Shown one piece after another: positions 1 to 64,000 of a DNA stretch of 64,000 nucleotides. This DNA comes from a bacterium (lineage in GTDB: Bacteria > SZUA-79 > Acidulodesulfobacterales > Acidulodesulfobacteraceae), in the NCBI GenBank assembly GCA_021812245.1, contig JAKAOK010000004.1:18223-82222 (forward strand), read 5' to 3'. A program made the position numbers and the translations under genes. The notes beneath the pieces were generated by a model that had not been told where the DNA came from, did no database searches, and saw nothing but the letters and a program-made list of their open reading frames with translations. Numbering within the stretch: the stretch's first letter is position 1; every line of letters starts with the position of its first letter.

Positions 1-234
1 GTTTTTGCCGCCGGTTGATAATATAAAATCTTTTATATAATTGAAGGAAGATAGGTTATGGCAGTCGTCGCAGACGTAATGATACCTATCCGACGAACAA
101 AAGATACTCCCCTTTTCTTTTTTGCCGCAATAAAAACAGGTCAATTCAAAGGCGGACGACAGATATTCAAGGGGATGTCCGCATATTAAGCAATTAGATT
201 TATGTTCCTGTTTCTGTTTTCTTAACTTATACAT
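1..234 (-). CDS. Cys-rich zinc-ribbon-like protein, N-terminal fragment (gene continues past the left edge)
   Basis: Not in the ORF track. Reverse-strand ATG at 232-234 overlaps the stop of ORF 222..542 and the frame stays open to base 1. Translation: MYKLRKQKQEHKSNCLICGHPLEYLSSAFELTCFYCGKKEKGSIFCSSDRYHYVCDDCHNLSSFNYIKDFILSTGGKN, with paired CxxC motifs. Confidence 0.45.
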   Translation of the reverse strand, partial: MYKLRKQKQEHKSNCLICGHPLEYLSSAFELTCFYCGKKEKGSIFCSSDRYHYVCDDCHNLSSFNYIKDFILSTGGKN

Positions 235-542
235 TTTTCTATTATCTCGTCGAAAGCGGAAACATCGGGATTAACGCCTTCATAGGCAACGGCTCCGGCT
301 TCCTTTAAGGCTGTTATAAAATCTTCGCCGGAAACATAAACGGTATTTGACGGCTCTATGGCCCTGCCTTTTATTATAACGCAAGGTCCGTCGGGGTCGC
401 TTTTATCTTTATACTCGGACGGAATTATAGAAATTTTAACGTTTTTAAAAGTGGAAATGATAAGCCAGACTACGGAAGAATACATTTTGCATCTTCCGTG
501 GGGCGGACACTTTGTGATAATTTTTATTTCGACGGGTTCCAT
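222..542 (-). CDS. small hypothetical protein, 106 aa
   Basis: ORF preceded by GGAGG (rc of 549-553) about 6 nt before the ATG. Its stop overlaps the start of the downstream Cys-rich ORF. No motif I can name with confidence. Confidence 0.5.
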   Translation of the reverse strand: MEPVEIKIITKCPPHGRCKMYSSVVWLIISTFKNVKISIIPSEYKDKSDPDGPCVIIKGRAIEPSNTVYVSGEDFITALKEAGAVAYEGVNPDVSAFDEIIEKCIS

Positions 543-585
543 TTTTTTCCTCCATTTAATTAATTATTCAATAATCAAGATTTAA

Positions 586-1491
586 TTACGGTTTAAACAC
601 GTAAAATACGCCTACAAAAACTAACAGGACCATTAGAACATATTTTAACATTTTTTCGTTTAAATGCCGTGAAATTTTTGGACCTAATATCGAACCTGCT
701 ATAACGCCGGCTAAGGTCGCCGACAGGATGGGAACGATTACCAGCACCCCCATTCTTATATAATTCGACACGCTGGTTAAAGACGAAATTAAAACCACCA
801 GAATGCTTATACCTGCCGCTAAAAAAACCGGAAGACCTACGACGTCCGTCAGAAACGGAACAATCAAAAATCCGCCGCCTACTCCAAAAATAGAAGATAT
901 CGTCGCTATTGCAAACCCTGTTATAAACAAAACGACCGGCGGGACGGAATAGTCCCTGTCCGCACATCTAAAATCGATTTTCTTAACGGAAAGTTTTACT
1001 ATCGAAGGATTACCGCGTTTACCGCCTTCCCCTGCCGGGACGGCATCCGCTCCGCCTTCTTTCTTACTCTGCTCAGGTTTTTTCTTTCTCTGTTTTAAAA
1101 TATTGTAAACCATTAAAGCGACGACTAAAAATGTCAGATACCCGAAGAGATATTTAAACGATTTAAGTTCAAAAAGATAGCTCTTGGAAAACCATGAGCC
1201 GAGTAAAGCGCCCAGAATAGCACCTGCGGCTATAATAAAGCCGATATAAAACAGAATGCTTTTTATCTGTTTGACCCTGTCCTGCCTTAAATAAATAGGA
1301 AGGGCGATAAGCGGCGAGACGATAATAAGAATCTGGCTCATTACCTTTACCGAATTGGCGGCATGAATATCTAAAACGGTAATAAATCCGAAACTTGCAA
1401 GGATTCCTCCGGCGGCTCCTACCGTGGAAAATACGAATCCGGTAAACAACGCCCATATAAAACCGGAAATATAATAAATTAACGCTCCCAT
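586..1491 (-). CDS. TSUP (TauE/SafE, DUF81) family membrane permease
   Basis: 301 aa, two hydrophobic halves each with G-rich motifs (VGAAGGIL, FGVGGGFLIVP) joined by a charged loop, typical of sulfite-exporter TauE/SafE family proteins. Confidence 0.8.
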   Translation of the reverse strand: MGALIYYISGFIWALFTGFVFSTVGAAGGILASFGFITVLDIHAANSVKVMSQILIIVSPLIALPIYLRQDRVKQIKSILFYIGFIIAAGAILGALLGSWFSKSYLFELKSFKYLFGYLTFLVVALMVYNILKQRKKKPEQSKKEGGADAVPAGEGGKRGNPSIVKLSVKKIDFRCADRDYSVPPVVLFITGFAIATISSIFGVGGGFLIVPFLTDVVGLPVFLAAGISILVVLISSLTSVSNYIRMGVLVIVPILSATLAGVIAGSILGPKISRHLNEKMLKYVLMVLLVFVGVFYVFKP

Positions 1492-1839
1492 AAGCTATTC
1501 CTCCGTTTAATGCATTACATTAAAATTACATTTTTATAAATGTAAAATGCGGATAATCCGTAGAATTTGCTTATGGGGAAGCCGACCTGACTCCCGTAAT
1601 TATTCAGTTAATATACATATAATCGATATAAAATAATTTTTAATTATGCCTTTAATTTGATTTTATTTAGAATTATATCATAATAAATATTAAATTTTAA
1701 CAAATTAAAGACTTTGTTTACGGGAGAATCTCTGAGGAAGAATATGACAGCCGTTAAGTCTTGAAAAATTACCGCGGCGGCGGAATTTTTTAGAAGGGGG
1801 CACCCCCTTCTAATCCTCCATTAGATATTAAATAATGGA

Positions 1840-1954
1840 CCCAAATCCCGATTTAGAAATTTTTATATATGAATTACCTGAATTACTTAATAACGGGTTC
1901 TCACAATGACGGAATATTAGAATTTATTAAATATTTTCTAAATCGGGATTTGGG
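1840..1954. mobile_element. MITE-like element (115 bp) with IS1380-type terminal inverted repeats
   Basis: Ends CCCAAATCCCGATTTAGAAAT ... TTTCTAAATCGGGATTTGGG match the TIR of the IS at 20184..21796. Flanked by direct repeat ATGGA (1835-1839 and 1955-1959). No coding capacity. Confidence 0.7.
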
Positions 1955-2140
1955 ATGGATATTTTCATTGACTTAAAATTAACGGTATTGTATAAAAAAT
2001 ATAAAGGGATTAATTGCTGATTTTAGCGTTCGATTAGAAACGGAATACGCAAAAGATATGATGACGGTAAAAAAGCGGCTTAATTTATGATAATTTAATT
2101 CCTGAAATATATTATATTATTATATGTGGGGATTTTAATT

Positions 2141-2923
2141 ATGAATGTCGATTTAAAAGGTAAGAGAGCTTTAATTACGGGCGCAAGTTCAGGACTCGGC
2201 GAGGTTATTGCCAGAGAATTTGCAGCCGATGGGGCAAAGATAGGCCTTAACTACCATTCGGAAGCGGAAGCAGCCGGGAAAATTGCCTCAGGGATAAGAA
2301 AAAACGGGGGTGCCGTGCTTACTTTGCAGTCCGATGTTTCGGATGCGGGTTCGGTTGAAGCAATGATAAATGCTTTTGTAAAAGAATGGGGCGGAATAGA
2401 TGTTCTCGTAAATAATGCCGGAATCGACGGGGTTCGCTCTCTTGTGTGGGAATCCGATATACCCGAGTGGGAAAAGGTAGTAAAAATTAACCTATTCGGA
2501 CCATTTTATTGTTCTAGAGAGGCTTTAAAATATATGGTAACCCAAAAAAGCGGCGTAATATTAAATATTACCTCAGTCCATGAAAATATTCCATGGAGCG
2601 GCTATAGCAGTTATACCGCCGCAAAAGCGGGTTTATCTATGTTGACGAAAACTATGGCTCAGGAAGTCGGCTCCTTAGGAATAAGAATAATATCTTTAGC
2701 TCCCGGCGCAATTAAAACGCCTATTAATCAAAGCGTCTGGGGTAATCCCGAAACCCTTGGCAATCTTCTTAAAAAAATACCGCTTGGAAGAATGGGAGAA
2801 TGTGAAGAAGTAGCCCGGGTAGCCGCTTTTTTGGTTTCCGATTACGCTTCTTATGTAACAGGAAGCACAGTATTTGTGGATGGAGCAATGATCGATTATG
2901 CTAATTTTACACATGGGGGCTGA
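2141..2923 (+). CDS. SDR-family oxidoreductase (glucose 1-dehydrogenase-like)
   Basis: TGASSGLG cofactor motif, NNAG, and catalytic S...YxxxK (YSSYTAAK). ATG at 2141 is preferred over the track's GTG at 2126 because GGGGA lies about 9 nt upstream. Confidence 0.85.
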   Translation: MNVDLKGKRALITGASSGLGEVIAREFAADGAKIGLNYHSEAEAAGKIASGIRKNGGAVLTLQSDVSDAGSVEAMINAFVKEWGGIDVLVNNAGIDGVRSLVWESDIPEWEKVVKINLFGPFYCSREALKYMVTQKSGVILNITSVHENIPWSGYSSYTAAKAGLSMLTKTMAQEVGSLGIRIISLAPGAIKTPINQSVWGNPETLGNLLKKIPLGRMGECEEVARVAAFLVSDYASYVTGSTVFVDGAMIDYANFTHGG

Positions 2924-2956
2924 TTAATTTAATTAATTTTAAAATTTAAGAGGTGC

Positions 2957-5332
2957 ATGAGGATGTCAGAGTCAATTTTTGCTCCGGGATGGCCGGGGAT
3001 CCCGGGAAGATGGACAGGAGCCAATAAAAGCGGGGTCGGAACCGCCTTTAAAGGAAGCCCCGTCTGGTTTACTATTTCCCACGGCATCTTGAATGAAGTA
3101 TATTCTCCAAGAATAGACGAGGCCGCCATCCGCGACCTCGGTTTTATTATTACGACAGACGGCGGTTTTTTTTCCGAAGAAAAACGACACGCCGTTCATT
3201 CATCGTCGCTTTTTTATGCAGGCGTTCCCGCTTATCATCTCGAAAGTGTCTGCGACAGGGGATATTATCGCTTCGAAAAAGATATTATAACCGATCCCGA
3301 TAGACCCGTAGTTCTTATAAGAGGAAAGTTTACTCCATTAAAACCCGGAAATTACAGGCTTTATGTAATTACGGGTTCGCATATCGGCAATTACGGCGCA
3401 GGCAATACGGCATGGGTTAGCGATTACAAAGGAATTACGGGGCTTTTTGCTTCCCGTCACAACACTTCCCTCTGTCTTATGAGCAATACCGGTTTTAAAG
3501 CCTGTTCGGTAGGTTTTGTCGGATTTTCCGACGGCTGGCAGGATTTAATAAAGCACGGTAATCTCAGCGCGCTTTATACAAGAGCGGAAAATGGCAATGT
3601 GGCGCTTACCGGCGAAATAGATATTAAAAACAATACTTTTGTTTTAGCGCTTGGATTTGGACGCAATCCCTCGGAAGCCGCACAACAATCGAGGGCATCT
3701 CTTAATGAGGGCTTTCAAAGCCTTCTTGATTCTTATAGCGGAACATGGGAAGAGTTCTGGCAGAAGCAAAAACCGGTTTCCTATGCCGAAAAGCACAAAC
3801 TTTTTTCGATAAGCGCCATGGTTATCCTTATCCACAGTTCTAAATATGTTCCGGGAGCTATTCTTGCAAGCCTTGCCGTACCGTGGGGCTTTTCCAAGGG
3901 CGACGGAGATCTTGGCGGTTATCACCTGATTTGGCCGCGTGATATGGTACAGTCCGCAGGCGGTCTTATCGCCGCAGGCATTAAAACGGAAGTGATGGAT
4001 TTTCTCGTTTATCTTGAATCGACTCAGGAATTGGACGGGCATTGGCCGCAAAATATGTGGATTGACGGTTTTCCGTATTGGAGCGGCATCCAGATGGATG
4101 AAACAGCCTTGCCCATTCTGCTTTTTGACCTTGCCCGCAGGGAAACGGCGCTTTTAGAGAGCGATATTTACCGTTTTTGGCCCATGATAAAAAAAGCCCT
4201 CGGTTATATCGTTAAAAATGGGCCCGTCACCCAACAGGACCGCTGGGAAGAAAACGGAGGATATACCCCTTTTACTCTTGCAGCCGAAATTGCCGCTCTT
4301 ATAACCGGCGCCGAAATTGCCGAATTAGCAGGCGAAGAAGGTGCCGCTCCTTATCTGCGTGAAACCGCAGACGCATGGTATTCATGCATTGACCGCTGGC
4401 TTTATGTGAAAGGCGGGGAATTTGCAGACAAAACAGGGGTTGAAGGTTATTATGTCAGGGTTACTCCTCCTGATTTTGAAGAAGGCGACGATACTATTCG
4501 CATTAAAAACCGTCCTCCCGCTTCCTGTTATCCTCACGTTGCCTCCGTGGTATGCACCGATGCCTTAGCTTTGGTTCGTTTTGGGTTAAGAAATGCAGAC
4601 GACTCGCGAATACTTAACACATTAAAGGTTATAGACGCTTTGCTTAAAGTGGAAACTCCTTCGGGACCCTGCTGGCATAGGTACAACGGGGACGGCTACG
4701 GCGAACACGAAGACGGAAGCCCATTTGACGGTACCGGCAGAGGCCGGCTATGGCCTTTGCTTACCGGCGAACGCGCCCACTATGCAATAGCCGCCGGAAA
4801 TTTCAAAGAGGCGGAGCGTTTGCTCAAAACTATGGAAGGTCTGGCAGACGGCATCGGACTTTTGCCCGAACAGGTATGGGACAGCCCCGACATACCTAAG
4901 CGGGGGCTTTTTTTCGGCCGTCCGACGGGGTCGGCGATGCCTTTGGTATGGGCTCATGCAGAATATTTAAAACTTGTTCGTTCGCTCACGGAAGAAAGGG
5001 TGTTCGATATGCCTCCCCAAACGGTTTTTCGTTACCTTAAAAACGGCGCAACATCCAATATTATGCAATGGCGCTTTAATCATAAACTGCATAACATACC
5101 GCAGGGTAAAATATTGCGTATCGAAACTCTCTCCCCCGCTTTGGTTCGCTGGAGCGATGACGGCTGGCATACGGTTAAAGATACGCAAACGCAAGACTCA
5201 GGTTTTGGTGTTTATTATACCGATTTACCATCTTCTAATATTCCTGAGGACGGTGAAATAGCTTTTACATTTTATTGGATAAATGCTAACCGTTGGGAAG
5301 GAAATGATTTCCATATACGAATAAAAACTTAA
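2957..5332 (+). CDS. glycoside hydrolase family 15 protein (glucoamylase/glucodextranase/trehalase family)
   Basis: 791 aa with bacterial GH15 N-terminal beta-sandwich plus (alpha/alpha)6 catalytic region motifs (LIWPRDM, QQDRWEENGG). The start may be the second ATG at 2963. Confidence 0.85.
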   Translation: MRMSESIFAPGWPGIPGRWTGANKSGVGTAFKGSPVWFTISHGILNEVYSPRIDEAAIRDLGFIITTDGGFFSEEKRHAVHSSSLFYAGVPAYHLESVCDRGYYRFEKDIITDPDRPVVLIRGKFTPLKPGNYRLYVITGSHIGNYGAGNTAWVSDYKGITGLFASRHNTSLCLMSNTGFKACSVGFVGFSDGWQDLIKHGNLSALYTRAENGNVALTGEIDIKNNTFVLALGFGRNPSEAAQQSRASLNEGFQSLLDSYSGTWEEFWQKQKPVSYAEKHKLFSISAMVILIHSSKYVPGAILASLAVPWGFSKGDGDLGGYHLIWPRDMVQSAGGLIAAGIKTEVMDFLVYLESTQELDGHWPQNMWIDGFPYWSGIQMDETALPILLFDLARRETALLESDIYRFWPMIKKALGYIVKNGPVTQQDRWEENGGYTPFTLAAEIAALITGAEIAELAGEEGAAPYLRETADAWYSCIDRWLYVKGGEFADKTGVEGYYVRVTPPDFEEGDDTIRIKNRPPASCYPHVASVVCTDALALVRFGLRNADDSRILNTLKVIDALLKVETPSGPCWHRYNGDGYGEHEDGSPFDGTGRGRLWPLLTGERAHYAIAAGNFKEAERLLKTMEGLADGIGLLPEQVWDSPDIPKRGLFFGRPTGSAMPLVWAHAEYLKLVRSLTEERVFDMPPQTVFRYLKNGATSNIMQWRFNHKLHNIPQGKILRIETLSPALVRWSDDGWHTVKDTQTQDSGFGVYYTDLPSSNIPEDGEIAFTFYWINANRWEGNDFHIRIKT

Positions 5333-6078
5333 TTTTTAAATATATTATAAGGGTCGTGTTCAAAATGGTAAATTTTGGCAACTTCTATTTTGAGCCATGG
5401 AGCCCATTTGCTAAGTATAAAAAGAGCAATAAAGACGCCGGCGAACGGACCTATCCAATATACCCACCACCCGCTCCACATTCCAGATACCAAAGACGGC
5501 CCCAGACTGCGTGCGGGATTAGTACTTGTTCCAGAAATAGGCGCTTCAAAATAAACCATGACGGCATATAAAAATGGAAAAAGAGCCGGGGTATAAGGTC
5601 TTAATTTTTTATGCCCCAGAAAGAAAAAAAGACCCGCAATTAAAAAGAGTGTGGTTATAGATTCTCCGATAACTGCGGCAAGAACACCTGCTTTTCCGGG
5701 AAAAGTAGCTCCGTAGAATATCCCCTTTCCTAATTTTCCCCATGCGAGAAGAGCGGCGGCACCGGCAATGCCGCCAAGAATCTGAGATATGACATAGCCT
5801 AAAGCTATATAAGTTTTTATTTTTCCTTTTAACCAAAATGAGAGTGTTACTGCCGGATTAATATGGGCGCCGCTCCATTTGCCGACAGGCGAAAATGTAA
5901 TTAACATTCCCGTGCTTCCGAACAAAAAGCCGGTAATAATACGCCTTAATCCGGCGTTTGGAATCATTGCCGGTATAGGGCTTCCTTTGGCAAAATCAAG
6001 AATAACAAAAGAAACGCCTATACTTATAAGCAGCGCCGTTCCTATAAATTCAGAAAGATATAATCTCCATATTTTCAT
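5329..6078 (-). CDS. MIP-family channel (aquaporin / glycerol facilitator)
   Basis: Two NPA boxes (HINPAVT and STNPARS) and six predicted TM segments. Stop codon overlaps the convergent GH15 stop. Confidence 0.9.
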   Translation of the reverse strand: MKIWRLYLSEFIGTALLISIGVSFVILDFAKGSPIPAMIPNAGLRRIITGFLFGSTGMLITFSPVGKWSGAHINPAVTLSFWLKGKIKTYIALGYVISQILGGIAGAAALLAWGKLGKGIFYGATFPGKAGVLAAVIGESITTLFLIAGLFFFLGHKKLRPYTPALFPFLYAVMVYFEAPISGTSTNPARSLGPSLVSGMWSGWWVYWIGPFAGVFIALFILSKWAPWLKIEVAKIYHFEHDPYNIFKN

Positions 6079-6167
6079 TGGTTAAGCTTTAATTGCAAAC
6101 AAAATTAAGATGTTCTAATTAAAATTATAACAATCTTTGTTAATTTATTAAAACCATTTTATCCGGA

Positions 6168-6327
6168 CCCTAATCCCGATTTAGAAATTATTTAAAGAAA
6201 TTCCAAGAACCCGCCATTGCGAGCGCAGCGAAGCAATCTAAAACAAGATTGCTTCGCTGCGCTCGCAATGACATTATTAAGTGATTCAGGCAATTCATAT
6301 ATAAAAATTTCTAAATCGGGATTAGGG
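6168..6327. mobile_element. MITE-like element (160 bp), variant TIR CCCTAATCCCGATTTAGAAAT, carrying a nested palindrome
   Basis: Inverted ends at 6168-6188 and 6307-6327, direct repeat TCCGGA at 6162-6167 and 6328-6333. Internal sequence is the reverse orientation of the 56764 element. Confidence 0.7.
6215..6270. repeat. perfect 24-bp-stem palindrome (CATTGCGAGCGCAGCGAAGCAATC / 8-nt loop / reverse complement)
   Basis: Read directly. The same unit recurs at 13378-13405, 19890-19915, 56840-56908 and 60692-60789. Confidence 0.85.
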
Positions 6328-6381
6328 TCCGGATAACATATTATATGATATATGATATATAATTATTAATAATTATAAGAT

Positions 6382-9300
6382 TTATTTAATATTGCCTGAA
6401 TTTATTTGCCCGATTTCCCATTTTTTCCAAATAAGGTATAATATCGGCAACAAAAGCAGGTTAAGTATCGTAGCCGTGATCATCCCGCCGACCATAGGCG
6501 ACGCTATGAATTTTGTCATTCTTGCTCCAGTGCCGTAGGCGAACATTGCCGGAAGAAGTCCGATAATGATGGACATTGCCGTCATAACGATAGGGCGGAG
6601 CCTTATTATCGAGCCTTTAATTACTATCTGCTCTATGTCGGCGCCGGCTTCGTAATAATTATGGAACGTAAGTTCCAGTACGGAAATCATAACCACCCCT
6701 ATTTCCGTCGATACCCCCATTGCGGCGATGATGCCTACCCAAACGGCGATGGACACCGTTATATGCATAAGATAGAGATACCAGAATGCCCCGAGTAACG
6801 CAAACGGTATTGAAAAAAGCGCCATAAGCGATAACGGGATAGATTTAAAGTTAAAATATATCAGAAGAAAGATAATAAATATAGTTATGGGAATTATAAC
6901 CATAAGCTTGCTATTTGCCCTCTTGAGCGATTTGTATTCGCCGCTTATGGAATATGTGTAGCCTTTAGGAAACTTAACATACTTATTAATCATATTTTTG
7001 GCGTTTTTAGCCCATAATACCATATTTGGGGTATTCAATGTTATATCAACCGTGTCGTCGGGCGTTCCGCCCTGTGAAGATACGAAGGACGGACCCAGTT
7101 CGTATTTTATGTCGGCAATTTCATTAAGCGGTATAAATCCGCTATCGGTTTTTACCAGTATGTTTCCAAGAGATTTTAAATTATTTCTATAAGCATAAGG
7201 GTATCTGACCGAAAGCGGATAACGGGCTAATCCGTCGTAAATAGTGCTTATCGTTTTACCGCCGGCAGAGGAAGCTACCGCCTCATTTACACTTTTAAGC
7301 GTAATACCGTAAAAACCCATAGCCCTCGGCTTTGGCTTAATCACTATGTAAGGTCTGTTATAAACCCTTTCGGCATATGCGCTTAAAGTTCCTTTTACCA
7401 TTGAAACGGCTCCCGCTGTTTTTTCCGCCAATTTTTGCAAGATTTTTACATTGGAACCGTATATCTTTATTCCTATCGGCGTCCTTAAACCGGCGGACGT
7501 CATTTCTATCCTGTTTTTAATGGGCATCGTCCATACGTTTTCGAGGCCGGGTATATTTAACGCTTTATTCATTTTGTTTATAAGTTTTCCGACCGTCATT
7601 CCCTCCGGCCAGTATTTCCTTCTTTTTAAAACTATCGTCGTTTCAGTCATATTTAAAGACGCCGGGTCGAAAGCCGTATTTGCCCTTCCCGCTTTTCCGG
7701 TTACCATTTTTACTTCAGGAAATTTTTTAATGAGCCTGTCTTCTATCTGTAAAAGCTGCGCCGCATCCGTATAGGAATAACCCGGAGTCGAGGAAGGCAT
7801 ATATAAAAGCGTTCCTTCGTTTAGGGGCGGCATAAACTGCGAACCGAGCCGGCTGTATGCAAAGTATCCGCTTGCCAAAACAACAGAAAGCAGGATTAAA
7901 AATACGGCTTTATGTTTCATAATGAATTTTAAAATAGGTGAGTATAAGAAAACTAAAAACCTGTTTAAGGGATTTTTATCTAATGGCATTATCCTGCCTT
8001 TAATTAAATAAACCATAAGAATAGGCACAAATATAACCGAAATGACGGCGGCAAAAAGCATGGAAAATGTTTTAGTATAAGCCAACGGTCTAAACAATGC
8101 GCCTACTTCGCCGGTTAAAAAGAAAATCGGCAAAAATCCGACCGCTATAATAATAAGCGAATAAAAAAGCGGACGCCCCATCTCTTTTGCGGAATCTACG
8201 ATAACGAGTTTTCTCGCTTTGTTTTTATCCTCCATATCTCCGTAAGGAGAAATTTCGGGAGTGTTTTCTAAAATTTCAAGATGGGAATGAGAGTTTTCAA
8301 TCATAACTATAGCGGAATCCGTCATTGCGCCTATCGCAAGGGCTATACCGGATAAAGACATTATATTTGCGCTTATATGAAGCATATACATTAGCAAAAA
8401 TGCCCCCAGAATAGCAAAGGGAATCATAATAACGATAACTAAAGACGACCTTAAATGGAACAAGAAAAGCATTATAACGAATATGACTATTAAAACTATC
8501 ATTATAAGCGTAGTTTTGAGCGTTGAGACGGAACGGCGAATCAACGTACTCTGGTCGTATGTGGTGATAATCTTAGCCCCCTTCGGAAGGGAATTTTTAA
8601 TCTTTTTAAGTTTATTTTTTACGGCGGCTATTACTTTAAGCGTGTCCGCGCCCTGGTCTTTTATTATTACCCCGCCTATCATCTGCCCATTGCCGTTTAA
8701 ATCGGAAATAGAACGGCTTGAAGCAGGCACTAATTGAACCGTTCCTATGTTTTTTATTAGAATAGGCGTGTGCTTGGACGTTGAACCGACGACGATGTTT
8801 CTTATCTGTTTCGGATTATGAAGATAACCTCTTACATAGATTAAATGGCTGACTCCCGACGAAGAGTTTATGACCCTTGCTCCCGTGTCGGAGTTTGAAG
8901 ATTTTAAACTGCTTATTACTTGGGATAACGATAAATCGTAATACTGAAGAGCTCTTGGATTAACGGTAACCTGATATTCCTTATTCCAGCCGCCGTAGGT
9001 TGCAACCTGAGCAACTCCCGGAACTGTTTCCAAAGCATATCTGAGAAAATACTCCTGATAAGAATATAAATCGGCTAAACTTTGGTTATGCGTTTTATCT
9101 ATTATTGCATATTGATAAACCCAACCCACGCCGTTTGCATAAGGACTTAAAACAGGCGAAACTCCTGAAGGAAGCAGTTTTTTTGCCTGAGAAAGATAAG
9201 TCAGTATCTGCGCCCTAGCCCATCCTAACGATGTCCCTCTTTTAAATACGACAGTAACAAAAGATGTGCCGTACATAGAGTTTCCCCTAACCTCTTTAAC

Positions 9301-9534
9301 TCTTGGAGCGGAAATAAGCGAGGATTCTATGGGATAGGTCACCTGAAGCTGGACTATGTTCGGCGGCTGTCCCGGCCACGCCGTTTTGATGATAACCTCG
9401 GAAGGCGCTATATCGGGAAGCGCGTTAAGCCTTATATTGTAAACCGCATATACCCCGCCAAGCCCCAGAAACAGCATAAAAACAAAAACAAGAAACTTGT
9501 TATTTATACAGTAATCAATTATTTTATTTATCAT
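6382..9534 (-). CDS. cusA: heavy-metal efflux RND pump, CusA/CzcA family
   Basis: 1050 aa, 12-TM RND architecture. N-terminus (ALPDIAPSEVIIKTAWPGQPPNIVQLQVTYPIES) closely resembles what I recall of the E. coli CusA N-terminal region. Confidence 0.85.
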   Translation of the reverse strand: MINKIIDYCINNKFLVFVFMLFLGLGGVYAVYNIRLNALPDIAPSEVIIKTAWPGQPPNIVQLQVTYPIESSLISAPRVKEVRGNSMYGTSFVTVVFKRGTSLGWARAQILTYLSQAKKLLPSGVSPVLSPYANGVGWVYQYAIIDKTHNQSLADLYSYQEYFLRYALETVPGVAQVATYGGWNKEYQVTVNPRALQYYDLSLSQVISSLKSSNSDTGARVINSSSGVSHLIYVRGYLHNPKQIRNIVVGSTSKHTPILIKNIGTVQLVPASSRSISDLNGNGQMIGGVIIKDQGADTLKVIAAVKNKLKKIKNSLPKGAKIITTYDQSTLIRRSVSTLKTTLIMIVLIVIFVIMLFLFHLRSSLVIVIMIPFAILGAFLLMYMLHISANIMSLSGIALAIGAMTDSAIVMIENSHSHLEILENTPEISPYGDMEDKNKARKLVIVDSAKEMGRPLFYSLIIIAVGFLPIFFLTGEVGALFRPLAYTKTFSMLFAAVISVIFVPILMVYLIKGRIMPLDKNPLNRFLVFLYSPILKFIMKHKAVFLILLSVVLASGYFAYSRLGSQFMPPLNEGTLLYMPSSTPGYSYTDAAQLLQIEDRLIKKFPEVKMVTGKAGRANTAFDPASLNMTETTIVLKRRKYWPEGMTVGKLINKMNKALNIPGLENVWTMPIKNRIEMTSAGLRTPIGIKIYGSNVKILQKLAEKTAGAVSMVKGTLSAYAERVYNRPYIVIKPKPRAMGFYGITLKSVNEAVASSAGGKTISTIYDGLARYPLSVRYPYAYRNNLKSLGNILVKTDSGFIPLNEIADIKYELGPSFVSSQGGTPDDTVDITLNTPNMVLWAKNAKNMINKYVKFPKGYTYSISGEYKSLKRANSKLMVIIPITIFIIFLLIYFNFKSIPLSLMALFSIPFALLGAFWYLYLMHITVSIAVWVGIIAAMGVSTEIGVVMISVLELTFHNYYEAGADIEQIVIKGSIIRLRPIVMTAMSIIIGLLPAMFAYGTGARMTKFIASPMVGGMITATILNLLLLPILYLIWKKWEIGQINSGNIK

Positions 9535-9585
9535 AAATACTCTCCATATTTAATCTTAAATTAGGAATTAATTCTTCGTCTTTTT

Positions 9586-10737
9586 TCACATCCCGGGCAT
9601 TCCCGCCATAGAGCCCGTAGTCTGCGACAGATTGGAGTCGCTCGACATAAGAAACGTTCCCGATACTACGATTCTCTCGCCGTCTTTTAAGCCTGATATT
9701 ACCGGATAGTAATCACCGTACCTTGTTCCTATAACGACATATTTAGGTATAAAATATCCTTTTCCTTTATAAACGAAAACCAGCGGTTTTGCCCCGGTAA
9801 TAAGAACGGCGGATGTAGGAACCGCAACGGTCTTTTCGCTTTTAACCGCAATTTCGGCATTCCCGTACATACCCGGCTTTATCTCGCCGTTCGGGTTGTC
9901 AAAAACGAGCCTGACCTCGTCAACTCTTTTTTTGCCGGCAAGATAAGGGTAGATAAACGACGTCCTGCCGTAAAATATCCGCCCGGGATAAGCGTTAAAC
10001 GTTACCTTTACCGTTGCCCCCGTCTTTATGAAAGACATATCCTTTTCATAGACCCATATATTCATCCATACGCGGTTTAGACCTGCCAGCTTAAAAAGCG
10101 GCTGACCTGCATTAAAGTAGCTTCCCGAAAAGATATATTTTTTTAAAAAAACGCCGCTTATCGGCGAATAAACCGTAGTATTTGTTAAAATAGGCATCCC
10201 TGTTTTCAGTCCGTTTATCTGGCTGTTTGTCACGCCAAACTGCTTAAGCCTGTATATCGAAGAGTTTAAAAATCCTTTGGCCTCTTTTTTTCCGAAATTA
10301 AAACCCGATTTTTTTAATTTTTTATAATTTTCATAGGCAAGTATAAAATTGTTTTCACTGTTGACTAATTGCGGACTGTAAACCGTTAAAAGAGGCTCTC
10401 CCTTAACAACGCTCATGCCCGGTTTATTTATAAAGAGTTCTTTGACGTAACCGCCGTATTTCAATGTTACGATTTTTTCGAGCGGCACACTGTAAGTAGT
10501 CTCGCCTATGGTTTTAATTTTTCTTGTCAAATTCATCAATTTTACTCTTCCTATTTTTATGCCGTAAAGCTGTCTTTGTGCAGTATTAACCATTATTCCA
10601 CCTTTAGCCATCTTCATTTTGGGCTTTGAGCCGATTTGCGCGGGATTGCCTGCATTTTTATTTCTTACGATTAAAAATGTTACAAAGCCGCCAAAAAGAA
10701 AAGCCGCCAAAAAAATTAAAATATTTTTAGTTTTCAT
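9586..10737 (-). CDS. efflux RND periplasmic adaptor subunit (CusB-like)
   Basis: 383 aa with signal/anchor helix and HlyD/MFP-like barrel-sandwich region. Met-rich N-terminal (KPKMKMAKGGIM) and C-terminal (GSMAGMPGM) tails. Located between the OMF and RND genes. Confidence 0.8.
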   Translation of the reverse strand: MKTKNILIFLAAFLFGGFVTFLIVRNKNAGNPAQIGSKPKMKMAKGGIMVNTAQRQLYGIKIGRVKLMNLTRKIKTIGETTYSVPLEKIVTLKYGGYVKELFINKPGMSVVKGEPLLTVYSPQLVNSENNFILAYENYKKLKKSGFNFGKKEAKGFLNSSIYRLKQFGVTNSQINGLKTGMPILTNTTVYSPISGVFLKKYIFSGSYFNAGQPLFKLAGLNRVWMNIWVYEKDMSFIKTGATVKVTFNAYPGRIFYGRTSFIYPYLAGKKRVDEVRLVFDNPNGEIKPGMYGNAEIAVKSEKTVAVPTSAVLITGAKPLVFVYKGKGYFIPKYVVIGTRYGDYYPVISGLKDGERIVVSGTFLMSSDSNLSQTTGSMAGMPGM

Positions 10738-10777
10738 TTCTTTTAAAATCTCCGTATTTTTATTTAATTTATTTTTT

Positions 10778-12064
10778 TTAAATCCCGCCTGCGATTAAAT
10801 CAAGGCGCGATTTATCTGCAAAATATTTTGACTTGTAAATATCTTTTTCAAACTCCGAATTGGCCAATTTCCTAAAACTGTCAAGAAGCGAAAAACCGGT
10901 TGTTTTTTTAACCTTAAAAGATGATAATTCGGACTTAAAAAGAAGTTTCGCTTCAGGAACATATAAATTCTTATAAAGTTTATAATTATTGTAATCTTCT
11001 TTCATATTTTTTAAATCTTCCCTGATATTTTTGATTATTTTTAATTTTTCCCAGCTGATATTATAAACAGATGAAAGTTTGTCTTTTTTTGCCTTATTTA
11101 TTAAGGGCGCTTGATAACTATTAAAATATATGGGGAGCGATAACCCGACTGATGCCGATAAAACAGGAACCATAGAATATCTGTCGCCATAACCCGCTTT
11201 TAGATAAAAATCCGGCAAATAACTTTCTTTCGCAAAATCAAGTTCTTCATTTGCTCTTTTATGCAGGTATTTTACCGATTTTAAATCAGGATTAAATTCA
11301 AATGCCTCTTTAAGTATTATTTTATATTCCAACCTTGTTTGATTAATTCTCTTTATATCCGGTAATACTGCCGTTTTAGATTTAATCAAAGATTTCTTTA
11401 AACCGGTAAGCTCGCTTAATAAATTAATTAATTTTGATTTCGCTTTAGCCAAAGAAAATAGCGATGCCTTTAAAGAAGAATCCTCCAGCATTGTCCTTAT
11501 ATATGAAGGAGCTGAAGTTTCCCCGACGCCGTATTTTTGCGAAGCATAATTAATAATAATCTTTAAAAGCATTCTGTCGTATTTTATTATGCCGATTTGC
11601 TCCTCTATTAGAGCCAGATTATAATACTCCGCTTTAACTAAATACGCCGTATTAACCTTCAAAGCCCGTGTTTTTTCTTTAAGCGACATATAAGAATATT
11701 TATTGATTTGACTTTTTGTTTCAAGTTTAGAAGGGAACGGTATCTTCTGGCTTATGTTTAAACCGATATCGCTCATAGAATTAACTCCTATCCCGGGATT
11801 GTTAAATCCGTTTGCATCGGTTATTCCGATGCCTATCACCGGCTCAGGAAGCGCTTTGGCAATTATAATTTCTTCTTTTTGCCCTTCGGTTTTAAGCGCT
11901 GATGAGGTTATATCTGGATTTTTCAAAGAATTTTTTACAAGCATTTTTAAAGATAGCGTTCCTGCCGCATAAGAACAACCGCTATAAAAAATTAAACTTG
12001 TTAAAATTAAAAAGAAAGAAAATAGTTTTAATTTATATTTATTAATATTCATATTATTCTCCAT
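10778..12064 (-). CDS. TolC-family outer membrane efflux protein (CusC-like)
   Basis: 428 aa, signal peptide with a possible lipobox (FYSGC), coiled-coil-rich repeat halves. Operon position upstream of the adaptor and RND genes. Confidence 0.75.
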   Translation of the reverse strand: MENNMNINKYKLKLFSFFLILTSLIFYSGCSYAAGTLSLKMLVKNSLKNPDITSSALKTEGQKEEIIIAKALPEPVIGIGITDANGFNNPGIGVNSMSDIGLNISQKIPFPSKLETKSQINKYSYMSLKEKTRALKVNTAYLVKAEYYNLALIEEQIGIIKYDRMLLKIIINYASQKYGVGETSAPSYIRTMLEDSSLKASLFSLAKAKSKLINLLSELTGLKKSLIKSKTAVLPDIKRINQTRLEYKIILKEAFEFNPDLKSVKYLHKRANEELDFAKESYLPDFYLKAGYGDRYSMVPVLSASVGLSLPIYFNSYQAPLINKAKKDKLSSVYNISWEKLKIIKNIREDLKNMKEDYNNYKLYKNLYVPEAKLLFKSELSSFKVKKTTGFSLLDSFRKLANSEFEKDIYKSKYFADKSRLDLIAGGI

Positions 12065-12084
12065 AATTATTATAAAATCTTTTC

Positions 12085-12594
12085 TTATTTTAAGGATTCG
12101 AGATATTTTGCCAGTATGCCGATATTCTTTGAAGACATATTTTTAAAAGAAGGCATAACAGCCCTATATTTGACCCCGTTTAAAGTTACGACGCTGTTTC
12201 TCTTAAAATGCGCAGATGGGTCGGCTATCTGAGTCGCAATCCATGAGAAACTTCTTATCTTCCCTATATGCGATAGATTGGGCGCATCATTACCGCCGAC
12301 GCCTAAACTGTTTATTGTATGGCACATAAAACAGCCTTCATAATGGAACAAAGCCTGTCCTGTTTTTACGCCTTTATACTGAGGAAACATTTTGTGTCCC
12401 ATATTATTCACCATATTGCCTGTCATATTATTGCCCATACCCATCATTCCATGCATTCCGCCGCTGCTACCCATCATTCTCATACCGTTACGATAACTAT
12501 TTCCGACAAGCAGATAAATTCCCGTAATAACTAACAGCGTTAATAATATCAAAATAATTATCGCTTTTTTATTATATAGATATTTTGTATTCAT
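12085..12594 (-). CDS. membrane-anchored class I c-type cytochrome with Met/His-rich linker
   Basis: CFMCH heme motif and a distal AVMPSF Met. N-terminal TM helix followed by MRMMGSSGGMHGMMGMGNNMTGNMVNNMGHKM. Only 20 bp upstream of the TolC-like gene. Confidence 0.7.
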   Translation of the reverse strand: MNTKYLYNKKAIIILILLTLLVITGIYLLVGNSYRNGMRMMGSSGGMHGMMGMGNNMTGNMVNNMGHKMFPQYKGVKTGQALFHYEGCFMCHTINSLGVGGNDAPNLSHIGKIRSFSWIATQIADPSAHFKRNSVVTLNGVKYRAVMPSFKNMSSKNIGILAKYLESLK

Positions 12595-12863
12595 AAGGAA
12601 TCTCCTTTTTTTAAATTTAATTATGTTAAAATTTTACCTCTTATTTCGTCAATATCAACGTATCATATGAACATAATTATTTATAATATTTATAATAAAT
12701 ATATAAACAATATCCGAACATATAACTTAAGTCCAAATCCTAAACTATAGGCACAGAAAAATAATATAATTTTACACAATTAAGGCATATCGAGGTAATT
12801 AATTAATTTTATGCAAATTATGTATTTTTACCGCGCGCAAGATGCTAAGATTGGCTGTTTAAT

Positions 12864-13283
12864 CTAACTAAATAAGGTAAGGCTGTTTTGAGGGGGATGC
12901 GGTATATCGTAAGAAAAATGTTTGACGTAGGATTTTACTTTGGAAGAGATTGTTTTAATAATACCGCCGTAATAAAACATTGCCGGACGATAGGCGGCAG
13001 GTAAATTCTGACATTCCACGCAGGTTACGCAGGACTGTAAATTCAACTTATTAGAATGTTGTCCTGCGGTTTTTAAAAAAGATGGAAGCGGTTTCCCCGC
13101 CGCCTGTCCCGCCTGCCTCATATTCATAGATATTCCCGCCTTCATCGGGGACATAATCATCGGAACGTTAAGTATATAACTTATATCCGTAGCCGCGATT
13201 AGATAAAAAACGGCAACGGCGGCAAGGGGAAGAAACAGGAAAATCTTATATTTTTTATTCAAAAAAGACTTCTCTTTTTTCAT
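12864..13283 (-). CDS. hypothetical membrane-anchored protein with CVTCVEC motif
   Basis: 139 aa ORF with one N-terminal TM helix, a Met-containing stretch (PMIMSPMKAGISMNM) and CxxCxxC. No recognisable family. Confidence 0.4.
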   Translation of the reverse strand: MKKEKSFLNKKYKIFLFLPLAAVAVFYLIAATDISYILNVPMIMSPMKAGISMNMRQAGQAAGKPLPSFLKTAGQHSNKLNLQSCVTCVECQNLPAAYRPAMFYYGGIIKTISSKVKSYVKHFSYDIPHPPQNSLTLFS

Positions 13284-13332
13284 AAATATATCATATCATT
13301 TTATATTGCATAATTGCAAACATAACTTTAAT

Positions 13333-13435
13333 CCCAAATCCCTATTTAGAAACTATTTAAGAAATTCCAATATCCAGTCATTGCGAGCGCAGCGAAGCAA
13401 TGACATTATATAAAAATCCTAAATCGGGATTTGGG
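13333..13435. mobile_element. MITE-like element (103 bp), shortened copy
   Basis: Ends CCCAAATCCCTATTTAGAAAC ... TCCTAAATCGGGATTTGGG, direct repeat TTAAT at 13328-13332 and 13436-13440. Retains one arm of the palindromic module (13378-13405). Confidence 0.65.
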
Positions 13436-13445
13436 TTAATTAAAA

Positions 13446-14675
13446 TTATAAATATACGGTATCTTCTCTAAATCCGGTTTTTAAAAACAGCAGGATATAA
13501 TCCCTTAAATGACGGGTAATTAAAAAGCTGTGCTTCACGTGGTTATGCCCGTTTTCCCCAAGCTGTTTAGCATATTCGGGATTTTGCAGTATCTGCTTTG
13601 CGTATAAAGCGGTTCCTTCTATCGTTCTGGATAAAAGTCCGGAATATTTGTGGGTAATTTGAAGCGGTATGCCTCCGACCGCCGATGCTATCACGGGTTT
13701 AGATTTCCATAAGCCTTCGGAAACGGTAAGACCGAAGCCTTCCTTTATGGATTTTTGCAATATTACGGTTGACGCCCTCTGGAGCGCGTTTATTTCGATA
13801 TTGCTAACGGGCGGAAGATTTAAAACGAATATATCTTTATCCTCTCCCGCCTTCTCTATAACTTCGTTATAAACTTCGGTCGCTTCGGGATCGTCCGCCG
13901 CCGCTCCGCCTGCAAGAATAAGCTGGCAATCGACGTATTTTTTAACGAGCCTGTAAACGTCGATGACCCCTAACGGGTCTTTTAACCTGTCGAATCTTGA
14001 AATCTGGGTAATAATATTTCTTTCGGGGTCTATGCGAAATCTTTCGAGTACTTCGTTTATAGTTTCTGCCGGCAAATCTTTATTTTTATCGGAAAGAGGG
14101 TCTATCGACGGTGAAATTAATATCTGGGGTATTTTAAGTTTTTTTGCAAATAGGGGAGAGGAAAAAACTGAATAATCGTATTTTTCGATGAATTTTTTTA
14201 AAAAATTAAACGTATCCGTATTAGCCGAGCTTAAATCTATATGGCACCTCCAGATAAATTTTTTTTTATTAAAGCCCTTCCTATCCTTAACTTTTATTAA
14301 TCCTATCGGCTGGGGGTCGTGTATAAATATAATATCGCCTAGCAGATTAATTTCTTTCAAATTTTCGTCCGTAACATCGAGAAAGTGTCCGAAATCGCTT
14401 TCCGATATATTCTCCTCAACGCCGTGAAGGGAATTATGAATTTTTTTTGTTATTTCAAAAAATTTTTCTCCGCCTTTTATAAAATCCCATCTGGCATCGA
14501 CGCCGACTTCTTTTAAGAGAGGCACCATTCCGGAAAGAATTTCGGCAACACCGCCGCCGACCGGAGTAGAATTTATATTTTGAATAATTTTTCCGTTTAG
14601 ATAAGAACCTAATTTCTCAATTTCTTCTATCGTTTCTTCGCCTACAATATCTGCGTAATCCTTTATAGACCTCAT
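13446..14675 (-). CDS. GT4-family glycosyltransferase, trehalose-synthase (TreT)-like
   Basis: 409 aa. N-terminus (INSTPVGGGVAEIL) and C-terminal E-x7-E-type region (EGFGLTVSEGLWK) are typical of retaining GT-B enzymes annotated as trehalose synthase. Sits in a trehalose gene neighbourhood. Confidence 0.7.
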   Translation of the reverse strand: MRSIKDYADIVGEETIEEIEKLGSYLNGKIIQNINSTPVGGGVAEILSGMVPLLKEVGVDARWDFIKGGEKFFEITKKIHNSLHGVEENISESDFGHFLDVTDENLKEINLLGDIIFIHDPQPIGLIKVKDRKGFNKKKFIWRCHIDLSSANTDTFNFLKKFIEKYDYSVFSSPLFAKKLKIPQILISPSIDPLSDKNKDLPAETINEVLERFRIDPERNIITQISRFDRLKDPLGVIDVYRLVKKYVDCQLILAGGAAADDPEATEVYNEVIEKAGEDKDIFVLNLPPVSNIEINALQRASTVILQKSIKEGFGLTVSEGLWKSKPVIASAVGGIPLQITHKYSGLLSRTIEGTALYAKQILQNPEYAKQLGENGHNHVKHSFLITRHLRDYILLFLKTGFREDTVYL

Positions 14676-14743
14676 TTGATTCCTTTTCCATTATTATTAT
14701 GATTATTTAATTTTAAATTATAATTATAATTATTCAGATATTT

Positions 14744-15397
14744 TTAAAAATATTTTTTCGTATAATTTATAATTTGTTCTTTTAATTTATCCATAGTAAC
14801 GGAATAAGGGTCGAGGTTCGCAATTTTACCGGCTAAATCTGGAAGCTGAAGTTCGTCCTTAATCCATGCCGAAAAATCGTCGAATCCTGAGCTTAACCTG
14901 AAATGGGATTCGAAAAAATGATAATATACCGAAAAAATAGTGATATTTTTTAAAATATCGTGAAACTCCCTGAGAGTATATGCCTCTTTTCCTGTGGACA
15001 TTACAAAAGTAACCGCTTTCATGAAATTAAATCTTTCATTCATTTCAACATGTCTGGTCTTTGAATCTTTTGATATAAAAACCGTTAATTTTCTTATCAA
15101 CTCTTGTTTATAATCATCCATAGTATTATAAGCGAACATATCTATACTCGATATCTCTTCTCCTAATAATCTTTCTCCAAGCGTATTGATAACCCAGTGG
15201 GCGAAATCGTTCGGAGCATCCGGAACTACATAATGGTGCTGTATCAGATAATGATGCGTATGGTAATAAATAATAGGGTCGTTTGCCTTTTTTATGCCTT
15301 CTAAAAGTTCCTTCAAATTTAAGGCATAAATCCCGGTAAGCTGAGGCAAAGTAAGTCGCGTATAAAATTTAAACGGATATTTTGCCCTCGATTCCAT
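14744..15397 (-). CDS. conserved hypothetical protein (possibly the family annotated DUF5752; unverified)
   Basis: 217 aa soluble ORF overlapping the MscS gene end by 29 nt. Sits between the MscS and GT4 genes. Family assignment is from memory only. Confidence 0.45.
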   Translation of the reverse strand: MESRAKYPFKFYTRLTLPQLTGIYALNLKELLEGIKKANDPIIYYHTHHYLIQHHYVVPDAPNDFAHWVINTLGERLLGEEISSIDMFAYNTMDDYKQELIRKLTVFISKDSKTRHVEMNERFNFMKAVTFVMSTGKEAYTLREFHDILKNITIFSVYYHFFESHFRLSSGFDDFSAWIKDELQLPDLAGKIANLDPYSVTMDKLKEQIINYTKKYF

Positions 15398-16397
15398 TTT
15401 TCTTCCCCCTTTTCATTTTTAATACAAAAGACAATATTAAATCCCTTACCGGGTCATCATAAATTTGCGGAGTGTAAACTTCAACGGCGACAAAATAGCT
15501 GGTCAGAGAAACATCCACGACTCTGATAACCGGCCGTGGATTTTTTTCTATTAAACCGCCTATAATTTTAGAATCGTTTTCCAAAATATTCTTATCATCT
15601 CCGGCTAATGTTAAGTAGTCATAAAGTTCCTTTTTAAAGCTTTCTAAATCCGTTTCTTTGTCAAGCTCGAACCTCACCCTTACCGATCTTTTTTTCGTAT
15701 TGTCGTAATTCGTTATTAAAGCCTGCATTAAAATATTATTGGGCGCCCTCATCGTAAAACCGTTGTCTTCGATAATAGTCGTAAAAAGCATATTTATATC
15801 TTTTATTGTCCCCGTATATCCGGGCTTAGCGGTTTCATGCTGGTATGTGGACATTAATAAACCGTACTGCCATGTAACTATAGTTATTCTATCGCCTATT
15901 TTAAAAGTTTTCCCGAATAATATTATAAAACCGGCAAGCAGGTTGGATAAAAACGACTGAGCGGCAATTCCGAGTATTACGCCTAAAAAAGTAGCGCCGA
16001 GAAGAATATTGGATATATCTATGCCTAATGTGGTAAAAATAAACAGAACAAGAATAAAATACCCTATAAAACTTAATAAAAATCTCAAAAATCCCGCTTT
16101 ATCTTCGGAAATATATCCGCTCAATATTTTAGACGAGCTTTTCTGAATTATTTTTATCGCCAAAATCCCGAAGACGGCGATAAATATTGCTTCGATAATG
16201 GAAAAATAACCTTTAGGGAAGGTGTTTTTGGAAAAATATTTCGAGTAAAAATGTATAACGTAAAATAATACAAAAAACAAAAAACCCAGAAGGACTATGG
16301 GTATTATAATATTAATCAGTCTTTTTAAGGGGGCGGCAGGAGCAGTCTTTTTATCCCTAAATTCGTCTTCCGGTTTTTTGCCGCTATTGTTGCCCAT
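15369..16397 (-). CDS. mechanosensitive ion channel family protein (MscS-type)
   Basis: 342 aa, N-terminal TM helices, pore-helix-like region (GIAAQSFLSNLLAGFIILFGKTFKIGDRITI) characteristic of MscS. Confidence 0.8.
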   Translation of the reverse strand: MGNNSGKKPEDEFRDKKTAPAAPLKRLINIIIPIVLLGFLFFVLFYVIHFYSKYFSKNTFPKGYFSIIEAIFIAVFGILAIKIIQKSSSKILSGYISEDKAGFLRFLLSFIGYFILVLFIFTTLGIDISNILLGATFLGVILGIAAQSFLSNLLAGFIILFGKTFKIGDRITIVTWQYGLLMSTYQHETAKPGYTGTIKDINMLFTTIIEDNGFTMRAPNNILMQALITNYDNTKKRSVRVRFELDKETDLESFKKELYDYLTLAGDDKNILENDSKIIGGLIEKNPRPVIRVVDVSLTSYFVAVEVYTPQIYDDPVRDLILSFVLKMKRGKKNGIEGKISV

Positions 16398-16458
16398 ATT
16401 TTATTTAAACCTTTTTAATATTAAGATACGGAAACAATAAATTACAAAATAGATTATA

Positions 16459-18012
16459 TTAAATAAAATAAAGAGCGGCAAGAAAGTTATACGCCCAGTC
16501 GTAAATATCGTTTTCCATAATTATATTTTGCATCTTTGTAATTCTCGTTTCTTTTTCTTCTTTATCCATCATAAGAGCTTCGTATATTTTTTCGGCAAAG
16601 CATTCGGTATTGAATGGGTTAACTAAAAAAGAATCGTACAGCTCTTTAGACGACCCTGCAAATTTAGACAGTATAAGCATGCCTTTATAATCGGTATCGG
16701 ACATAATATATTCTTTAGAAACAAGATTCATCCCGTCGTGCAAAGGAGAAACTATCATAATATCGCAAAGCCTGTAATATGCCAAATAAACTTTTAATTC
16801 AAGCTGTTTAAAATAACCTGCTACCGGATGCCATTCCGATGTTCCGTATTTCCAGTTAATATCGCTGATAAGCTCTATAATTTCCTCGTTTAATTTCTTA
16901 TAAGCATTAATATGCACTCTTGAAGGAACGCCGAACTGGACAAAAACAAATTTGCCTATAAGCTCCTGATGGTTTTCAAGCATAGTATCGACAGCCTTGA
17001 GCTTTTCTACGATTCCTTTGGTATAGTCGAGCCTATCAGTAGATACTGCTAAATATTCATACGACTGCCCGGTGATTTCGTCGTTCTTTTTGATTTTATC
17101 TATAATTTTATCGGTTTCTCTCGACTTCGCAAAATGATGCAGATAGTCGGCATCGACTGAAATCGGGAAAGGCTTAACCCATGTTTTATGCCCATTGTAT
17201 GTGACCGAATAATCAGACCAGTTTACTTGAGCTTCAAGCTCCCATTCACACGTTCTTAAAAAATTCTGGCAGTGGTAAATTATTTGAAATCCTATCAGGT
17301 CGTTTGCCAGCAAACCTTCAAGGAGTTCATGCTTTTCGGGGCATATAGAAAATATTTCGGGGTTAGGCCACGGAATATGCCAGAATATCGAAATTTTAAT
17401 ATTTTCGTCATATTCTTTTATGTATTTTGCACATCTCGCAAGATGATAGTCCTGAAGCCATATAACATTTTCCGGCGACGACGTAAAATTCACGGTCTCG
17501 TCCGAATCGGATACATCTGAAATATTGTTTAAATCATTAAATTTGCAACAATTTTTTGATTCCTCGATTTCTTCTATTATAGAATCCGCAAATTTTTTAT
17601 TAACGTCGTCGTAAGTTAAAAATTGGGCGGAATTAAAAACAGGCTTAACGTAAACAATGTGGCATAGCGGCCATAAAACGGAATTTGCGTAGCCGTAATA
17701 ATAATCGTTTATATCTTTTTTGTTAAGAAAAATTCTTTTAAGGGTATAGGACTCTTCGCCTTCGGAAAGTTTTATCCTGCCTTTTTGGTCGGATACCGTT
17801 TTATCGGCATTTCCGCCACCGTAAACAACCCATGTCCCGCTAAGATTTTTCATAATCGGTTCAAGGGCAATAGTAAGACCGCCGACAGATTTTACCGCTT
17901 TGATTGTTTTTCCGAAATATTCGTGGGATACGGGTTCTCTATTGGAGGCGACTATTAAATTAATATTGCCTAATTTTTCTTTAATTAAATCATTAAATCT
18001 TTTTTTTTCCAT
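16459..18012 (-). CDS. otsA: alpha,alpha-trehalose-phosphate synthase (GT20)
   Basis: 517 aa, N-terminal VASNREPVSH motif and GT20-like core (WLQDYHL, FWHIPWP). Confidence 0.85.
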   Translation of the reverse strand: MEKKRFNDLIKEKLGNINLIVASNREPVSHEYFGKTIKAVKSVGGLTIALEPIMKNLSGTWVVYGGGNADKTVSDQKGRIKLSEGEESYTLKRIFLNKKDINDYYYGYANSVLWPLCHIVYVKPVFNSAQFLTYDDVNKKFADSIIEEIEESKNCCKFNDLNNISDVSDSDETVNFTSSPENVIWLQDYHLARCAKYIKEYDENIKISIFWHIPWPNPEIFSICPEKHELLEGLLANDLIGFQIIYHCQNFLRTCEWELEAQVNWSDYSVTYNGHKTWVKPFPISVDADYLHHFAKSRETDKIIDKIKKNDEITGQSYEYLAVSTDRLDYTKGIVEKLKAVDTMLENHQELIGKFVFVQFGVPSRVHINAYKKLNEEIIELISDINWKYGTSEWHPVAGYFKQLELKVYLAYYRLCDIMIVSPLHDGMNLVSKEYIMSDTDYKGMLILSKFAGSSKELYDSFLVNPFNTECFAEKIYEALMMDKEEKETRITKMQNIIMENDIYDWAYNFLAALYFI

Positions 18013-18140
18013 AATTATTGAATTTGTTAAGGATTTAATTAAAATATAATATTATAGCTATATTTTCATTATATTTTACTATATTTTTATCATTTTTACA
18101 ATATTCCATTATTTTTTATATTATATTATAATAATAAATT

Positions 18141-19031
18141 ATGTTTTATAACGGAATTAAAGAATTTAACGAAATAAAAACAAATATAATTTCAGGTTTC
18201 GCCGAAGTAGCTTATAAGCCGGATTTTATATTTTTTTGCGTTGACTTCGACGGAACATTAGTAAATATATGCAAAAACCCTTTGGATGCTTACGCTCCCG
18301 AACAGCTTAAATTTTTTTTAAAAACCGCAGGTAAAATAAAAAATGTAATCTTATGCGTAATTACGGGGCGGGAACTGTACGATATACAAAACAGGGTCGG
18401 CATCTGCAAAAACATTATTTATTCCGGCAACCACGGTTTTGAGATAAAAAGTTATTACGATAGCCTTAAAATTGATTTCCTTGTAAAAAACGCCGAAAAA
18501 TATATTCCGCTGATACAAAAAACATTAAACAAAATAAATAAATTTCAAAAAACTGAATTGCAAAATTTAATCGTAGAAGACAAAAAATTCTCTATAAGCA
18601 TGCATTACAGGTTATTAAATTCCGGCGAAACTAAAATTTTAAAAGCATATATAAAAAATTTGCTTTCTAAAAATCCTTTATTTGATGAATATTTACATAT
18701 AACAAAGGGGAAAAAGATTATGGAAATAAGGCCTAATATCGACTGGAACAAAGGGCGCGCCTGTGATTATATCGTAAATGAATTCTCGAAACCGGCATTA
18801 AAAAAAGAATTAAATATTTTAAGAGTAAATATCGGGGACGATATTACGGACGAAACTATGTTTGTGCCGGACTATAAAATAAAAACCGCCTCGGACGGCA
18901 CAAATATAAAAGTAAAAACAATAAACTGCGTAATCGGAAAGAAAAAATCCCTCGCGGAGATTTACCTTGACGGATATAAATACACGCCGGTTTTCATAGA
19001 AAATATCTTATCCGCTTTTAAAGAAACTTAA
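18141..19031 (+). CDS. otsB: trehalose-phosphatase (HAD superfamily)
   Basis: HAD motifs DFDGTL, ITGR, GDDITDE. Divergently arranged with otsA. Confidence 0.8.
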   Translation: MFYNGIKEFNEIKTNIISGFAEVAYKPDFIFFCVDFDGTLVNICKNPLDAYAPEQLKFFLKTAGKIKNVILCVITGRELYDIQNRVGICKNIIYSGNHGFEIKSYYDSLKIDFLVKNAEKYIPLIQKTLNKINKFQKTELQNLIVEDKKFSISMHYRLLNSGETKILKAYIKNLLSKNPLFDEYLHITKGKKIMEIRPNIDWNKGRACDYIVNEFSKPALKKELNILRVNIGDDITDETMFVPDYKIKTASDGTNIKVKTINCVIGKKKSLAEIYLDGYKYTPVFIENILSAFKET

Positions 19032-19085
19032 CCCGCCCTATCCCCGTCAATATTTTTTCTTTTTCTTGATTATTGGCTCGAAGAT

Positions 19086-19949
19086 TTAAAATCTAAACCT
19101 TACGCCTGCTTCTGGACCGTCAAACTCTAAACTGCCGTTTACGCCGTTAGTATCTACATGGACTTTATCGTACACGTAATCCGCAAAAATAGACAGCGGA
19201 CCGACGGTTTTATAATTCACTCCAACATTTGCATGGTAATAATAACCGTCGGCCCCGACGGTAAATCCCTGAAATTTTCCAATAAAAGAAAAATCGTTTA
19301 AAGGCGATATTTTTATTCTTCCGCCTATTAAGGGTATGGGCAAATTTACGTTTTTTGACTCCGATAACCCTAAAGAAGCCGAATCTAATTCCGTTTTAGC
19401 CGTGATGACGTCCACGCCCACGCCAAGCCCGATGGAAGCGTATCTGTTAATCTCGAAATTATGGTCGTAAAACATTTTGTAGCTGTAAAGGTCTAATTTT
19501 GAATTAACCTCGGCGTTTATATTATATTCCTGGCCGTTGAAATAGACATTTTGAGATAATACCTTGGAGCCGCTATATTCATAAGGAACATATGTAAAAG
19601 AAATCCTATTGTCGTATAAAATATAAATAGCCGCTTTCAGCATAGGTTCGGTTTTGGTTGTTTGAAGCCCTAAATCCGAAGGGGTTATATTAGTAGGTCC
19701 GTTTCCTCCGACATTCCCCCCGGCTGCAACATGCCCCGTAAGATTCTGAAAATATGCCCCGCCTTTCACCTCGAACCCAAGTATGCCGGACGCATAAACT
19801 TTAGAAACGCCGGAAAAAACAAAGTAACATGCGCAAACAATAATAAATAATAATATTGCCAATCTAAGAGGTCTCTTTGACGTAAAAGCGTCATTGCGAG
19901 CTAAGCGAAGCAATCTCTTTCTTTTAAAATTTTTTAAATTTTCGGTCAT
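19086..19949 (-). CDS. outer-membrane beta-barrel protein (start codon uncertain)
   Basis: Signal-like segment LAILLFIIVCACYFVFSGVSKVYA, alternating beta-strand pattern, C-terminal ...GVRFRF. The annotated N-terminus (KRLLRLARNDA) is read through a copy of the palindromic repeat unit at 19890-19915. Confidence 0.55.
   Translation of the reverse strand: MTENLKNFKRKRLLRLARNDAFTSKRPLRLAILLFIIVCACYFVFSGVSKVYASGILGFEVKGGAYFQNLTGHVAAGGNVGGNGPTNITPSDLGLQTTKTEPMLKAAIYILYDNRISFTYVPYEYSGSKVLSQNVYFNGQEYNINAEVNSKLDLYSYKMFYDHNFEINRYASIGLGVGVDVITAKTELDSASLGLSESKNVNLPIPLIGGRIKISPLNDFSFIGKFQGFTVGADGYYYHANVGVNYKTVGPLSIFADYVYDKVHVDTNGVNGSLEFDGPEAGVRFRF
19890..19915. repeat. single unit of the GTCATTGCGAGC-AGCGAAGCAATC repeat inside the 5' end of the OMP ORF
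   Basis: GTCATTGCGAGCTAAGCGAAGCAATC read directly. Compare 6215, 13378, 56840 and 60692. Confidence 0.8.
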
Positions 19950-20183
19950 TTTAACTTTCCTCCCACTTTATCATTTTTCAAACTTACTTCTTATATCTTG
20001 CATCTGCAAATATTATCCGAAATCAAATTAAAATATTAAAATAAACCATAATGAGATTTATAATGAAATGAAATTAATTAAAATTCGTTAATTATGCTTA
20101 ATATTAATTGCTTAAATATTTATTATATACTTATTTTTTAATAATACCACAAAATTATAATTTTTTATATAAAATTACTTTAC

Positions 20184-21796
20184 CCCAAATCCCGATTTAG
20201 AAATTTAATACCTCTATAACTTAACCGATTTTTTATTTTTTTTAAAAAATCGGTTATTTTTCTATGCGGTATTATAAAAATACTTTTATTTTGACTTCAA
20301 AAAAATAATTTCTGTAAAATATATTGGAAAATTATATTTTAAGACTGTTTTCAGGCGCAATCCTCCTGTATAGTCGTTAAATTTTCCAAAAATAAGTTCA
20401 TACGCATAATATTTTCTGCCTTAATCCCAAAAGCAGCTTAAATCTATCCATATCCGTTTTTATTTTTAGAATAATATTGCCGGAATGTTTTATTATTTTT
20501 CCGGCTATATTAAAGAAAGACCATCTGAAAGTTTTTATTGTGTTATTTGAAAAAAACGGATTTAAAGATTTAAACCCTATAAAGAGATTATAGGATAGAA
20601 TGCCTATTGCAAAATATGCCTCGTTTGCAGCAAACGTCCCGCATGGCATACTTTCCATGGAAAAACCGCATTTAATCTCTTTATTGAAGTTCTCTGCCTG
20701 TCCTCTTTTATTGTGCCAGTTTAATATTTCCAATGGTTTTCCCTCGAGATTTGTAGCTACCGCATGATAAAAATATTGCCCTTCAAATAAATCGGGTTGT
20801 TTCCTGTATTCCCTTTTTATGATAAGCCTAAATGCTTTATCTGTTTTATTGGTACAGTGTATGGCTTCTGATATTTCAAAGTCTAATCCTTGGGGCTTTA
20901 TCCATTCCTCGATTGATTTAATAGCCTTTTTAACGGAAGAATCGAGATCCGCGGTTATTGCCCATTTAACGTTATCTTCTTCAAGTAAATTTATTAAAGA
21001 GGATTGATAAGATGCGCTGTCCGCCCTAAAGTATTTTATTGTTTTGCCGTAAGGCATATTATTTTTGCACTTTTTATAGAAATCTACATGATTATAGGCG
21101 GGAGAGATATTACCCTCCCTGAACTCATTATGCAGGCATATGCCGTTTTCAAATAAAAAACCGAGCATCGGCATATACCCCTTATTATTTTTATAAGTGT
21201 ACATACATTCTCTTTTCTCTGCCGTAATTTCGGTTGCATCTATATCCAAGGTATATTCGGCTATATCTTCCTTTTCAATTATTTTTTTTATTACCGAAGA
21301 ATTTATAGAATTTAATTCTTCTATATCTGTTCTTCTTAGCCAGTCTCCAACAGTATCGGGCTCCGGAATAATTTTAATGCCGGTAATGCCTAACAGTTCT
21401 TTTTCGTTTTTAAGTTCTCTTAAATCGTCTAAGCATCCTCCTCCCGCAGTTAATAGGAGGACTAAAGAATTTACAAATACCGAAGGCTTAAATCCTCTGT
21501 TGCTTTTAGGGGAGGCAAGATATTTATCAGACAGTTCCGTTAAGCCGATAGATTGGTTATATTCTGCAAAAATAGATAATCCCGCCTTTGAAGTTAATTT
21601 ATCTTTCGTCATTTCTAACTTGAAAGGAAATAGAGTTTGTTGTATCATTATTAATAACCCCCTTATTTTTTTCTATAGTTTGTGAAACCTTTTTGGTTGG
21701 AGATTTCAGTGATTATTATATCACGTAAACATAGAAAAATTAAGGGGGTTTTGTCATATTTATAGTTATTTTTTTTGTTCTAAATCGGGATTTGGG
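20184..21796 (-). mobile_element. IS1380-family insertion sequence, apparently intact (about 1.6 kb)
   Basis: Perfect 19-bp terminal inverted repeats CCCAAATCCCGATTTAGAA (20184-20202 and rc of 21778-21796). Single transposase ORF. Abutting direct repeat CTTTAC (20178-20183 and 21797-21802). Size, CC ends and short DR fit what I recall of IS1380. Confidence 0.85.
20398..21648 (-). CDS. IS1380-family DDE transposase
   Basis: 416 aa. N-terminal LTSKAGLSIF... and the central FREGNISPA motif are shared with the second copy at 46762..48014. Confidence 0.85.
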   Translation of the reverse strand: MIQQTLFPFKLEMTKDKLTSKAGLSIFAEYNQSIGLTELSDKYLASPKSNRGFKPSVFVNSLVLLLTAGGGCLDDLRELKNEKELLGITGIKIIPEPDTVGDWLRRTDIEELNSINSSVIKKIIEKEDIAEYTLDIDATEITAEKRECMYTYKNNKGYMPMLGFLFENGICLHNEFREGNISPAYNHVDFYKKCKNNMPYGKTIKYFRADSASYQSSLINLLEEDNVKWAITADLDSSVKKAIKSIEEWIKPQGLDFEISEAIHCTNKTDKAFRLIIKREYRKQPDLFEGQYFYHAVATNLEGKPLEILNWHNKRGQAENFNKEIKCGFSMESMPCGTFAANEAYFAIGILSYNLFIGFKSLNPFFSNNTIKTFRWSFFNIAGKIIKHSGNIILKIKTDMDRFKLLLGLRQKILCV

Positions 21797-21801
21797 CTTT
21801 A

Positions 21802-21951
21802 CCCTAATCCCGATTTAGGAATTTATTTTCTGGCATTTCCATCCGTATCAAAGACATGCTTCGATAAACACGGATGGAAATATCGCTTTCGCGGGAATCC
21901 AGCGTTATTTAGCATTAGAACTTATAAATATTTTCTAAATCGGGATTAGGG
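21802..21951. mobile_element. MITE-like element (150 bp) abutting the IS right end
   Basis: Ends CCCTAATCCCGATTTAGGAAT ... TTCTAAATCGGGATTAGGG. Different interior with its own hairpin (ATTTCCATCCGT...ACGGATGGAAAT). CTTTA(C) on both sides. Confidence 0.65.
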
Positions 21952-22120
21952 CTTTACGCCTTTTTCAACTTTTTAATTAACGGGATTATAGGTGAAAAAT
22001 AATCCTTACATTTTTATATTATTTATAATATATTAATTATTCATTTACATTGCCGCACTATAATCGTTTATAATGAAAGTATAAAAGTTATATATAGTTT
22101 TATTCGGTTATATAAAAACT

Positions 22121-22792
22121 ATGATAAAAGCCGTAATGATAGAGGACGATAAAGAAATTGCCGAACTTTTAAAAGAATATCTGCATCGCTTTAATATTGA
22201 CTTGACAAATTTTGAAAACGCGGAAGAAGGGCTTAAAGTCCTTAATGAAAAAAACGGCGAATTTGACATTTTGATATTAGATCTTACCTTGCCAGACATT
22301 GACGGCTTAGAAATTTGCAAAACAGTTTCGCGCTCAATCAATATCCCCATAATAATATCATCTGCAAGAGGAGATTATTCCGATATAGTGACCGGTCTTG
22401 AAATCGGCGCAGACGATTACGTAGCAAAGCCTTATAATCCGCGCGAACTTGTAGCAAGAATAAGGTCGCTTATAAGAAGAAAAACCGGACAAAAATCCAT
22501 ACCGAAACCTTTTGAAATAGACGAAACTAAAATGATTATAAAAAAAGACGGCGAAACCATAGATTTAACGTCCGCCGAATACGAACTTTTTCTTACTTTG
22601 TATAAAAACAAGGGCAACGTAATTACCCGCGACTTTATACTTGAAAATATAAAAACTATGAGTTATGAAAGCATCGACCGAAGCGTGGACGTCTTAATAG
22701 GAAGAATAAGAAAGAAAATAGGCGACGACCCTAAAAATCCAAAATATATTAAATCTATAAGGGGTTACGGCTATAAATTTTATGAAAATTAA
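22121..22792 (+). CDS. OmpR-family response regulator
   Basis: Receiver domain (DLTLPDIDG, phospho-Asp context) plus winged-helix C-terminus (IKSIRGYGYKF). Confidence 0.9.
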   Translation: MIKAVMIEDDKEIAELLKEYLHRFNIDLTNFENAEEGLKVLNEKNGEFDILILDLTLPDIDGLEICKTVSRSINIPIIISSARGDYSDIVTGLEIGADDYVAKPYNPRELVARIRSLIRRKTGQKSIPKPFEIDETKMIIKKDGETIDLTSAEYELFLTLYKNKGNVITRDFILENIKTMSYESIDRSVDVLIGRIRKKIGDDPKNPKYIKSIRGYGYKFYEN

Positions 22793-24029
22793 CAGGCATT
22801 CGGTATTGTTTAAAATCAACGTCGTCTTTATTTTAATTTTCATCATACTTCTGTTCTTTTATTTTTCGGCTTATAGAATTATTAACCGCATCGAAACTTT
22901 TCATTTTATAAAAAAAGTGATATTTTTGGCAAAGAAAAATAAATTGACCGACGAAAATTTTTTAGAAATAAGTTTAATAAAAAATAGAAAAGACATCTTA
23001 AAAATTTTAAAGGGGGGTAAATATTTATTAAAAAGAAACCCGCCCCGCGTTAGCTATATATTATCTTTATTAATATATAAAGGAAACGAATACATATATT
23101 TAAAATCAAAAATAGGAAAATCCGATTTTTTATTAGAAAGACGACCAAAAGCTTACGGCAGGCTGGAAATTTTAACGGCGGCATGGCTGGGATTAGATTT
23201 TGTTCTTATTCTTCTCTATTTAAGCATATACCGCTCTATAAACCCTCTCGGTAAGCTCAGGAATAAAATAGAGGAATTTAAAAACGGCAACATCGACGTA
23301 AATTTAGACGGATATATCGATAGAAAAGATGAAATCGGTTATGTTGCAAAAGAACTTAAGGGTGCCATAGATAACGTTAAAAAAACGATTAATACGAGGA
23401 CGTGGTTTATAAGAAATATTGCCCATGAATTAAAAACGCCGATTACTAAAGGAAAAATTGCGTTAGAGCTTTTAAAAGACGAAGACGAAAACAGAAAAAA
23501 AGTATTCGCCGATATTTTTATTAGATTAGAAACGCTTATAAATGAGCTTTTTTCTTCGGAAAAAATTGCCGCAGGAAACAAAGAAATAAATTTAACTTCA
23601 TTTAATTTTCAGGATGCTATAAACAGGGCTAAGGAACTCCTCTTAGTAAAACAAGACGAAAATATAGAGATAATGTTAGACGTAGAATACGCCGTTAAAG
23701 CAGACTTCGACCTGCTAAGCATTGCAGTTAAAAATCTAATAGAAAACGGCATTAAATTTAGCGATAACAAAAAAGTAACCGTCGAGATAAAAAACGACAT
23801 TTTAAGTTTTACAAATACCGGAAATAAACCGTCTATCCCGGAAGAAGCAATATTCGAACCGTTTTTAAAAGATACCAATATAAAAAATAAAGACGGATTC
23901 GGCCTTGGACTTTATATAACGAAACAGATACTCGAAAAACACGGGTTAAAAATTAAGTATGAATACTTAAAAGGAGAGAATGTTTTTTCTATCGATTTAC
24001 ATAAAATAATATACGTCAAAACTTTATAA
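22782..24029 (+). CDS. sensor histidine kinase
   Basis: Two TM segments, HAMP-like linker, H-box IAHELKTPIT, and N/G boxes (NLIENGIKFS, GFGLGLYI). Overlaps the regulator gene by 11 nt. Confidence 0.85.
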   Translation: MKINRHSVLFKINVVFILIFIILLFFYFSAYRIINRIETFHFIKKVIFLAKKNKLTDENFLEISLIKNRKDILKILKGGKYLLKRNPPRVSYILSLLIYKGNEYIYLKSKIGKSDFLLERRPKAYGRLEILTAAWLGLDFVLILLYLSIYRSINPLGKLRNKIEEFKNGNIDVNLDGYIDRKDEIGYVAKELKGAIDNVKKTINTRTWFIRNIAHELKTPITKGKIALELLKDEDENRKKVFADIFIRLETLINELFSSEKIAAGNKEINLTSFNFQDAINRAKELLLVKQDENIEIMLDVEYAVKADFDLLSIAVKNLIENGIKFSDNKKVTVEIKNDILSFTNTGNKPSIPEEAIFEPFLKDTNIKNKDGFGLGLYITKQILEKHGLKIKYEYLKGENVFSIDLHKIIYVKTL

Positions 24030-24052
24030 AACCTGAAACTTTAAAGATTTAA

Positions 24053-24092
24053 GGCGGCGATAAATCAGATTATGCTTTATCGCCGCCGTTTT
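24053..24092. terminator. bidirectional rho-independent terminator between convergent genes
   Basis: Perfect 12-bp stem GGCGGCGATAAA / TTTATCGCCGCC with an 11-nt loop, followed by GTTTT. A-rich on the other side. Confidence 0.6.
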
Positions 24093-24095
24093 AGT

Positions 24096-24635
24096 TTATT
24101 TAGCTAAATTTTCCTGCATCTTTTTCATCATATCTATTTTTTCGTTAAGCATTTTTTTCATAAATTCTAAATGTTTTATTCTGTTTTTTATTCTGTTTTT
24201 AATTAAATTGATAAATCTGTTTCTCTGCGCCGGAGTTAAGATATTAAAAAACTTAGAAATAAAATCCGCCTTAATTTCCGCCTTACTTTTTACATTATTC
24301 GTTAAATCGGAAACAAAAACGCTTTTATTAAAAGTTCCAGATTTTAAAGCGTTAAGCATCGGACTCCTTAAATTTCCCTTATTTGCCGTTAAAGCCTTAA
24401 ATTTTTCTTTTTTGGCGATAATAATCTGCCTTACCTGTTTTTTAGTCAGTCGTAATTTTCTTTTAAGCATAAAGACGTTGAATGAACATTTTCGATTCCT
24501 CATAAATTTATGCTTCATAAAATTAGAATCGCCTCGTCCCATTGCAAACGCGTATGTTCCCGTGAACATGGTTAGCGCCGAAAATAAGAGTAAAAAAATC
24601 GCAAGGCTCTTAACTTTAAAATAATTTTTCTTCAT
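24096..24635 (-). CDS. periplasmic CpxP/Spy/ZraP-like protein (LTxxQ motifs)
   Basis: Signal peptide, two LTxxQ motifs (LTKKQ, LTPAQ), helical Lys/Arg-rich sequence. Confidence 0.55.
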   Translation of the reverse strand: MKKNYFKVKSLAIFLLLFSALTMFTGTYAFAMGRGDSNFMKHKFMRNRKCSFNVFMLKRKLRLTKKQVRQIIIAKKEKFKALTANKGNLRSPMLNALKSGTFNKSVFVSDLTNNVKSKAEIKADFISKFFNILTPAQRNRFINLIKNRIKNRIKHLEFMKKMLNEKIDMMKKMQENLAK

Positions 24636-24839
24636 AAAATTCTCCTTTAAATAATGTTAAATTTAATTAATTAATATTTAATTATTTTTAAATTATAGCT
24701 TATTTCATTAAACGCATTATAAACCTTTTATTAACGGTTTTATTAATTAAAGGTTTATAAGTTAAATTTTGAAAATACGGTTATTTTTAAGCAAAAAATA
24801 TAAAAATAGATTTTTATGCGGCAGGAAAAGCCTTTGAAA

Positions 24840-24916
24840 TGGTCGGGACGACTGGATTTGAACCAGCGACCCCTTGCTCCCGAAGCAAGTGCGCTACCGA
24901 GCTGCGCTACGTCCCG
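24840..24916 (-). tRNA. tRNA-Pro (anticodon CGG)
   Basis: The reverse complement folds as a cloverleaf: acceptor CGGGACG/CGTCCCG, anticodon stem CTTGC/GCAAG with loop TTCGGGA, T-loop GGTTCAAATCC, encoded CCA. Confidence 0.9.
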
Positions 24917-25000
24917 AAAATACAGAAATGTTATTAAAATAGTATTTGATGCGGATTTTAAATAGGATATTATTATAAAACATTTATTTAATTTTTTCCA

Positions 25001-25651
25001 TTAAATTCTTTCGCGCATTTCATTAATCGTTTCTAAATAATTATCGGTTTTAAATATCCCCGACCCGCTCACAAAAATATCCGCGCCGGAATTGGCTATA
25101 TCGGCTATATTTAACGCTTTTATGCCGCCGTCAACCTCGATAAGCGTTTCTAATTCGCGCCGCCTTATAATCTTGCGCATTTTTTCTATTTTAAATAAAG
25201 AAGAATAAATAAAATCCTGGCCGCTGAAGCCGGGATTAACCGACATAATCAAAACTAAATCGATATAATTAAGTATCTCGCTTAAAAAATCTATAGGCGT
25301 TCCAGGATTTATCGCAACCCCGGGACTTGCTTCAAGTTCCCTTATCTTTTCGACCGTTCTGTGTAAATGCACCGAGCCTTCAAAATGCACCGTCAATATA
25401 TCCGCGCCGCTTTTAACGAACTGCTCTATATATCTTTCCGGTCTGTCTATCATTAAATGGACGTCTAACGGAATATCGGTCAGGGATTTTATAGCTTCGA
25501 CAATATCCCAACCTGCCGTAATATTTGGAACGAATATACCGTCCATAATATCGATATGTATTAAATCGGCTTCCGCCTCTTCTATCAGTTTAATTTCATC
25601 GGCAAGATTTAATAAATTTCCGGATAGAATGGAAGGTGCAATCTTTTTCAA
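25001..25651 (-). CDS. rpe: ribulose-phosphate 3-epimerase
   Basis: 216 aa. PSILS, HIDIMDG.FVPN and VHLM motifs. Confidence 0.9.
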   Translation of the reverse strand: MKKIAPSILSGNLLNLADEIKLIEEAEADLIHIDIMDGIFVPNITAGWDIVEAIKSLTDIPLDVHLMIDRPERYIEQFVKSGADILTVHFEGSVHLHRTVEKIRELEASPGVAINPGTPIDFLSEILNYIDLVLIMSVNPGFSGQDFIYSSLFKIEKMRKIIRRRELETLIEVDGGIKALNIADIANSGADIFVSGSGIFKTDNYLETINEMRERI

Positions 25652-25722
25652 AATTTTTTCCTCTTTTTATTTTTTTTTAACGAACAGATTTTAGTCTGTT
25701 CGCATTCTGTGATATTTAGGAG

Positions 25723-26586
25723 TTATATGCCGCCCCTTGCCATTTCTTTAAGTTTTTCGATTCTATCTTCGGTAGCGGGATGAGTACTGAATAAACTTTT
25801 AAATGTTCCTCCCCTTAAGGGATTAACTATGAACATATGAGCGGTAGCATGGGTCATTTGATTTGCCTGCATAGGTTCTTCTTTGTTTCCTTCCTCTAAT
25901 TTATTTAACGCGCTTGCCAGATAAAGAGGATTCCCGCTCAACATCGCGCCTCCTTTATCCGCCGCATATTCCCTCTGTCTGGATATGGCAAGCTGTATCA
26001 TTGTTGCAATAAGCGGAGCAAGTATGGCCATAGCGATTAAACCGATTATATTGCCTTCCCTGTCGTCGCTTCTTCCGCCGAAACCGCCGAACATCGCTCC
26101 CCATTCCGCCATCCACGCAAGCATGCTGATCGCGCCGGCAACGGTAGCCGCAATGGAACTTATAAGAATATCCCTGTTTTTTACGTGCGTAAGTTCATGC
26201 CCTATGACCCCCGATAGTTCGTTGGCGTTTAAAATTCTCATAATCCCCGTCGTAACGCAGACGGCGGCATGCTGAGGATTTCTGCCGGTAGCAAAGGCAT
26301 TCGGGATATCTTCTTCTACTATATAAACCTTAGGCATCGGGATGTTTCCTCTTACCGCAAGATTTCTGACTATGGAATAAAGTTCCGGATATTCCGCTTC
26401 CGTAACAGACGTTGCGTGATACATAGACAAAACTACTTTATCGCTGAACCAGTATGTTCCCAGATTCATCACCGCAGCTAATATCAGGGCTATTATCATC
26501 CCCTGCTCTCCCCCTATGGCCCCGCCGGCGACGATTAATAATCCCGTAAGAACCAGCATAAGCAGGAAAGTCTTAAAATAGTTCAT
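25723..26586 (-). CDS. htpX: zinc metalloprotease HtpX (M48)
   Basis: HELTH zinc motif, four TM segments, typical HtpX N-terminus. Confidence 0.9.
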
Positions 26587-26666
26587 TTATAAATTTATCC
26601 TCCGTAATTGCCAAAATTTTAGGTTTTCGCTTCAACACAATTATATATTATATCACAAAAATTAAT

Positions 26667-27365
26667 TTACTCAAACAACGAACCCTCCTCCGAACCCTCA
26701 TTCCCTTTTTTAACGACGTCCTCCATTTCTTTAATCGAGGGCAGGTCATTTAAATTTTTCAGGTTAAAAACCTCGATAAAATAATCGGTAGTCTTATAAA
26801 TCAAAGGCCTTCCCACTATTTCTTTTCTTCCGGCAACCCTGACAAGATTTTTTTCGAGTAAAAATTTTACCGTGCTTCCAGAGTCAAACCCTCTTATCGC
26901 ATCGATTTCGTTCTTAGTAACAGGTTGTTTATACGCTATAATAGATAAAGTTTCAAGTTGAGGTCCCGTAAATTTTAACGGCTTGACTTTTAAACTTCCA
27001 GAGATTACGTCAAAATATTCAGGTTTTGTTTTAAAGCTTATGCCGTTTTCATTAATAGATAAATATATGCCGTGATTTTCTTTTTCGTTGAATTCTTTTT
27101 TTATAAACTCAATCGCCTTTAAAATAATTTCTTTTTTGGCTTTAGCTTCTTTTTTTAACTGTTCTTCTAGAGCTTTATTTTTAACTTTAACGTGCTTGCC
27201 CCACTTGTTGCCTGAATTATTTGCGCAACTTTCCCGTACGTTAAACAGCTCAAGCAGTCTTTCTATGGAAACCGGCTCTTCCGAAGCAAAGATTACCGCC
27301 TCTATCGCAGGCGCTATACTTTCTAAATCGCCGGTATAATTATTTAATAAAGCGGAATAAATCAT
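26667..27365 (-). CDS. scpB: SMC-Scp complex subunit ScpB
   Basis: AIEAVIFASEEPVSIERL start and two winged-helix halves, with a Lys-rich insertion between them. Confidence 0.75.
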   Translation of the reverse strand: MIYSALLNNYTGDLESIAPAIEAVIFASEEPVSIERLLELFNVRESCANNSGNKWGKHVKVKNKALEEQLKKEAKAKKEIILKAIEFIKKEFNEKENHGIYLSINENGISFKTKPEYFDVISGSLKVKPLKFTGPQLETLSIIAYKQPVTKNEIDAIRGFDSGSTVKFLLEKNLVRVAGRKEIVGRPLIYKTTDYFIEVFNLKNLNDLPSIKEMEDVVKKGNEGSEEGSLFE

Positions 27366-27484
27366 AAATTTATACCATATTAATCTATATTATATTATAA
27401 AAACGTAAAAAGGGAGACGGACTTCAAATCCGACTCCCAATTTATAAGGTCTTTTATTATATTGCAAAACAAGACTGCTTGTGC

Positions 27485-28243
27485 TTATTTAGAATACAAG
27501 CCGACGTTTAAGCCGTCGAACCAGTTTAGAAACTTATCGACCATTTCCTTCCCTTTAAAAATCAAGCCGTGCTGAGGAGCTAAAATCTCTACGTCTAATT
27601 TCGACACTCTGTCTATCCATATTTTTTTTGGTTCGTTTGAAGGCATCCATCTCTTGTGAAAATATTCCATATATTTTATATGGCTGTCGAAATCCTGAAC
27701 GAAAACGTTCGGCTTTCTCTTGCCCTTTAATTCTTCTCTCGGAACCAGAGCCGCTCCGATATCTCCGGTAAAGAGTATCTTGGATATAGGGTCGTACAGA
27801 TTTAAGTTTCCCGGGGAATGCAGATAATGAGCCGGGATAATATCGAAAGCGTAATCTTTGGTCATATTCAACTTCATGCCTGCATCTTCTACCATAATCA
27901 TATTGTCCGGTCTTGCGCCGTAATGCGAAATAAACGTTGACCAGATTTTATCGATAATTATTTTTGAATCGGTAATGGAAAGCCATAAAGCTAGGGATGA
28001 AATAACATCGGGGTCCTGATGGGAAGAAAATATAAATTTTACGTCGGACATCCGCACTTCCCCCGCAAAAGCGGACGAAACAGAAGAAAACATCTCTATT
28101 CCGCCGGGATCCATTATGGTTGCTATTTTATCGTGAATCAGTAGATATTGATTCGTGTCTATTATATAATCGGGCCTGTCGGGGTCCTTGCCTATGTAAA
28201 CGAATTTATGATTGGGAGATTCGTATAAGACTTCTGATATCAT
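27485..28243 (-). CDS. MBL-fold di-iron protein, ODP-like (flavodiiron-type N-terminal domain without flavodoxin domain)
   Basis: 252 aa. Ligand-like pattern SHQDPD ... YLHSPGN ... TGDIG ... APQHG matches the spacing of the FDP di-iron site. Lies 18 nt downstream of a soluble MCP gene. Confidence 0.6.
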   Translation of the reverse strand: MISEVLYESPNHKFVYIGKDPDRPDYIIDTNQYLLIHDKIATIMDPGGIEMFSSVSSAFAGEVRMSDVKFIFSSHQDPDVISSLALWLSITDSKIIIDKIWSTFISHYGARPDNMIMVEDAGMKLNMTKDYAFDIIPAHYLHSPGNLNLYDPISKILFTGDIGAALVPREELKGKRKPNVFVQDFDSHIKYMEYFHKRWMPSNEPKKIWIDRVSKLDVEILAPQHGLIFKGKEMVDKFLNWFDGLNVGLYSK

Positions 28244-28261
28244 GGCTTAAAATACCTCCTC

Positions 28262-28978
28262 CTATACGCAGATATCGTTAACTTTATTGTCTATATTTTT
28301 TATGGTTTTCATGAGACCTTCGTTCATTTTGCTGTCTATTCTAAGCGTATCGTTGAGTTTCGCGCTGACCTTTCTTATCCCGAAAAGGACATTAGATATT
28401 TCCTTGGTAGAGCTTGACGATTTTTCCGACAGCTTCCTGACCTCGTCGGCGACGACGGCAAACCCCCTTCCAGCCTCTCCCGCCCTTGCGGCTTCGATTG
28501 CGGCATTTAACGCCAGCAAATTAATCTGGTCGGTAATAGAAACGATGGCGCTTAAAATCTCGTCCGTAAAAAGGGTTAGTTTATAAAGTTCGACCGAATC
28601 CTGATATGTTTTTTCTAAAGTCGAAAATGAGCTGGAATACATATGGCTTAAAGAATCAATGAAATTTTTAATGCCCGCCTTGGATTCCCTGCATTTTGCC
28701 GTAAATTCATTAAATTTCTCGTTGACCTTGGGCAGTTCCTCCGAATCGCTTGCACATGAATTTAAAAGATTTTCTTTGCTGCGGACATCCTCTTCGAGAG
28801 AATCTATTTTTAATTTTAGACCTTCGATTTCTTTTTTATAGTCGTCTATTGCCGACGAAATTTCGGAATCCTTTTTTTTCAAAGAAACTTCAATTTCGTT
28901 ATTTTTTGACTTAAGTTCGCTTATTTCTCTAATTAATTTTTGGTATTCGCTACCGGATAGGAATTTCATATACAGCAC
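28262..28978 (-). CDS. short soluble methyl-accepting chemotaxis protein (signalling domain only)
   Basis: No TM segment. Highly conserved MCP hairpin tip [34 protein letters not shown]. Coiled-coil N-terminal part. Confidence 0.75.
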
Positions 28979-29098
28979 CTGTTAAATAATTTCATACACA
29001 TTTTTATTTATCGTTAATTTTATATTTTTATAAATAGGATTGCAACAAAAATTTCAATAAAAATTATTTCCTTATTATTTAATATTTTCTAACTATCT

Positions 29099-30853
29099 TT
29101 AACGATTATTTTTTGTTATTACCGCCTCTGCGCACCTGATTCCGTCTATGGCGCTCGTAATTATTCCGCCGGAATATCCGGAACCCTCTCCGCATGGGTA
29201 CAGACCTTTAACCGACATAGATTCGTAATCGGAATTTCTTTTAATTCTTACGGCAGACGAAGTTCCCGTTTCGAGTCCCGTTAAAACCGATTTTGCGGCA
29301 AATCCGTTAAATTTGCTTTCAAACTCGTTCAATGACCCCGCAATAGATAAATTTAAAAAATCCGGCAACAATTTAAAAAGATTAAAATATTTAACCGAGG
29401 GCTTGTACGACGGCGCAGGTATGCCGGGGGCGGAGGAATTTTTTACGCTCAGGCCGACACGGGCACCGGCGCATGCATTATAAACGTCTTTCATATAATC
29501 CGGCGTATATTGATAAGGGGCGGCGAAATTTCCTCCCCCTGCCTCATACGCTTTAAATTCTAAATCTTTTCTGAACTGCAGGGCTCCAGTTCCCAAAGAA
29601 TATCTGTCCGGGTCTATCCCGTCCAACATTTCCGGCCTGACCGCCCCAACGATTGCGCTGTTGGAATTTTCCATATCCCTGCCGGAATAGCTCATACCGT
29701 TAACACAGAGGAGATTTTCGCCGGAACTCGCATTGATAACGACGCCGCCGGGACACATGCAGAAAGAATATCCGCCGTATTTTTTAGATGATATATTGTA
29801 ATACACACCTTTTAGTTTTACGCCTTCTTTCCCGGCGTTTCCCCTGAAAAATAAACCGTCCGCAAAATCCCTTTTATGCTCTATTCTGAAGCCCGCCGCA
29901 AAAGGCTTTCTTTCCATAGCGACCCCTTTTCTCTCTAATAATTCATAGGTGTCGTAGCTGTTAGACCCCGAAGCTAAAATAACGGAGTCTGTTTTAAAAA
30001 TCCTCTTATCTGTCTTAGCCGAACATACCGACCCGCTTTCGTTAATCTCAAAATCCTTCAATTCTTCTTCAAAATAAATTTCGGCTCCGTTCTTAATTAA
30101 ATGTTCTCTTATTTCTTTCAATATATGAATCAGATTGTCGCTTCCGAGGTGAGGTTTGTGCTCCGTTAAAATATTCCTATCCGCTCCCATTTTTACTAAA
30201 AAATTTAAAACATAAAAAACGGCGGGATCGTTTTTTCTCGTCGTAAGTTTTCCGTCCGAAAATGTTCCGGCGCCGCCTTCCCCGAATACTACATTGCTTT
30301 TTTTGTCGAATATGGCGTTATCCAGCAAGTCCTTGACGTCTTTTATCCTGTCTTCTACCCGCTTTCCTTTTTCTATTAAAATAGGTTTTACGCCGTTTTT
30401 CAATAGATAGGCGGCGGCAAAAATTCCGGCGGGACCCATTCCGGTTATGAGGACTTTGGTTTTATTACGCTTCGCGATGTTTTTATTTTGAACTTCCGCG
30501 GACATCGAAATATCCGCTTCTTCAAGGTTAAACAATCTTTCTTCTTCATTATCCGCCTTTCTCGCTTTTACGCCGATTTTATCCAATAAACCTATAAAGC
30601 CGTCCTCCTGACCAGCAGCAGTATTAAATTTTATCAAGACTTTAAAAACCTTTTTTTGCTCTTTTTGCCTTAAATCCACCGATTTTTTCAAAATTTTTAC
30701 GTCAAAATTCCGGCCTGATTTTAAGAATTGTTCAAATTTATCCGGAGCATAATCATTCAAATAATCGATAAAATAATCTAAAAAAAGCTCTTCGTCTTCT
30801 TTGAATTTTTCCGCATCATTTACCGGAATTTTAAAATCGTAAACGATTATCAT
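29099..30853 (-). CDS. FAD-dependent oxidoreductase (COG2509-like uncharacterised dehydrogenase)
   Basis: Dinucleotide-binding GMGPAGIFAA, C-terminal GLYPCGEGSGYSGGIITSAIDG motif. Confidence 0.7.
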   Translation of the reverse strand: MIIVYDFKIPVNDAEKFKEDEELFLDYFIDYLNDYAPDKFEQFLKSGRNFDVKILKKSVDLRQKEQKKVFKVLIKFNTAAGQEDGFIGLLDKIGVKARKADNEEERLFNLEEADISMSAEVQNKNIAKRNKTKVLITGMGPAGIFAAAYLLKNGVKPILIEKGKRVEDRIKDVKDLLDNAIFDKKSNVVFGEGGAGTFSDGKLTTRKNDPAVFYVLNFLVKMGADRNILTEHKPHLGSDNLIHILKEIREHLIKNGAEIYFEEELKDFEINESGSVCSAKTDKRIFKTDSVILASGSNSYDTYELLERKGVAMERKPFAAGFRIEHKRDFADGLFFRGNAGKEGVKLKGVYYNISSKKYGGYSFCMCPGGVVINASSGENLLCVNGMSYSGRDMENSNSAIVGAVRPEMLDGIDPDRYSLGTGALQFRKDLEFKAYEAGGGNFAAPYQYTPDYMKDVYNACAGARVGLSVKNSSAPGIPAPSYKPSVKYFNLFKLLPDFLNLSIAGSLNEFESKFNGFAAKSVLTGLETGTSSAVRIKRNSDYESMSVKGLYPCGEGSGYSGGIITSAIDGIRCAEAVITKNNR

Positions 30854-30881
30854 AAAAATTTAATTAATTTAATCAGGTTAA

Positions 30882-31373
30882 TCAGGATGGATTTATTAAA
30901 GATATCGCGGATTCCTTGACTAATTCCTTTTCTGCCGCCTTAACGGTATTTTTAAGAGGGATTAAAAGAACGGGACATATCGAATTCTTTGAAACGGAAA
31001 AAGAGACCGACCCTGAAATGAATTCTTTAAAACCTATTCTCTGATGTGTCCCTAAGGCAATTATATCGATGCCTTTTTTTTTTGAAAAATTAATAATTTC
31101 TGCGGCCGGGACGCCCATAGAAATAAAAATTTCGTAATTCAGATAATACAGTCCCGCCTCTTTCAATTCCTTCTCGGCTAACCCATATGCTTCATCTGTT
31201 TTGGATTTTGCCGTCGATTTTTTATCTAAGAACGTAAATATATCTGAATAAATAACATGCAAAACGTAAAATTTTACAGGGGTATCCTTGAAAAATGAAG
31301 CCGCCTTAGACAATATTAAACCGGTTTCAAAATTCAAATCGATTGCTATCAGGACTTTTTTTTCTATTTCCAT
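30882..31373 (-). CDS. universal stress protein family
   Basis: USP fold pattern with C-terminal ALGTHQR...GSVS nucleotide-binding-like motif. Confidence 0.7.
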   Translation of the reverse strand: MEIEKKVLIAIDLNFETGLILSKAASFFKDTPVKFYVLHVIYSDIFTFLDKKSTAKSKTDEAYGLAEKELKEAGLYYLNYEIFISMGVPAAEIINFSKKKGIDIIALGTHQRIGFKEFISGSVSFSVSKNSICPVLLIPLKNTVKAAEKELVKESAISLINPS

Positions 31374-31423
31374 ATATATAATATTATCCGATTAAGCTTT
31401 TTTTTTCAAGACGGCTTCTGAAC

Positions 31424-31522
31424 CCCAAATCTCGATTTAGAAATTTTTATATATGAATTACCTGAATTACTCAATGACGGTATATTGGAATTTATTAAAT
31501 ATTTTCTAAATCGGGATTTGGG
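31424..31522. mobile_element. MITE-like element (99 bp), shortest copy
   Basis: Ends CCCAAATCTCGATTTAGAAAT ... TTCTAAATCGGGATTTGGG, TGAAC-type flanking repeat. Interior equals the 1840 copy with a deletion. Confidence 0.65.
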
Positions 31523-31627
31523 TTGAACCGAGTTCCTATTCTTCTATTTGATTGACTATCCTACTGCGCCTGTAATATAATATTGATGCAAAATAAACAA
31601 GTTAAATTTTAAATCTAAGGGGGCATT

Positions 31628-31882
31628 ATGTGCGAAGAACACCATGTCGACGAAATATTAAGCGAAGAGACGAGGAATCTTGAAATGGCAAGACAGTCGC
31701 TGATAGAAGAATTTCAAGCTATAAACTGGTATCAGGAAAGGATAGAATACACTAACGACGAAGAATTAAAACATATCCTTTCTCATAACAGGGACGAGGA
31801 AAAAGAACATGCGGCGATGCTTATGGAATATATAAGAAAACATGATAAAGTTCAGGACGATAAATTTCTGCATCACGATTAA
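31628..31882 (+). CDS. small ferritin-like protein (EncFtn-type, ExxH motifs)
   Basis: 84 aa. EEFQAINWYQERIEYTNDEELKHILSHNRDEEKEHAAMLMEYI resembles encapsulated-ferritin-type four-helix proteins. GGGGG RBS upstream. Confidence 0.5.
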   Translation: MCEEHHVDEILSEETRNLEMARQSLIEEFQAINWYQERIEYTNDEELKHILSHNRDEEKEHAAMLMEYIRKHDKVQDDKFLHHD

Positions 31883-31929
31883 GGCAAAATAATTCTTTTT
31901 AAAAACTATCGTTATATGTTATAATCGTT

Positions 31930-32035
31930 AAGGAGTAATCCGACGGTACGGTATCGAGATTGAAAACCCCGCCAGGTTCGAAAGAAAGCAACGGTATCGA
32001 TTCAAAGTACGCGTATTTAATCGGATTGCTCTTTC
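31930..32035 (+). ncRNA. ffs: small (4.5S-type) signal recognition particle RNA
   Basis: Domain IV signature CC-AGG-UUC-GAAA-GAA-AGCA-ACGG (GNRA tetraloop flanked by AGG/AGCA loop residues). Closing helix AGUAAUCCGA / UCGGAUUGCU. T-rich tail. Confidence 0.65.
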
Positions 32036-32134
32036 TTTATTTTATTCCTGAATTAAATTATTAATATTCAAAATTTTTCGTCTTTTATTCTTATTTTTTA
32101 CTAATATTAATATTTTTTAATTGGCTCTAAATCA

Positions 32135-34015
32135 TTGCAATACGATAATATAACGGGTTCCTATAATTCTAACGCCCTCTTGACCGGAAACGAAGCCATA
32201 GCGTCGGGAGCGCATAAAGCCGGCGTTTATATCGCCGTGGGCTATCCCGGAACCCCGAGTTCCGAAATCCTGCCGTTTCTCGCAAAATTCAAAAGCGCAA
32301 TCGTAAACTGGTCTATAAACGAAAAAACAGCTTTAGAAATTGCCGTCGGGGCATCCATAGGCTTTAAAAGGTCTATGTTTACGACAAAACACGTAGGTTT
32401 GAACGTTGCATCCGACCCGCTTATGACTCTTGCGATTACCGGCGTAAGAGGCGGCTTAGTTATAGTTACCGCCGACGACCCGGGTATGCACAGTTCCCAA
32501 AACGAACAGGACAACAGGCTGTATGCCAAATTCGCCAAAATTCCTATGTTGGAACCATCCGACAGCGAAGAATGTTTAAACTTTACGGCGGCGGCGTTCG
32601 ATATAAGCGAAAAATTAGATACGCCCGTTATTTTAAGAACGACTACAAGAATATCTCATTCCAGAAGCATAGTTTCTCAACCGGATATTCCAGGCGCCGC
32701 CGTCATTTTTAAACCGAATGCTTCCTATAGCGAACATTTAAATAAACCTTATATAAAAGATATAGGAAAATTTGTAATGGCCCCGGTTTATGCAAAAAAA
32801 AGACACAAAGCCGCAATAAAAAGACTTGAATATTTAACCGATTTTTCAAATAATTCCGGCATAAATAAAATCGAATACGGCAGTCCCGACTTCGGCATCG
32901 TTACAAGCGGAATTTCATATCAGTATGCTAAAGAAATTGCGCCGTCCGCCTCTTTTTTGAAACTTTCTTTTTCTTATCCCGTCCCCAATATTCTCATTAA
33001 AGAATTTGTCAAAAATATTAAAAACGTCGTTATAATCGAAGAATTAGAACCTTTCATTCAGAACGAAATTTCTTCCCTAGGCATAAATTTAAAAGGAAAA
33101 GAATATTTTCCGCGCGACGGCGAGCTTAACCCTGACATGGTAGAACGGGGTTTAGGAGAAGCGGGGGGTTTTATTGCCTACGAAAGCCGGAGCCATTCTA
33201 AAAATAATAAACCCGGTTTCGACGACCCTGGGAATATTCTGGAAACCCTCCAGCCGAGACTGCCTGCCTTATGCAGCGGATGCCCACATACCGCTGTATT
33301 TTACGCGCTTAAAAAATTAAGAGTTCCTGTTATGGGCGATATAGGATGCTATACACTTGGGGCATTGCCCCCGCTTAACGCTATGGATACCTGCATATCT
33401 ATGGGTCTGGCATTCGGAGCGGCACAGGGATTATCCTTGACAAAATCTTCATCCAAAAAAACAGTCGGAATTATGGGAGATTCGACTTTTTTCCATTCCG
33501 GCATCACGTCGCTTATAGACGCTAAATACAACAACATAAGTTTTACGGCGATTATTTTAGACAATGCAACAACCGCTATGACCGGCGGGCAAGACCACCC
33601 CGGAACAGGCAGAAACCTATCTCTTAACCAATCCGTTTCAAATAAAATAGATATAAAAAAAATTATAGAAGGAATCGGGATAAACGAAATTTATACGATA
33701 GACCCGTACGATTATAACAAAACCTTTAAAATTTTAAAAAAAGCGCTCGAATCGGAAAACCTGAACGTCGTTATCACTAACAGGCCGTGCGTCCTGTACC
33801 CTAAAAAATTGGATTGCGGAAAAAAGTTCGAGGTTCTTAAAGGATGCCCCGGGTGCGACTTATGCATGCAGATAGGATGCCCTTCTATTTTAACCTCCTC
33901 CTTTTTTAATCCTTCCGGCAACAAAAGGATTCCCTTTATCGATGCCTCGTGTACCGGCTGTTCTATATGCAAAGACATATGCATATTTAATTTTATAGAT
34001 GAAATAAAGAAATAA
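32135..34015 (+). CDS. iorA: indolepyruvate:ferredoxin oxidoreductase subunit alpha
   Basis: LLTGNEAIASGA start region, TPP motif GDSTFFHSG, C-terminal Cys clusters (CPGCDLC, CTGCSICKDIC). The track start is TTG and the true start is uncertain. Confidence 0.85.
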   Translation: MQYDNITGSYNSNALLTGNEAIASGAHKAGVYIAVGYPGTPSSEILPFLAKFKSAIVNWSINEKTALEIAVGASIGFKRSMFTTKHVGLNVASDPLMTLAITGVRGGLVIVTADDPGMHSSQNEQDNRLYAKFAKIPMLEPSDSEECLNFTAAAFDISEKLDTPVILRTTTRISHSRSIVSQPDIPGAAVIFKPNASYSEHLNKPYIKDIGKFVMAPVYAKKRHKAAIKRLEYLTDFSNNSGINKIEYGSPDFGIVTSGISYQYAKEIAPSASFLKLSFSYPVPNILIKEFVKNIKNVVIIEELEPFIQNEISSLGINLKGKEYFPRDGELNPDMVERGLGEAGGFIAYESRSHSKNNKPGFDDPGNILETLQPRLPALCSGCPHTAVFYALKKLRVPVMGDIGCYTLGALPPLNAMDTCISMGLAFGAAQGLSLTKSSSKKTVGIMGDSTFFHSGITSLIDAKYNNISFTAIILDNATTAMTGGQDHPGTGRNLSLNQSVSNKIDIKKIIEGIGINEIYTIDPYDYNKTFKILKKALESENLNVVITNRPCVLYPKKLDCGKKFEVLKGCPGCDLCMQIGCPSILTSSFFNPSGNKRIPFIDASCTGCSICKDICIFNFIDEIKK

Positions 34016-34041
34016 TATAAATACAAATAAAAACGGGCAAA

Positions 34042-34671
34042 ATGGACGATTTAATTCAAAATATTTTAATATGCGGCATAGGAGGTCAAGGTGTAGTTCT
34101 TGCAGGTAAAATTGTCAGCCTTGCCGCATTTGAAAGCGGTCTGGATATTAAAACGTCGGAAGTTCACGGAATGTCCCAGAGAGGCGGCTCGGTATCGACT
34201 CATATAAGATACGGAAAGAAAATTTTCTCTCCGCTGATACCCGAAAACAGAGCAACCGCAATTCTTTCTTTCGATATTTACGAAACCGCAAGATATATAC
34301 GTTCCTTTGCAAACGAAAAAACAATAATAATATCGTCGAACCAGGGAAAAATTCCTTCGTGGACGTCTAAGAATAAAAATGATAAAATTGAAGAAAACGG
34401 AAACGGATTCATAGATGCGGATGCCGTTGCCGGATTGTTAAAAGCTAATTTTAAATTTTTAAATCTTATAGACGATAAAAAAATAGCCGAAGATTTAGGA
34501 AATATCAAAGTTTCCAATATAATTTTGATAGGAATACTGTCCGGTTTTACCGGGATTAAAAAAGAAATATGGTTGAAAGCCATAGAAAAAAATATTCCCC
34601 AAAAAACGGCGGATTTAAATATTAAAGCATTTTTGACCGGCAGAAACTATTATGAAAATAAAATATTTTGA
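34042..34671 (+). CDS. iorB: indolepyruvate oxidoreductase subunit beta
   Basis: ICGIGGQGVVLAGK and HGMSQRGGSV motifs. Immediately follows iorA. Confidence 0.8.
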   Translation: MDDLIQNILICGIGGQGVVLAGKIVSLAAFESGLDIKTSEVHGMSQRGGSVSTHIRYGKKIFSPLIPENRATAILSFDIYETARYIRSFANEKTIIISSNQGKIPSWTSKNKNDKIEENGNGFIDADAVAGLLKANFKFLNLIDDKKIAEDLGNIKVSNIILIGILSGFTGIKKEIWLKAIEKNIPQKTADLNIKAFLTGRNYYENKIF

Positions 34672-35974
34672 AAAAAAGCTGGAAACTATCAATGCTTCGG
34701 AGCTTAAAACGCTTCAAGCGGACAGGCTTAAAAAAACGCTGAAACAGATTTTTACGGCCGGCGGTTTTTTAAAAAATAAGTTGAACGAAGCCGGCGTAAA
34801 AAATCTAAAAGACGCCGAAAAAATTAAAACCGCCGGAGATATTAGAAATTTTCCTTTTATATCCAAGATAGATATGGTAAACAACTACCCCTTCGGTTTG
34901 TTTTCCAGTCCGTTAAATGATGTAATCCGGATTCACGCATCCTCCGGCACTACAGGAAAACCTATCATAGCCGGCTACACTAAACGGGACGTAAAAATCT
35001 GGTCGGAACTTATGGCGAGGGTTTTTTGCGCCGCGGGCATAGGCAAAAATGATATAGGACAAAATGCTTACGGATACGGACTTTTTACGGGAGGATTAGG
35101 GTTTCATTACGGAGCCGAAAAGCTGGGTATGACTATTATTCCTATGTCAACCGGCTTTACCGAAAGGCAGTTGACCATGATGCAGGATATCGGCGCAACG
35201 GTTCTTTTTTGCACCCCTTCATACGCCCTATTTTTATCGGAGGAAATAAATAAAAATATACGGGACAGGTCTAAACTTAAACTAAAAAAAGGCATATTCG
35301 GAGCAGAACCATGGTCGAACGAACTCAGAAAAACAATTGAAAAATCTCTGAATATCGACGCTTACGATATTTACGGATTAAGCGAAATTATTGGTCCCGG
35401 CGTGGCATTCGAATGCGTGTATAAAAACGGGCTTCACATAAACGAAGATAATTTTCTTCCGGAAATAATAAACCCAAAAACGGGAGAAGTCCTTAAAGAC
35501 GGCGAAACCGGAGAACTGGTTATAACGAGCCTCAACAGGGAAGCTATGCCTCTTATAAGATTCAGGACTAAAGACATAACAAAACTTACGCGCGAAAAAT
35601 GCCTCTGCGGCAGAACATTCGTAAGAATGGATAAAATAAAAGGCAGAACCGACGATATGATAATCTTGAAAGGCGTAAACGTATTTCCTTCTCAGATTGA
35701 ATCGGTTCTGTTCCGCTATGAATATTTGGAACCGGTTTATTTAATAGAACTATATACCGATAACCTTCTTGACAAAATAAACATTGTTATAGAGCCCAAA
35801 GAAGAAATCTTCAATAAAGGGGAAAACAAAATTAACGAAATAACAAACGAAATATCCCACAAAATATATGAGCTGATAGGAATACGCGCCAAAATAACCC
35901 CCGTGCCTCCAAAAACATTAGAAAGAAGCCAGGGAAAAGCAAAAAGAATTAACGACCTTAGAAAGAAAATTTAG
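34652..35974 (+). CDS. paaK: phenylacetate--CoA ligase
   Basis: SSGTTGKP AMP-binding motif, 440 aa PaaK-type length, classic iorAB neighbour. Confidence 0.85.
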   Translation: MKIKYFEKKLETINASELKTLQADRLKKTLKQIFTAGGFLKNKLNEAGVKNLKDAEKIKTAGDIRNFPFISKIDMVNNYPFGLFSSPLNDVIRIHASSGTTGKPIIAGYTKRDVKIWSELMARVFCAAGIGKNDIGQNAYGYGLFTGGLGFHYGAEKLGMTIIPMSTGFTERQLTMMQDIGATVLFCTPSYALFLSEEINKNIRDRSKLKLKKGIFGAEPWSNELRKTIEKSLNIDAYDIYGLSEIIGPGVAFECVYKNGLHINEDNFLPEIINPKTGEVLKDGETGELVITSLNREAMPLIRFRTKDITKLTREKCLCGRTFVRMDKIKGRTDDMIILKGVNVFPSQIESVLFRYEYLEPVYLIELYTDNLLDKINIVIEPKEEIFNKGENKINEITNEISHKIYELIGIRAKITPVPPKTLERSQGKAKRINDLRKKI

Positions 35975-36006
35975 CAGCCTGCGGTAATCCAGACCTGTTT
36001 ACTTAA

Positions 36007-36768
36007 TTAATGCCCTGCGGTAATCTTTTCTATAAGTTCGCTTAACGCCGCAACGTCCACAAGAGTGTCTCTGCAGGGACCGTTAGGTCTGATGTTCGGA
36101 AGGCCGTAAACCGGAAGCGGAAAACTGTCTATAACGCCTGAGCTTAAATCTCTTTCGCATGCTACGGCTATAACTGCTTTAGGTCTTTTTTCTTCAAGAA
36201 CCCTTCTCGCAAGAGTACCGCCGGTTGCCACGGCTATAAATATTCCTTTTTTATCCGACAATATTGCAAGCTCTTTTATATTGCATTTTCCGCAGTTAAG
36301 ACAGTTATGAATATCGTCGGTAATCTTTGCCTTGCAGTTATGAAGCTGTAAACAATGCGGAAGGAGAATTAATATCCTGTCTAAAGTTATCCTTTTGTTT
36401 AAAGAAAAAAGGAGGAAATTATTTATATCTATGAAAGAGCTCTGCATCTTATCCCTGTTTATCCTAAAAATAGATGTTATAAAAAAAGCCAACGGGTATA
36501 AAATTTTTACAAGTATATATCTGGCCGGGTAAATCAGAACCGATTTATTTTTTTTATTTTGCTTTCCAGCAAGCCCCAGAAAAAAAATGAAAATAACGAA
36601 TAATAAAACCGCGTCTAAAAACAAAAATATATACATCGGCAGGTCTGGACTGAGTTTTTCCAGTCCTCCGGATATAATCCAGAAAAGAAACGACGATACC
36701 GCCAAAATCACTAAAATAGACGCCGATACTATTTTTAAAAAATATATATGCTCTTTTTTTAGCGGCAT
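36007..36768 (-). CDS. DUF116-family membrane protein
   Basis: N-terminal TM helices, CxxCxxC (CLNCGKC), Rossmann-like C-terminus. Overlaps the fmt stop. Confidence 0.55.
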   Translation of the reverse strand: MPLKKEHIYFLKIVSASILVILAVSSFLFWIISGGLEKLSPDLPMYIFLFLDAVLLFVIFIFFLGLAGKQNKKNKSVLIYPARYILVKILYPLAFFITSIFRINRDKMQSSFIDINNFLLFSLNKRITLDRILILLPHCLQLHNCKAKITDDIHNCLNCGKCNIKELAILSDKKGIFIAVATGGTLARRVLEEKRPKAVIAVACERDLSSGVIDSFPLPVYGLPNIRPNGPCRDTLVDVAALSELIEKITAGH

Positions 36769-37853
36769 TCTTCACCCTGTTTTATCCTGAATCCGTTAAT
36801 GAAATCGATATAATTAATAACATTTTTCCCTTCCGGCTTAAGTTTTAAAAGCCTGATATAAATTCCTTTCTTAACGGTTGAAACTAATAATCCAGATTTA
36901 TCTGCGTTTATTATAATCCCCGCAGGAATATCCGGCATAATTCCCTGCGGCAGTGCATCGGGAAAATAATCCGCATAATCGCAGTAATCGAATACTGGAC
37001 TTTCTCCAGCCTTACCGAAACATTTTTCTTTTATTTCAATATCTTTTTCATCGGCGATCAATCTCGCTTCGATAATTTTAACGTTTTTATTCCTAAAAAC
37101 GAAAAATGTCCCGCCGGCTTCGGTAAAAGCCCTTGTTTTAGCATAAATATCTAAAGGATCGTCAAAGAAAAAATCCACTTTTAGTTCGTCCGATTTTATT
37201 AATTCCGTTAAAGAAAAAGAACCTGAATATGCCGAATCCTGCGGAAATCCGCACTGAGAAATATTTATTCTAAGTTTGAAAACCGTCTTGATAACTTCCG
37301 CCAGTAAAAATGCGCCTGATAAAGACAGCTTTTTATATAGGCTTGAAAAATATTCGTTTTTATCTATGCCGGTTTTTTGCTGCGCTATTATATGGCCGGT
37401 ATCGACGCCTGCGTCTAAAGCCATTATGGAAACTCCGCTGGATTTCATTCTTTTCAATATGGCATAATGTATCGGGCTCGGACCCCTTAAGTCCGGCAGT
37501 AACGAAGGGTGAAGATTTAAAACTCCGTATTTTGGAATATCTAATATTTCCGAAGGAAGAATAAGTCCAAAAGCCACAACGATAATTAAATCCAGATCTA
37601 ACGATTTTAAAAAATTTACCTCTTCAATATTATTTTTTAAGGTTTGGGGGGTCCTAACGCTTATTCCGCGTTCTCTCGCCGATTTATCTACAGGGGATGC
37701 CGCAAATTCTTTTTTTTTGTTATTCCAGACCGGCGGTTTGGTATAAACCGATTTTAAGCCGATTATATTAAACTTTTGCAATTCCGCAATATGAGACAAA
37801 GACTCCGATGCTATTTCCGGAGTCCCCATAAATACGGCATTCAAAGAAGACAT
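36759..37853 (-). CDS. fmt: methionyl-tRNA formyltransferase
   Basis: FMGTPEIA start and HPSLLP motif. Extended C-terminal domain (364 aa). Confidence 0.85.
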   Translation of the reverse strand: MSSLNAVFMGTPEIASESLSHIAELQKFNIIGLKSVYTKPPVWNNKKKEFAASPVDKSARERGISVRTPQTLKNNIEEVNFLKSLDLDLIIVVAFGLILPSEILDIPKYGVLNLHPSLLPDLRGPSPIHYAILKRMKSSGVSIMALDAGVDTGHIIAQQKTGIDKNEYFSSLYKKLSLSGAFLLAEVIKTVFKLRINISQCGFPQDSAYSGSFSLTELIKSDELKVDFFFDDPLDIYAKTRAFTEAGGTFFVFRNKNVKIIEARLIADEKDIEIKEKCFGKAGESPVFDYCDYADYFPDALPQGIMPDIPAGIIINADKSGLLVSTVKKGIYIRLLKLKPEGKNVINYIDFINGFRIKQGEECR

Positions 37854-37896
37854 AGGATGCTTTAAAATAGGATATTAAATTAAGTTAAGTAAATTT

Positions 37897-38478
37897 TTAA
37901 GAAGTGTAATCCGGCTCTTTTTCATGCTTTGCGGACTTCTTTTTCTTAAGCGAGGCGTTATATAAAGAGCGTTTTAATGGAGAAACTTTATCTATAAACA
38001 AAATTCCATCAAGATGGTCTATTTCGTGTTGAAAAGCGATAGACAGCAAATCTTTCGCTTCAACGACAAACTCCCTGCCTGAAATATCAAGCGCTTTGAC
38101 TTTTATTTCCAAAGCCCTTTCGACGTCGGCATTGAATTTAGGTATAGAAAGGCACCCTTCTTCATACGAGGTCTTCCCTTCTTTAAAAATTATTTCGGGA
38201 TTAACGGCTATTATTAAATCTTTATTGGCGGTCAGTATATCCGCTTCGTTAAGGAAACACGGCCTGTTCTTGTCCGATTTCCTGCCGACGTCTAAAACGG
38301 TTATGCGCTTACCTATTCCGGTCTGGGTTGCCGCAAGCCCGATGCCGTCGGCTCTATACATCGTGTAAACAAGGTCTTTAATTAAAGAAATATTGCCGGC
38401 AATTTCGTCTGGATTCAAGGGGCGCGCCTTCGTCCTTAGCTTTGGGTCCGGGTATTCTAATATTTTAAGAAATTGCAT
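37897..38478 (-). CDS. def: peptide deformylase
   Basis: GIGLAATQ, EGCLS and HEIDHL motifs. Confidence 0.9.
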   Translation of the reverse strand: MQFLKILEYPDPKLRTKARPLNPDEIAGNISLIKDLVYTMYRADGIGLAATQTGIGKRITVLDVGRKSDKNRPCFLNEADILTANKDLIIAVNPEIIFKEGKTSYEEGCLSIPKFNADVERALEIKVKALDISGREFVVEAKDLLSIAFQHEIDHLDGILFIDKVSPLKRSLYNASLKKKKSAKHEKEPDYTS

Positions 38479-38494
38479 TGCAGTGCTAATTAAA

Positions 38495-39034
38495 TTAATT
38501 ACCGCTACCTATTTTATTAAAATTAAAATTCTTTTGATAAATAACCAGCCCGTGAAGGGTTAAGGGAAGATTATATAAATGTTCCGTTGCCGCATTAGGC
38601 AATTCATGCCTGACGGGCTGAGGAGGGATTTTTAATGCGGCAAAACCGGCGGGAGTGTTCTTCCTTTTTACCCTCAGAATCGGACCGTGTTTTAAAGGCT
38701 GCGGTATCTCGCTTTGCGGCGTTATACTAAACATTCCGTTAATCTTTTTGGAATCGAACCATATTCCCTTGGCCCAAAAATAATAAGTCTTATTATAATA
38801 ATAATAGACTTTTTGGTTTCTTTTGTTGACATAGGCTCTTAGGTTTTTAGACATTTTAAGCATTATAAATTTTTTGCTTTCGGTATAATACTTTTTAGAC
38901 GGCTTCATAGCCGTTTCGGAATTTGCAAGCCCCGTGATTATTAAGATAAAAAAAACCGCAAGCGCAGCAAACCCTAAACGGATTAATATGAAATAGAAAC
39001 GGTTCTTATTGCGCGATGCCGATTTTTTAGACAT
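38495..39034 (-). CDS. hypothetical membrane-anchored protein
   Basis: 179 aa ORF with one TM helix and a Tyr/Lys-rich periplasmic part. No recognisable family. Confidence 0.4.
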   Translation of the reverse strand: MSKKSASRNKNRFYFILIRLGFAALAVFFILIITGLANSETAMKPSKKYYTESKKFIMLKMSKNLRAYVNKRNQKVYYYYNKTYYFWAKGIWFDSKKINGMFSITPQSEIPQPLKHGPILRVKRKNTPAGFAALKIPPQPVRHELPNAATEHLYNLPLTLHGLVIYQKNFNFNKIGSGN

Positions 39035-39232
39035 ATATGCCCTTTTTTTGATGTTTTTATAATTAAAGCTTTTATTTCATTATACATTATTAATAACAAA
39101 AATCAATTTTTTTATTAGTTTTTTTTATTAGTTTTATTAGGATTTTATTAAGATTTTTCTTGACTTTATAGCCGTATAAGATATATTAATATTAATTAAG
39201 GTGCTATTCTAACGTTAATAAGGAGATGCTAA

Positions 39233-39673
39233 ATGTTTAAAAAAATTCTATGTCCCGTTGATTTCAGCGATACTTCTATGAATGCAGCAAATAATGCCAT
39301 CAATTTTTCTTTGGAAATTAAAGCGGAGATAACGTTTATTCACATTATAGACATTCAGGCATTGCAAAATATAGGCGATTTATCCGGCGGCGGAATAAAC
39401 GATATCAATCTCTTGATAGAAGAAGAAAAACCCGTCTTAAGAAAACTTAAGGACGAGTGTGAAAAAAAGGGCATTAAAGTTAAGACTGTGCTGACCCACG
39501 GAGAGCCTATAAGCGTTATATTGGAAACGATAAAAGAAGACGGTCATGACCTTATAATTATGGGAACCCACGGGAAAACAGGCTTAACAAGATTAGTGCT
39601 TGGCTCGATAGCGGAAAACGTAATAAGAAAATCAGATATTCCGGTTTTATTATATCACTGTAAAAAATGCTGA
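39233..39673 (+). CDS. universal stress protein
   Basis: KILCPVDFS start and the GTHGKTGL...GSIAENV ATP-binding motif. Confidence 0.8.
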   Translation: MFKKILCPVDFSDTSMNAANNAINFSLEIKAEITFIHIIDIQALQNIGDLSGGGINDINLLIEEEKPVLRKLKDECEKKGIKVKTVLTHGEPISVILETIKEDGHDLIIMGTHGKTGLTRLVLGSIAENVIRKSDIPVLLYHCKKC

Positions 39674-39693
39674 CTAATAAATAAAATATAAGT

Positions 39694-40344
39694 TTATTCT
39701 TTGGAATATACTTCCATGACTTTTCCTAAAAATACGGCTTCCGGAACCGCTCCGACCACTTCGGAGGATTCGTTGACCACGGTTTTAGGAACGCTAAAAA
39801 CCGAATACTTATCCGAAAGATTAGGAAATTCCTGAATTTCTACGACATCTGAAGTAATATTGTCGTTTACTATCGCAAAATTATGTGCAAGAACCGCCGC
39901 CGGCGGACAATGAGGTCAGGTAGGGGTTACAAACACCTGAATATTAAAAGGTTTTATAATTTCTTTAAGTTTTTCTATGGTTTTTTCGGAAAGACCGGTT
40001 TCTTTGGCGGAAACGTTAATTATTCCATGAACAAGCGTCATAAATTCATGTCCCGCCGGCATACCGTAATAACGGACGCCGTAATCCCTGTCTCCTTCTA
40101 TAACGATAGCCGGAGTTCTTTTTATATTGTACTGCTTTACCTTGTCTGCATCTTTATCGAAGTCGTATTCTTCAAAGCTTATTTTATCGCTGAGACCGGA
40201 TACCTCAAGCAATATATCTTTTGCTTCCTTGCAATATAAACAGCCGTCTTCGGATTTAAAAAATATAAGCTTAATATTATTTTTAAGCTTATCCTTAAAA
40301 TCTTTCTTTAAAAATTCGGAATCCTGTTCGCTCAACAGAGGCAT
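39694..40344 (-). CDS. two-thioredoxin-fold protein disulfide oxidoreductase (glutaredoxin-like, PfPDO type) with in-frame TGA = probable selenocysteine (U143) in a UPHC active site
   Basis: The track ORF 39916..40344 ends ...IQVFVTPT-TGA (39916-39918). The same frame continues with no stop for 73 codons: PHCPPAAVLAHNFAIVNDNITSDVVEIQEFPNLSDKYSVFSVPKTVVNESSEVVGAVPEAVFLGKVMEVYSKE, ending TAA at 39694-39696. First domain has CLYC. GVRYYGMPAGHEF and VFVTPT-x-PxCP match the PDO family, where x is Cys. Confidence 0.7.
39894..39906 (-). promoter_or_regulatory. candidate SECIS core hairpin
   Basis: mRNA sequence CCGCC-GGC-GGCGG (5 GC pairs, GGC loop) starts 9 nt 3' of the UGA. Confidence 0.35.
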
Positions 40345-40443
40345 ATTTTTATCCTTTATAATTTTAACAATTTTTTCTTTTTTTATTATATAATAGTTTA
40401 CAAACTAATTTCAACAATTAAATAAATTCAATTTAAAAAAAAT

Positions 40444-41136
40444 ATGCAGCCTAAACTTCATAATTATTGCATAGATAAAACTTTTGAACTTCTGTATAAC
40501 GACTCAGGAAGCAATGCCTTAAAAACTATTTTTGACCGCCGCATTTCGGTAGTCGGGGTGGACGAGCGGATTAAGCTGATGCATCACGGCTCTTACATAA
40601 TCGACAGGCTGGCGATAAAAAAATTAAGGATTCACTGGTTTGGAGGACATTACCTGTATCCACATTCCCATGCCGGCTATATAAGAGGGTTTTCCGATGC
40701 AGGCACAAAATGTTTTCAGCTGTTTAATATAGCCGTAAAAGATTGGGAATACGGCAGGTTTAAAAAATCCCTGATTGCGCTTGGCGGAGCCGTTCACCTG
40801 GTTCAGGATTTATGCATCCCTTTTCATACCACGAATCTTGCCCTTAAAAAACATATACTTTTCGAAAGATGGATGTCTTCACACTATTTAGACGTAAATT
40901 TGAAATTAGAACGGGGTTTATATAAATTTAAATCGTTAAAGGGACACTATAAGGATACGCATCCTTTTGGATGGGTAGATTACAACGCCCATAATTCTTC
41001 GATGTTTTTACCGGAATTGCTGTACGCAAAAACTAAAACGGAATATTTTGGCGCTATGAATAGAATTTTGCCTGAAGCCATAAAAACTTCTGCCGGTTTT
41101 CTGGAGTTATTTGCACAAAAAGTCGCTAAAGCATGA
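40444..41136 (+). CDS. zinc-dependent phospholipase C-like protein
   Basis: His-rich motifs (YPHSH, AVHLVQDLCIPFH) resemble the zinc PLC / S1-P1 nuclease-type fold. Weak assignment. Confidence 0.4.
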   Translation: MQPKLHNYCIDKTFELLYNDSGSNALKTIFDRRISVVGVDERIKLMHHGSYIIDRLAIKKLRIHWFGGHYLYPHSHAGYIRGFSDAGTKCFQLFNIAVKDWEYGRFKKSLIALGGAVHLVQDLCIPFHTTNLALKKHILFERWMSSHYLDVNLKLERGLYKFKSLKGHYKDTHPFGWVDYNAHNSSMFLPELLYAKTKTEYFGAMNRILPEAIKTSAGFLELFAQKVAKA

Positions 41137-42293
41137 AAAAAACTTCCGCAACATCTTTTCTCTCGGAGGCGCCCGTGCAGGAGGCGTTTATTTTTAACCA
41201 TGGCGGCAATATTTTGCCATACGGATATAAAAGCGGGATAATCGACTTCTCGGCAAATATTAACCCGTCTGGATTAAGCAAAAAAGCGGCTGAGATTTTA
41301 AAAGACTTTAAATTGTTAAAATTCTATACGGAAAATTATCCGGAAATATATTCCGAATCATTTATACAAGCCTTATCCGATTACCACGGCATCGATAAAA
41401 AATACATATTTCCCGGCGCCGGGGCCGCCGACCTTATCTTTAATATCGTCAATATTTTAAATCCGAACAATATTATTATCGTCGAGCCTTCTTTTTCGGA
41501 ATACGAAAGGGCGGCGGCTCTGCAGGTCGGAAAGTCGAATATAATTCATATAAATACGTATTTTTCCGAAAATTTTGAACTAAAAGGCAAAAGTTTGTCA
41601 AAACTTTTAGAAAATATCAAAAAGCTCGATAAAAACGACTTAATTTTTATTGCAAGTCCGTCAAACCCTGCGGGGGCGATAACGCGGATAAATGTCGTAA
41701 CGGAAATCTTAAAACAGGTAAAAACAAAAAAAGCTTTTTTAGTTTTAGACGAATCTTTTATGGATTTTTGCGAAGAATTTTCGTCAAAATCATTTATAGC
41801 CGACGGCGGAAAGTTCGATAATTTAATAATAATAAGGTCTATGACGAAATTTTTCGCAATGCCAGGGCAAAGATTAGGATATATTTTCGCAAACCCCGAA
41901 ATTACAATAAAACTCGCCGGAGCATCGGCGCCGTGGAAAGTAACTTCTCTATCCGCTGAAATCGCTTCCGCATCTTTAAAAGACAAAGATTATATTTTAA
42001 AGTCGCATAATTTATTAAGCAAATTTAAAAAAGACTTTCTGGATAAACTTAAAAAATTAAAATCTTTTGAAATAATACCGGGCACGGCAAATTTTTTTTT
42101 AATAAAAATAAAAAATGCCGGATTTAACGCAGGGGATTTAAAAAACTATTTGCTTAAATACGGCATTTTAATCAGACATTGCGGCGGCTACCGCAGTCTG
42201 GACTGTAAATATTTCAGGATAGCGGTCAGGAAAAAATCCGACAACGATTATTTAATACAAAAATTAAAAGAATTTGAAGCGAAAATCCGGTAA
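41133..42293 (+). CDS. cobD: PLP-dependent class II aminotransferase family, threonine-phosphate decarboxylase (CobD)-like
   Basis: HGGN...IDFSANINP N-terminal signature, SPSNPAG, and SMTKFFAMPGQRLG (PLP lysine). Confidence 0.6.
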   Translation: MKKTSATSFLSEAPVQEAFIFNHGGNILPYGYKSGIIDFSANINPSGLSKKAAEILKDFKLLKFYTENYPEIYSESFIQALSDYHGIDKKYIFPGAGAADLIFNIVNILNPNNIIIVEPSFSEYERAAALQVGKSNIIHINTYFSENFELKGKSLSKLLENIKKLDKNDLIFIASPSNPAGAITRINVVTEILKQVKTKKAFLVLDESFMDFCEEFSSKSFIADGGKFDNLIIIRSMTKFFAMPGQRLGYIFANPEITIKLAGASAPWKVTSLSAEIASASLKDKDYILKSHNLLSKFKKDFLDKLKKLKSFEIIPGTANFFLIKIKNAGFNAGDLKNYLLKYGILIRHCGGYRSLDCKYFRIAVRKKSDNDYLIQKLKEFEAKIR

Positions 42294-42328
42294 AAGTAAA
42301 ACTTATATCGTCGATTTTCGGCAATGAA

Positions 42329-44278
42329 TCAATTATGGAAATAATCGTAAATATTTTTTGCAGTCTTTTTGTTTACGCCCTTAACAGCCGCTAATTCATC
42401 CGCCGCCGCCTTTTTTATATTTTTCACGCTGCCGAGGCTCTTAACAAGGCTGCCGTAAATTATATTTCCTACGCCGTCGATATTCAATAATTCCGAAGTA
42501 ATCAAAGACTTAGTCTTGATTTTTAAATAATACGATACGGCAAACCTGTGGGCTTCGTCTCTTAAACGCATAAGCATAAAAATTTCTTCCCTGTTTTTTC
42601 CGAAATTGACCTCGTTTTTCCTGTTTGGAATATAAATTTTATCTATTTCGTTATTCTTTTTATTTCCTTCCGCATCTTTTGCTTTTGCTATCGCAATAAG
42701 GGCAGGCATATTTTCCGCGCTTATGCGTCCATTTTCGGTAAAATCTTTTGCCGCCCTTACGAGAACGTTAAGCTGTCCTTTTCCGCCGTCAACCATAAGA
42801 ACGTCCGGCAGAGGGTCTTTTCCTGAGGCGGCATTGCCGAAACGCCTGCTTAAAGCTTCGTACATCATTGCGTAATCGTCCGGGGTATTTTTTGATTTTA
42901 TCCTGTAGCGCCTGTATAAAGAAATGTCTTTTTCGCCGTTTCTAAAAACTGCCTTAGATGCAACAGCATATGTCCCGGAAATGTTTGATATATCGAAACA
43001 TTCTATAATTTCCGGAATTTTATTTAACCGCAGGATGTCTTTTAACGTATTCAGCCTTTTTACTGTTACGGCGCTATTTTCTTTGCCTGCGGGATTTGTT
43101 TCTTCTATGTTTTCTACGGCTCTACCGCCGCCCGCCTTCTCGAAAAAGTTCTTTTTTGCATTTTCTAAAGCCATAGCCGCGACGGTTTCGTATTTATTTT
43201 TGTTTCTTACCGAGCTTTTCGCATCTAAAATCTTAACATTTTTAGAGGAAAATTGCTTAATATATATGGCAAGGCTCTTTTTATCCTCGTCTTCTATTTT
43301 TACGGGTATAAATATCTCGTCCGGAATATTTGCGCCTGTTTCTAAATTTTTGGCGTAATACCTGTTCAAAAAAGCCGAAAGCATCTCTCCGTCGTTTAAA
43401 TATATATTCTTAAAAAAGAAATTCTCGGTTCCGGTAACCCTGCCGTTCCTTATAATAAGAACTACGACGTCTAATTTGTCGTTTTGCGAATAAAATCCTA
43501 TAACGTCAATATCTTTTTCTTCCTTAAGCACTACCGCCTGTTTTTCGTTAATAGTTATTATAGCATTGATTTTATCCCTCAATTTTATGGCGGCCTCAAA
43601 ATTTAATTCTTTAACGTACGCATTCATCGACTGTTTCATCGCTTTTATCAACTGCCTGTTTTTCCCGTTCAACATAAGCCTTATCCCGTCGATGGATTTT
43701 TTATACGCCTCTATATCGGCATACCCGCAGCAGGGAGCCAAACACCTGTTTATCTGATAATAAAGGCACGGCTTCCCCCGGGCGGCATAAGAATTGAATT
43801 TATTATCGGTGCACGTCCTCATTTTAAATATCCTGTTTATCGTTTTTATCGTTTCGTTTACGGCAAAAGCGCTTGAATACGGACCGAAATATTCGCCGTC
43901 CCCTTTCTTAAAACTCCTTGTTTTAAGGATATAAGGGAAACCGGTTTTCGTCTTTGCTATTTTTATATAGGGATATGATTTGTCGTCTTTAAGGCTTATG
44001 TTGTATTTAGGCTTATACTGCTTTATCAGCGTATTTTCTAGCAGAAAAGCTTCCAATTCGTTGGCGGAAATTATAGTCTCTATATCGTAAATTTTTGAAA
44101 CAAGATGTTCGGTTTTGATACCGGCATTTTTACCGGAAAAATATTGAGAAACCCTTTTTTTCAAATTTTTTGCTTTGCCGACGTAAATGACATCCCCGCT
44201 TATATTTTTCATAATATAAACGCCCGGGGACATGGAAATATTTTTAAGTTTTACGGCTAAATCTTCGTTCATAATCAA
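42329..44278 (-). CDS. uvrC: excinuclease ABC subunit C
   Basis: GIY-YIG N-terminus (GVYIMKN...[14 protein letters not shown]), UVR domain, C-terminal HhH. Confidence 0.95.
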
Positions 44279-46278
44279 ACCGCATCCATTAACAGCATAT
44301 TTTTTTTAATATTGCCGATTTCGTCCCTAATGCGGGCGGCTTCTTCAAAATTAAGCTCCTTCACGGCTTTTTTCATTTTCTTGGACAAATTTTTTATGAG
44401 CCTTTCGGCTTCTTTAGGGTCGATAATGAGCGGGGAATTTTCGTCAAAACCTCCGGAGATATCGATATAATCCTGTTCGAATATAGTAGTCAACAGTCCG
44501 GCTATGTTTTTTTGTATAGATTTAGGAGTAATGTTATTTTCTTTGTTAAACGCTTCCTGAATTTTCCTTCTTCTTTCGGTTTCCGAAATCGCAAACTTCA
44601 TCGAATCGGTCATTTTATTTCCGTAAAGTATTACTTTCCCTTTAATGTTTCTTGCCGCCCTGCCTATAGTCTGGATAAGCGATGTTTTTGAACGAAGGAA
44701 GCCTTCTTTGTCGGCGTCTAAGATGCCTATAAGCTCCACTTCCGGAATGTCCAAGCCTTCCCTTAAAAGATTTATTCCGACCAGAACATCGAACTCGCCG
44801 AGTCTCAACTCTCTTATAATTTGAAATCTTTCTAGCGAAGCTATATCCGAGTGCAGATATTTTGCTTTGACGCCGCTATCCGTCAAAAAATCCGACAGGT
44901 CCTCCGACATTCTTTTAGTGAGAGTGGTTACAAGAGCTCTTCCTCCTCCGGCAACAGTCTTTTTAATTTCGCCTATTATATCATCGACTTGATTTGTTTC
45001 CGGTCTTACCTCGACTTCAGGGTCGATTAATCCCGTAGGACGGATTATCTGCTCGACGACTTGCGAACTCACGCTCAGCTCATACTCGGCAGGCGTAGCG
45101 GAAACAAAGATAAGGTTTTTTATATGGGACGAAAATTCCTCGAAATTCAGCGGTCGATTGTCTAATGCGCAGGGAAGCCTGAAACCGTATTCCACGAGAG
45201 TCGATTTTCTTGAAATATCCCCGTTATACATTCCCCTGATTTGCGGAACCGAAACGTGGGATTCGTCAATCATAATTATAAAATCGTCGGGAAAATAGTC
45301 CAGAAGCGTGGGCGGCGGCTCCCCCTTTTTTCTTCCCGTCAAATGCCTCGAATAATTTTCTATGCCGGAACAGTAGCCCATTTCCTGCATCATTTCAAGG
45401 TCATACATCGTCCTCTGTTCAAGCCTCTGCGCTTCGACAAGTTTGCCCATAGCCTTAAGCTCCATTAACCTTTCTTTTAATTCTTCCTTTATGGATTTGA
45501 CGGCGCTCTTTAAGGTAACCTCGTCGGCAACGTAATGCGATGCAGGATAAATTGCGGCTTTGGAAAGCCTTCGCGTAACGGCGCCTCTTAATGGGTCTAT
45601 CTCGGCAATCATAGATATCTCGTCGCCGAAAAATTCAATCCTAAGCGCAATTTCTTCTTCGTAAGCCGGAAAAATATCGACTATATCGCCTCTGACCCTG
45701 AACGTTCCGCGGTGAAAATCTATATCGTTTCTTTCGTATCTTATGTCGGTCAGTTTATTAAGAATATCGCTTAGATTTGCCTCATCCCCTTTCTTTACTT
45801 CAAGAAGCATATTGGCATAACTTTCGGGCGACCCTAATCCATAAATACAGGAAACGGACGCTATCACTATGACGTCCCGCCTCGAAAGAATGGAACGCGT
45901 GGCGGAATGTTTCATTTTATCAATCTGGTCGTTAATGGCCGAATCTTTTTCTATGTAAAGGTCTTTTGATGGGACATATGCTTCGGGCTGGTAATAATCG
46001 TAATAGCTTATAAAAAACTCCACGGCATTTTCGGGAAAGAGGGCTTTAAACTCGGAATAAAGCTGTCCGGCAAGAGTTTTATTCGGCGCAATTATAAGAG
46101 CCGGCCTTTCAAGCTCTTTAATAACGTTCGCCATTGTAAAGGTTTTTCCAGACCCGGTTACCCCCAAAAGAGTCTGATACCTTAGATTTTTATCTCTTAT
46201 ACCGCCTATTAACGAACTTATCGCCTGAGGCTGGTCCCCGGCAGGGCTGTTTTCCGAAACAAGGCTAAATGACTCCAT
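44275..46278 (-). CDS. uvrB: excinuclease ABC subunit B
   Basis: Walker A GVTGSGKT, helicase motifs, C-terminal UVR domain. Overlaps uvrC by 4 nt. Confidence 0.95.
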
Positions 46279-46350
46279 AATATAATTATTTTATCATTTT
46301 TTGTGGGAAATATCCTATCGAATTATCGCCTGCTCATTCTTATTTTCGGA

Positions 46351-46430
46351 GCAAAAAATACCGCCGTCGCAGTCACTGGTTTTTAACGTCCAATGTGCTT
46401 AAAGTTAAGCATTAAACTGACTGACGGCGG
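46351..46430 (-). terminator. long imperfect GC-clamped hairpin followed by a T-run (minus strand)
   Basis: CCGCCGTC ... GACGGCGG 8-bp clamp enclosing about 54 nt with further pairing. On the minus strand it is followed by TATTTTTT. Lies between IS copy 2 and uvrB. Confidence 0.4.
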
Positions 46431-46540
46431 CATGCTGCTTAAAAATATATATTCGGGAATATCTTTGCCTTAAACCTATTTTCTATTTTCTTTCCTTTAA
46501 TTTAATTATAACGCATATTTTTGAAATTTCAAGCCGTTCC

Positions 46541-48117
46541 GTTAACTTTAATTTTGCAATAGAAAAAATTACACCTTTGACATATGACCAAAAATGTCAA
46601 TTTTTTAAAAAATGGTAAAATATTAGCTAAATTTAGCCGCCTCTAAAAGTATTTTTTATAATTTTTATTATCATTCCAAGAATATGCTTTAAAATGGTCA
46701 TTTTTTAAGTTTTCAAGACGCACCCCTCCCGTATAATCGTAAGGTTATTTTAAAAAAACATCTATATTTTTTGCAGCGACGATAATATATCTTTGTAATT
46801 TCGGAATCCTTTTTTACTCATGTATAATTTTAATAACAGCCTGCCGGAATGGTTTACTATCCTTCCTACGGTATTAAACAGTAAAAACCTTAAAGATTTA
46901 AGGCTTCTATTAATTCCTGTTATCAAAGAAAATAACTTCATTAAGTTATATACTAATCCGGCTAAGTTTATCCATACGGCGTTTGCATTAAAAGCACCGG
47001 TCGGAAGTTTCCTCAGGGAATAGTCCCATTTCATAGTTTTTATGTAGTATTCGCACGTTCCTCTTAAATTGTAGAAGTTATATACTTCGTTAGGGGACAG
47101 ATCCGAATTGGTCGCTATAGCATAATATTCGTAATAGCATTCTCCGAAAAGGTTAGGATCGTCATACCTTTTCCTTTTTCTGGTAACTGCGAGTCTGAAC
47201 GATTCGGTATTTTCCATAGCATGAACCGTCTCGCCTATCTCGCAGCCGTCTATTTTAGTTCCGTATCTATCTGCGAGGGGTTCCCATTTATCTATTACGG
47301 AATAATCTATTCCGTAATTTTTAGCTCTTATGAAAAACGTTTTATCTTTGCAGTAATTTATAATATTAGCCTGATAGCTTGCGGCATCCGCCCTGTAGTT
47401 TTTTAATTTAATTCCGTTTTCTGAAAGAATATTATCTACATTTATTAGCTGCCCGTATAATCCGGAGGCGGGGGATATGTTTCCGTTTCTAAATTCAGAA
47501 TATATGCAACTTTGGGTTTCGGCTATGAAGCCGTAAAGAATTTGAAGGGCTTTAAATCCCTTATAGCAGGTTTTCGATAAATCCTGTTTGTCCGTTTCTA
47601 TAAACGTTGCATCGGCATCAAAGGTTACCTCGGTTACGCCTGATTTTTTTATAGTCTTAATAGCTATATTCTGCAGCAGGGAATGAGTTCCGTCTATCTG
47701 CCGAATATTCTGTTTTGCAAGAAAAGAACCTATTCTGCTGGTATGGGGCATCTTTTCTATTTCCCAGATACCTTTTAGGGTATCGTCGTCTTTTATATGG
47801 TTTATATCGCTTATGCAGTCCGCGCCGGTTAAAAGACCGGTTGCTATGGATTTTACGTAGATTAAGGGTTTATGAGCCCTATTCGATAAAGGGGATTTAA
47901 AAATAGAAGATATTTTTTTTCCAGATTAAGACTTTTAAACATCTGCGCGATTAATTGCGTTCCGGCAAATGCGGAGTATTTCTTTTCGCCTCTAATTATG
48001 GTATAATTTTTCATATCGATTAACCTCCTTGTTATGTTTTGTTATTGGCTTAGATATCAATAATTATAACATATCGGGAGGTTTTTTTATAGTTCTATTG
48101 CAAGATTAAAGGTTAAC
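46541..48117 (-). mobile_element. second, distinct IS1380-family element (about 1.58 kb)
   Basis: Imperfect 24-25 bp inverted ends GTTAACTTTAATTTTGCAATAGAA (46541-46564) and TTCTATTGCAAGATTAAAGGTTAAC (48093-48117). Encloses an IS1380-type transposase gene. No clear target duplication seen. Confidence 0.7.
46762..48014 (-). pseudogene. IS1380-family transposase interrupted by a frameshift at an A8 run
   Basis: ATG at 48012-48014 opens MKNYTIIRGEKKYSAFAGTQLIAQMFKSLNLEKK. After the A8 run (T8 on the plus strand, 47913-47920) the -1 frame continues ISSIFKSPLSNRAHKP...MPHTSRIGSFLAK into the 329-aa track ORF. The joined product (417 aa) aligns without a gap to the 416-aa copy. Confidence 0.75.
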
Positions 48118-48325
48118 ATAAAATATTATCGAAAAGGCTGCGAACTGCATTATTATCGCTATATTAAAACAAAAAAACCGGTAAATACAGAACAGTTTAC
48201 TTTTTATATATTTCTAAGTACATGGAAAACTCGAAGAAAATTCTTGCCGAAGAACTTAAGATAGATATCTATATTTCGGACGTAAACCCGATGGACATGC
48301 TGCTTATTAATGCGTAAATGGTAAA

Positions 48326-48371
48326 TGGAGCGGGCAACGAGGTTCGAACTCACGACACCAGTCTTGGGAAA
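48326..48371 (-). repeat. duplicated 3' part of tRNA-Gly (distal att-type repeat)
   Basis: TGGAGCGGGCAACGAGGTTCGAACTC is identical to 51247-51272, with partial identity for about 20 nt more. The anticodon stem and 5' half do not fold, so it is not a tRNA gene. Confidence 0.7.
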
Positions 48372-48535
48372 CGTTCCAGGGCTATCTAACTAAACCGACT
48401 TTCCACCTGCTTTTATAAATACAATAAAAGGTTTTGCCGCTTTCGGCAATTCCTTGTAATACCCCCTATTTCGTCGTTTTTTTAACAAAAGCGTTGCAAA
48501 AACGTCGCAGTGAATTTTATTTTATTGCAAACCAG

Positions 48536-49184
48536 CTAAAGCATTTCTCTTATCCTTACGGGTTTAAAACCAGTTGTCTTAACCGAAACATTCCGGCAAA
48601 AAGGCGCATTTCCTAAAATATAAGAATGAATATGTCCATGAACATTAATGTCGCAGTTATACCCCCTAAATATCTCGAATAATTTATCGGTAATCGGTCT
48701 AAACCTTTCGTCTTCTTCTATATCGTTTTTAACCGGAAAATTCGAAAACATAATCCTTAAGCCTTTTATCTCGGTTATAACGACATTAATGTTTTCAAGA
48801 GCGGGAATACGTTTTTTGTTCACCAAGATTCCCTCTATAAGCTCTATCCCGAGTTCTGAATATGCCGATGCGCCTAGGTCATGGTTTTCCTTAAAAAGAA
48901 TTATATGGCCGTTAAGATGCTTAGCCCATGTTTTAATCGTATCCATTGTCTTCACAAGCGAAGTCGCCAAGGTGCAGAACCGTATCGTTTTTTCCGACGA
49001 TGGCATTCCATTTTTCAACCAACCGGCCGTATATCTTATAGGCGATTGTTCTATTTAATACCGAAACGCCGGAATAGGCAAGCAAGAATCTCGAAGGTTC
49101 AGACATAATCATATCGTCGCGCCCAAAGCGCGTATCAGAAATGACAAAACTGTTGAGCATTGCTATATTCTCCCAGGAATACAA
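48536..49184 (-). pseudogene. calcineurin-like metallophosphoesterase, frameshifted
   Basis: 83-aa ORF carries VISDTRFG...HLGDF. The 160-aa ORF in another frame continues ...KENHD...VHGHIH. The frame break is near 48960-48975, and the usual DxH is degraded to DTR. Confidence 0.65.
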
Positions 49185-49327
49185 GTTGCCAAAATACTAT
49201 TTTATAGCAACTTTTTTTAGAAAAATCGACTTATCCCTGTAAAAAAAATTAACCCGATTTTCGTCTTTCGTTTCCAGCTTAGTTACTAAAATAATACATT
49301 TTAGGAACCTGATGCCGAAACAGATTG

Positions 49328-49672
49328 TCAATTAGCAGCATTACCTATATGGCTGTCTGTGGCCCCCTGGACGCATTTTTCGGTCAGGTATTTTATATAA
49401 GGCCGATAAGGAGCATAATTAAATGCTGATATTTTTTTTCGTCCATTGAGAAAACCACTGATTATTTTATTAGCATACTTTTTATCATATCTGCTATACA
49501 TAATATGTTCATAACACCGATTCATCGGATCAAACCTATTTATATTATTATAACCATACAAATACGCCGCCCCGCCCGCATTTTTCAAACCATTGCTGAT
49601 AGCCGAAGCTACGCTTAATCCGCAGAATCCTATAAAACAAAAAACAACTAACGCTAAAAATACCCTCTTCAT
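49328..49672 (-). CDS. hypothetical secreted protein (114 aa)
   Basis: Clear signal peptide (MKRVFLALVVFCFIGFCGLSVASA). No recognisable family. Confidence 0.45.
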   Translation of the reverse strand: MKRVFLALVVFCFIGFCGLSVASAISNGLKNAGGAAYLYGYNNINRFDPMNRCYEHIMYSRYDKKYANKIISGFLNGRKKISAFNYAPYRPYIKYLTEKCVQGATDSHIGNAAN

Positions 49673-49733
49673 TATTTTACCTCCATTTTGTTTTACGATT
49701 TATATTATATTATTCAATGTTGATTGCAATTTC

Positions 49734-50258
49734 CTAAAACCTCATTATCGATTCTAACTTTATTCCTTTAAGCACATATACGAATACCATCCCGACGTAT
49801 GCTCCCGTCTTCGTTATCACCCTGTATCCGTAATAATTAGCAGTAGCCTTGCCGTACTGCCTTGCCTCCGCAATAGTATTGTTTATAACGGGCTTTATTC
49901 CTTGCGGCAGGTTATCCCATCCCGCCATATTGGTATTTTTGACCTCAGCAATATTGCCGGAGCATATTTTATAATTTTCAATAGCCCAATAATTGGGGTC
50001 AGAAAAGCCTTTCGTTCGCCTTATTATACTTATTAATTTACAACCCGACATAGTCGTAGTAATAGGTATGGCGTTATAGGTATAAGCTCCGTAAGTATAA
50101 ATATAAGGACTGTTTGAATTATAAACCCGCATCGCAAGTCTGTTAAAATTGGGGTCGGACTGATTATATTTCCCGCCTATCGTCCATGCACCTGCGGGAG
50201 AAGATATAAAAAGCGATAAGCATATTGCGGATATTATTTTAATAATGTTTTTTTTCAT
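49734..50258 (-). CDS. hypothetical secreted protein (174 aa)
   Basis: Signal peptide (…LSLFISSPAGA), Tyr/Asn-rich mature part with two Cys. No recognisable family. Confidence 0.5.
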   Translation of the reverse strand: MKKNIIKIISAICLSLFISSPAGAWTIGGKYNQSDPNFNRLAMRVYNSNSPYIYTYGAYTYNAIPITTTMSGCKLISIIRRTKGFSDPNYWAIENYKICSGNIAEVKNTNMAGWDNLPQGIKPVINNTIAEARQYGKATANYYGYRVITKTGAYVGMVFVYVLKGIKLESIMRF

Positions 50259-50300
50259 CTTGACCTATGTCGGAATGCCCGGGATTACCTTACCATTTTA

Positions 50301-50543
50301 TTAATCGCTACCGTTAGCTCTGTCTATCGCTTCCGCCATATCCTTATTGCTGTATTTAAGATATATAAGCCTATTAACGATATTACTATGTCCTAAAAAG
50401 TTTTTCAATAGCATTATATTCATTCCGCTGTCTAACAAATGGATAGCTAGGGTGTGCCTTAAATCGTGCGGATGGGCTTTATCTAAATAGTCCTTACCTA
50501 AAATCTTTTCAACCAAATTCTTTAGCATAAGACTAAAGCCCAT
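50301..50543 (-). pseudogene. tyrosine recombinase C-terminal fragment
   Basis: 80 aa containing HDLRHT and LGHSNI...Y catalytic-region motifs only. The N-terminal two thirds are missing. Confidence 0.65.
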
Positions 50544-50639
50544 TTTTGTAATAGCGGGCTTGCCTGAAGTTTTCGCAAGAACAAAAAGAGGTAAAATACT
50601 TTACGTAATTTTTCCAATATTTTAGGTATTGTAAATTTA

Positions 50640-51231
50640 AAGAAATTGTAAGCGGAGTGAAATACCCAATTTGCGGGAGCGGTATCGTCAAGAATTTAGG
50701 GTGGTTTAAATGCGAAAAGAATCGCTGGGACAGCGAAAAGAAACAAGTGGTAGTTTGCAAGTTCGCTGTTTCTGAACATGCTTTGGCAAAAAAGAGCCGC
50801 TGACTGACAGGGAATTTAAGGCTCTTTTAGGCGGCGAGAGGCGCGAAATTCCCGTAAATGACACGCTGTATAAAACTCTGGCAGGTTTGGTAAGAAACAT
50901 GAATGCCAACTTCGTTTTCTACAATGCTAAAAACTAAGGATTACATGCCGTTCAGCAGACTGGATAGGTCATGGCATACTGCGCTAAGAAAGGCTAAAAT
51001 CGTAGATTTTAAGTTTTTCACGATTTAAGGTATACGTTCGCAAGCCGTCTAGTTATGGCGGGAGCTGATTTAACCACGATAAAAGAACTGCTGGGGCATT
51101 CGAATATAACGATGACTTTAAGGTATTCGCATTTATCGGCCGCTCATGTTAAAAGCGCCGTGAGCCTGCTCGATAGAAAAATTCACAATTCCTTCACAGC
51201 GAGGGAAGAAGAGCGGATACTGAAACCTTGA
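50640..51231 (+). pseudogene. degraded tyrosine integrase adjacent to tRNA-Gly
   Basis: The frame from 51019 reads HDLRYTFASRLVMAGADLTTIKELLGHSNITMTLRYSHL...KP, with the stop at 51229-51231. Upstream pieces (…REIPVNDTLYKTLAGL…) are in other frames with stops. The left boundary is approximate. Confidence 0.6.
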
Positions 51232-51246
51232 AACCCTTGTAAATAA

Positions 51247-51322
51247 TGGAGCGGGCAACGAGGTTCGAACTCGCGACACCAAGCTTGGGAAGCTTGTACT
51301 CTACCAACTGAGCTATGCCCGC
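51247..51322 (-). tRNA. tRNA-Gly (anticodon CCC)
   Basis: The reverse complement GCGGGCATAGCTCAGTTGGTAGAGTACAAGCTTCCCAAGCTTGGTGTCGCGAGTTCGAACCTCGTTGCCCGCTCCA folds as a cloverleaf with anticodon loop TTCCCAA. Confidence 0.9.
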
Positions 51323-51392
51323 TTATATATTATATTTATACCACAAAAATAAAAAATTGTAAAATATATGAAAAAATAAGGTGAAAAATAAT

Positions 51393-52193
51393 TTAGATTT
51401 CCGGTATTGCTATGTTTGCCGGAACCGGCTTAACGCTGTAGGCTTCCGCAAACGATTCGGACATAATTTTAGAAAGGCGGGCGAAACTTAAATCGCTTAA
51501 ACTATAATCGACTCCGGCCTTTTTCATTTCCTGCCGAATACCAGTAATATTATTAAAATATTCCGCATTGTCCGCGGAACTTCCGTCATTGAACAACTCG
51601 ATATGTTCTTCGGGATTATAATCGATATAAATCGACCCGTGCTGTAGAAATGCGGCATCGCTTCTTCTCTGGGAATTGCCGCAAATTTTTCTCCCGCCGA
51701 ACGTTATTTCGTATGAATGGGCTTTAAGGAAACAATTAAAATTGTTTTTTGCCGTCTTATTGTTTTTGCCTTGCGGTGGAACGCCGTTTACGCTCCCGAT
51801 ATCCGGTTTCAAACCTAATTTTACAAAAAAAAGATATAGAAATTCGCCTATTTTTTTATAAGTTTCTATGAGCTTTCCTGCAAAAATACCGTTTTTATAT
51901 GACGCCGTTATGGAATATGTTATTTCCGCTTTATGCAATACCGCCCTGCCTCCCGTAGGCCTCGAAACGATATCGTATCCTTTCTTTTCCGCTTTTTCAA
52001 TAATTCTTTCGTCTATATCTTTGTCTTTTTGAAAAAAACCAAGCGAAAGGGTAGGTGGGGAAAAATAATAAATCCTTAACGTGGGACGACTTGAAAAATC
52101 GTCTGCAATTTTATACTTGTCTAGCAAAAACAAATCGGCTGACATATTGAAAATACCGGAACAGCCGCCGGAAACTATAAGATTAAAACTCAT
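51393..52193 (-). CDS. biotin/lipoate A/B protein ligase family protein (lipoate ligase / octanoyltransferase-like)
   Basis: RPTGGRAVLH motif and a conserved K-containing region. Abuts gcvH with no gap. Confidence 0.6.
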   Translation of the reverse strand: MSFNLIVSGGCSGIFNMSADLFLLDKYKIADDFSSRPTLRIYYFSPPTLSLGFFQKDKDIDERIIEKAEKKGYDIVSRPTGGRAVLHKAEITYSITASYKNGIFAGKLIETYKKIGEFLYLFFVKLGLKPDIGSVNGVPPQGKNNKTAKNNFNCFLKAHSYEITFGGRKICGNSQRRSDAAFLQHGSIYIDYNPEEHIELFNDGSSADNAEYFNNITGIRQEMKKAGVDYSLSDLSFARLSKIMSESFAEAYSVKPVPANIAIPEI

Positions 52194-52580
52194 TCAACCG
52201 TTATTTTTTAAGTATTCTTCATACGCGCTCTGGTCCATTAATTCGTTAAGCTCGTCTTCGTTTGTGAGTTTAACCTTAAGGAGCCATCCCGAGTCGTAAG
52301 GCTCTTCATTTACAAGTTCGGGTTCGTCTTTCAGCAAATCGTTGACGCTGACAACATGCCCGCTGACCGGCGCATAAAGTTCAGAAACGGATTTAGCCGA
52401 TTCTATTGTCCCGAACGATTCGTTCTGCTCTAATTCATAACCGGTTTCGGGCAAATCGACGTATATAATGTCTCCAAGCTGATCCTGCGCGTAATCGGTA
52501 ACCCCTATGAGCGCATTATCCCCGTTGACTTTAACCCAGATATGTTCGGAATTGTATTTTAAGCCTTTTGGAAAATCCAT
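52194..52580 (-). CDS. gcvH: glycine cleavage system protein H
   Basis: 128 aa. Lipoyl-lysine motif ESAKSVSELYAPVSG. Confidence 0.9.
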   Translation of the reverse strand: MDFPKGLKYNSEHIWVKVNGDNALIGVTDYAQDQLGDIIYVDLPETGYELEQNESFGTIESAKSVSELYAPVSGHVVSVNDLLKDEPELVNEEPYDSGWLLKVKLTNEDELNELMDQSAYEEYLKNNG

Positions 52581-52698
52581 AAATCCCCCTTTATTCTTCT
52601 TATTATTATCTATCTTTTTTAATTATTAAAATTATATATTTATATATTTTAATAATATTCTTAAAACATTTGCAATATAAAATTTTATAATTTAATTT

Positions 52699-54039
52699 TT
52701 ATCTTTCTATGAATCTCTGGACATAGCCTATGTCAACATTGCCGGAAAGATAATCGCTATCGTTAAGTATCCTTTTGAGGAAAGAAATATTCGTTTCGAT
52801 ACCTTCTATCCTGAACTCGTTAAGGGCGTTTTTAGCCTTGTTTATAGCTCCGGCTCTGGTCGTATCGTAAACGATAAGTTTTGCGATTAAAGAGTCGTAA
52901 AACGGCTGTACGTTATATCCGCAATAAGCAAAATCATCGACCCTGACGTTCAAACCTCCGGGTTTATTGTAAAATGTTATTAAACCGGGCGAAGGTTTAA
53001 AATTTATCGGATTTTCGGCATTAATTCTAAGTTCTATGCTGTGTCCTTTAATTTTAACGTCTTCCTGCTTTATTTTAAGCCTATCTCCATTTGCAATCCT
53101 TATCTGTTCTTTGATAATATCGGTATTAGTCACAAACTCCGTTACGGGATGCTCCACCTGAACTCTGGTATTTACTTCCATAAAATAAAATTCGCCGCTG
53201 TCGTCTAATAGAAACTCAAAAGTAGCAGCATTTATATAATCTATCTCTTTAACAACCTTTAATATTAATTCCCCTATTCTTTTTCTTGCGGAAGATTTAA
53301 CGGAAAGGGAGGGTGCTTCTTCGATTATTTTCTGATGCCTTCTTTGAATAGAGCAGTCTCTTTCCCCGAGATAAACCGCGTTGCCATACCTGTCGGCAAG
53401 GACCTGAAACTCTATATGCTTTGGATTTTCGCAATATTTTTCCAAATAAACGTCTTTATCCCCGAAAAAAGACTGCGCCTCCTGCCTTGCCTGATGATAT
53501 GCCTGAGATAAATGCGCCGGCGTCAAAACCATCTTTATGCCCCTTCCGCCGCCTCCCATAGAAGCCTTAAGAATTAACGGATAGCCTATCTTTTCCGCCG
53601 CCTTCTTAATATCTTCTTCGTTGTCGCCTATATCGTCGCTGCCTGGCAAAACCGGAATACCGAGACTCTTGACAAGTTTCCTGGCATTCCTCTTGTTACC
53701 CAGAAGATTCATATTGGCGGAAGTGGGACCTATAAACTTAATGCCGCAATTTTCACAAATCTCCGCAAAATTAGAATTTTCGGATAAGAAACCGTATCCT
53801 GGATGTATAGCTTCGCTGTCGGTGATTTCGGCCGCCGATATTATGGAGGATATATTAAGATAGCTCTTTGACGAAGGCGGAGGGCCGATGCATATGCTCT
53901 GGTCCGCATATTTTACATGAAGGCTGTCCCTGTCGGCGGTCGAATATACCGCAACCGTCTTTATCCCCATCTCCTTGCACGCCCTGATAACACGGACGGC
54001 AATCTCGCCTCTATTGGCTATTAAAATCTTTCTGAACAT
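52699..54039 (-). CDS. accC: acetyl-CoA carboxylase biotin carboxylase subunit
   Basis: KILIANRGEIAVR start and ATP-grasp motifs (GGGGRGI, EMNTR-like EVNTRVQVEH). Confidence 0.95.
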   Translation of the reverse strand: MFRKILIANRGEIAVRVIRACKEMGIKTVAVYSTADRDSLHVKYADQSICIGPPPSSKSYLNISSIISAAEITDSEAIHPGYGFLSENSNFAEICENCGIKFIGPTSANMNLLGNKRNARKLVKSLGIPVLPGSDDIGDNEEDIKKAAEKIGYPLILKASMGGGGRGIKMVLTPAHLSQAYHQARQEAQSFFGDKDVYLEKYCENPKHIEFQVLADRYGNAVYLGERDCSIQRRHQKIIEEAPSLSVKSSARKRIGELILKVVKEIDYINAATFEFLLDDSGEFYFMEVNTRVQVEHPVTEFVTNTDIIKEQIRIANGDRLKIKQEDVKIKGHSIELRINAENPINFKPSPGLITFYNKPGGLNVRVDDFAYCGYNVQPFYDSLIAKLIVYDTTRAGAINKAKNALNEFRIEGIETNISFLKRILNDSDYLSGNVDIGYVQRFIER

Positions 54040-54063
54040 ATTAATTATTGTATATTTATTTTA

Positions 54064-54570
54064 TTAAAGGGGTTCTACGAGAAACAACGGCTGTCCAAAC
54101 TCGACTAACTGACCGTTTTCGACAATTATAGATACTATTCTGCACTTGATATCGACCTCAATTTCATTCATGATCTTCATAGCTTCGACGATGCAAACCG
54201 GACTCCCCTTTTCCACGACTGAATCAATCTCTACGAAAGGCGGTTTATCGGGAGAAGCCGACCTGTAAAACGAACCTACGAAAGGAGATACTATCTCCTT
54301 AAGATGCTCATTTTTAAGGGCAGGGGTTATTTCCGTTTCTATGGACTTGGCTCTGTATGCGGCAAATTTTGCAAGGTCTGCCTGTTCGCCGCCTGAAATT
54401 TGAGCCGAATATTCTTTCTTTTCGGAAATTATGCTTTTTATGCCGCGCTTATAAATTTCATCGGAATTTAATGTAATCTTAACTTCTTCGTCGCCCTTTT
54501 TATAATAAAATTCTTTAAGTTTGTTTGATTTAATAAATTTTACCAGATCTTTTATATCTTTGATATTCAT
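54064..54570 (-). CDS. accB: biotin carboxyl carrier protein
   Basis: EAMKIMNEI biotinylation motif. Confidence 0.9.
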   Translation of the reverse strand: MNIKDIKDLVKFIKSNKLKEFYYKKGDEEVKITLNSDEIYKRGIKSIISEKKEYSAQISGGEQADLAKFAAYRAKSIETEITPALKNEHLKEIVSPFVGSFYRSASPDKPPFVEIDSVVEKGSPVCIVEAMKIMNEIEVDIKCRIVSIIVENGQLVEFGQPLFLVEPL

Positions 54571-54656
54571 AATATTTTCCTCTTTTCTTCTTTCTTCGCC
54601 GTCAGCAGTTATTCGTTATTATCCCTATCTTTTATTATAAGCGCCGCCACCGGCCG

Positions 54657-55223
54657 TTACTTAGAGCTGACCCTTTCTATATATGTTTTGGTTCTCGTAT
54701 CCACTTTTATAATATCGCCTTCGTTTAAGAACAGCGGAACGCTGATTACAAGTCCGGTTTCAAGAGTTGCGGGCTTCGTGGCTCCGGAAACGGTATCGCC
54801 TCTAAGCCCCTGTTCCGTCTGCGTTATTTTGATCTCTATAAAATTCGGCACTTCGATATTTATAGGCCTGCCGTTATAATATAAAATTTTTACATGAATA
54901 TTTTCAAGCAGAAAACCGGCGCTTTCGGCAGACGCCTCTTTGTCTATATGTACTTGGTCGTACGTTTCATTGTCCATAAAAACAAAATCGCTTCCTTCAT
55001 CGTAAAGATACTGCATATTTTTTTCTTCTATATTAGGCGTTTCGACCTTTTCGCCTGCCCTTAAGGTTCTGTCTATCACCTTTCCCGAAATCAGGCTTTT
55101 TAATTTTGTCCTGACGAAAGCCCCTCCTTTCCCGGGCTTAACATGTTGAAAATCGATAATTTCGTAAGGCTCTTTTTCCATTTCTATTCTCAGCCCTTTT
55201 TTAAAGTCGGTAGTGGAATACAA
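54657..55223 (-). CDS. efp: elongation factor P
   Basis: 188 aa. HVKPGKGGAFVRTKLK motif. Confidence 0.95.
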   Translation of the reverse strand: MYSTTDFKKGLRIEMEKEPYEIIDFQHVKPGKGGAFVRTKLKSLISGKVIDRTLRAGEKVETPNIEEKNMQYLYDEGSDFVFMDNETYDQVHIDKEASAESAGFLLENIHVKILYYNGRPINIEVPNFIEIKITQTEQGLRGDTVSGATKPATLETGLVISVPLFLNEGDIIKVDTRTKTYIERVSSK

Positions 55224-55338
55224 TTAATTAAACCTCCGTTTCTTTGTTTTCGTATCTATTTATGATTTATTTGCAATGCCTACTAATTTAAAACAATGCA
55301 AAATAAAAATCAACTACTAAATTTTATAAGTTTAAAAT

Positions 55339-56418
55339 TTAGGCTAAATCCTCAATCTTGCATTGATTTTTTTTAATATTGGTAATAACCCGCGCGCCTT
55401 CTTTTTCGACATAACACATATCTTCGATTCTTACGCCGAACTCCCCTTCGATATAAACTCCCGGCTCAACCGTAAATACCATGCCTTCTTTAACCGTATC
55501 GCCGTTTTTTTTGCCTATATAAGGATATTCATGTATATCTAACCCTACCCCGTGGCCTAAAGAATGGGTAAAATATTTTCCGTAACCTCTTTTATCGATA
55601 TAATCTCTTGCAATTTTATCTAAACAGCTGAATTTAACGCCGGGCTTTATTTTTGAAATCGCCTTTTGCTGTGCGGAATAAACCGTATCGTAAACATCCA
55701 GAAACCTGCCGTCGGGGTTTCCAAGATGGACGGTCAAAGTTTCATCGCTCTTGTAACCGTTTCGTTCCGCCCCGAAATCGCACAATAAAACGCTTTTTTT
55801 ATCTATTCTTTTATCCGAAGGCACGCCGTGCGGCAGACTTGAATTTCTGCCGGAAAGTATTATAGTTTCGAAAGACTCCTCTGAACGGCGCTCTAATAAA
55901 TTTTTTTTGTAAATTATAGCTAAATCGTTCTCGGCGCAGAAAGTTTTCTTTAAAGTTTTCAAGGCGTCCAGCATGGATTTTTCGGCTATAGAAACAGCCT
56001 CTAAAATATAATTAAGTTCGCCCTCGTCTTTTATCGACCTTATTTTTAAAGCGGCATCGCGGGCGGGAATCAGCTTAATTTTGCTTTTAAATTTCTCTTT
56101 TAACGAGGCATACTCGCCGCAGGTAATATAATCGGACTCGAACATTATAACTTTAATGTTTCTTTTAAATATATCCGCGGCAATATCTTTATAGATTTCT
56201 TTTATTCTAACAATTTTTACATGGGCAAAACATTCTTTGGATGCCCTTTCGGAATATCTGCCGTCGGCATAAAGGATTATTTGACCTTCGCTGGTAAAAT
56301 AGACATATCCTTCCCCTGAAAAGCCCGTCATATAAAATATGTTGGAAGGCTTTTTTATTAAAATACCGTCGGCTTTTTTGTCTATCAGCCGCGATATCAT
56401 ATCGGAAACATTAAACAT
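55339..56418 (-). CDS. pepP: M24-family Xaa-Pro aminopeptidase
   Basis: Creatinase-like N-domain plus a pita-bread domain with HSLGHGVGLDIHE and VFTVEPG motifs. Confidence 0.8.
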   Translation of the reverse strand: MFNVSDMISRLIDKKADGILIKKPSNIFYMTGFSGEGYVYFTSEGQIILYADGRYSERASKECFAHVKIVRIKEIYKDIAADIFKRNIKVIMFESDYITCGEYASLKEKFKSKIKLIPARDAALKIRSIKDEGELNYILEAVSIAEKSMLDALKTLKKTFCAENDLAIIYKKNLLERRSEESFETIILSGRNSSLPHGVPSDKRIDKKSVLLCDFGAERNGYKSDETLTVHLGNPDGRFLDVYDTVYSAQQKAISKIKPGVKFSCLDKIARDYIDKRGYGKYFTHSLGHGVGLDIHEYPYIGKKNGDTVKEGMVFTVEPGVYIEGEFGVRIEDMCYVEKEGARVITNIKKNQCKIEDLA

Positions 56419-56438
56419 AAAGGTGGTTGGAGGTTCTT

Positions 56439-56699
56439 TTAGGTATTTTTAGACGTTTCTCTGTAGGCATATGTTTTTTGAAGAAAAGTTTCCAGAGAGG
56501 ATATTTGGGTTTCGGCCGTTCTTTTCTTTCCTTCGCTTGCTTCCTTAATTAACGATTGCAGTCTCTTAACGTTATCCGCCGATTCTTCGTCTAACGGATT
56601 TTCTTTCAGCAGGTCTATGTAAATATTTAACGCTTCCGCATAATGTCCCTGTGACTCGTAAATTCCGGCAAACGTTTTTGTCTTAGGTTCTAATGCCAT
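56439..56699 (-). CDS. small TPR-like protein
   Basis: 86 aa. YESQGHYAEALNIYIDLLKENP resembles one TPR unit. Confidence 0.4.
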   Translation of the reverse strand: MALEPKTKTFAGIYESQGHYAEALNIYIDLLKENPLDEESADNVKRLQSLIKEASEGKKRTAETQISSLETFLQKTYAYRETSKNT

Positions 56700-56763
56700 A
56701 ATGTATTATTTTTATCACACAGGCTTATGTTTAGTCAAGCAAATTAATATGCAAATTAATATG

Positions 56764-56952
56764 CCCAAATCCCGATTTAGAAATTTTTATATATGAATTG
56801 CCTGAATTACTTAATAACGTCATTGCGGGCGCACTATTTCGTCATTGCGAGCGCAGCGAAACAATCTAAATATAATAACGGGATTGTTTCGCTGCGCTCG
56901 CAATGACGGGATATTGGAATTTATTAAAATATTTTCTAAATCGGGATTTGGG
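56764..56952. mobile_element. MITE-like element (189 bp), longest copy with complete nested palindrome
   Basis: Ends CCCAAATCCCGATTTAGAAAT ... TTCTAAATCGGGATTTGGG, flanking (A/G)TATG. Interior carries a 27-bp-stem hairpin at 56840-56908 plus a partial extra unit at 56819-56834. Confidence 0.7.
56840..56908. repeat. 27-bp-stem palindrome of the CATTGCGAGCGCAGCGAA-CAATC family
   Basis: CGTCATTGCGAGCGCAGCGAAACAATC / 15-nt loop / GATTGTTTCGCTGCGCTCGCAATGACG, read directly. Confidence 0.85.
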
Positions 56953-56963
56953 GTATGTTTTAT

Positions 56964-59630
56964 TTAAATCTCATTTATAACCGCCTGCTTGATTTTTCTT
57001 ATATAAAGCGGATTCCTAATCTTGCCCCCATGGTCATTTTTTACGTAAAACGTGTCAAATGCCTTATTCCCCTGAGTCGTTATCTTCGATGCAAATATAT
57101 TTATGTCAAAAACGTTAAAAATTCTTCCTATGTCGTATAAAAGCCCTTTTCTATCCAGAGCCTGAATTTCTATTACCGTAAACTCGCCGCTTATATTATT
57201 ATAAATTTCCACCGAATTTGAAACGCGGGGTCCGCTCTTTTTATATAAACTTTCGCTCTTTCTCTTATTTTTGAGCATATCTTCGAGCGATATATTTCCG
57301 TTAAACACATTAAAAAAGGTATTCCGCAGTTTATGCCAGTCGATATCCCCGTCAACTTTTTTATATATATGATTTACGAAAAAGGTATCGATAAACCTTC
57401 CGTCTTTTCTTGTATTAATATCTGCGCTCATTATATTAAAGTCAAAATAAGAAAGCGTCCCCGTTATATCGGAAAACATAGTCTTTTTATCCTCGCCGCA
57501 GATAATTATCTCGTAATAATCTTCGCCTATATGCGGTTTCGCTAGGAAATTAAACCTGTGTCCCGGCGTAATTTTTGAAAATAATTTTAAATGCAAAAGA
57601 ATGTTTTCGGAGCTTTCTCTTGTTAAATATTTACCGGGGGAATAAAATTGATTTACGAAACCCGTTATAAATCCATTTAGGTCTTTAATACCTTTAAGAA
57701 AATTATAGCCTCTTTTGCCTTTTAAATTTTTTGCGGTTTCGCTTACATTCTCAATATAGTACATGTCGCTTTTAAAATACTCTCCGGTATTCTTTAAATA
57801 CGATAAAGTCCTGTCGAAAAGCTCAGTCAGAAGCATTTTTCGCCACGAATTAAATCTTGTCTTTGAAACCGCCATAGAATCGCAGATACTGACGATAAAA
57901 AGCAGTTTTAATCTCCTTGCGTCCTTAACCATGCCCGCAACGGATTTAATAGTCGCCGGGTCGTGAATATCCCTTCTTTCGGACGTAAGCGGAAGAAGAA
58001 AATGGTTTAATATCAAAAATCCTATGCAGTCTTGGACGCTCTCGCTTAAACCTAGCCTTTTTGCAACCTTTACGGCTATTCTGGACCCTATAGCTTCATG
58101 ATGTGCAGAATACCCTTTACCGATATCGTGAAGCAAAAGCGAAAAATTTAAAATAAGCATATCTTCGGCGCTTAAATCTTCAAATGTTTCCCTAAGGTCT
58201 CCGTTGATTTTAAAATTAGCCGTATTATCCAAATAATAGACGCCGTTAAGCGAATGCGCATCGACCGTATAGATATGATAAACGTCGTTGGTGGACAGAG
58301 AATCTATTTTTTCGAATTCGGGGATTAACGCGCTTAATATTTTTGTTTCATGCATTAACAGCAAAGTCTGATAAACTCTTTTTTTGTTTTTTAGAAGGTT
58401 TATAAAAAAATCCTTTGCAAAATCGCTGTTCTTAATGTTTTTTCTGTATTTTTCTCCGCTTATTTTTAAAAGGTTGACGGATTCCGCGCTAAGCTTGTAA
58501 CCGGCAGATTGATATATATTAAGCAGATTAAATATATTTTTAGCGTCGGATAAAAAAAGCTCTTTGTTCCGCACGGCAATAAAGCCGTTTTCTAAATATA
58601 GGTTGTTTTCTATAATAATACCGGTTTTTTCGTTTTCTTTATGCCTGCTTATAAGCATCCTCGGTTTTATGAGAAGGTTTATGACCAGCTTAGATATATT
58701 ATGTATATTTTTAGCGTTTAAATAATAGTCGTGCATAAAATATTCTATCTTGTCTAAAAACTTTCCGTCCTTGTAGTAAAAAGCTTTAGCGACATTTTCC
58801 TGAATATCGAAAGTAAGCTTATCGACCTTTTTTTGCGCAAGCAGATGCATCATTATTCTTGTCCTTAAGATGAATTTTTTTCCGTCGTAAAGATTGGCGA
58901 TATCTTCTTTACTCAAAGAGCTGTCCATTTTTTTAACCCCTAATGTTTCCATTATCCTTGTTTCGGTTTCGGCGGAAGGAAACGGCAGGGATTCCCCCGT
59001 TGCTAAATAATATACCCACTCGCAATAAGAATAATCTCTTAAACCGCCTATGCCTTCCTTAACGTCCGGTTCTAGAAGAAATATGTCGTTATCCGACATA
59101 ACGTTAATCAGCCGTCTTCTTCTTAAGTTCTTCATAAGTTCTACCAAAAAAACCGATTTTGTGTCTATTTTTTTAAAACCGTTCTTGAACCCGTCGTATA
59201 AATCTTTATTTCCGGCGATATATCTTGTATTTATAAAAGAAGTGTACGTATTTAAGTCTTTTTTCATCAACTCGGCGGCTTCCGGAATAGTCATTACGCT
59301 CTGGGCGAGATCCACCCCCGCATCCCAAAATAAATAAAAAAAGTCCTTAAGGTCTTTCGCGACATTTTCCTGATTCAGCCCTTCTTTTATAATTATCATT
59401 ATATCGATATCCGAATAAGGACATAGTTCGAGATTAGAATAACTGCCGCCCGCAGTTATGCAAAAATCGCCTCTGCCTCCGATGCCGGAGAATGCTTCTA
59501 TGATTACGGAATCATAAAATTTGGATATTTCCCCTGCCGCGTGAAAAGAATCGTAGTTCAGAAGGTCGTCTTTTAAATTTTTGTATTTTAATTTAATTCT
59601 TTCTTTTAAATCTTTAGGCGTCAACGTCAA
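56964..59630 (-). CDS. glnD: [protein-PII] uridylyltransferase / uridylyl-removing enzyme
   Basis: 888 aa. Nucleotidyltransferase motif GGSYSNLELCPYSDIDIMII, HD domain (LLLHDIGKG), two C-terminal ACT-like regions. Confidence 0.85.
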   Translation of the reverse strand: MTLTPKDLKERIKLKYKNLKDDLLNYDSFHAAGEISKFYDSVIIEAFSGIGGRGDFCITAGGSYSNLELCPYSDIDIMIIIKEGLNQENVAKDLKDFFYLFWDAGVDLAQSVMTIPEAAELMKKDLNTYTSFINTRYIAGNKDLYDGFKNGFKKIDTKSVFLVELMKNLRRRRLINVMSDNDIFLLEPDVKEGIGGLRDYSYCEWVYYLATGESLPFPSAETETRIMETLGVKKMDSSLSKEDIANLYDGKKFILRTRIMMHLLAQKKVDKLTFDIQENVAKAFYYKDGKFLDKIEYFMHDYYLNAKNIHNISKLVINLLIKPRMLISRHKENEKTGIIIENNLYLENGFIAVRNKELFLSDAKNIFNLLNIYQSAGYKLSAESVNLLKISGEKYRKNIKNSDFAKDFFINLLKNKKRVYQTLLLMHETKILSALIPEFEKIDSLSTNDVYHIYTVDAHSLNGVYYLDNTANFKINGDLRETFEDLSAEDMLILNFSLLLHDIGKGYSAHHEAIGSRIAVKVAKRLGLSESVQDCIGFLILNHFLLPLTSERRDIHDPATIKSVAGMVKDARRLKLLFIVSICDSMAVSKTRFNSWRKMLLTELFDRTLSYLKNTGEYFKSDMYYIENVSETAKNLKGKRGYNFLKGIKDLNGFITGFVNQFYSPGKYLTRESSENILLHLKLFSKITPGHRFNFLAKPHIGEDYYEIIICGEDKKTMFSDITGTLSYFDFNIMSADINTRKDGRFIDTFFVNHIYKKVDGDIDWHKLRNTFFNVFNGNISLEDMLKNKRKSESLYKKSGPRVSNSVEIYNNISGEFTVIEIQALDRKGLLYDIGRIFNVFDINIFASKITTQGNKAFDTFYVKNDHGGKIRNPLYIRKIKQAVINEI

Positions 59631-59666
59631 AGTTTTCTCCGCGCATTTCGTTCGTATTATTTGCTT

Positions 59667-60668
59667 TTATTTATTCTCATTGTTTCCGATGATTCCGCCG
59701 CTTGAGGCATTCCTCGGATGGAACTTCGTATGCTGTTCTTTTAAATGCGATATATCCGTATGGGTGTAAATTTCCGTAGTCGATATGCTGGAATGTCCAA
59801 GCATCTGCTGGATAGACCTTAAATCGGCGCCGCCTTCCAATAAATGCGTGGCAAAAGTGTGCCTCAGCATATGGGGAGTAATATTTTTATCCACTTTAGC
59901 AAGAACGGCCGCTTTTTTAATTATCTTCCATAAACCCTGCCTTGTAAGCGGATGTCCTTTTTCGGCGATAAATAAATGACCGCCGCCTTGTTTAGCATAT
60001 TTTTGCCTGAGCGGCAGATAAGCTTTCAGAATTTCTTTAAAAGGCGTTCCGAACGGGACTATTCTTTCTTTCGAACCTTTTCCTCTGACCCTGATAAAAT
60101 TCATATCGAAGTTAAAATTATCGAGTTTTATATCCGCAAGTTCCGAAATTCTTAGACCGCTGGAATACAGAAGCTCTATTACGGCTTTATTCCTGATATT
60201 TTCAAAATACTGCCTCTGCTTCTGTTTTTTTCTGGCGCCTTCGTTTTTAAATTCCACGGATAAGATTCTGCCGACCTCTTCTTTCGTAAGAAAATTAGGC
60301 AGTTTCTTCGATATAAACGGATACTCTATATCTTTAAACGGAAATTCGGCTATTATTCCGCGTTTAAGTAAAAATTTGTAAAATCCTTTTATCGACGAAT
60401 AGAATCTTGCCCTTGTTTTGCCGTTTAAATTAAGTTCGGCGAGATAAGATAAAAAATTCTGGAAAAAAAGCGGAGAAAGCATTTTAAAGTCAATTTTCTC
60501 GCGTTTGGCATAAGCATGAAATTTCGTTAAATCAAGATAATACGACGAAATAGTATTAAGGCTTAAACCCCTTTCTATTTTCAAAAAAGAAATATACTCG
60601 CCTATAAATCCTTCAAGCTCGTCTTTGACAATCCTTTCCGGTTTATCGCCGCAGTTTTCCGCTTTCAT
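59667..60668 (-). CDS. xerD: tyrosine site-specific recombinase XerD/XerC type
   Basis: SAM-like N-domain. Catalytic residues in the ARG...HMLRHTFATHLL...LGHSSISTTEIYTH context. Confidence 0.8.
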   Translation of the reverse strand: MKAENCGDKPERIVKDELEGFIGEYISFLKIERGLSLNTISSYYLDLTKFHAYAKREKIDFKMLSPLFFQNFLSYLAELNLNGKTRARFYSSIKGFYKFLLKRGIIAEFPFKDIEYPFISKKLPNFLTKEEVGRILSVEFKNEGARKKQKQRQYFENIRNKAVIELLYSSGLRISELADIKLDNFNFDMNFIRVRGKGSKERIVPFGTPFKEILKAYLPLRQKYAKQGGGHLFIAEKGHPLTRQGLWKIIKKAAVLAKVDKNITPHMLRHTFATHLLEGGADLRSIQQMLGHSSISTTEIYTHTDISHLKEQHTKFHPRNASSGGIIGNNENK

Positions 60669-60691
60669 TTTCTTTCATTTTATTATTAGAT

Positions 60692-60789
60692 GTAATTGCG
60701 AGCGTTAGAGATTGCTTCGCTGCGCTGGACTTTGTCCGCTTCGCTCGCAATGACACTATGCCGTCATTGCGAGCGTTAGCGAAGCAATC
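60692..60789. repeat. cluster of 3-4 degenerate units of the CATTGCGAGCG..GCGAAGCAATC repeat, without IS-type ends
   Basis: GTAATTGCGAGCGTTAG / AGATTGCTTCGCTGCGCTGG / GCTTCGCTCGCAATGAC / GTCATTGCGAGCGTTAGCGAAGCAATC, in alternating orientations. Confidence 0.75.
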
Positions 60790-60801
60790 TCAAACTCATA
60801 A

Positions 60802-61914
60802 TTAGGTTATTATTTTTAAAAAATCGTATATTTCTCCGAAATCAAGTTTTCTAAATTCGTATCTTCCTATATCCTTTACTAAAACAAATTTAATCTGCTT
60901 TTCGCTCACTTTTTTATCGAGTTTCATTGCATTTATATATTGTTCCGGGGTAAAGTCGGGGATATCGGCAGGCAGACCCGAATTCCTTATTAAATTTTCA
61001 ATTCTTTTTATCGTTTCTTCGCTGCATAACCCTATTTTCTTTGAAAGCGCCGCAGCGAAAACCATTCCTATCGCAATCGCTTCTCCGTGTTTTATGCTTT
61101 CATAATTATATAAAGTTTCGATAGCATGCCCAAGACTGTGTCCGAAATTAAGCACCGAACGAAGTCCGGCCTCTTTTTCGTCTTCCTTTACCACCTCAGC
61201 CTTGATACTGCACGACCTTTGTATGATATGCGTCAAAACGTCTTTGTCGTAAGAAAGAACTTTTTCGTAACCGTCTTCGAGATAAGCAAAAAATCCGGCG
61301 TCAAGTATAGCCCCGTATTTAATAACCTCCGCAAACCCGTTTATCAATTCCCTTTTATCCAAACTTTTAAGCAGGTCCGTATCTATCAAAACGGCTTTGG
61401 GCTGGTAAAAAGCGCCTATAAGGTTTTTGCCTTTCGGATGGTCTATGCCCGTTTTGCCTCCGACGCTCGAATCGACGTCGGCAAGCAGGGTAGTAGGTAT
61501 CTGTATGAAGTTTATGCCACGCAGATAAGTCGCCGCCGCAAATCCTGCAATATCCCCTATGACCCCTCCGCCGAAAGCTATAATAAAATCCGACCTTTCA
61601 AACCTGTTTTCCACAAGCCTGTCGTGAATATCGGAAAGATATTTAAGGCTTTTCGTAGATTCGCCGTCCGGAAGAGACATAAAAGCAAAGTTGTCCGTGC
61701 CGTAATTTTCAAGGAAAGAAGAGACGGCGTTTCCGTATAAACCCTCTACGGTTTTGGAAGTTATAACTAAAGCTCTGCTCTTTAAATTTAAGCCGGAGGA
61801 ACTTAAAACGGCGGCTGTTTCTTTATTGTACCCCCCGCTTATGATGCCGGAATCTATTAATATATCATAACCGTTATCTTTAGCGGTCAAGTTTATATCC
61901 ACCCTTATTTTCAT
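60802..61914 (-). CDS. aroB: 3-dehydroquinate synthase
   Basis: GGGVIGDIAGFAAATYLRGI NAD motif and metal-binding His residues (LNFGHSLGHAIE). Confidence 0.9.
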   Translation of the reverse strand: MKIRVDINLTAKDNGYDILIDSGIISGGYNKETAAVLSSSGLNLKSRALVITSKTVEGLYGNAVSSFLENYGTDNFAFMSLPDGESTKSLKYLSDIHDRLVENRFERSDFIIAFGGGVIGDIAGFAAATYLRGINFIQIPTTLLADVDSSVGGKTGIDHPKGKNLIGAFYQPKAVLIDTDLLKSLDKRELINGFAEVIKYGAILDAGFFAYLEDGYEKVLSYDKDVLTHIIQRSCSIKAEVVKEDEKEAGLRSVLNFGHSLGHAIETLYNYESIKHGEAIAIGMVFAAALSKKIGLCSEETIKRIENLIRNSGLPADIPDFTPEQYINAMKLDKKVSEKQIKFVLVKDIGRYEFRKLDFGEIYDFLKIIT

Positions 61915-61934
61915 ATTACTCCCTTTTTATACTT

Positions 61935-63176
61935 TTATACTTTTATACTTTTTTTATTATCCATCCTGCCGTATGCATAAACTCCGGCAGTTAAAATAAC
62001 GTTTGTAATTATAATCACGAGAAATGCGTATTCAGGGAAATCCTTAGTGCCGGGTATTCCGGCGTTTAACGGCATATAAGCCATTATAGCCGTGGCCAAT
62101 GCCCTTCCTATCATAGACCACAAGAAAAATTTTTCTTTTTTAGGCAGTTTCTCTTCCTCCTTTTTTTTGAAATTTTCCATAAAAAATACAACCGACACGC
62201 TTAAATATCTGCCGGCTATCAGCATAACGATTACGATAAAAAGCCTGTCTATGAATCCCCAGCCGATATGGGACAATTCTACTACGACTCCCAAAAAGAC
62301 GAAAAATAACGTCCGTATTAAAAACGAAAATTCAAAATTAAACTGTTTTATAAAAGATTCCTTTATGCTCATCTTGAAGAAATTAAGTTTAAGCCTGTTC
62401 AATAATTCTTCGTTTCCCATTATTATGCCGAAAACCAGTATCGCGATAGCGCCGTTTCCGTTAATTAAATGAATCAATAAATAAAGTATTAACATCCCTC
62501 CGAAAGTAATAGAATAAGCAAATTTTGTTTTGGATATAAACTTTAACAGTATAAACCACGTTACTCCGAACAAAACCGCAACGGCGGCGGATATTCCAAA
62601 AGAATAAAGCAGACCCGCCGATTTGGATAAATAATTTATATGAACGGACGAGTTTTTAGCAAAATTAATTAAAATTATTAAAACGACTATGGCGAGCGCA
62701 TCGTTGAACGTGGATTCCATGGCTATTACGGTCTTATTTTTATCGCTTGCATCGATATTAGGCAAAAGAGGCATAATAACGGTAGAACTCGAACATGATA
62801 CTATCGTTCCGAGCATAAGGGACTGTATCAGACCCCCTCCGCCCATTATATAGAAAAATCCTCCCGCTAAAATTATGGAAAGCGCTAATCCTACGGAAAG
62901 TAAAACCATGGAGTATGCCGAACTCTTGAAAACCGTTATAAAATTAAGCTCTAGCCCTCCAGAAAACATAATGAGAATTAAAACCAGCGTGCTCAGATAA
63001 GGCGCAAAATTAATAAACAACTGCTGGTTAAAAATGTGGTAAACAGGTCCCAGTATGAGACCGGCAATCATTAACAGCAGGATAGAGGGAAATTTAGTGT
63101 ATGAAAAGAATATCTCTCCTAGAAAACCCAGAAGTATGACTATCCCGATTATCCCTATGGCTATTGAAGGACTCAT
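61935..63176 (-). CDS. cation:proton antiporter (Na+/H+ exchanger family)
   Basis: 413 aa polytopic membrane protein with a typical CPA N-terminus (ILLGFLGEIFFSYTKFPSILLLMIAGLILGP). Confidence 0.7.
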   Translation of the reverse strand: MSPSIAIGIIGIVILLGFLGEIFFSYTKFPSILLLMIAGLILGPVYHIFNQQLFINFAPYLSTLVLILIMFSGGLELNFITVFKSSAYSMVLLSVGLALSIILAGGFFYIMGGGGLIQSLMLGTIVSCSSSTVIMPLLPNIDASDKNKTVIAMESTFNDALAIVVLIILINFAKNSSVHINYLSKSAGLLYSFGISAAVAVLFGVTWFILLKFISKTKFAYSITFGGMLILYLLIHLINGNGAIAILVFGIIMGNEELLNRLKLNFFKMSIKESFIKQFNFEFSFLIRTLFFVFLGVVVELSHIGWGFIDRLFIVIVMLIAGRYLSVSVVFFMENFKKKEEEKLPKKEKFFLWSMIGRALATAIMAYMPLNAGIPGTKDFPEYAFLVIIITNVILTAGVYAYGRMDNKKSIKV

Positions 63177-64000
63177 ATACTATTTTTATAGCCTTTTTTA
63201 ATAAAAATGTCAAAGGATATTGCCTGAATAGTTAAAGAAAACAGGACCGCTATAAAAACATAAGTAATTATTTCATTCCTTAAATGCAGATTTAAGGGCA
63301 GGGATAAAGCCATGGCTATCGGCAAAGCGCCTTTCAAGCCACCGAATACAAGGAATCTTTTATATTGTTTATTTATGGTCAGACCGTCCGAAAATATTTT
63401 AAACCTGCTTTTTGCAATATTAACGAGAGGCGAAATAAGATATACCCCTATGAAACGCGAAAAAAGAGAAAGGGCTATTATAAACAACGATATAACCCAT
63501 ATATCTAAAATTTTAAACAAATTTATCTCTATTCCTATTATTAAAAATAAAATAGAATTTACTATAAAAGTTAAATATTCGACGACGATTGGGAAAACTT
63601 CCAGCGTCCGGTTTGAAACTTTCTTCTTAAATCCATAGTTCGCAAGAACTATGCCGCTGAAAATAACCGCCATAATAAAAGACATATGAAGATAATACGC
63701 CGTTATTAAAGATGCGTAAGCAAGAAGGAGGGAAATCATTATTTCCGTCAAAAAATCGGTTGCAAGCGATAATAGGAGCGATACGGAATATCCGAGGACG
63801 ATGCCGAGTATGGAACCGCCTATGGATTCATATAAAAATTCAAACGTAGAGGTTTTTATTATGCCAAGAATGTAATAAAACATATTATATGAGTAGTTTA
63901 AATCTAAGCCGCCGCCGTTTAAAAAAAATGAATCTGCCGTATGCGCCGCCCCATGCAGATTCAAACCCAAAAAAACCTCGAAAAGGACAAGGCTTATTCC
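63173..64000 (-). CDS. second cation:proton antiporter, C-terminal part (gene continues past the right edge)
   Basis: The frame stays open upstream of the track's start to base 64000 (...GISLVLFEVFLGLNL...). Polytopic. Overlaps the downstream antiporter gene by 4 nt. Confidence 0.6.
   Translation of the reverse strand, partial: GISLVLFEVFLGLNLHGAAHTADSFFLNGGGLDLNYSYNMFYYILGIIKTSTFEFLYESIGGSILGIVLGYSVSLLLSLATDFLTEIMISLLLAYASLITAYYLHMSFIMAVIFSGIVLANYGFKKKVSNRTLEVFPIVVEYLTFIVNSILFLIIGIEINLFKILDIWVISLFIIALSLFSRFIGVYLISPLVNIAKSRFKIFSDGLTINKQYKRFLVFGGLKGALPIAMALSLPLNLHLRNEIITYVFIAVLFSLTIQAISFDIFIKKGYKNSI

Follow-up and report, generated by a model that had tools for sequence, protein, structure and literature searches.

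The locus examined here raises the question of whether an in-frame TGA codon terminates a short thioredoxin-like protein or is read as selenocysteine (Sec) within a longer, two-domain redox protein. The gene is located on the minus strand of the window, by which we mean the whole stretch of 64 kb that was analysed. Its upstream ORF (40344..39919, minus strand) comprises 142 sense codons ending with ...NIQVFVTPT, the tail of which reads ...KPFNIQVFVTPT, and is followed by TGA at 39918..39916. Beyond this codon the same frame continues with PHCPPAAVLAHNFAIVNDN...GAVPEAVFLGKVMEVYSKE for 73 codons up to a TAA (39696..39694). Read through the TGA, the full CDS of the putative selenoprotein extends over 39694..40344 (minus strand) and comprises 216 residues, with the ATG at 40344..40342 and the TGA as codon 143, the first position of a U-P-H-C motif. 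The part behind the TGA is predicted to yield the tryptic peptides YSVFSVPK, TVVNESSEVVGAVPEAVFLGK and VMEVYSK. A preliminary description of this DNA had already proposed that the gene encodes a UxxC selenoprotein split by ORF calling, and upon re-reading of the sequence each of the coordinates and residues it gave for the split ORF turned out to be correct. It had also claimed that no ATG-initiated ORF covers the downstream stretch. Inspection of the window frame bore this out and did not disclose a GTG- or TTG-initiated ORF either. The earliest in-frame start-type codon past the TGA lies at position +46 in the window, and in three related genomes (loci L008, L010 and L012) the first in-frame ATG, GTG or TTG is found only at +67. 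In the public records the gene is represented by the upstream ORF, as a 142-residue 'hypothetical protein' at NCBI (MDA8402562.1) and as a 'glutaredoxin-like protein' at JGI.

Upstream of the gene, a promoter-like site (TTGAAA-18-TATAAT) is situated at 40385..40414 (minus strand), which agrees with the consensus in 11 of 12 positions and is a consensus match only. A Shine-Dalgarno-like AAGGA was read off the sequence 7 nt ahead of the ATG (40352..40356, minus strand). At its 3' end the selenoprotein gene faces a convergent gene for a universal stress protein, and the gene upstream is divergently oriented; the selenoprotein gene looks monocistronic. Within its CDS, approximately 40 nt ahead of the stop codon, a terminator-like hairpin with a T-run was noticed at 39734-39750 (minus strand). 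The count of such sites was not above that in shuffled sequences, and this hairpin probably occurs by chance.

To which protein family the joined product belongs was determined with U replaced by C. It matched the NCBIfam family TIGR02187, named 'PDO_seleno_TRX, protein disulfide oxidoreductase', with 269 bits at a curated cutoff of 185, residues 6-211 being aligned to positions 2-208 of the 209 positions of the profile. The earlier assignment to the protein disulfide oxidoreductase (PDO) / glutaredoxin-like family is therefore backed by a score above the curated cutoff. Pfam assigned the C-terminal unit to Thioredoxin_3 and the N-terminal unit to Thioredoxin/Glutaredoxin. The best solved relative was the PDO of Pyrococcus furiosus (1A8L; E=1.6e-51, residues 1-212 on 1-224), in which FVTPT-C-PYCP lies opposite FVTPT-U-PHCP and the linker GVRYFGLPAGHEF is aligned to GVRYYGMPAGHEF of the protein studied here. 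The motifs that had been quoted for the P. furiosus protein, FVTPTCPYCPLAVRMAHKFAI and GVRYFGLPAGHEF, are both present in chain 1A8L.

A structural model was calculated by AlphaFold (AF2) using as input the sequence P0001 of a sister strain, which is 98% identical and has W at position 143, together with 72 homologues. It shows one continuous protein consisting of two thioredoxin folds (pLDDT 95, pTM 0.91), in which residue 143 is placed between a strand (133-139) and a helix (146-159), the canonical active-site position of a thioredoxin fold. The model could be superimposed on the Aquifex PDO 2AYT with a TM score of 0.96 and an rmsd of 1.1 A, and on 1A8L with a TM score of 0.95, whereas the match to N-terminal domains of AhpF was looser (TM 0.80-0.88). 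The family match, the 1A8L alignment and the model agree with the previous claim of two thioredoxin folds, one carrying CLYC and the other U-PHC. The 73 codons past the TGA encode a genuine second thioredoxin fold, and none of the homologues stops after the first domain; either a lack of thioredoxin-like similarity or such a natural end had been named as grounds for rejecting the selenoprotein. Thus, the conclusion is well supported that gene callers have cut one 216-residue two-domain redox gene short at an in-frame TGA.

The TGA falls on a highly conserved position. In the alignment of the joined sequence (U replaced by C) with TIGR02187-type homologues, which had been recommended as a check, a Cys faces the TGA: the column is occupied by Cys in all 72 full-length homologues (44-53% identity). 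This confirmed that the TGA coincides exactly with the first Cys of the redox motif. Likewise invariant are C35, C38, P144 and C146. The first two belong to the C-L-Y-C motif of the N-terminal unit (codons 35-38, 40231..40242, minus strand) and are unchanged in 73 aligned sequences, while P144 and C146, invariant in the family, are part of the U-P-H-C motif of the C-terminal unit (codons 143-146, 39907..39918, minus strand). Not counting the query, the second-unit motif of the Cys forms is CPYC in 55 and CPHC in 17 sequences.

The TGA was also found to recur in other assemblies and lineages. An identical 142-residue stub is encoded on three independently assembled metagenome contigs, the DNA of which is the same through the TGA and the downstream frame; the sole differences are two synonymous SNPs upstream, and two haplotypes are represented. 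A scan of one genome per species (GTDB) yielded 17 loci with 96% down to 45% identity, all 17 of which have TGA in codon 143 and an open frame behind it. Among them are a genome named Ca. Acidulodesulfobacterium (L014, 86% identity) and an Anaerolineae MAG. Six more TGA forms, with the motif U-PYC, were detected in a metagenome scan among 66 Cys forms. Altogether, codon 143 is TGA in 24 of 24 Sec-form loci and the frame remains open past it in these 24 loci (45-96% identity), a recurrence across assemblies and lineages that is far beyond chance. A TGT or TGC codon or a frameshift upon resequencing had been put forward as an outcome that would speak against recoding; instead, the TGA was reproduced in the independent assemblies. 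Pairwise dN/dS had a median of 0.092 over the 70 codons that follow the TGA and of 0.084 over the 60 that precede it, and a value of 0.06 was obtained for codons +11 to +45. Since in three genomes there is no start before +67, this constraint does not stem from a separately initiated peptide. Judged by these substitution patterns, the codons after the TGA are evidently translated.

The stop codon is TAA in 29, TGA in eight and TAG in three of the window's 40 long ORFs, and the conserved window genes are full length under code 11. Because TGA terminates eight of the 40 long ORFs, the standard genetic code applies, in line with the former view that this is a case of local recoding and not a code change. 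Seven database entries (P0001-P0007) are given as 'full-length' proteins of 216-217 residues with W at position 143. The DNA behind P0001 (L023:156-806) has TGA at codon 143. The W entries arose from wrongly translating short contigs with code 4 and are neither Cys nor Trp forms. A search for further recoded genes in the window revealed 22 same-frame TGA junctions, among which the TGA at codon 143 was the only convincing one. The sole other long one among these junctions (51393-52622, minus strand; TGA at 52194-52196) joins an upstream part of 142 codons to 266 codons that are LplA-like. Its TGA is directly followed by ATG, and the junction looks like two adjacent genes, not like recoding.

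Attempts were made to identify a SECIS element downstream of the TGA. A candidate core of a bacterial SECIS, CCGCC-GGC-GGCGG, is situated at 39894..39906 (minus strand). It is composed of five G-C pairs and the loop GGC (dG -7.0 kcal/mol), is spelled by the codons for Pro-Pro-Ala-Ala-Val and leaves 14 nt between UGA and loop. In the surrounding region, from codon -1 to codon +9 relative to the TGA (39889..39921, minus strand), synonymous change is suppressed and the G+C content amounts to 67% in a gene of 38% G+C. The mean synonymous diversity of the ten-codon window at the TGA was 0.07 compared to 0.34 gene-wide (16 close sequences), making this frozen zone the lowest ten-codon window of the gene (permutation P=4e-5). 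The hairpin is identical in 16-17 of 17 close loci, without covariation within the lineage. These data demonstrate an evolutionarily constrained hairpin near the TGA, which would presumably bind SelB. The sole change in the frozen zone was encountered in L015, where codon +8, directly 3' of the hairpin, is altered from GTT to GCT (Val to Ala). This change strengthens an alternative register, GCCG-GCGG-CGGC (dG -5.7), and the (CCG)/(GGC) repeats within the hairpin permit slipped pairings.

[quoted passage not shown] The loop (3 nt), the stem (5 bp) and the G in the loop of the candidate agree with this model. The spacing of 14 nt, or 17 if counted from the U, is borderline against the 16-37 nt of the model. 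With -7.0 for the hairpin alone and -9.4 for a region of 45 nt, the energy is borderline relative to -7.5. Folding energies past the TGA were no better than those of shuffled sequences (z = 0.14, 0.08, -0.41 and -0.06), and no SECIS family was found with Rfam, either in the window at the gathering threshold or in 39600-40400 at E<=10, where only noise was returned. Since neither the energies nor Rfam single out the hairpin, the support for a SECIS is comparative. A long-range helix (AUUGUC/GACAAU) that appeared in the MFE fold was discarded, as it is not kept in relatives, which have GAAAAT or GATTAT.

For the other Sec lineages, four different hairpins were detected at the same place, with the loops CGUGC, GGU, AGUUG and GUU, lying 17-22 nt past the UGA and having dG values from -3.5 to -14.6. 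All 24 Sec loci, which represent five independent types, possess a hairpin whose stem has 5 bp or more and whose loop begins with (N)G[G/U]. Among 66 distinct Cys-form sequences, such a hairpin was found in just 13 (p=6.6e-4, calculated for types). This criterion is partly post hoc, its loop pattern being taken from the published model and its thresholds having been set after the hairpins had been viewed. A first criterion, which called for a perfect stem, dG <= -6.5 and a loop containing G, failed to distinguish the two classes, as such hairpins occurred in 1/6 Sec and 6/66 Cys forms.

The genes of the Sec machinery are not part of the window. Both ARAGORN and Rfam failed to detect a tRNA-Sec in the 64 kb and reported only tRNA-Pro and tRNA-Gly. 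SelA, SelB and SelD were not among 20 window ORFs of compatible size, which encode trehalose enzymes, CusAB/TolC, AccC, AroB, XerD, GlnD, HtpX and others. ARAGORN, Rfam and this family scan of the ORFs agree with what had been noted at the outset. The genes around the selenoprotein locus belong to other Pfam families. Neither Sec machinery nor a tRNA-Sec was found in the loci fetched from relatives, and ARAGORN reported zero tRNAs for 20 of them. The window is tied to Ca. Acidulodesulfobacterium by its CusA-like protein, which shares a cluster of at least 90% identity with RZV37496.1, and by L014, the locus with 86% identity that bears this name. For the lineage, three KEGG orthologues are relevant, K01042, K03833 and K01008, which we take to be selA, selB and selD, respectively. 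In Table S3 of the paper defining the order, each of the three is listed as 1/1/1/1 for four Ca. Acidulodesulfobacterales genomes, and K00123 and K03388 are likewise given as present. Hence, selA, selB and selD, though not a tRNA-Sec, are reported for the lineage, at second hand and for related genomes; a genome devoid of all Sec-decoding genes had been named as grounds for rejecting the selenoprotein. Selenium is not mentioned in the papers on the Ca. Acidulodesulfobacterium lineage.

Some further features of the window were recorded. A trehalose/glucan cluster (2957-5332, plus strand; 13446-14675, minus; 16459-18012, minus; 18141-19031, plus) contains genes for a glucan 1,4-alpha-glucosidase, a TreT-like trehalose synthase and OtsA-like and OtsB-like proteins, which suggests compatible-solute synthesis by two routes in this acidophile. 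A heavy-metal efflux system, consisting of a CusA/CzcA-type RND pump, a CzcB/CusB-type adaptor and a TolC-like outer-membrane protein, is encoded at 6382-12064 (minus strand), and an ArsS-family kinase is found among the two-component genes at 22121-24029. Transposases are encoded at 46762-47751 and at 20398-21648 (both minus strand), namely a 329-aa DDE type adjoining uvrB and one of the IS1380 family. The DDE copy, which the window shares with L002, is missing from the same place in L001, so that strains are polymorphic for this insertion. At 31935-32032 (plus strand), Rfam identified the bacterial small SRP RNA (RF00169, 50 bits). At E<=1e-10, NCBIfam gave no family for the ORFs 29099-30853, 586-1491 and 19086-19949 (all minus strand; 584, 301 and 287 aa).

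Taken together, the gene with UGA at codon 143 very probably encodes a selenoprotein of the PDO family that is decoded by means of SelB and a SECIS. The continuity of the gene, the family and fold of its product, the Sec/Cys column, translation past the TGA (as judged from selection), the standard code and a constrained hairpin have been established here; that the inserted residue is Sec, that SelB binds the hairpin and which redox partners are used is inferred. The initial proposal of a UxxC selenoprotein split by ORF calling is supported by the family, the Cys column, the selection on both sides of the TGA, the standard code and the constrained hairpin. According to this explanation, one gene would give rise to a cytoplasmic protein of 216 residues with two fused thioredoxin folds, a PDO or 'AhpF N-terminal domain homologue' (TIGR02187). 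The UGA at codon 143 would be translated as Sec by the standard bacterial route, in which the small G+C-rich hairpin inside the CDS, just past the UGA, may serve as SECIS and recruit SelB with Sec-tRNA(Sec) to the ribosome paused at this codon. The genes selA, selB, selD and selC should then reside elsewhere in the genome. Within the enzyme, a selenolate positioned where the active-site helix has its N-terminus would act as attacking nucleophile and C146 as its resolving partner.

As to function, the protein is most likely a Sec-dependent disulfide shuttle between a reductase of the thioredoxin reductase (TrxR) type and peroxiredoxins or other protein disulfides. Electrons would pass from a TrxR-like flavoprotein to PDO and from there to these acceptors, and the enzyme might thereby contribute to the oxidative-stress defence of an acid-mine-drainage bacterium (Ca. 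Acidulodesulfobacterium). A TrxR-like flavoprotein gene adjoins the PDO gene in a split-AhpF-like arrangement in ten Cys-form loci. These are L022 (3016-5239), L026, L049, L060, L064, L074, L078, L080, L083 and L103; in L022 a further thioredoxin/glutaredoxin protein follows the flavoprotein. No TrxR-like gene was found in the window or in the flanks of the Sec forms. With no such gene adjoining, the redox partner is proposed by analogy with PDO and AhpF and from the Cys-form loci. The lineage paper states that peroxiredoxin and thioredoxin reductase are expressed by these bacteria.

The gene caller and the NCBI annotation, which show a 142-aa 'glutaredoxin-like' or 'hypothetical protein', treat the TGA as a genuine stop. 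The product would then be a single-domain thioredoxin-like protein of 142 residues and the 73 codons behind it would be either a remnant in decay or the source of a peptide with its own start. Sec insertion surely has to compete with termination at UGA, so that some truncated product is indeed likely to be made. As an account of the whole gene this reading is nevertheless highly improbable. The downstream dN/dS of 0.06-0.09 equals that of the upstream part, the frame is open in 24 loci of 45-96% identity, no start precedes +67 in three genomes and no homologue ends naturally past domain 1. Moreover, the downstream part contributes the invariant P144 and C146 and the cis-Pro region and completes a fold modelled with a pLDDT of 95. 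Only a single base change is needed to turn TGT or TGC into TGA, which might be attributed to an error of sequencing or assembly or to a recent inactivating nonsense mutation that made the gene a pseudogene. This is scarcely conceivable for a codon that is TGA in three assemblies with two haplotypes, in 17 species-level genomes and in other phyla, and behind which purifying selection persists; the comparative data already refute such an origin.

As to the identity of the residue, the evidence of selection proves translation and not which amino acid is inserted. UGA 143 might be translated as Cys by a Sec-like tRNA(Cys) together with SelB, or as Trp or Cys through near-cognate read-through or a code in which TGA is a sense codon. 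A SelB-dependent UGA-to-Cys system was reportedly described by Vargas-Rodriguez et al. in 2018 and offers a precedent, and some database entries have W at this codon. We consider insertion of another residue improbable, however: the W entries are products of code-4 translation of short contigs, eight of 40 long ORFs end in TGA with the conserved genes intact under code 11, selA and selD, which are required solely for making Sec, are reported in four genomes of the lineage, and the same motif occurs in a recognised Sec family. A variant of the main explanation, which we regard as unlikely overall, is that the element belongs to a distinct minimal class of bacterial SECIS or, less likely still, that UGA is translated as Cys by a SelB-dependent non-canonical tRNA. 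The former could apply to a triloop hairpin of 13 nt made up entirely of G and C that lies 14 nt past the UGA and whose dimensions equal or fall short of the minima set by the consensus model. Either way, the gene could have the 142-residue termination product, in which the thioredoxin unit with CLYC is intact, as a second output that does not depend on selenium. Decoding of UGA 143 as Sec through SelB and a SECIS remains our preferred reading.

The significance of this gene lies mainly in annotation, since it is represented by stubs or false-Trp entries in public collections. All metabolic reconstructions of this lineage from acid mine drainage thereby lack the active-site domain of an enzyme that is likely to serve in stress defence, and entries translated with TGA as Trp could mislead Sec/Cys analyses. 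Ca. Acidulodesulfobacterium and its relatives would use selenocysteine, a trait that the lineage papers leave unmentioned, and a very compact example would be added to the spread of bacterial SECIS shapes. No new question is opened in selenoprotein biology.

The closest known system is the selenoprotein family itself. In a 2026 review, TIGR02187 is already listed as a selenoprotein family with UxxC; in a survey from 2006 the family is recorded for Carboxydothermus hydrogenoformans and Symbiobacterium thermophilum, and a 'glutaredoxin-like' TGA protein, CHY_0740, was recovered in a screen from 2007. The gene studied here shares with the catalogued Sec members the HMM family, a single Sec as the first residue of the second-unit UxxC, and a TGA followed by a hairpin in the coding region, a likeness drawn from the published description. 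It differs by its host, the acidophile Ca. Acidulodesulfobacterium, by U-P-H-C in place of the U-P-Y-C that is commoner in other Sec lineages, and by the hairpin, which among the five types is the one nearest to the UGA (14 nt versus 17-22 nt).

Compared to the PDO proteins of P. furiosus (1A8L) and A. aeolicus (2AYT), homology extends over the full length with 40-42% identity, each unit has a CxxC-type motif and the structures deviate by an rmsd of 1.1-1.2 A. Points of difference are CPYC there and UPHC here, and short insertions in the second unit of the archaeal proteins. PDO activity and partnership with TrxR have been measured experimentally for the P. furiosus and A. aeolicus proteins. 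With the N-terminal domain of AhpF it has in common the double-thioredoxin-fold module and a redox-active CxxC position in the second fold. TIGR03140 and TIGR03143 gave partial matches only, the former reaching 81 bits (cutoff 503) over positions 12-199 of 515. Unlike AhpF (~520 residues), the protein stands alone with 216 residues, lacks a fused FAD/NAD(P)H reductase, has retained the CxxC of the N-terminal unit and has no flavoprotein neighbour in the window.

The candidate SECIS resembles the E. coli fdhF-type and consensus bSECIS elements in being a coding-region hairpin 3' of the UGA with a small loop starting in GG or GU. With 5 bp and a loop of 3 nt, it is much smaller than the fdhF type, and its spacing and energy are at or just outside the limits of the model. 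Thus, the selenoprotein family is known, and what is new is the host lineage together with the U-P-H-C variant and its very compact hairpin near the UGA.
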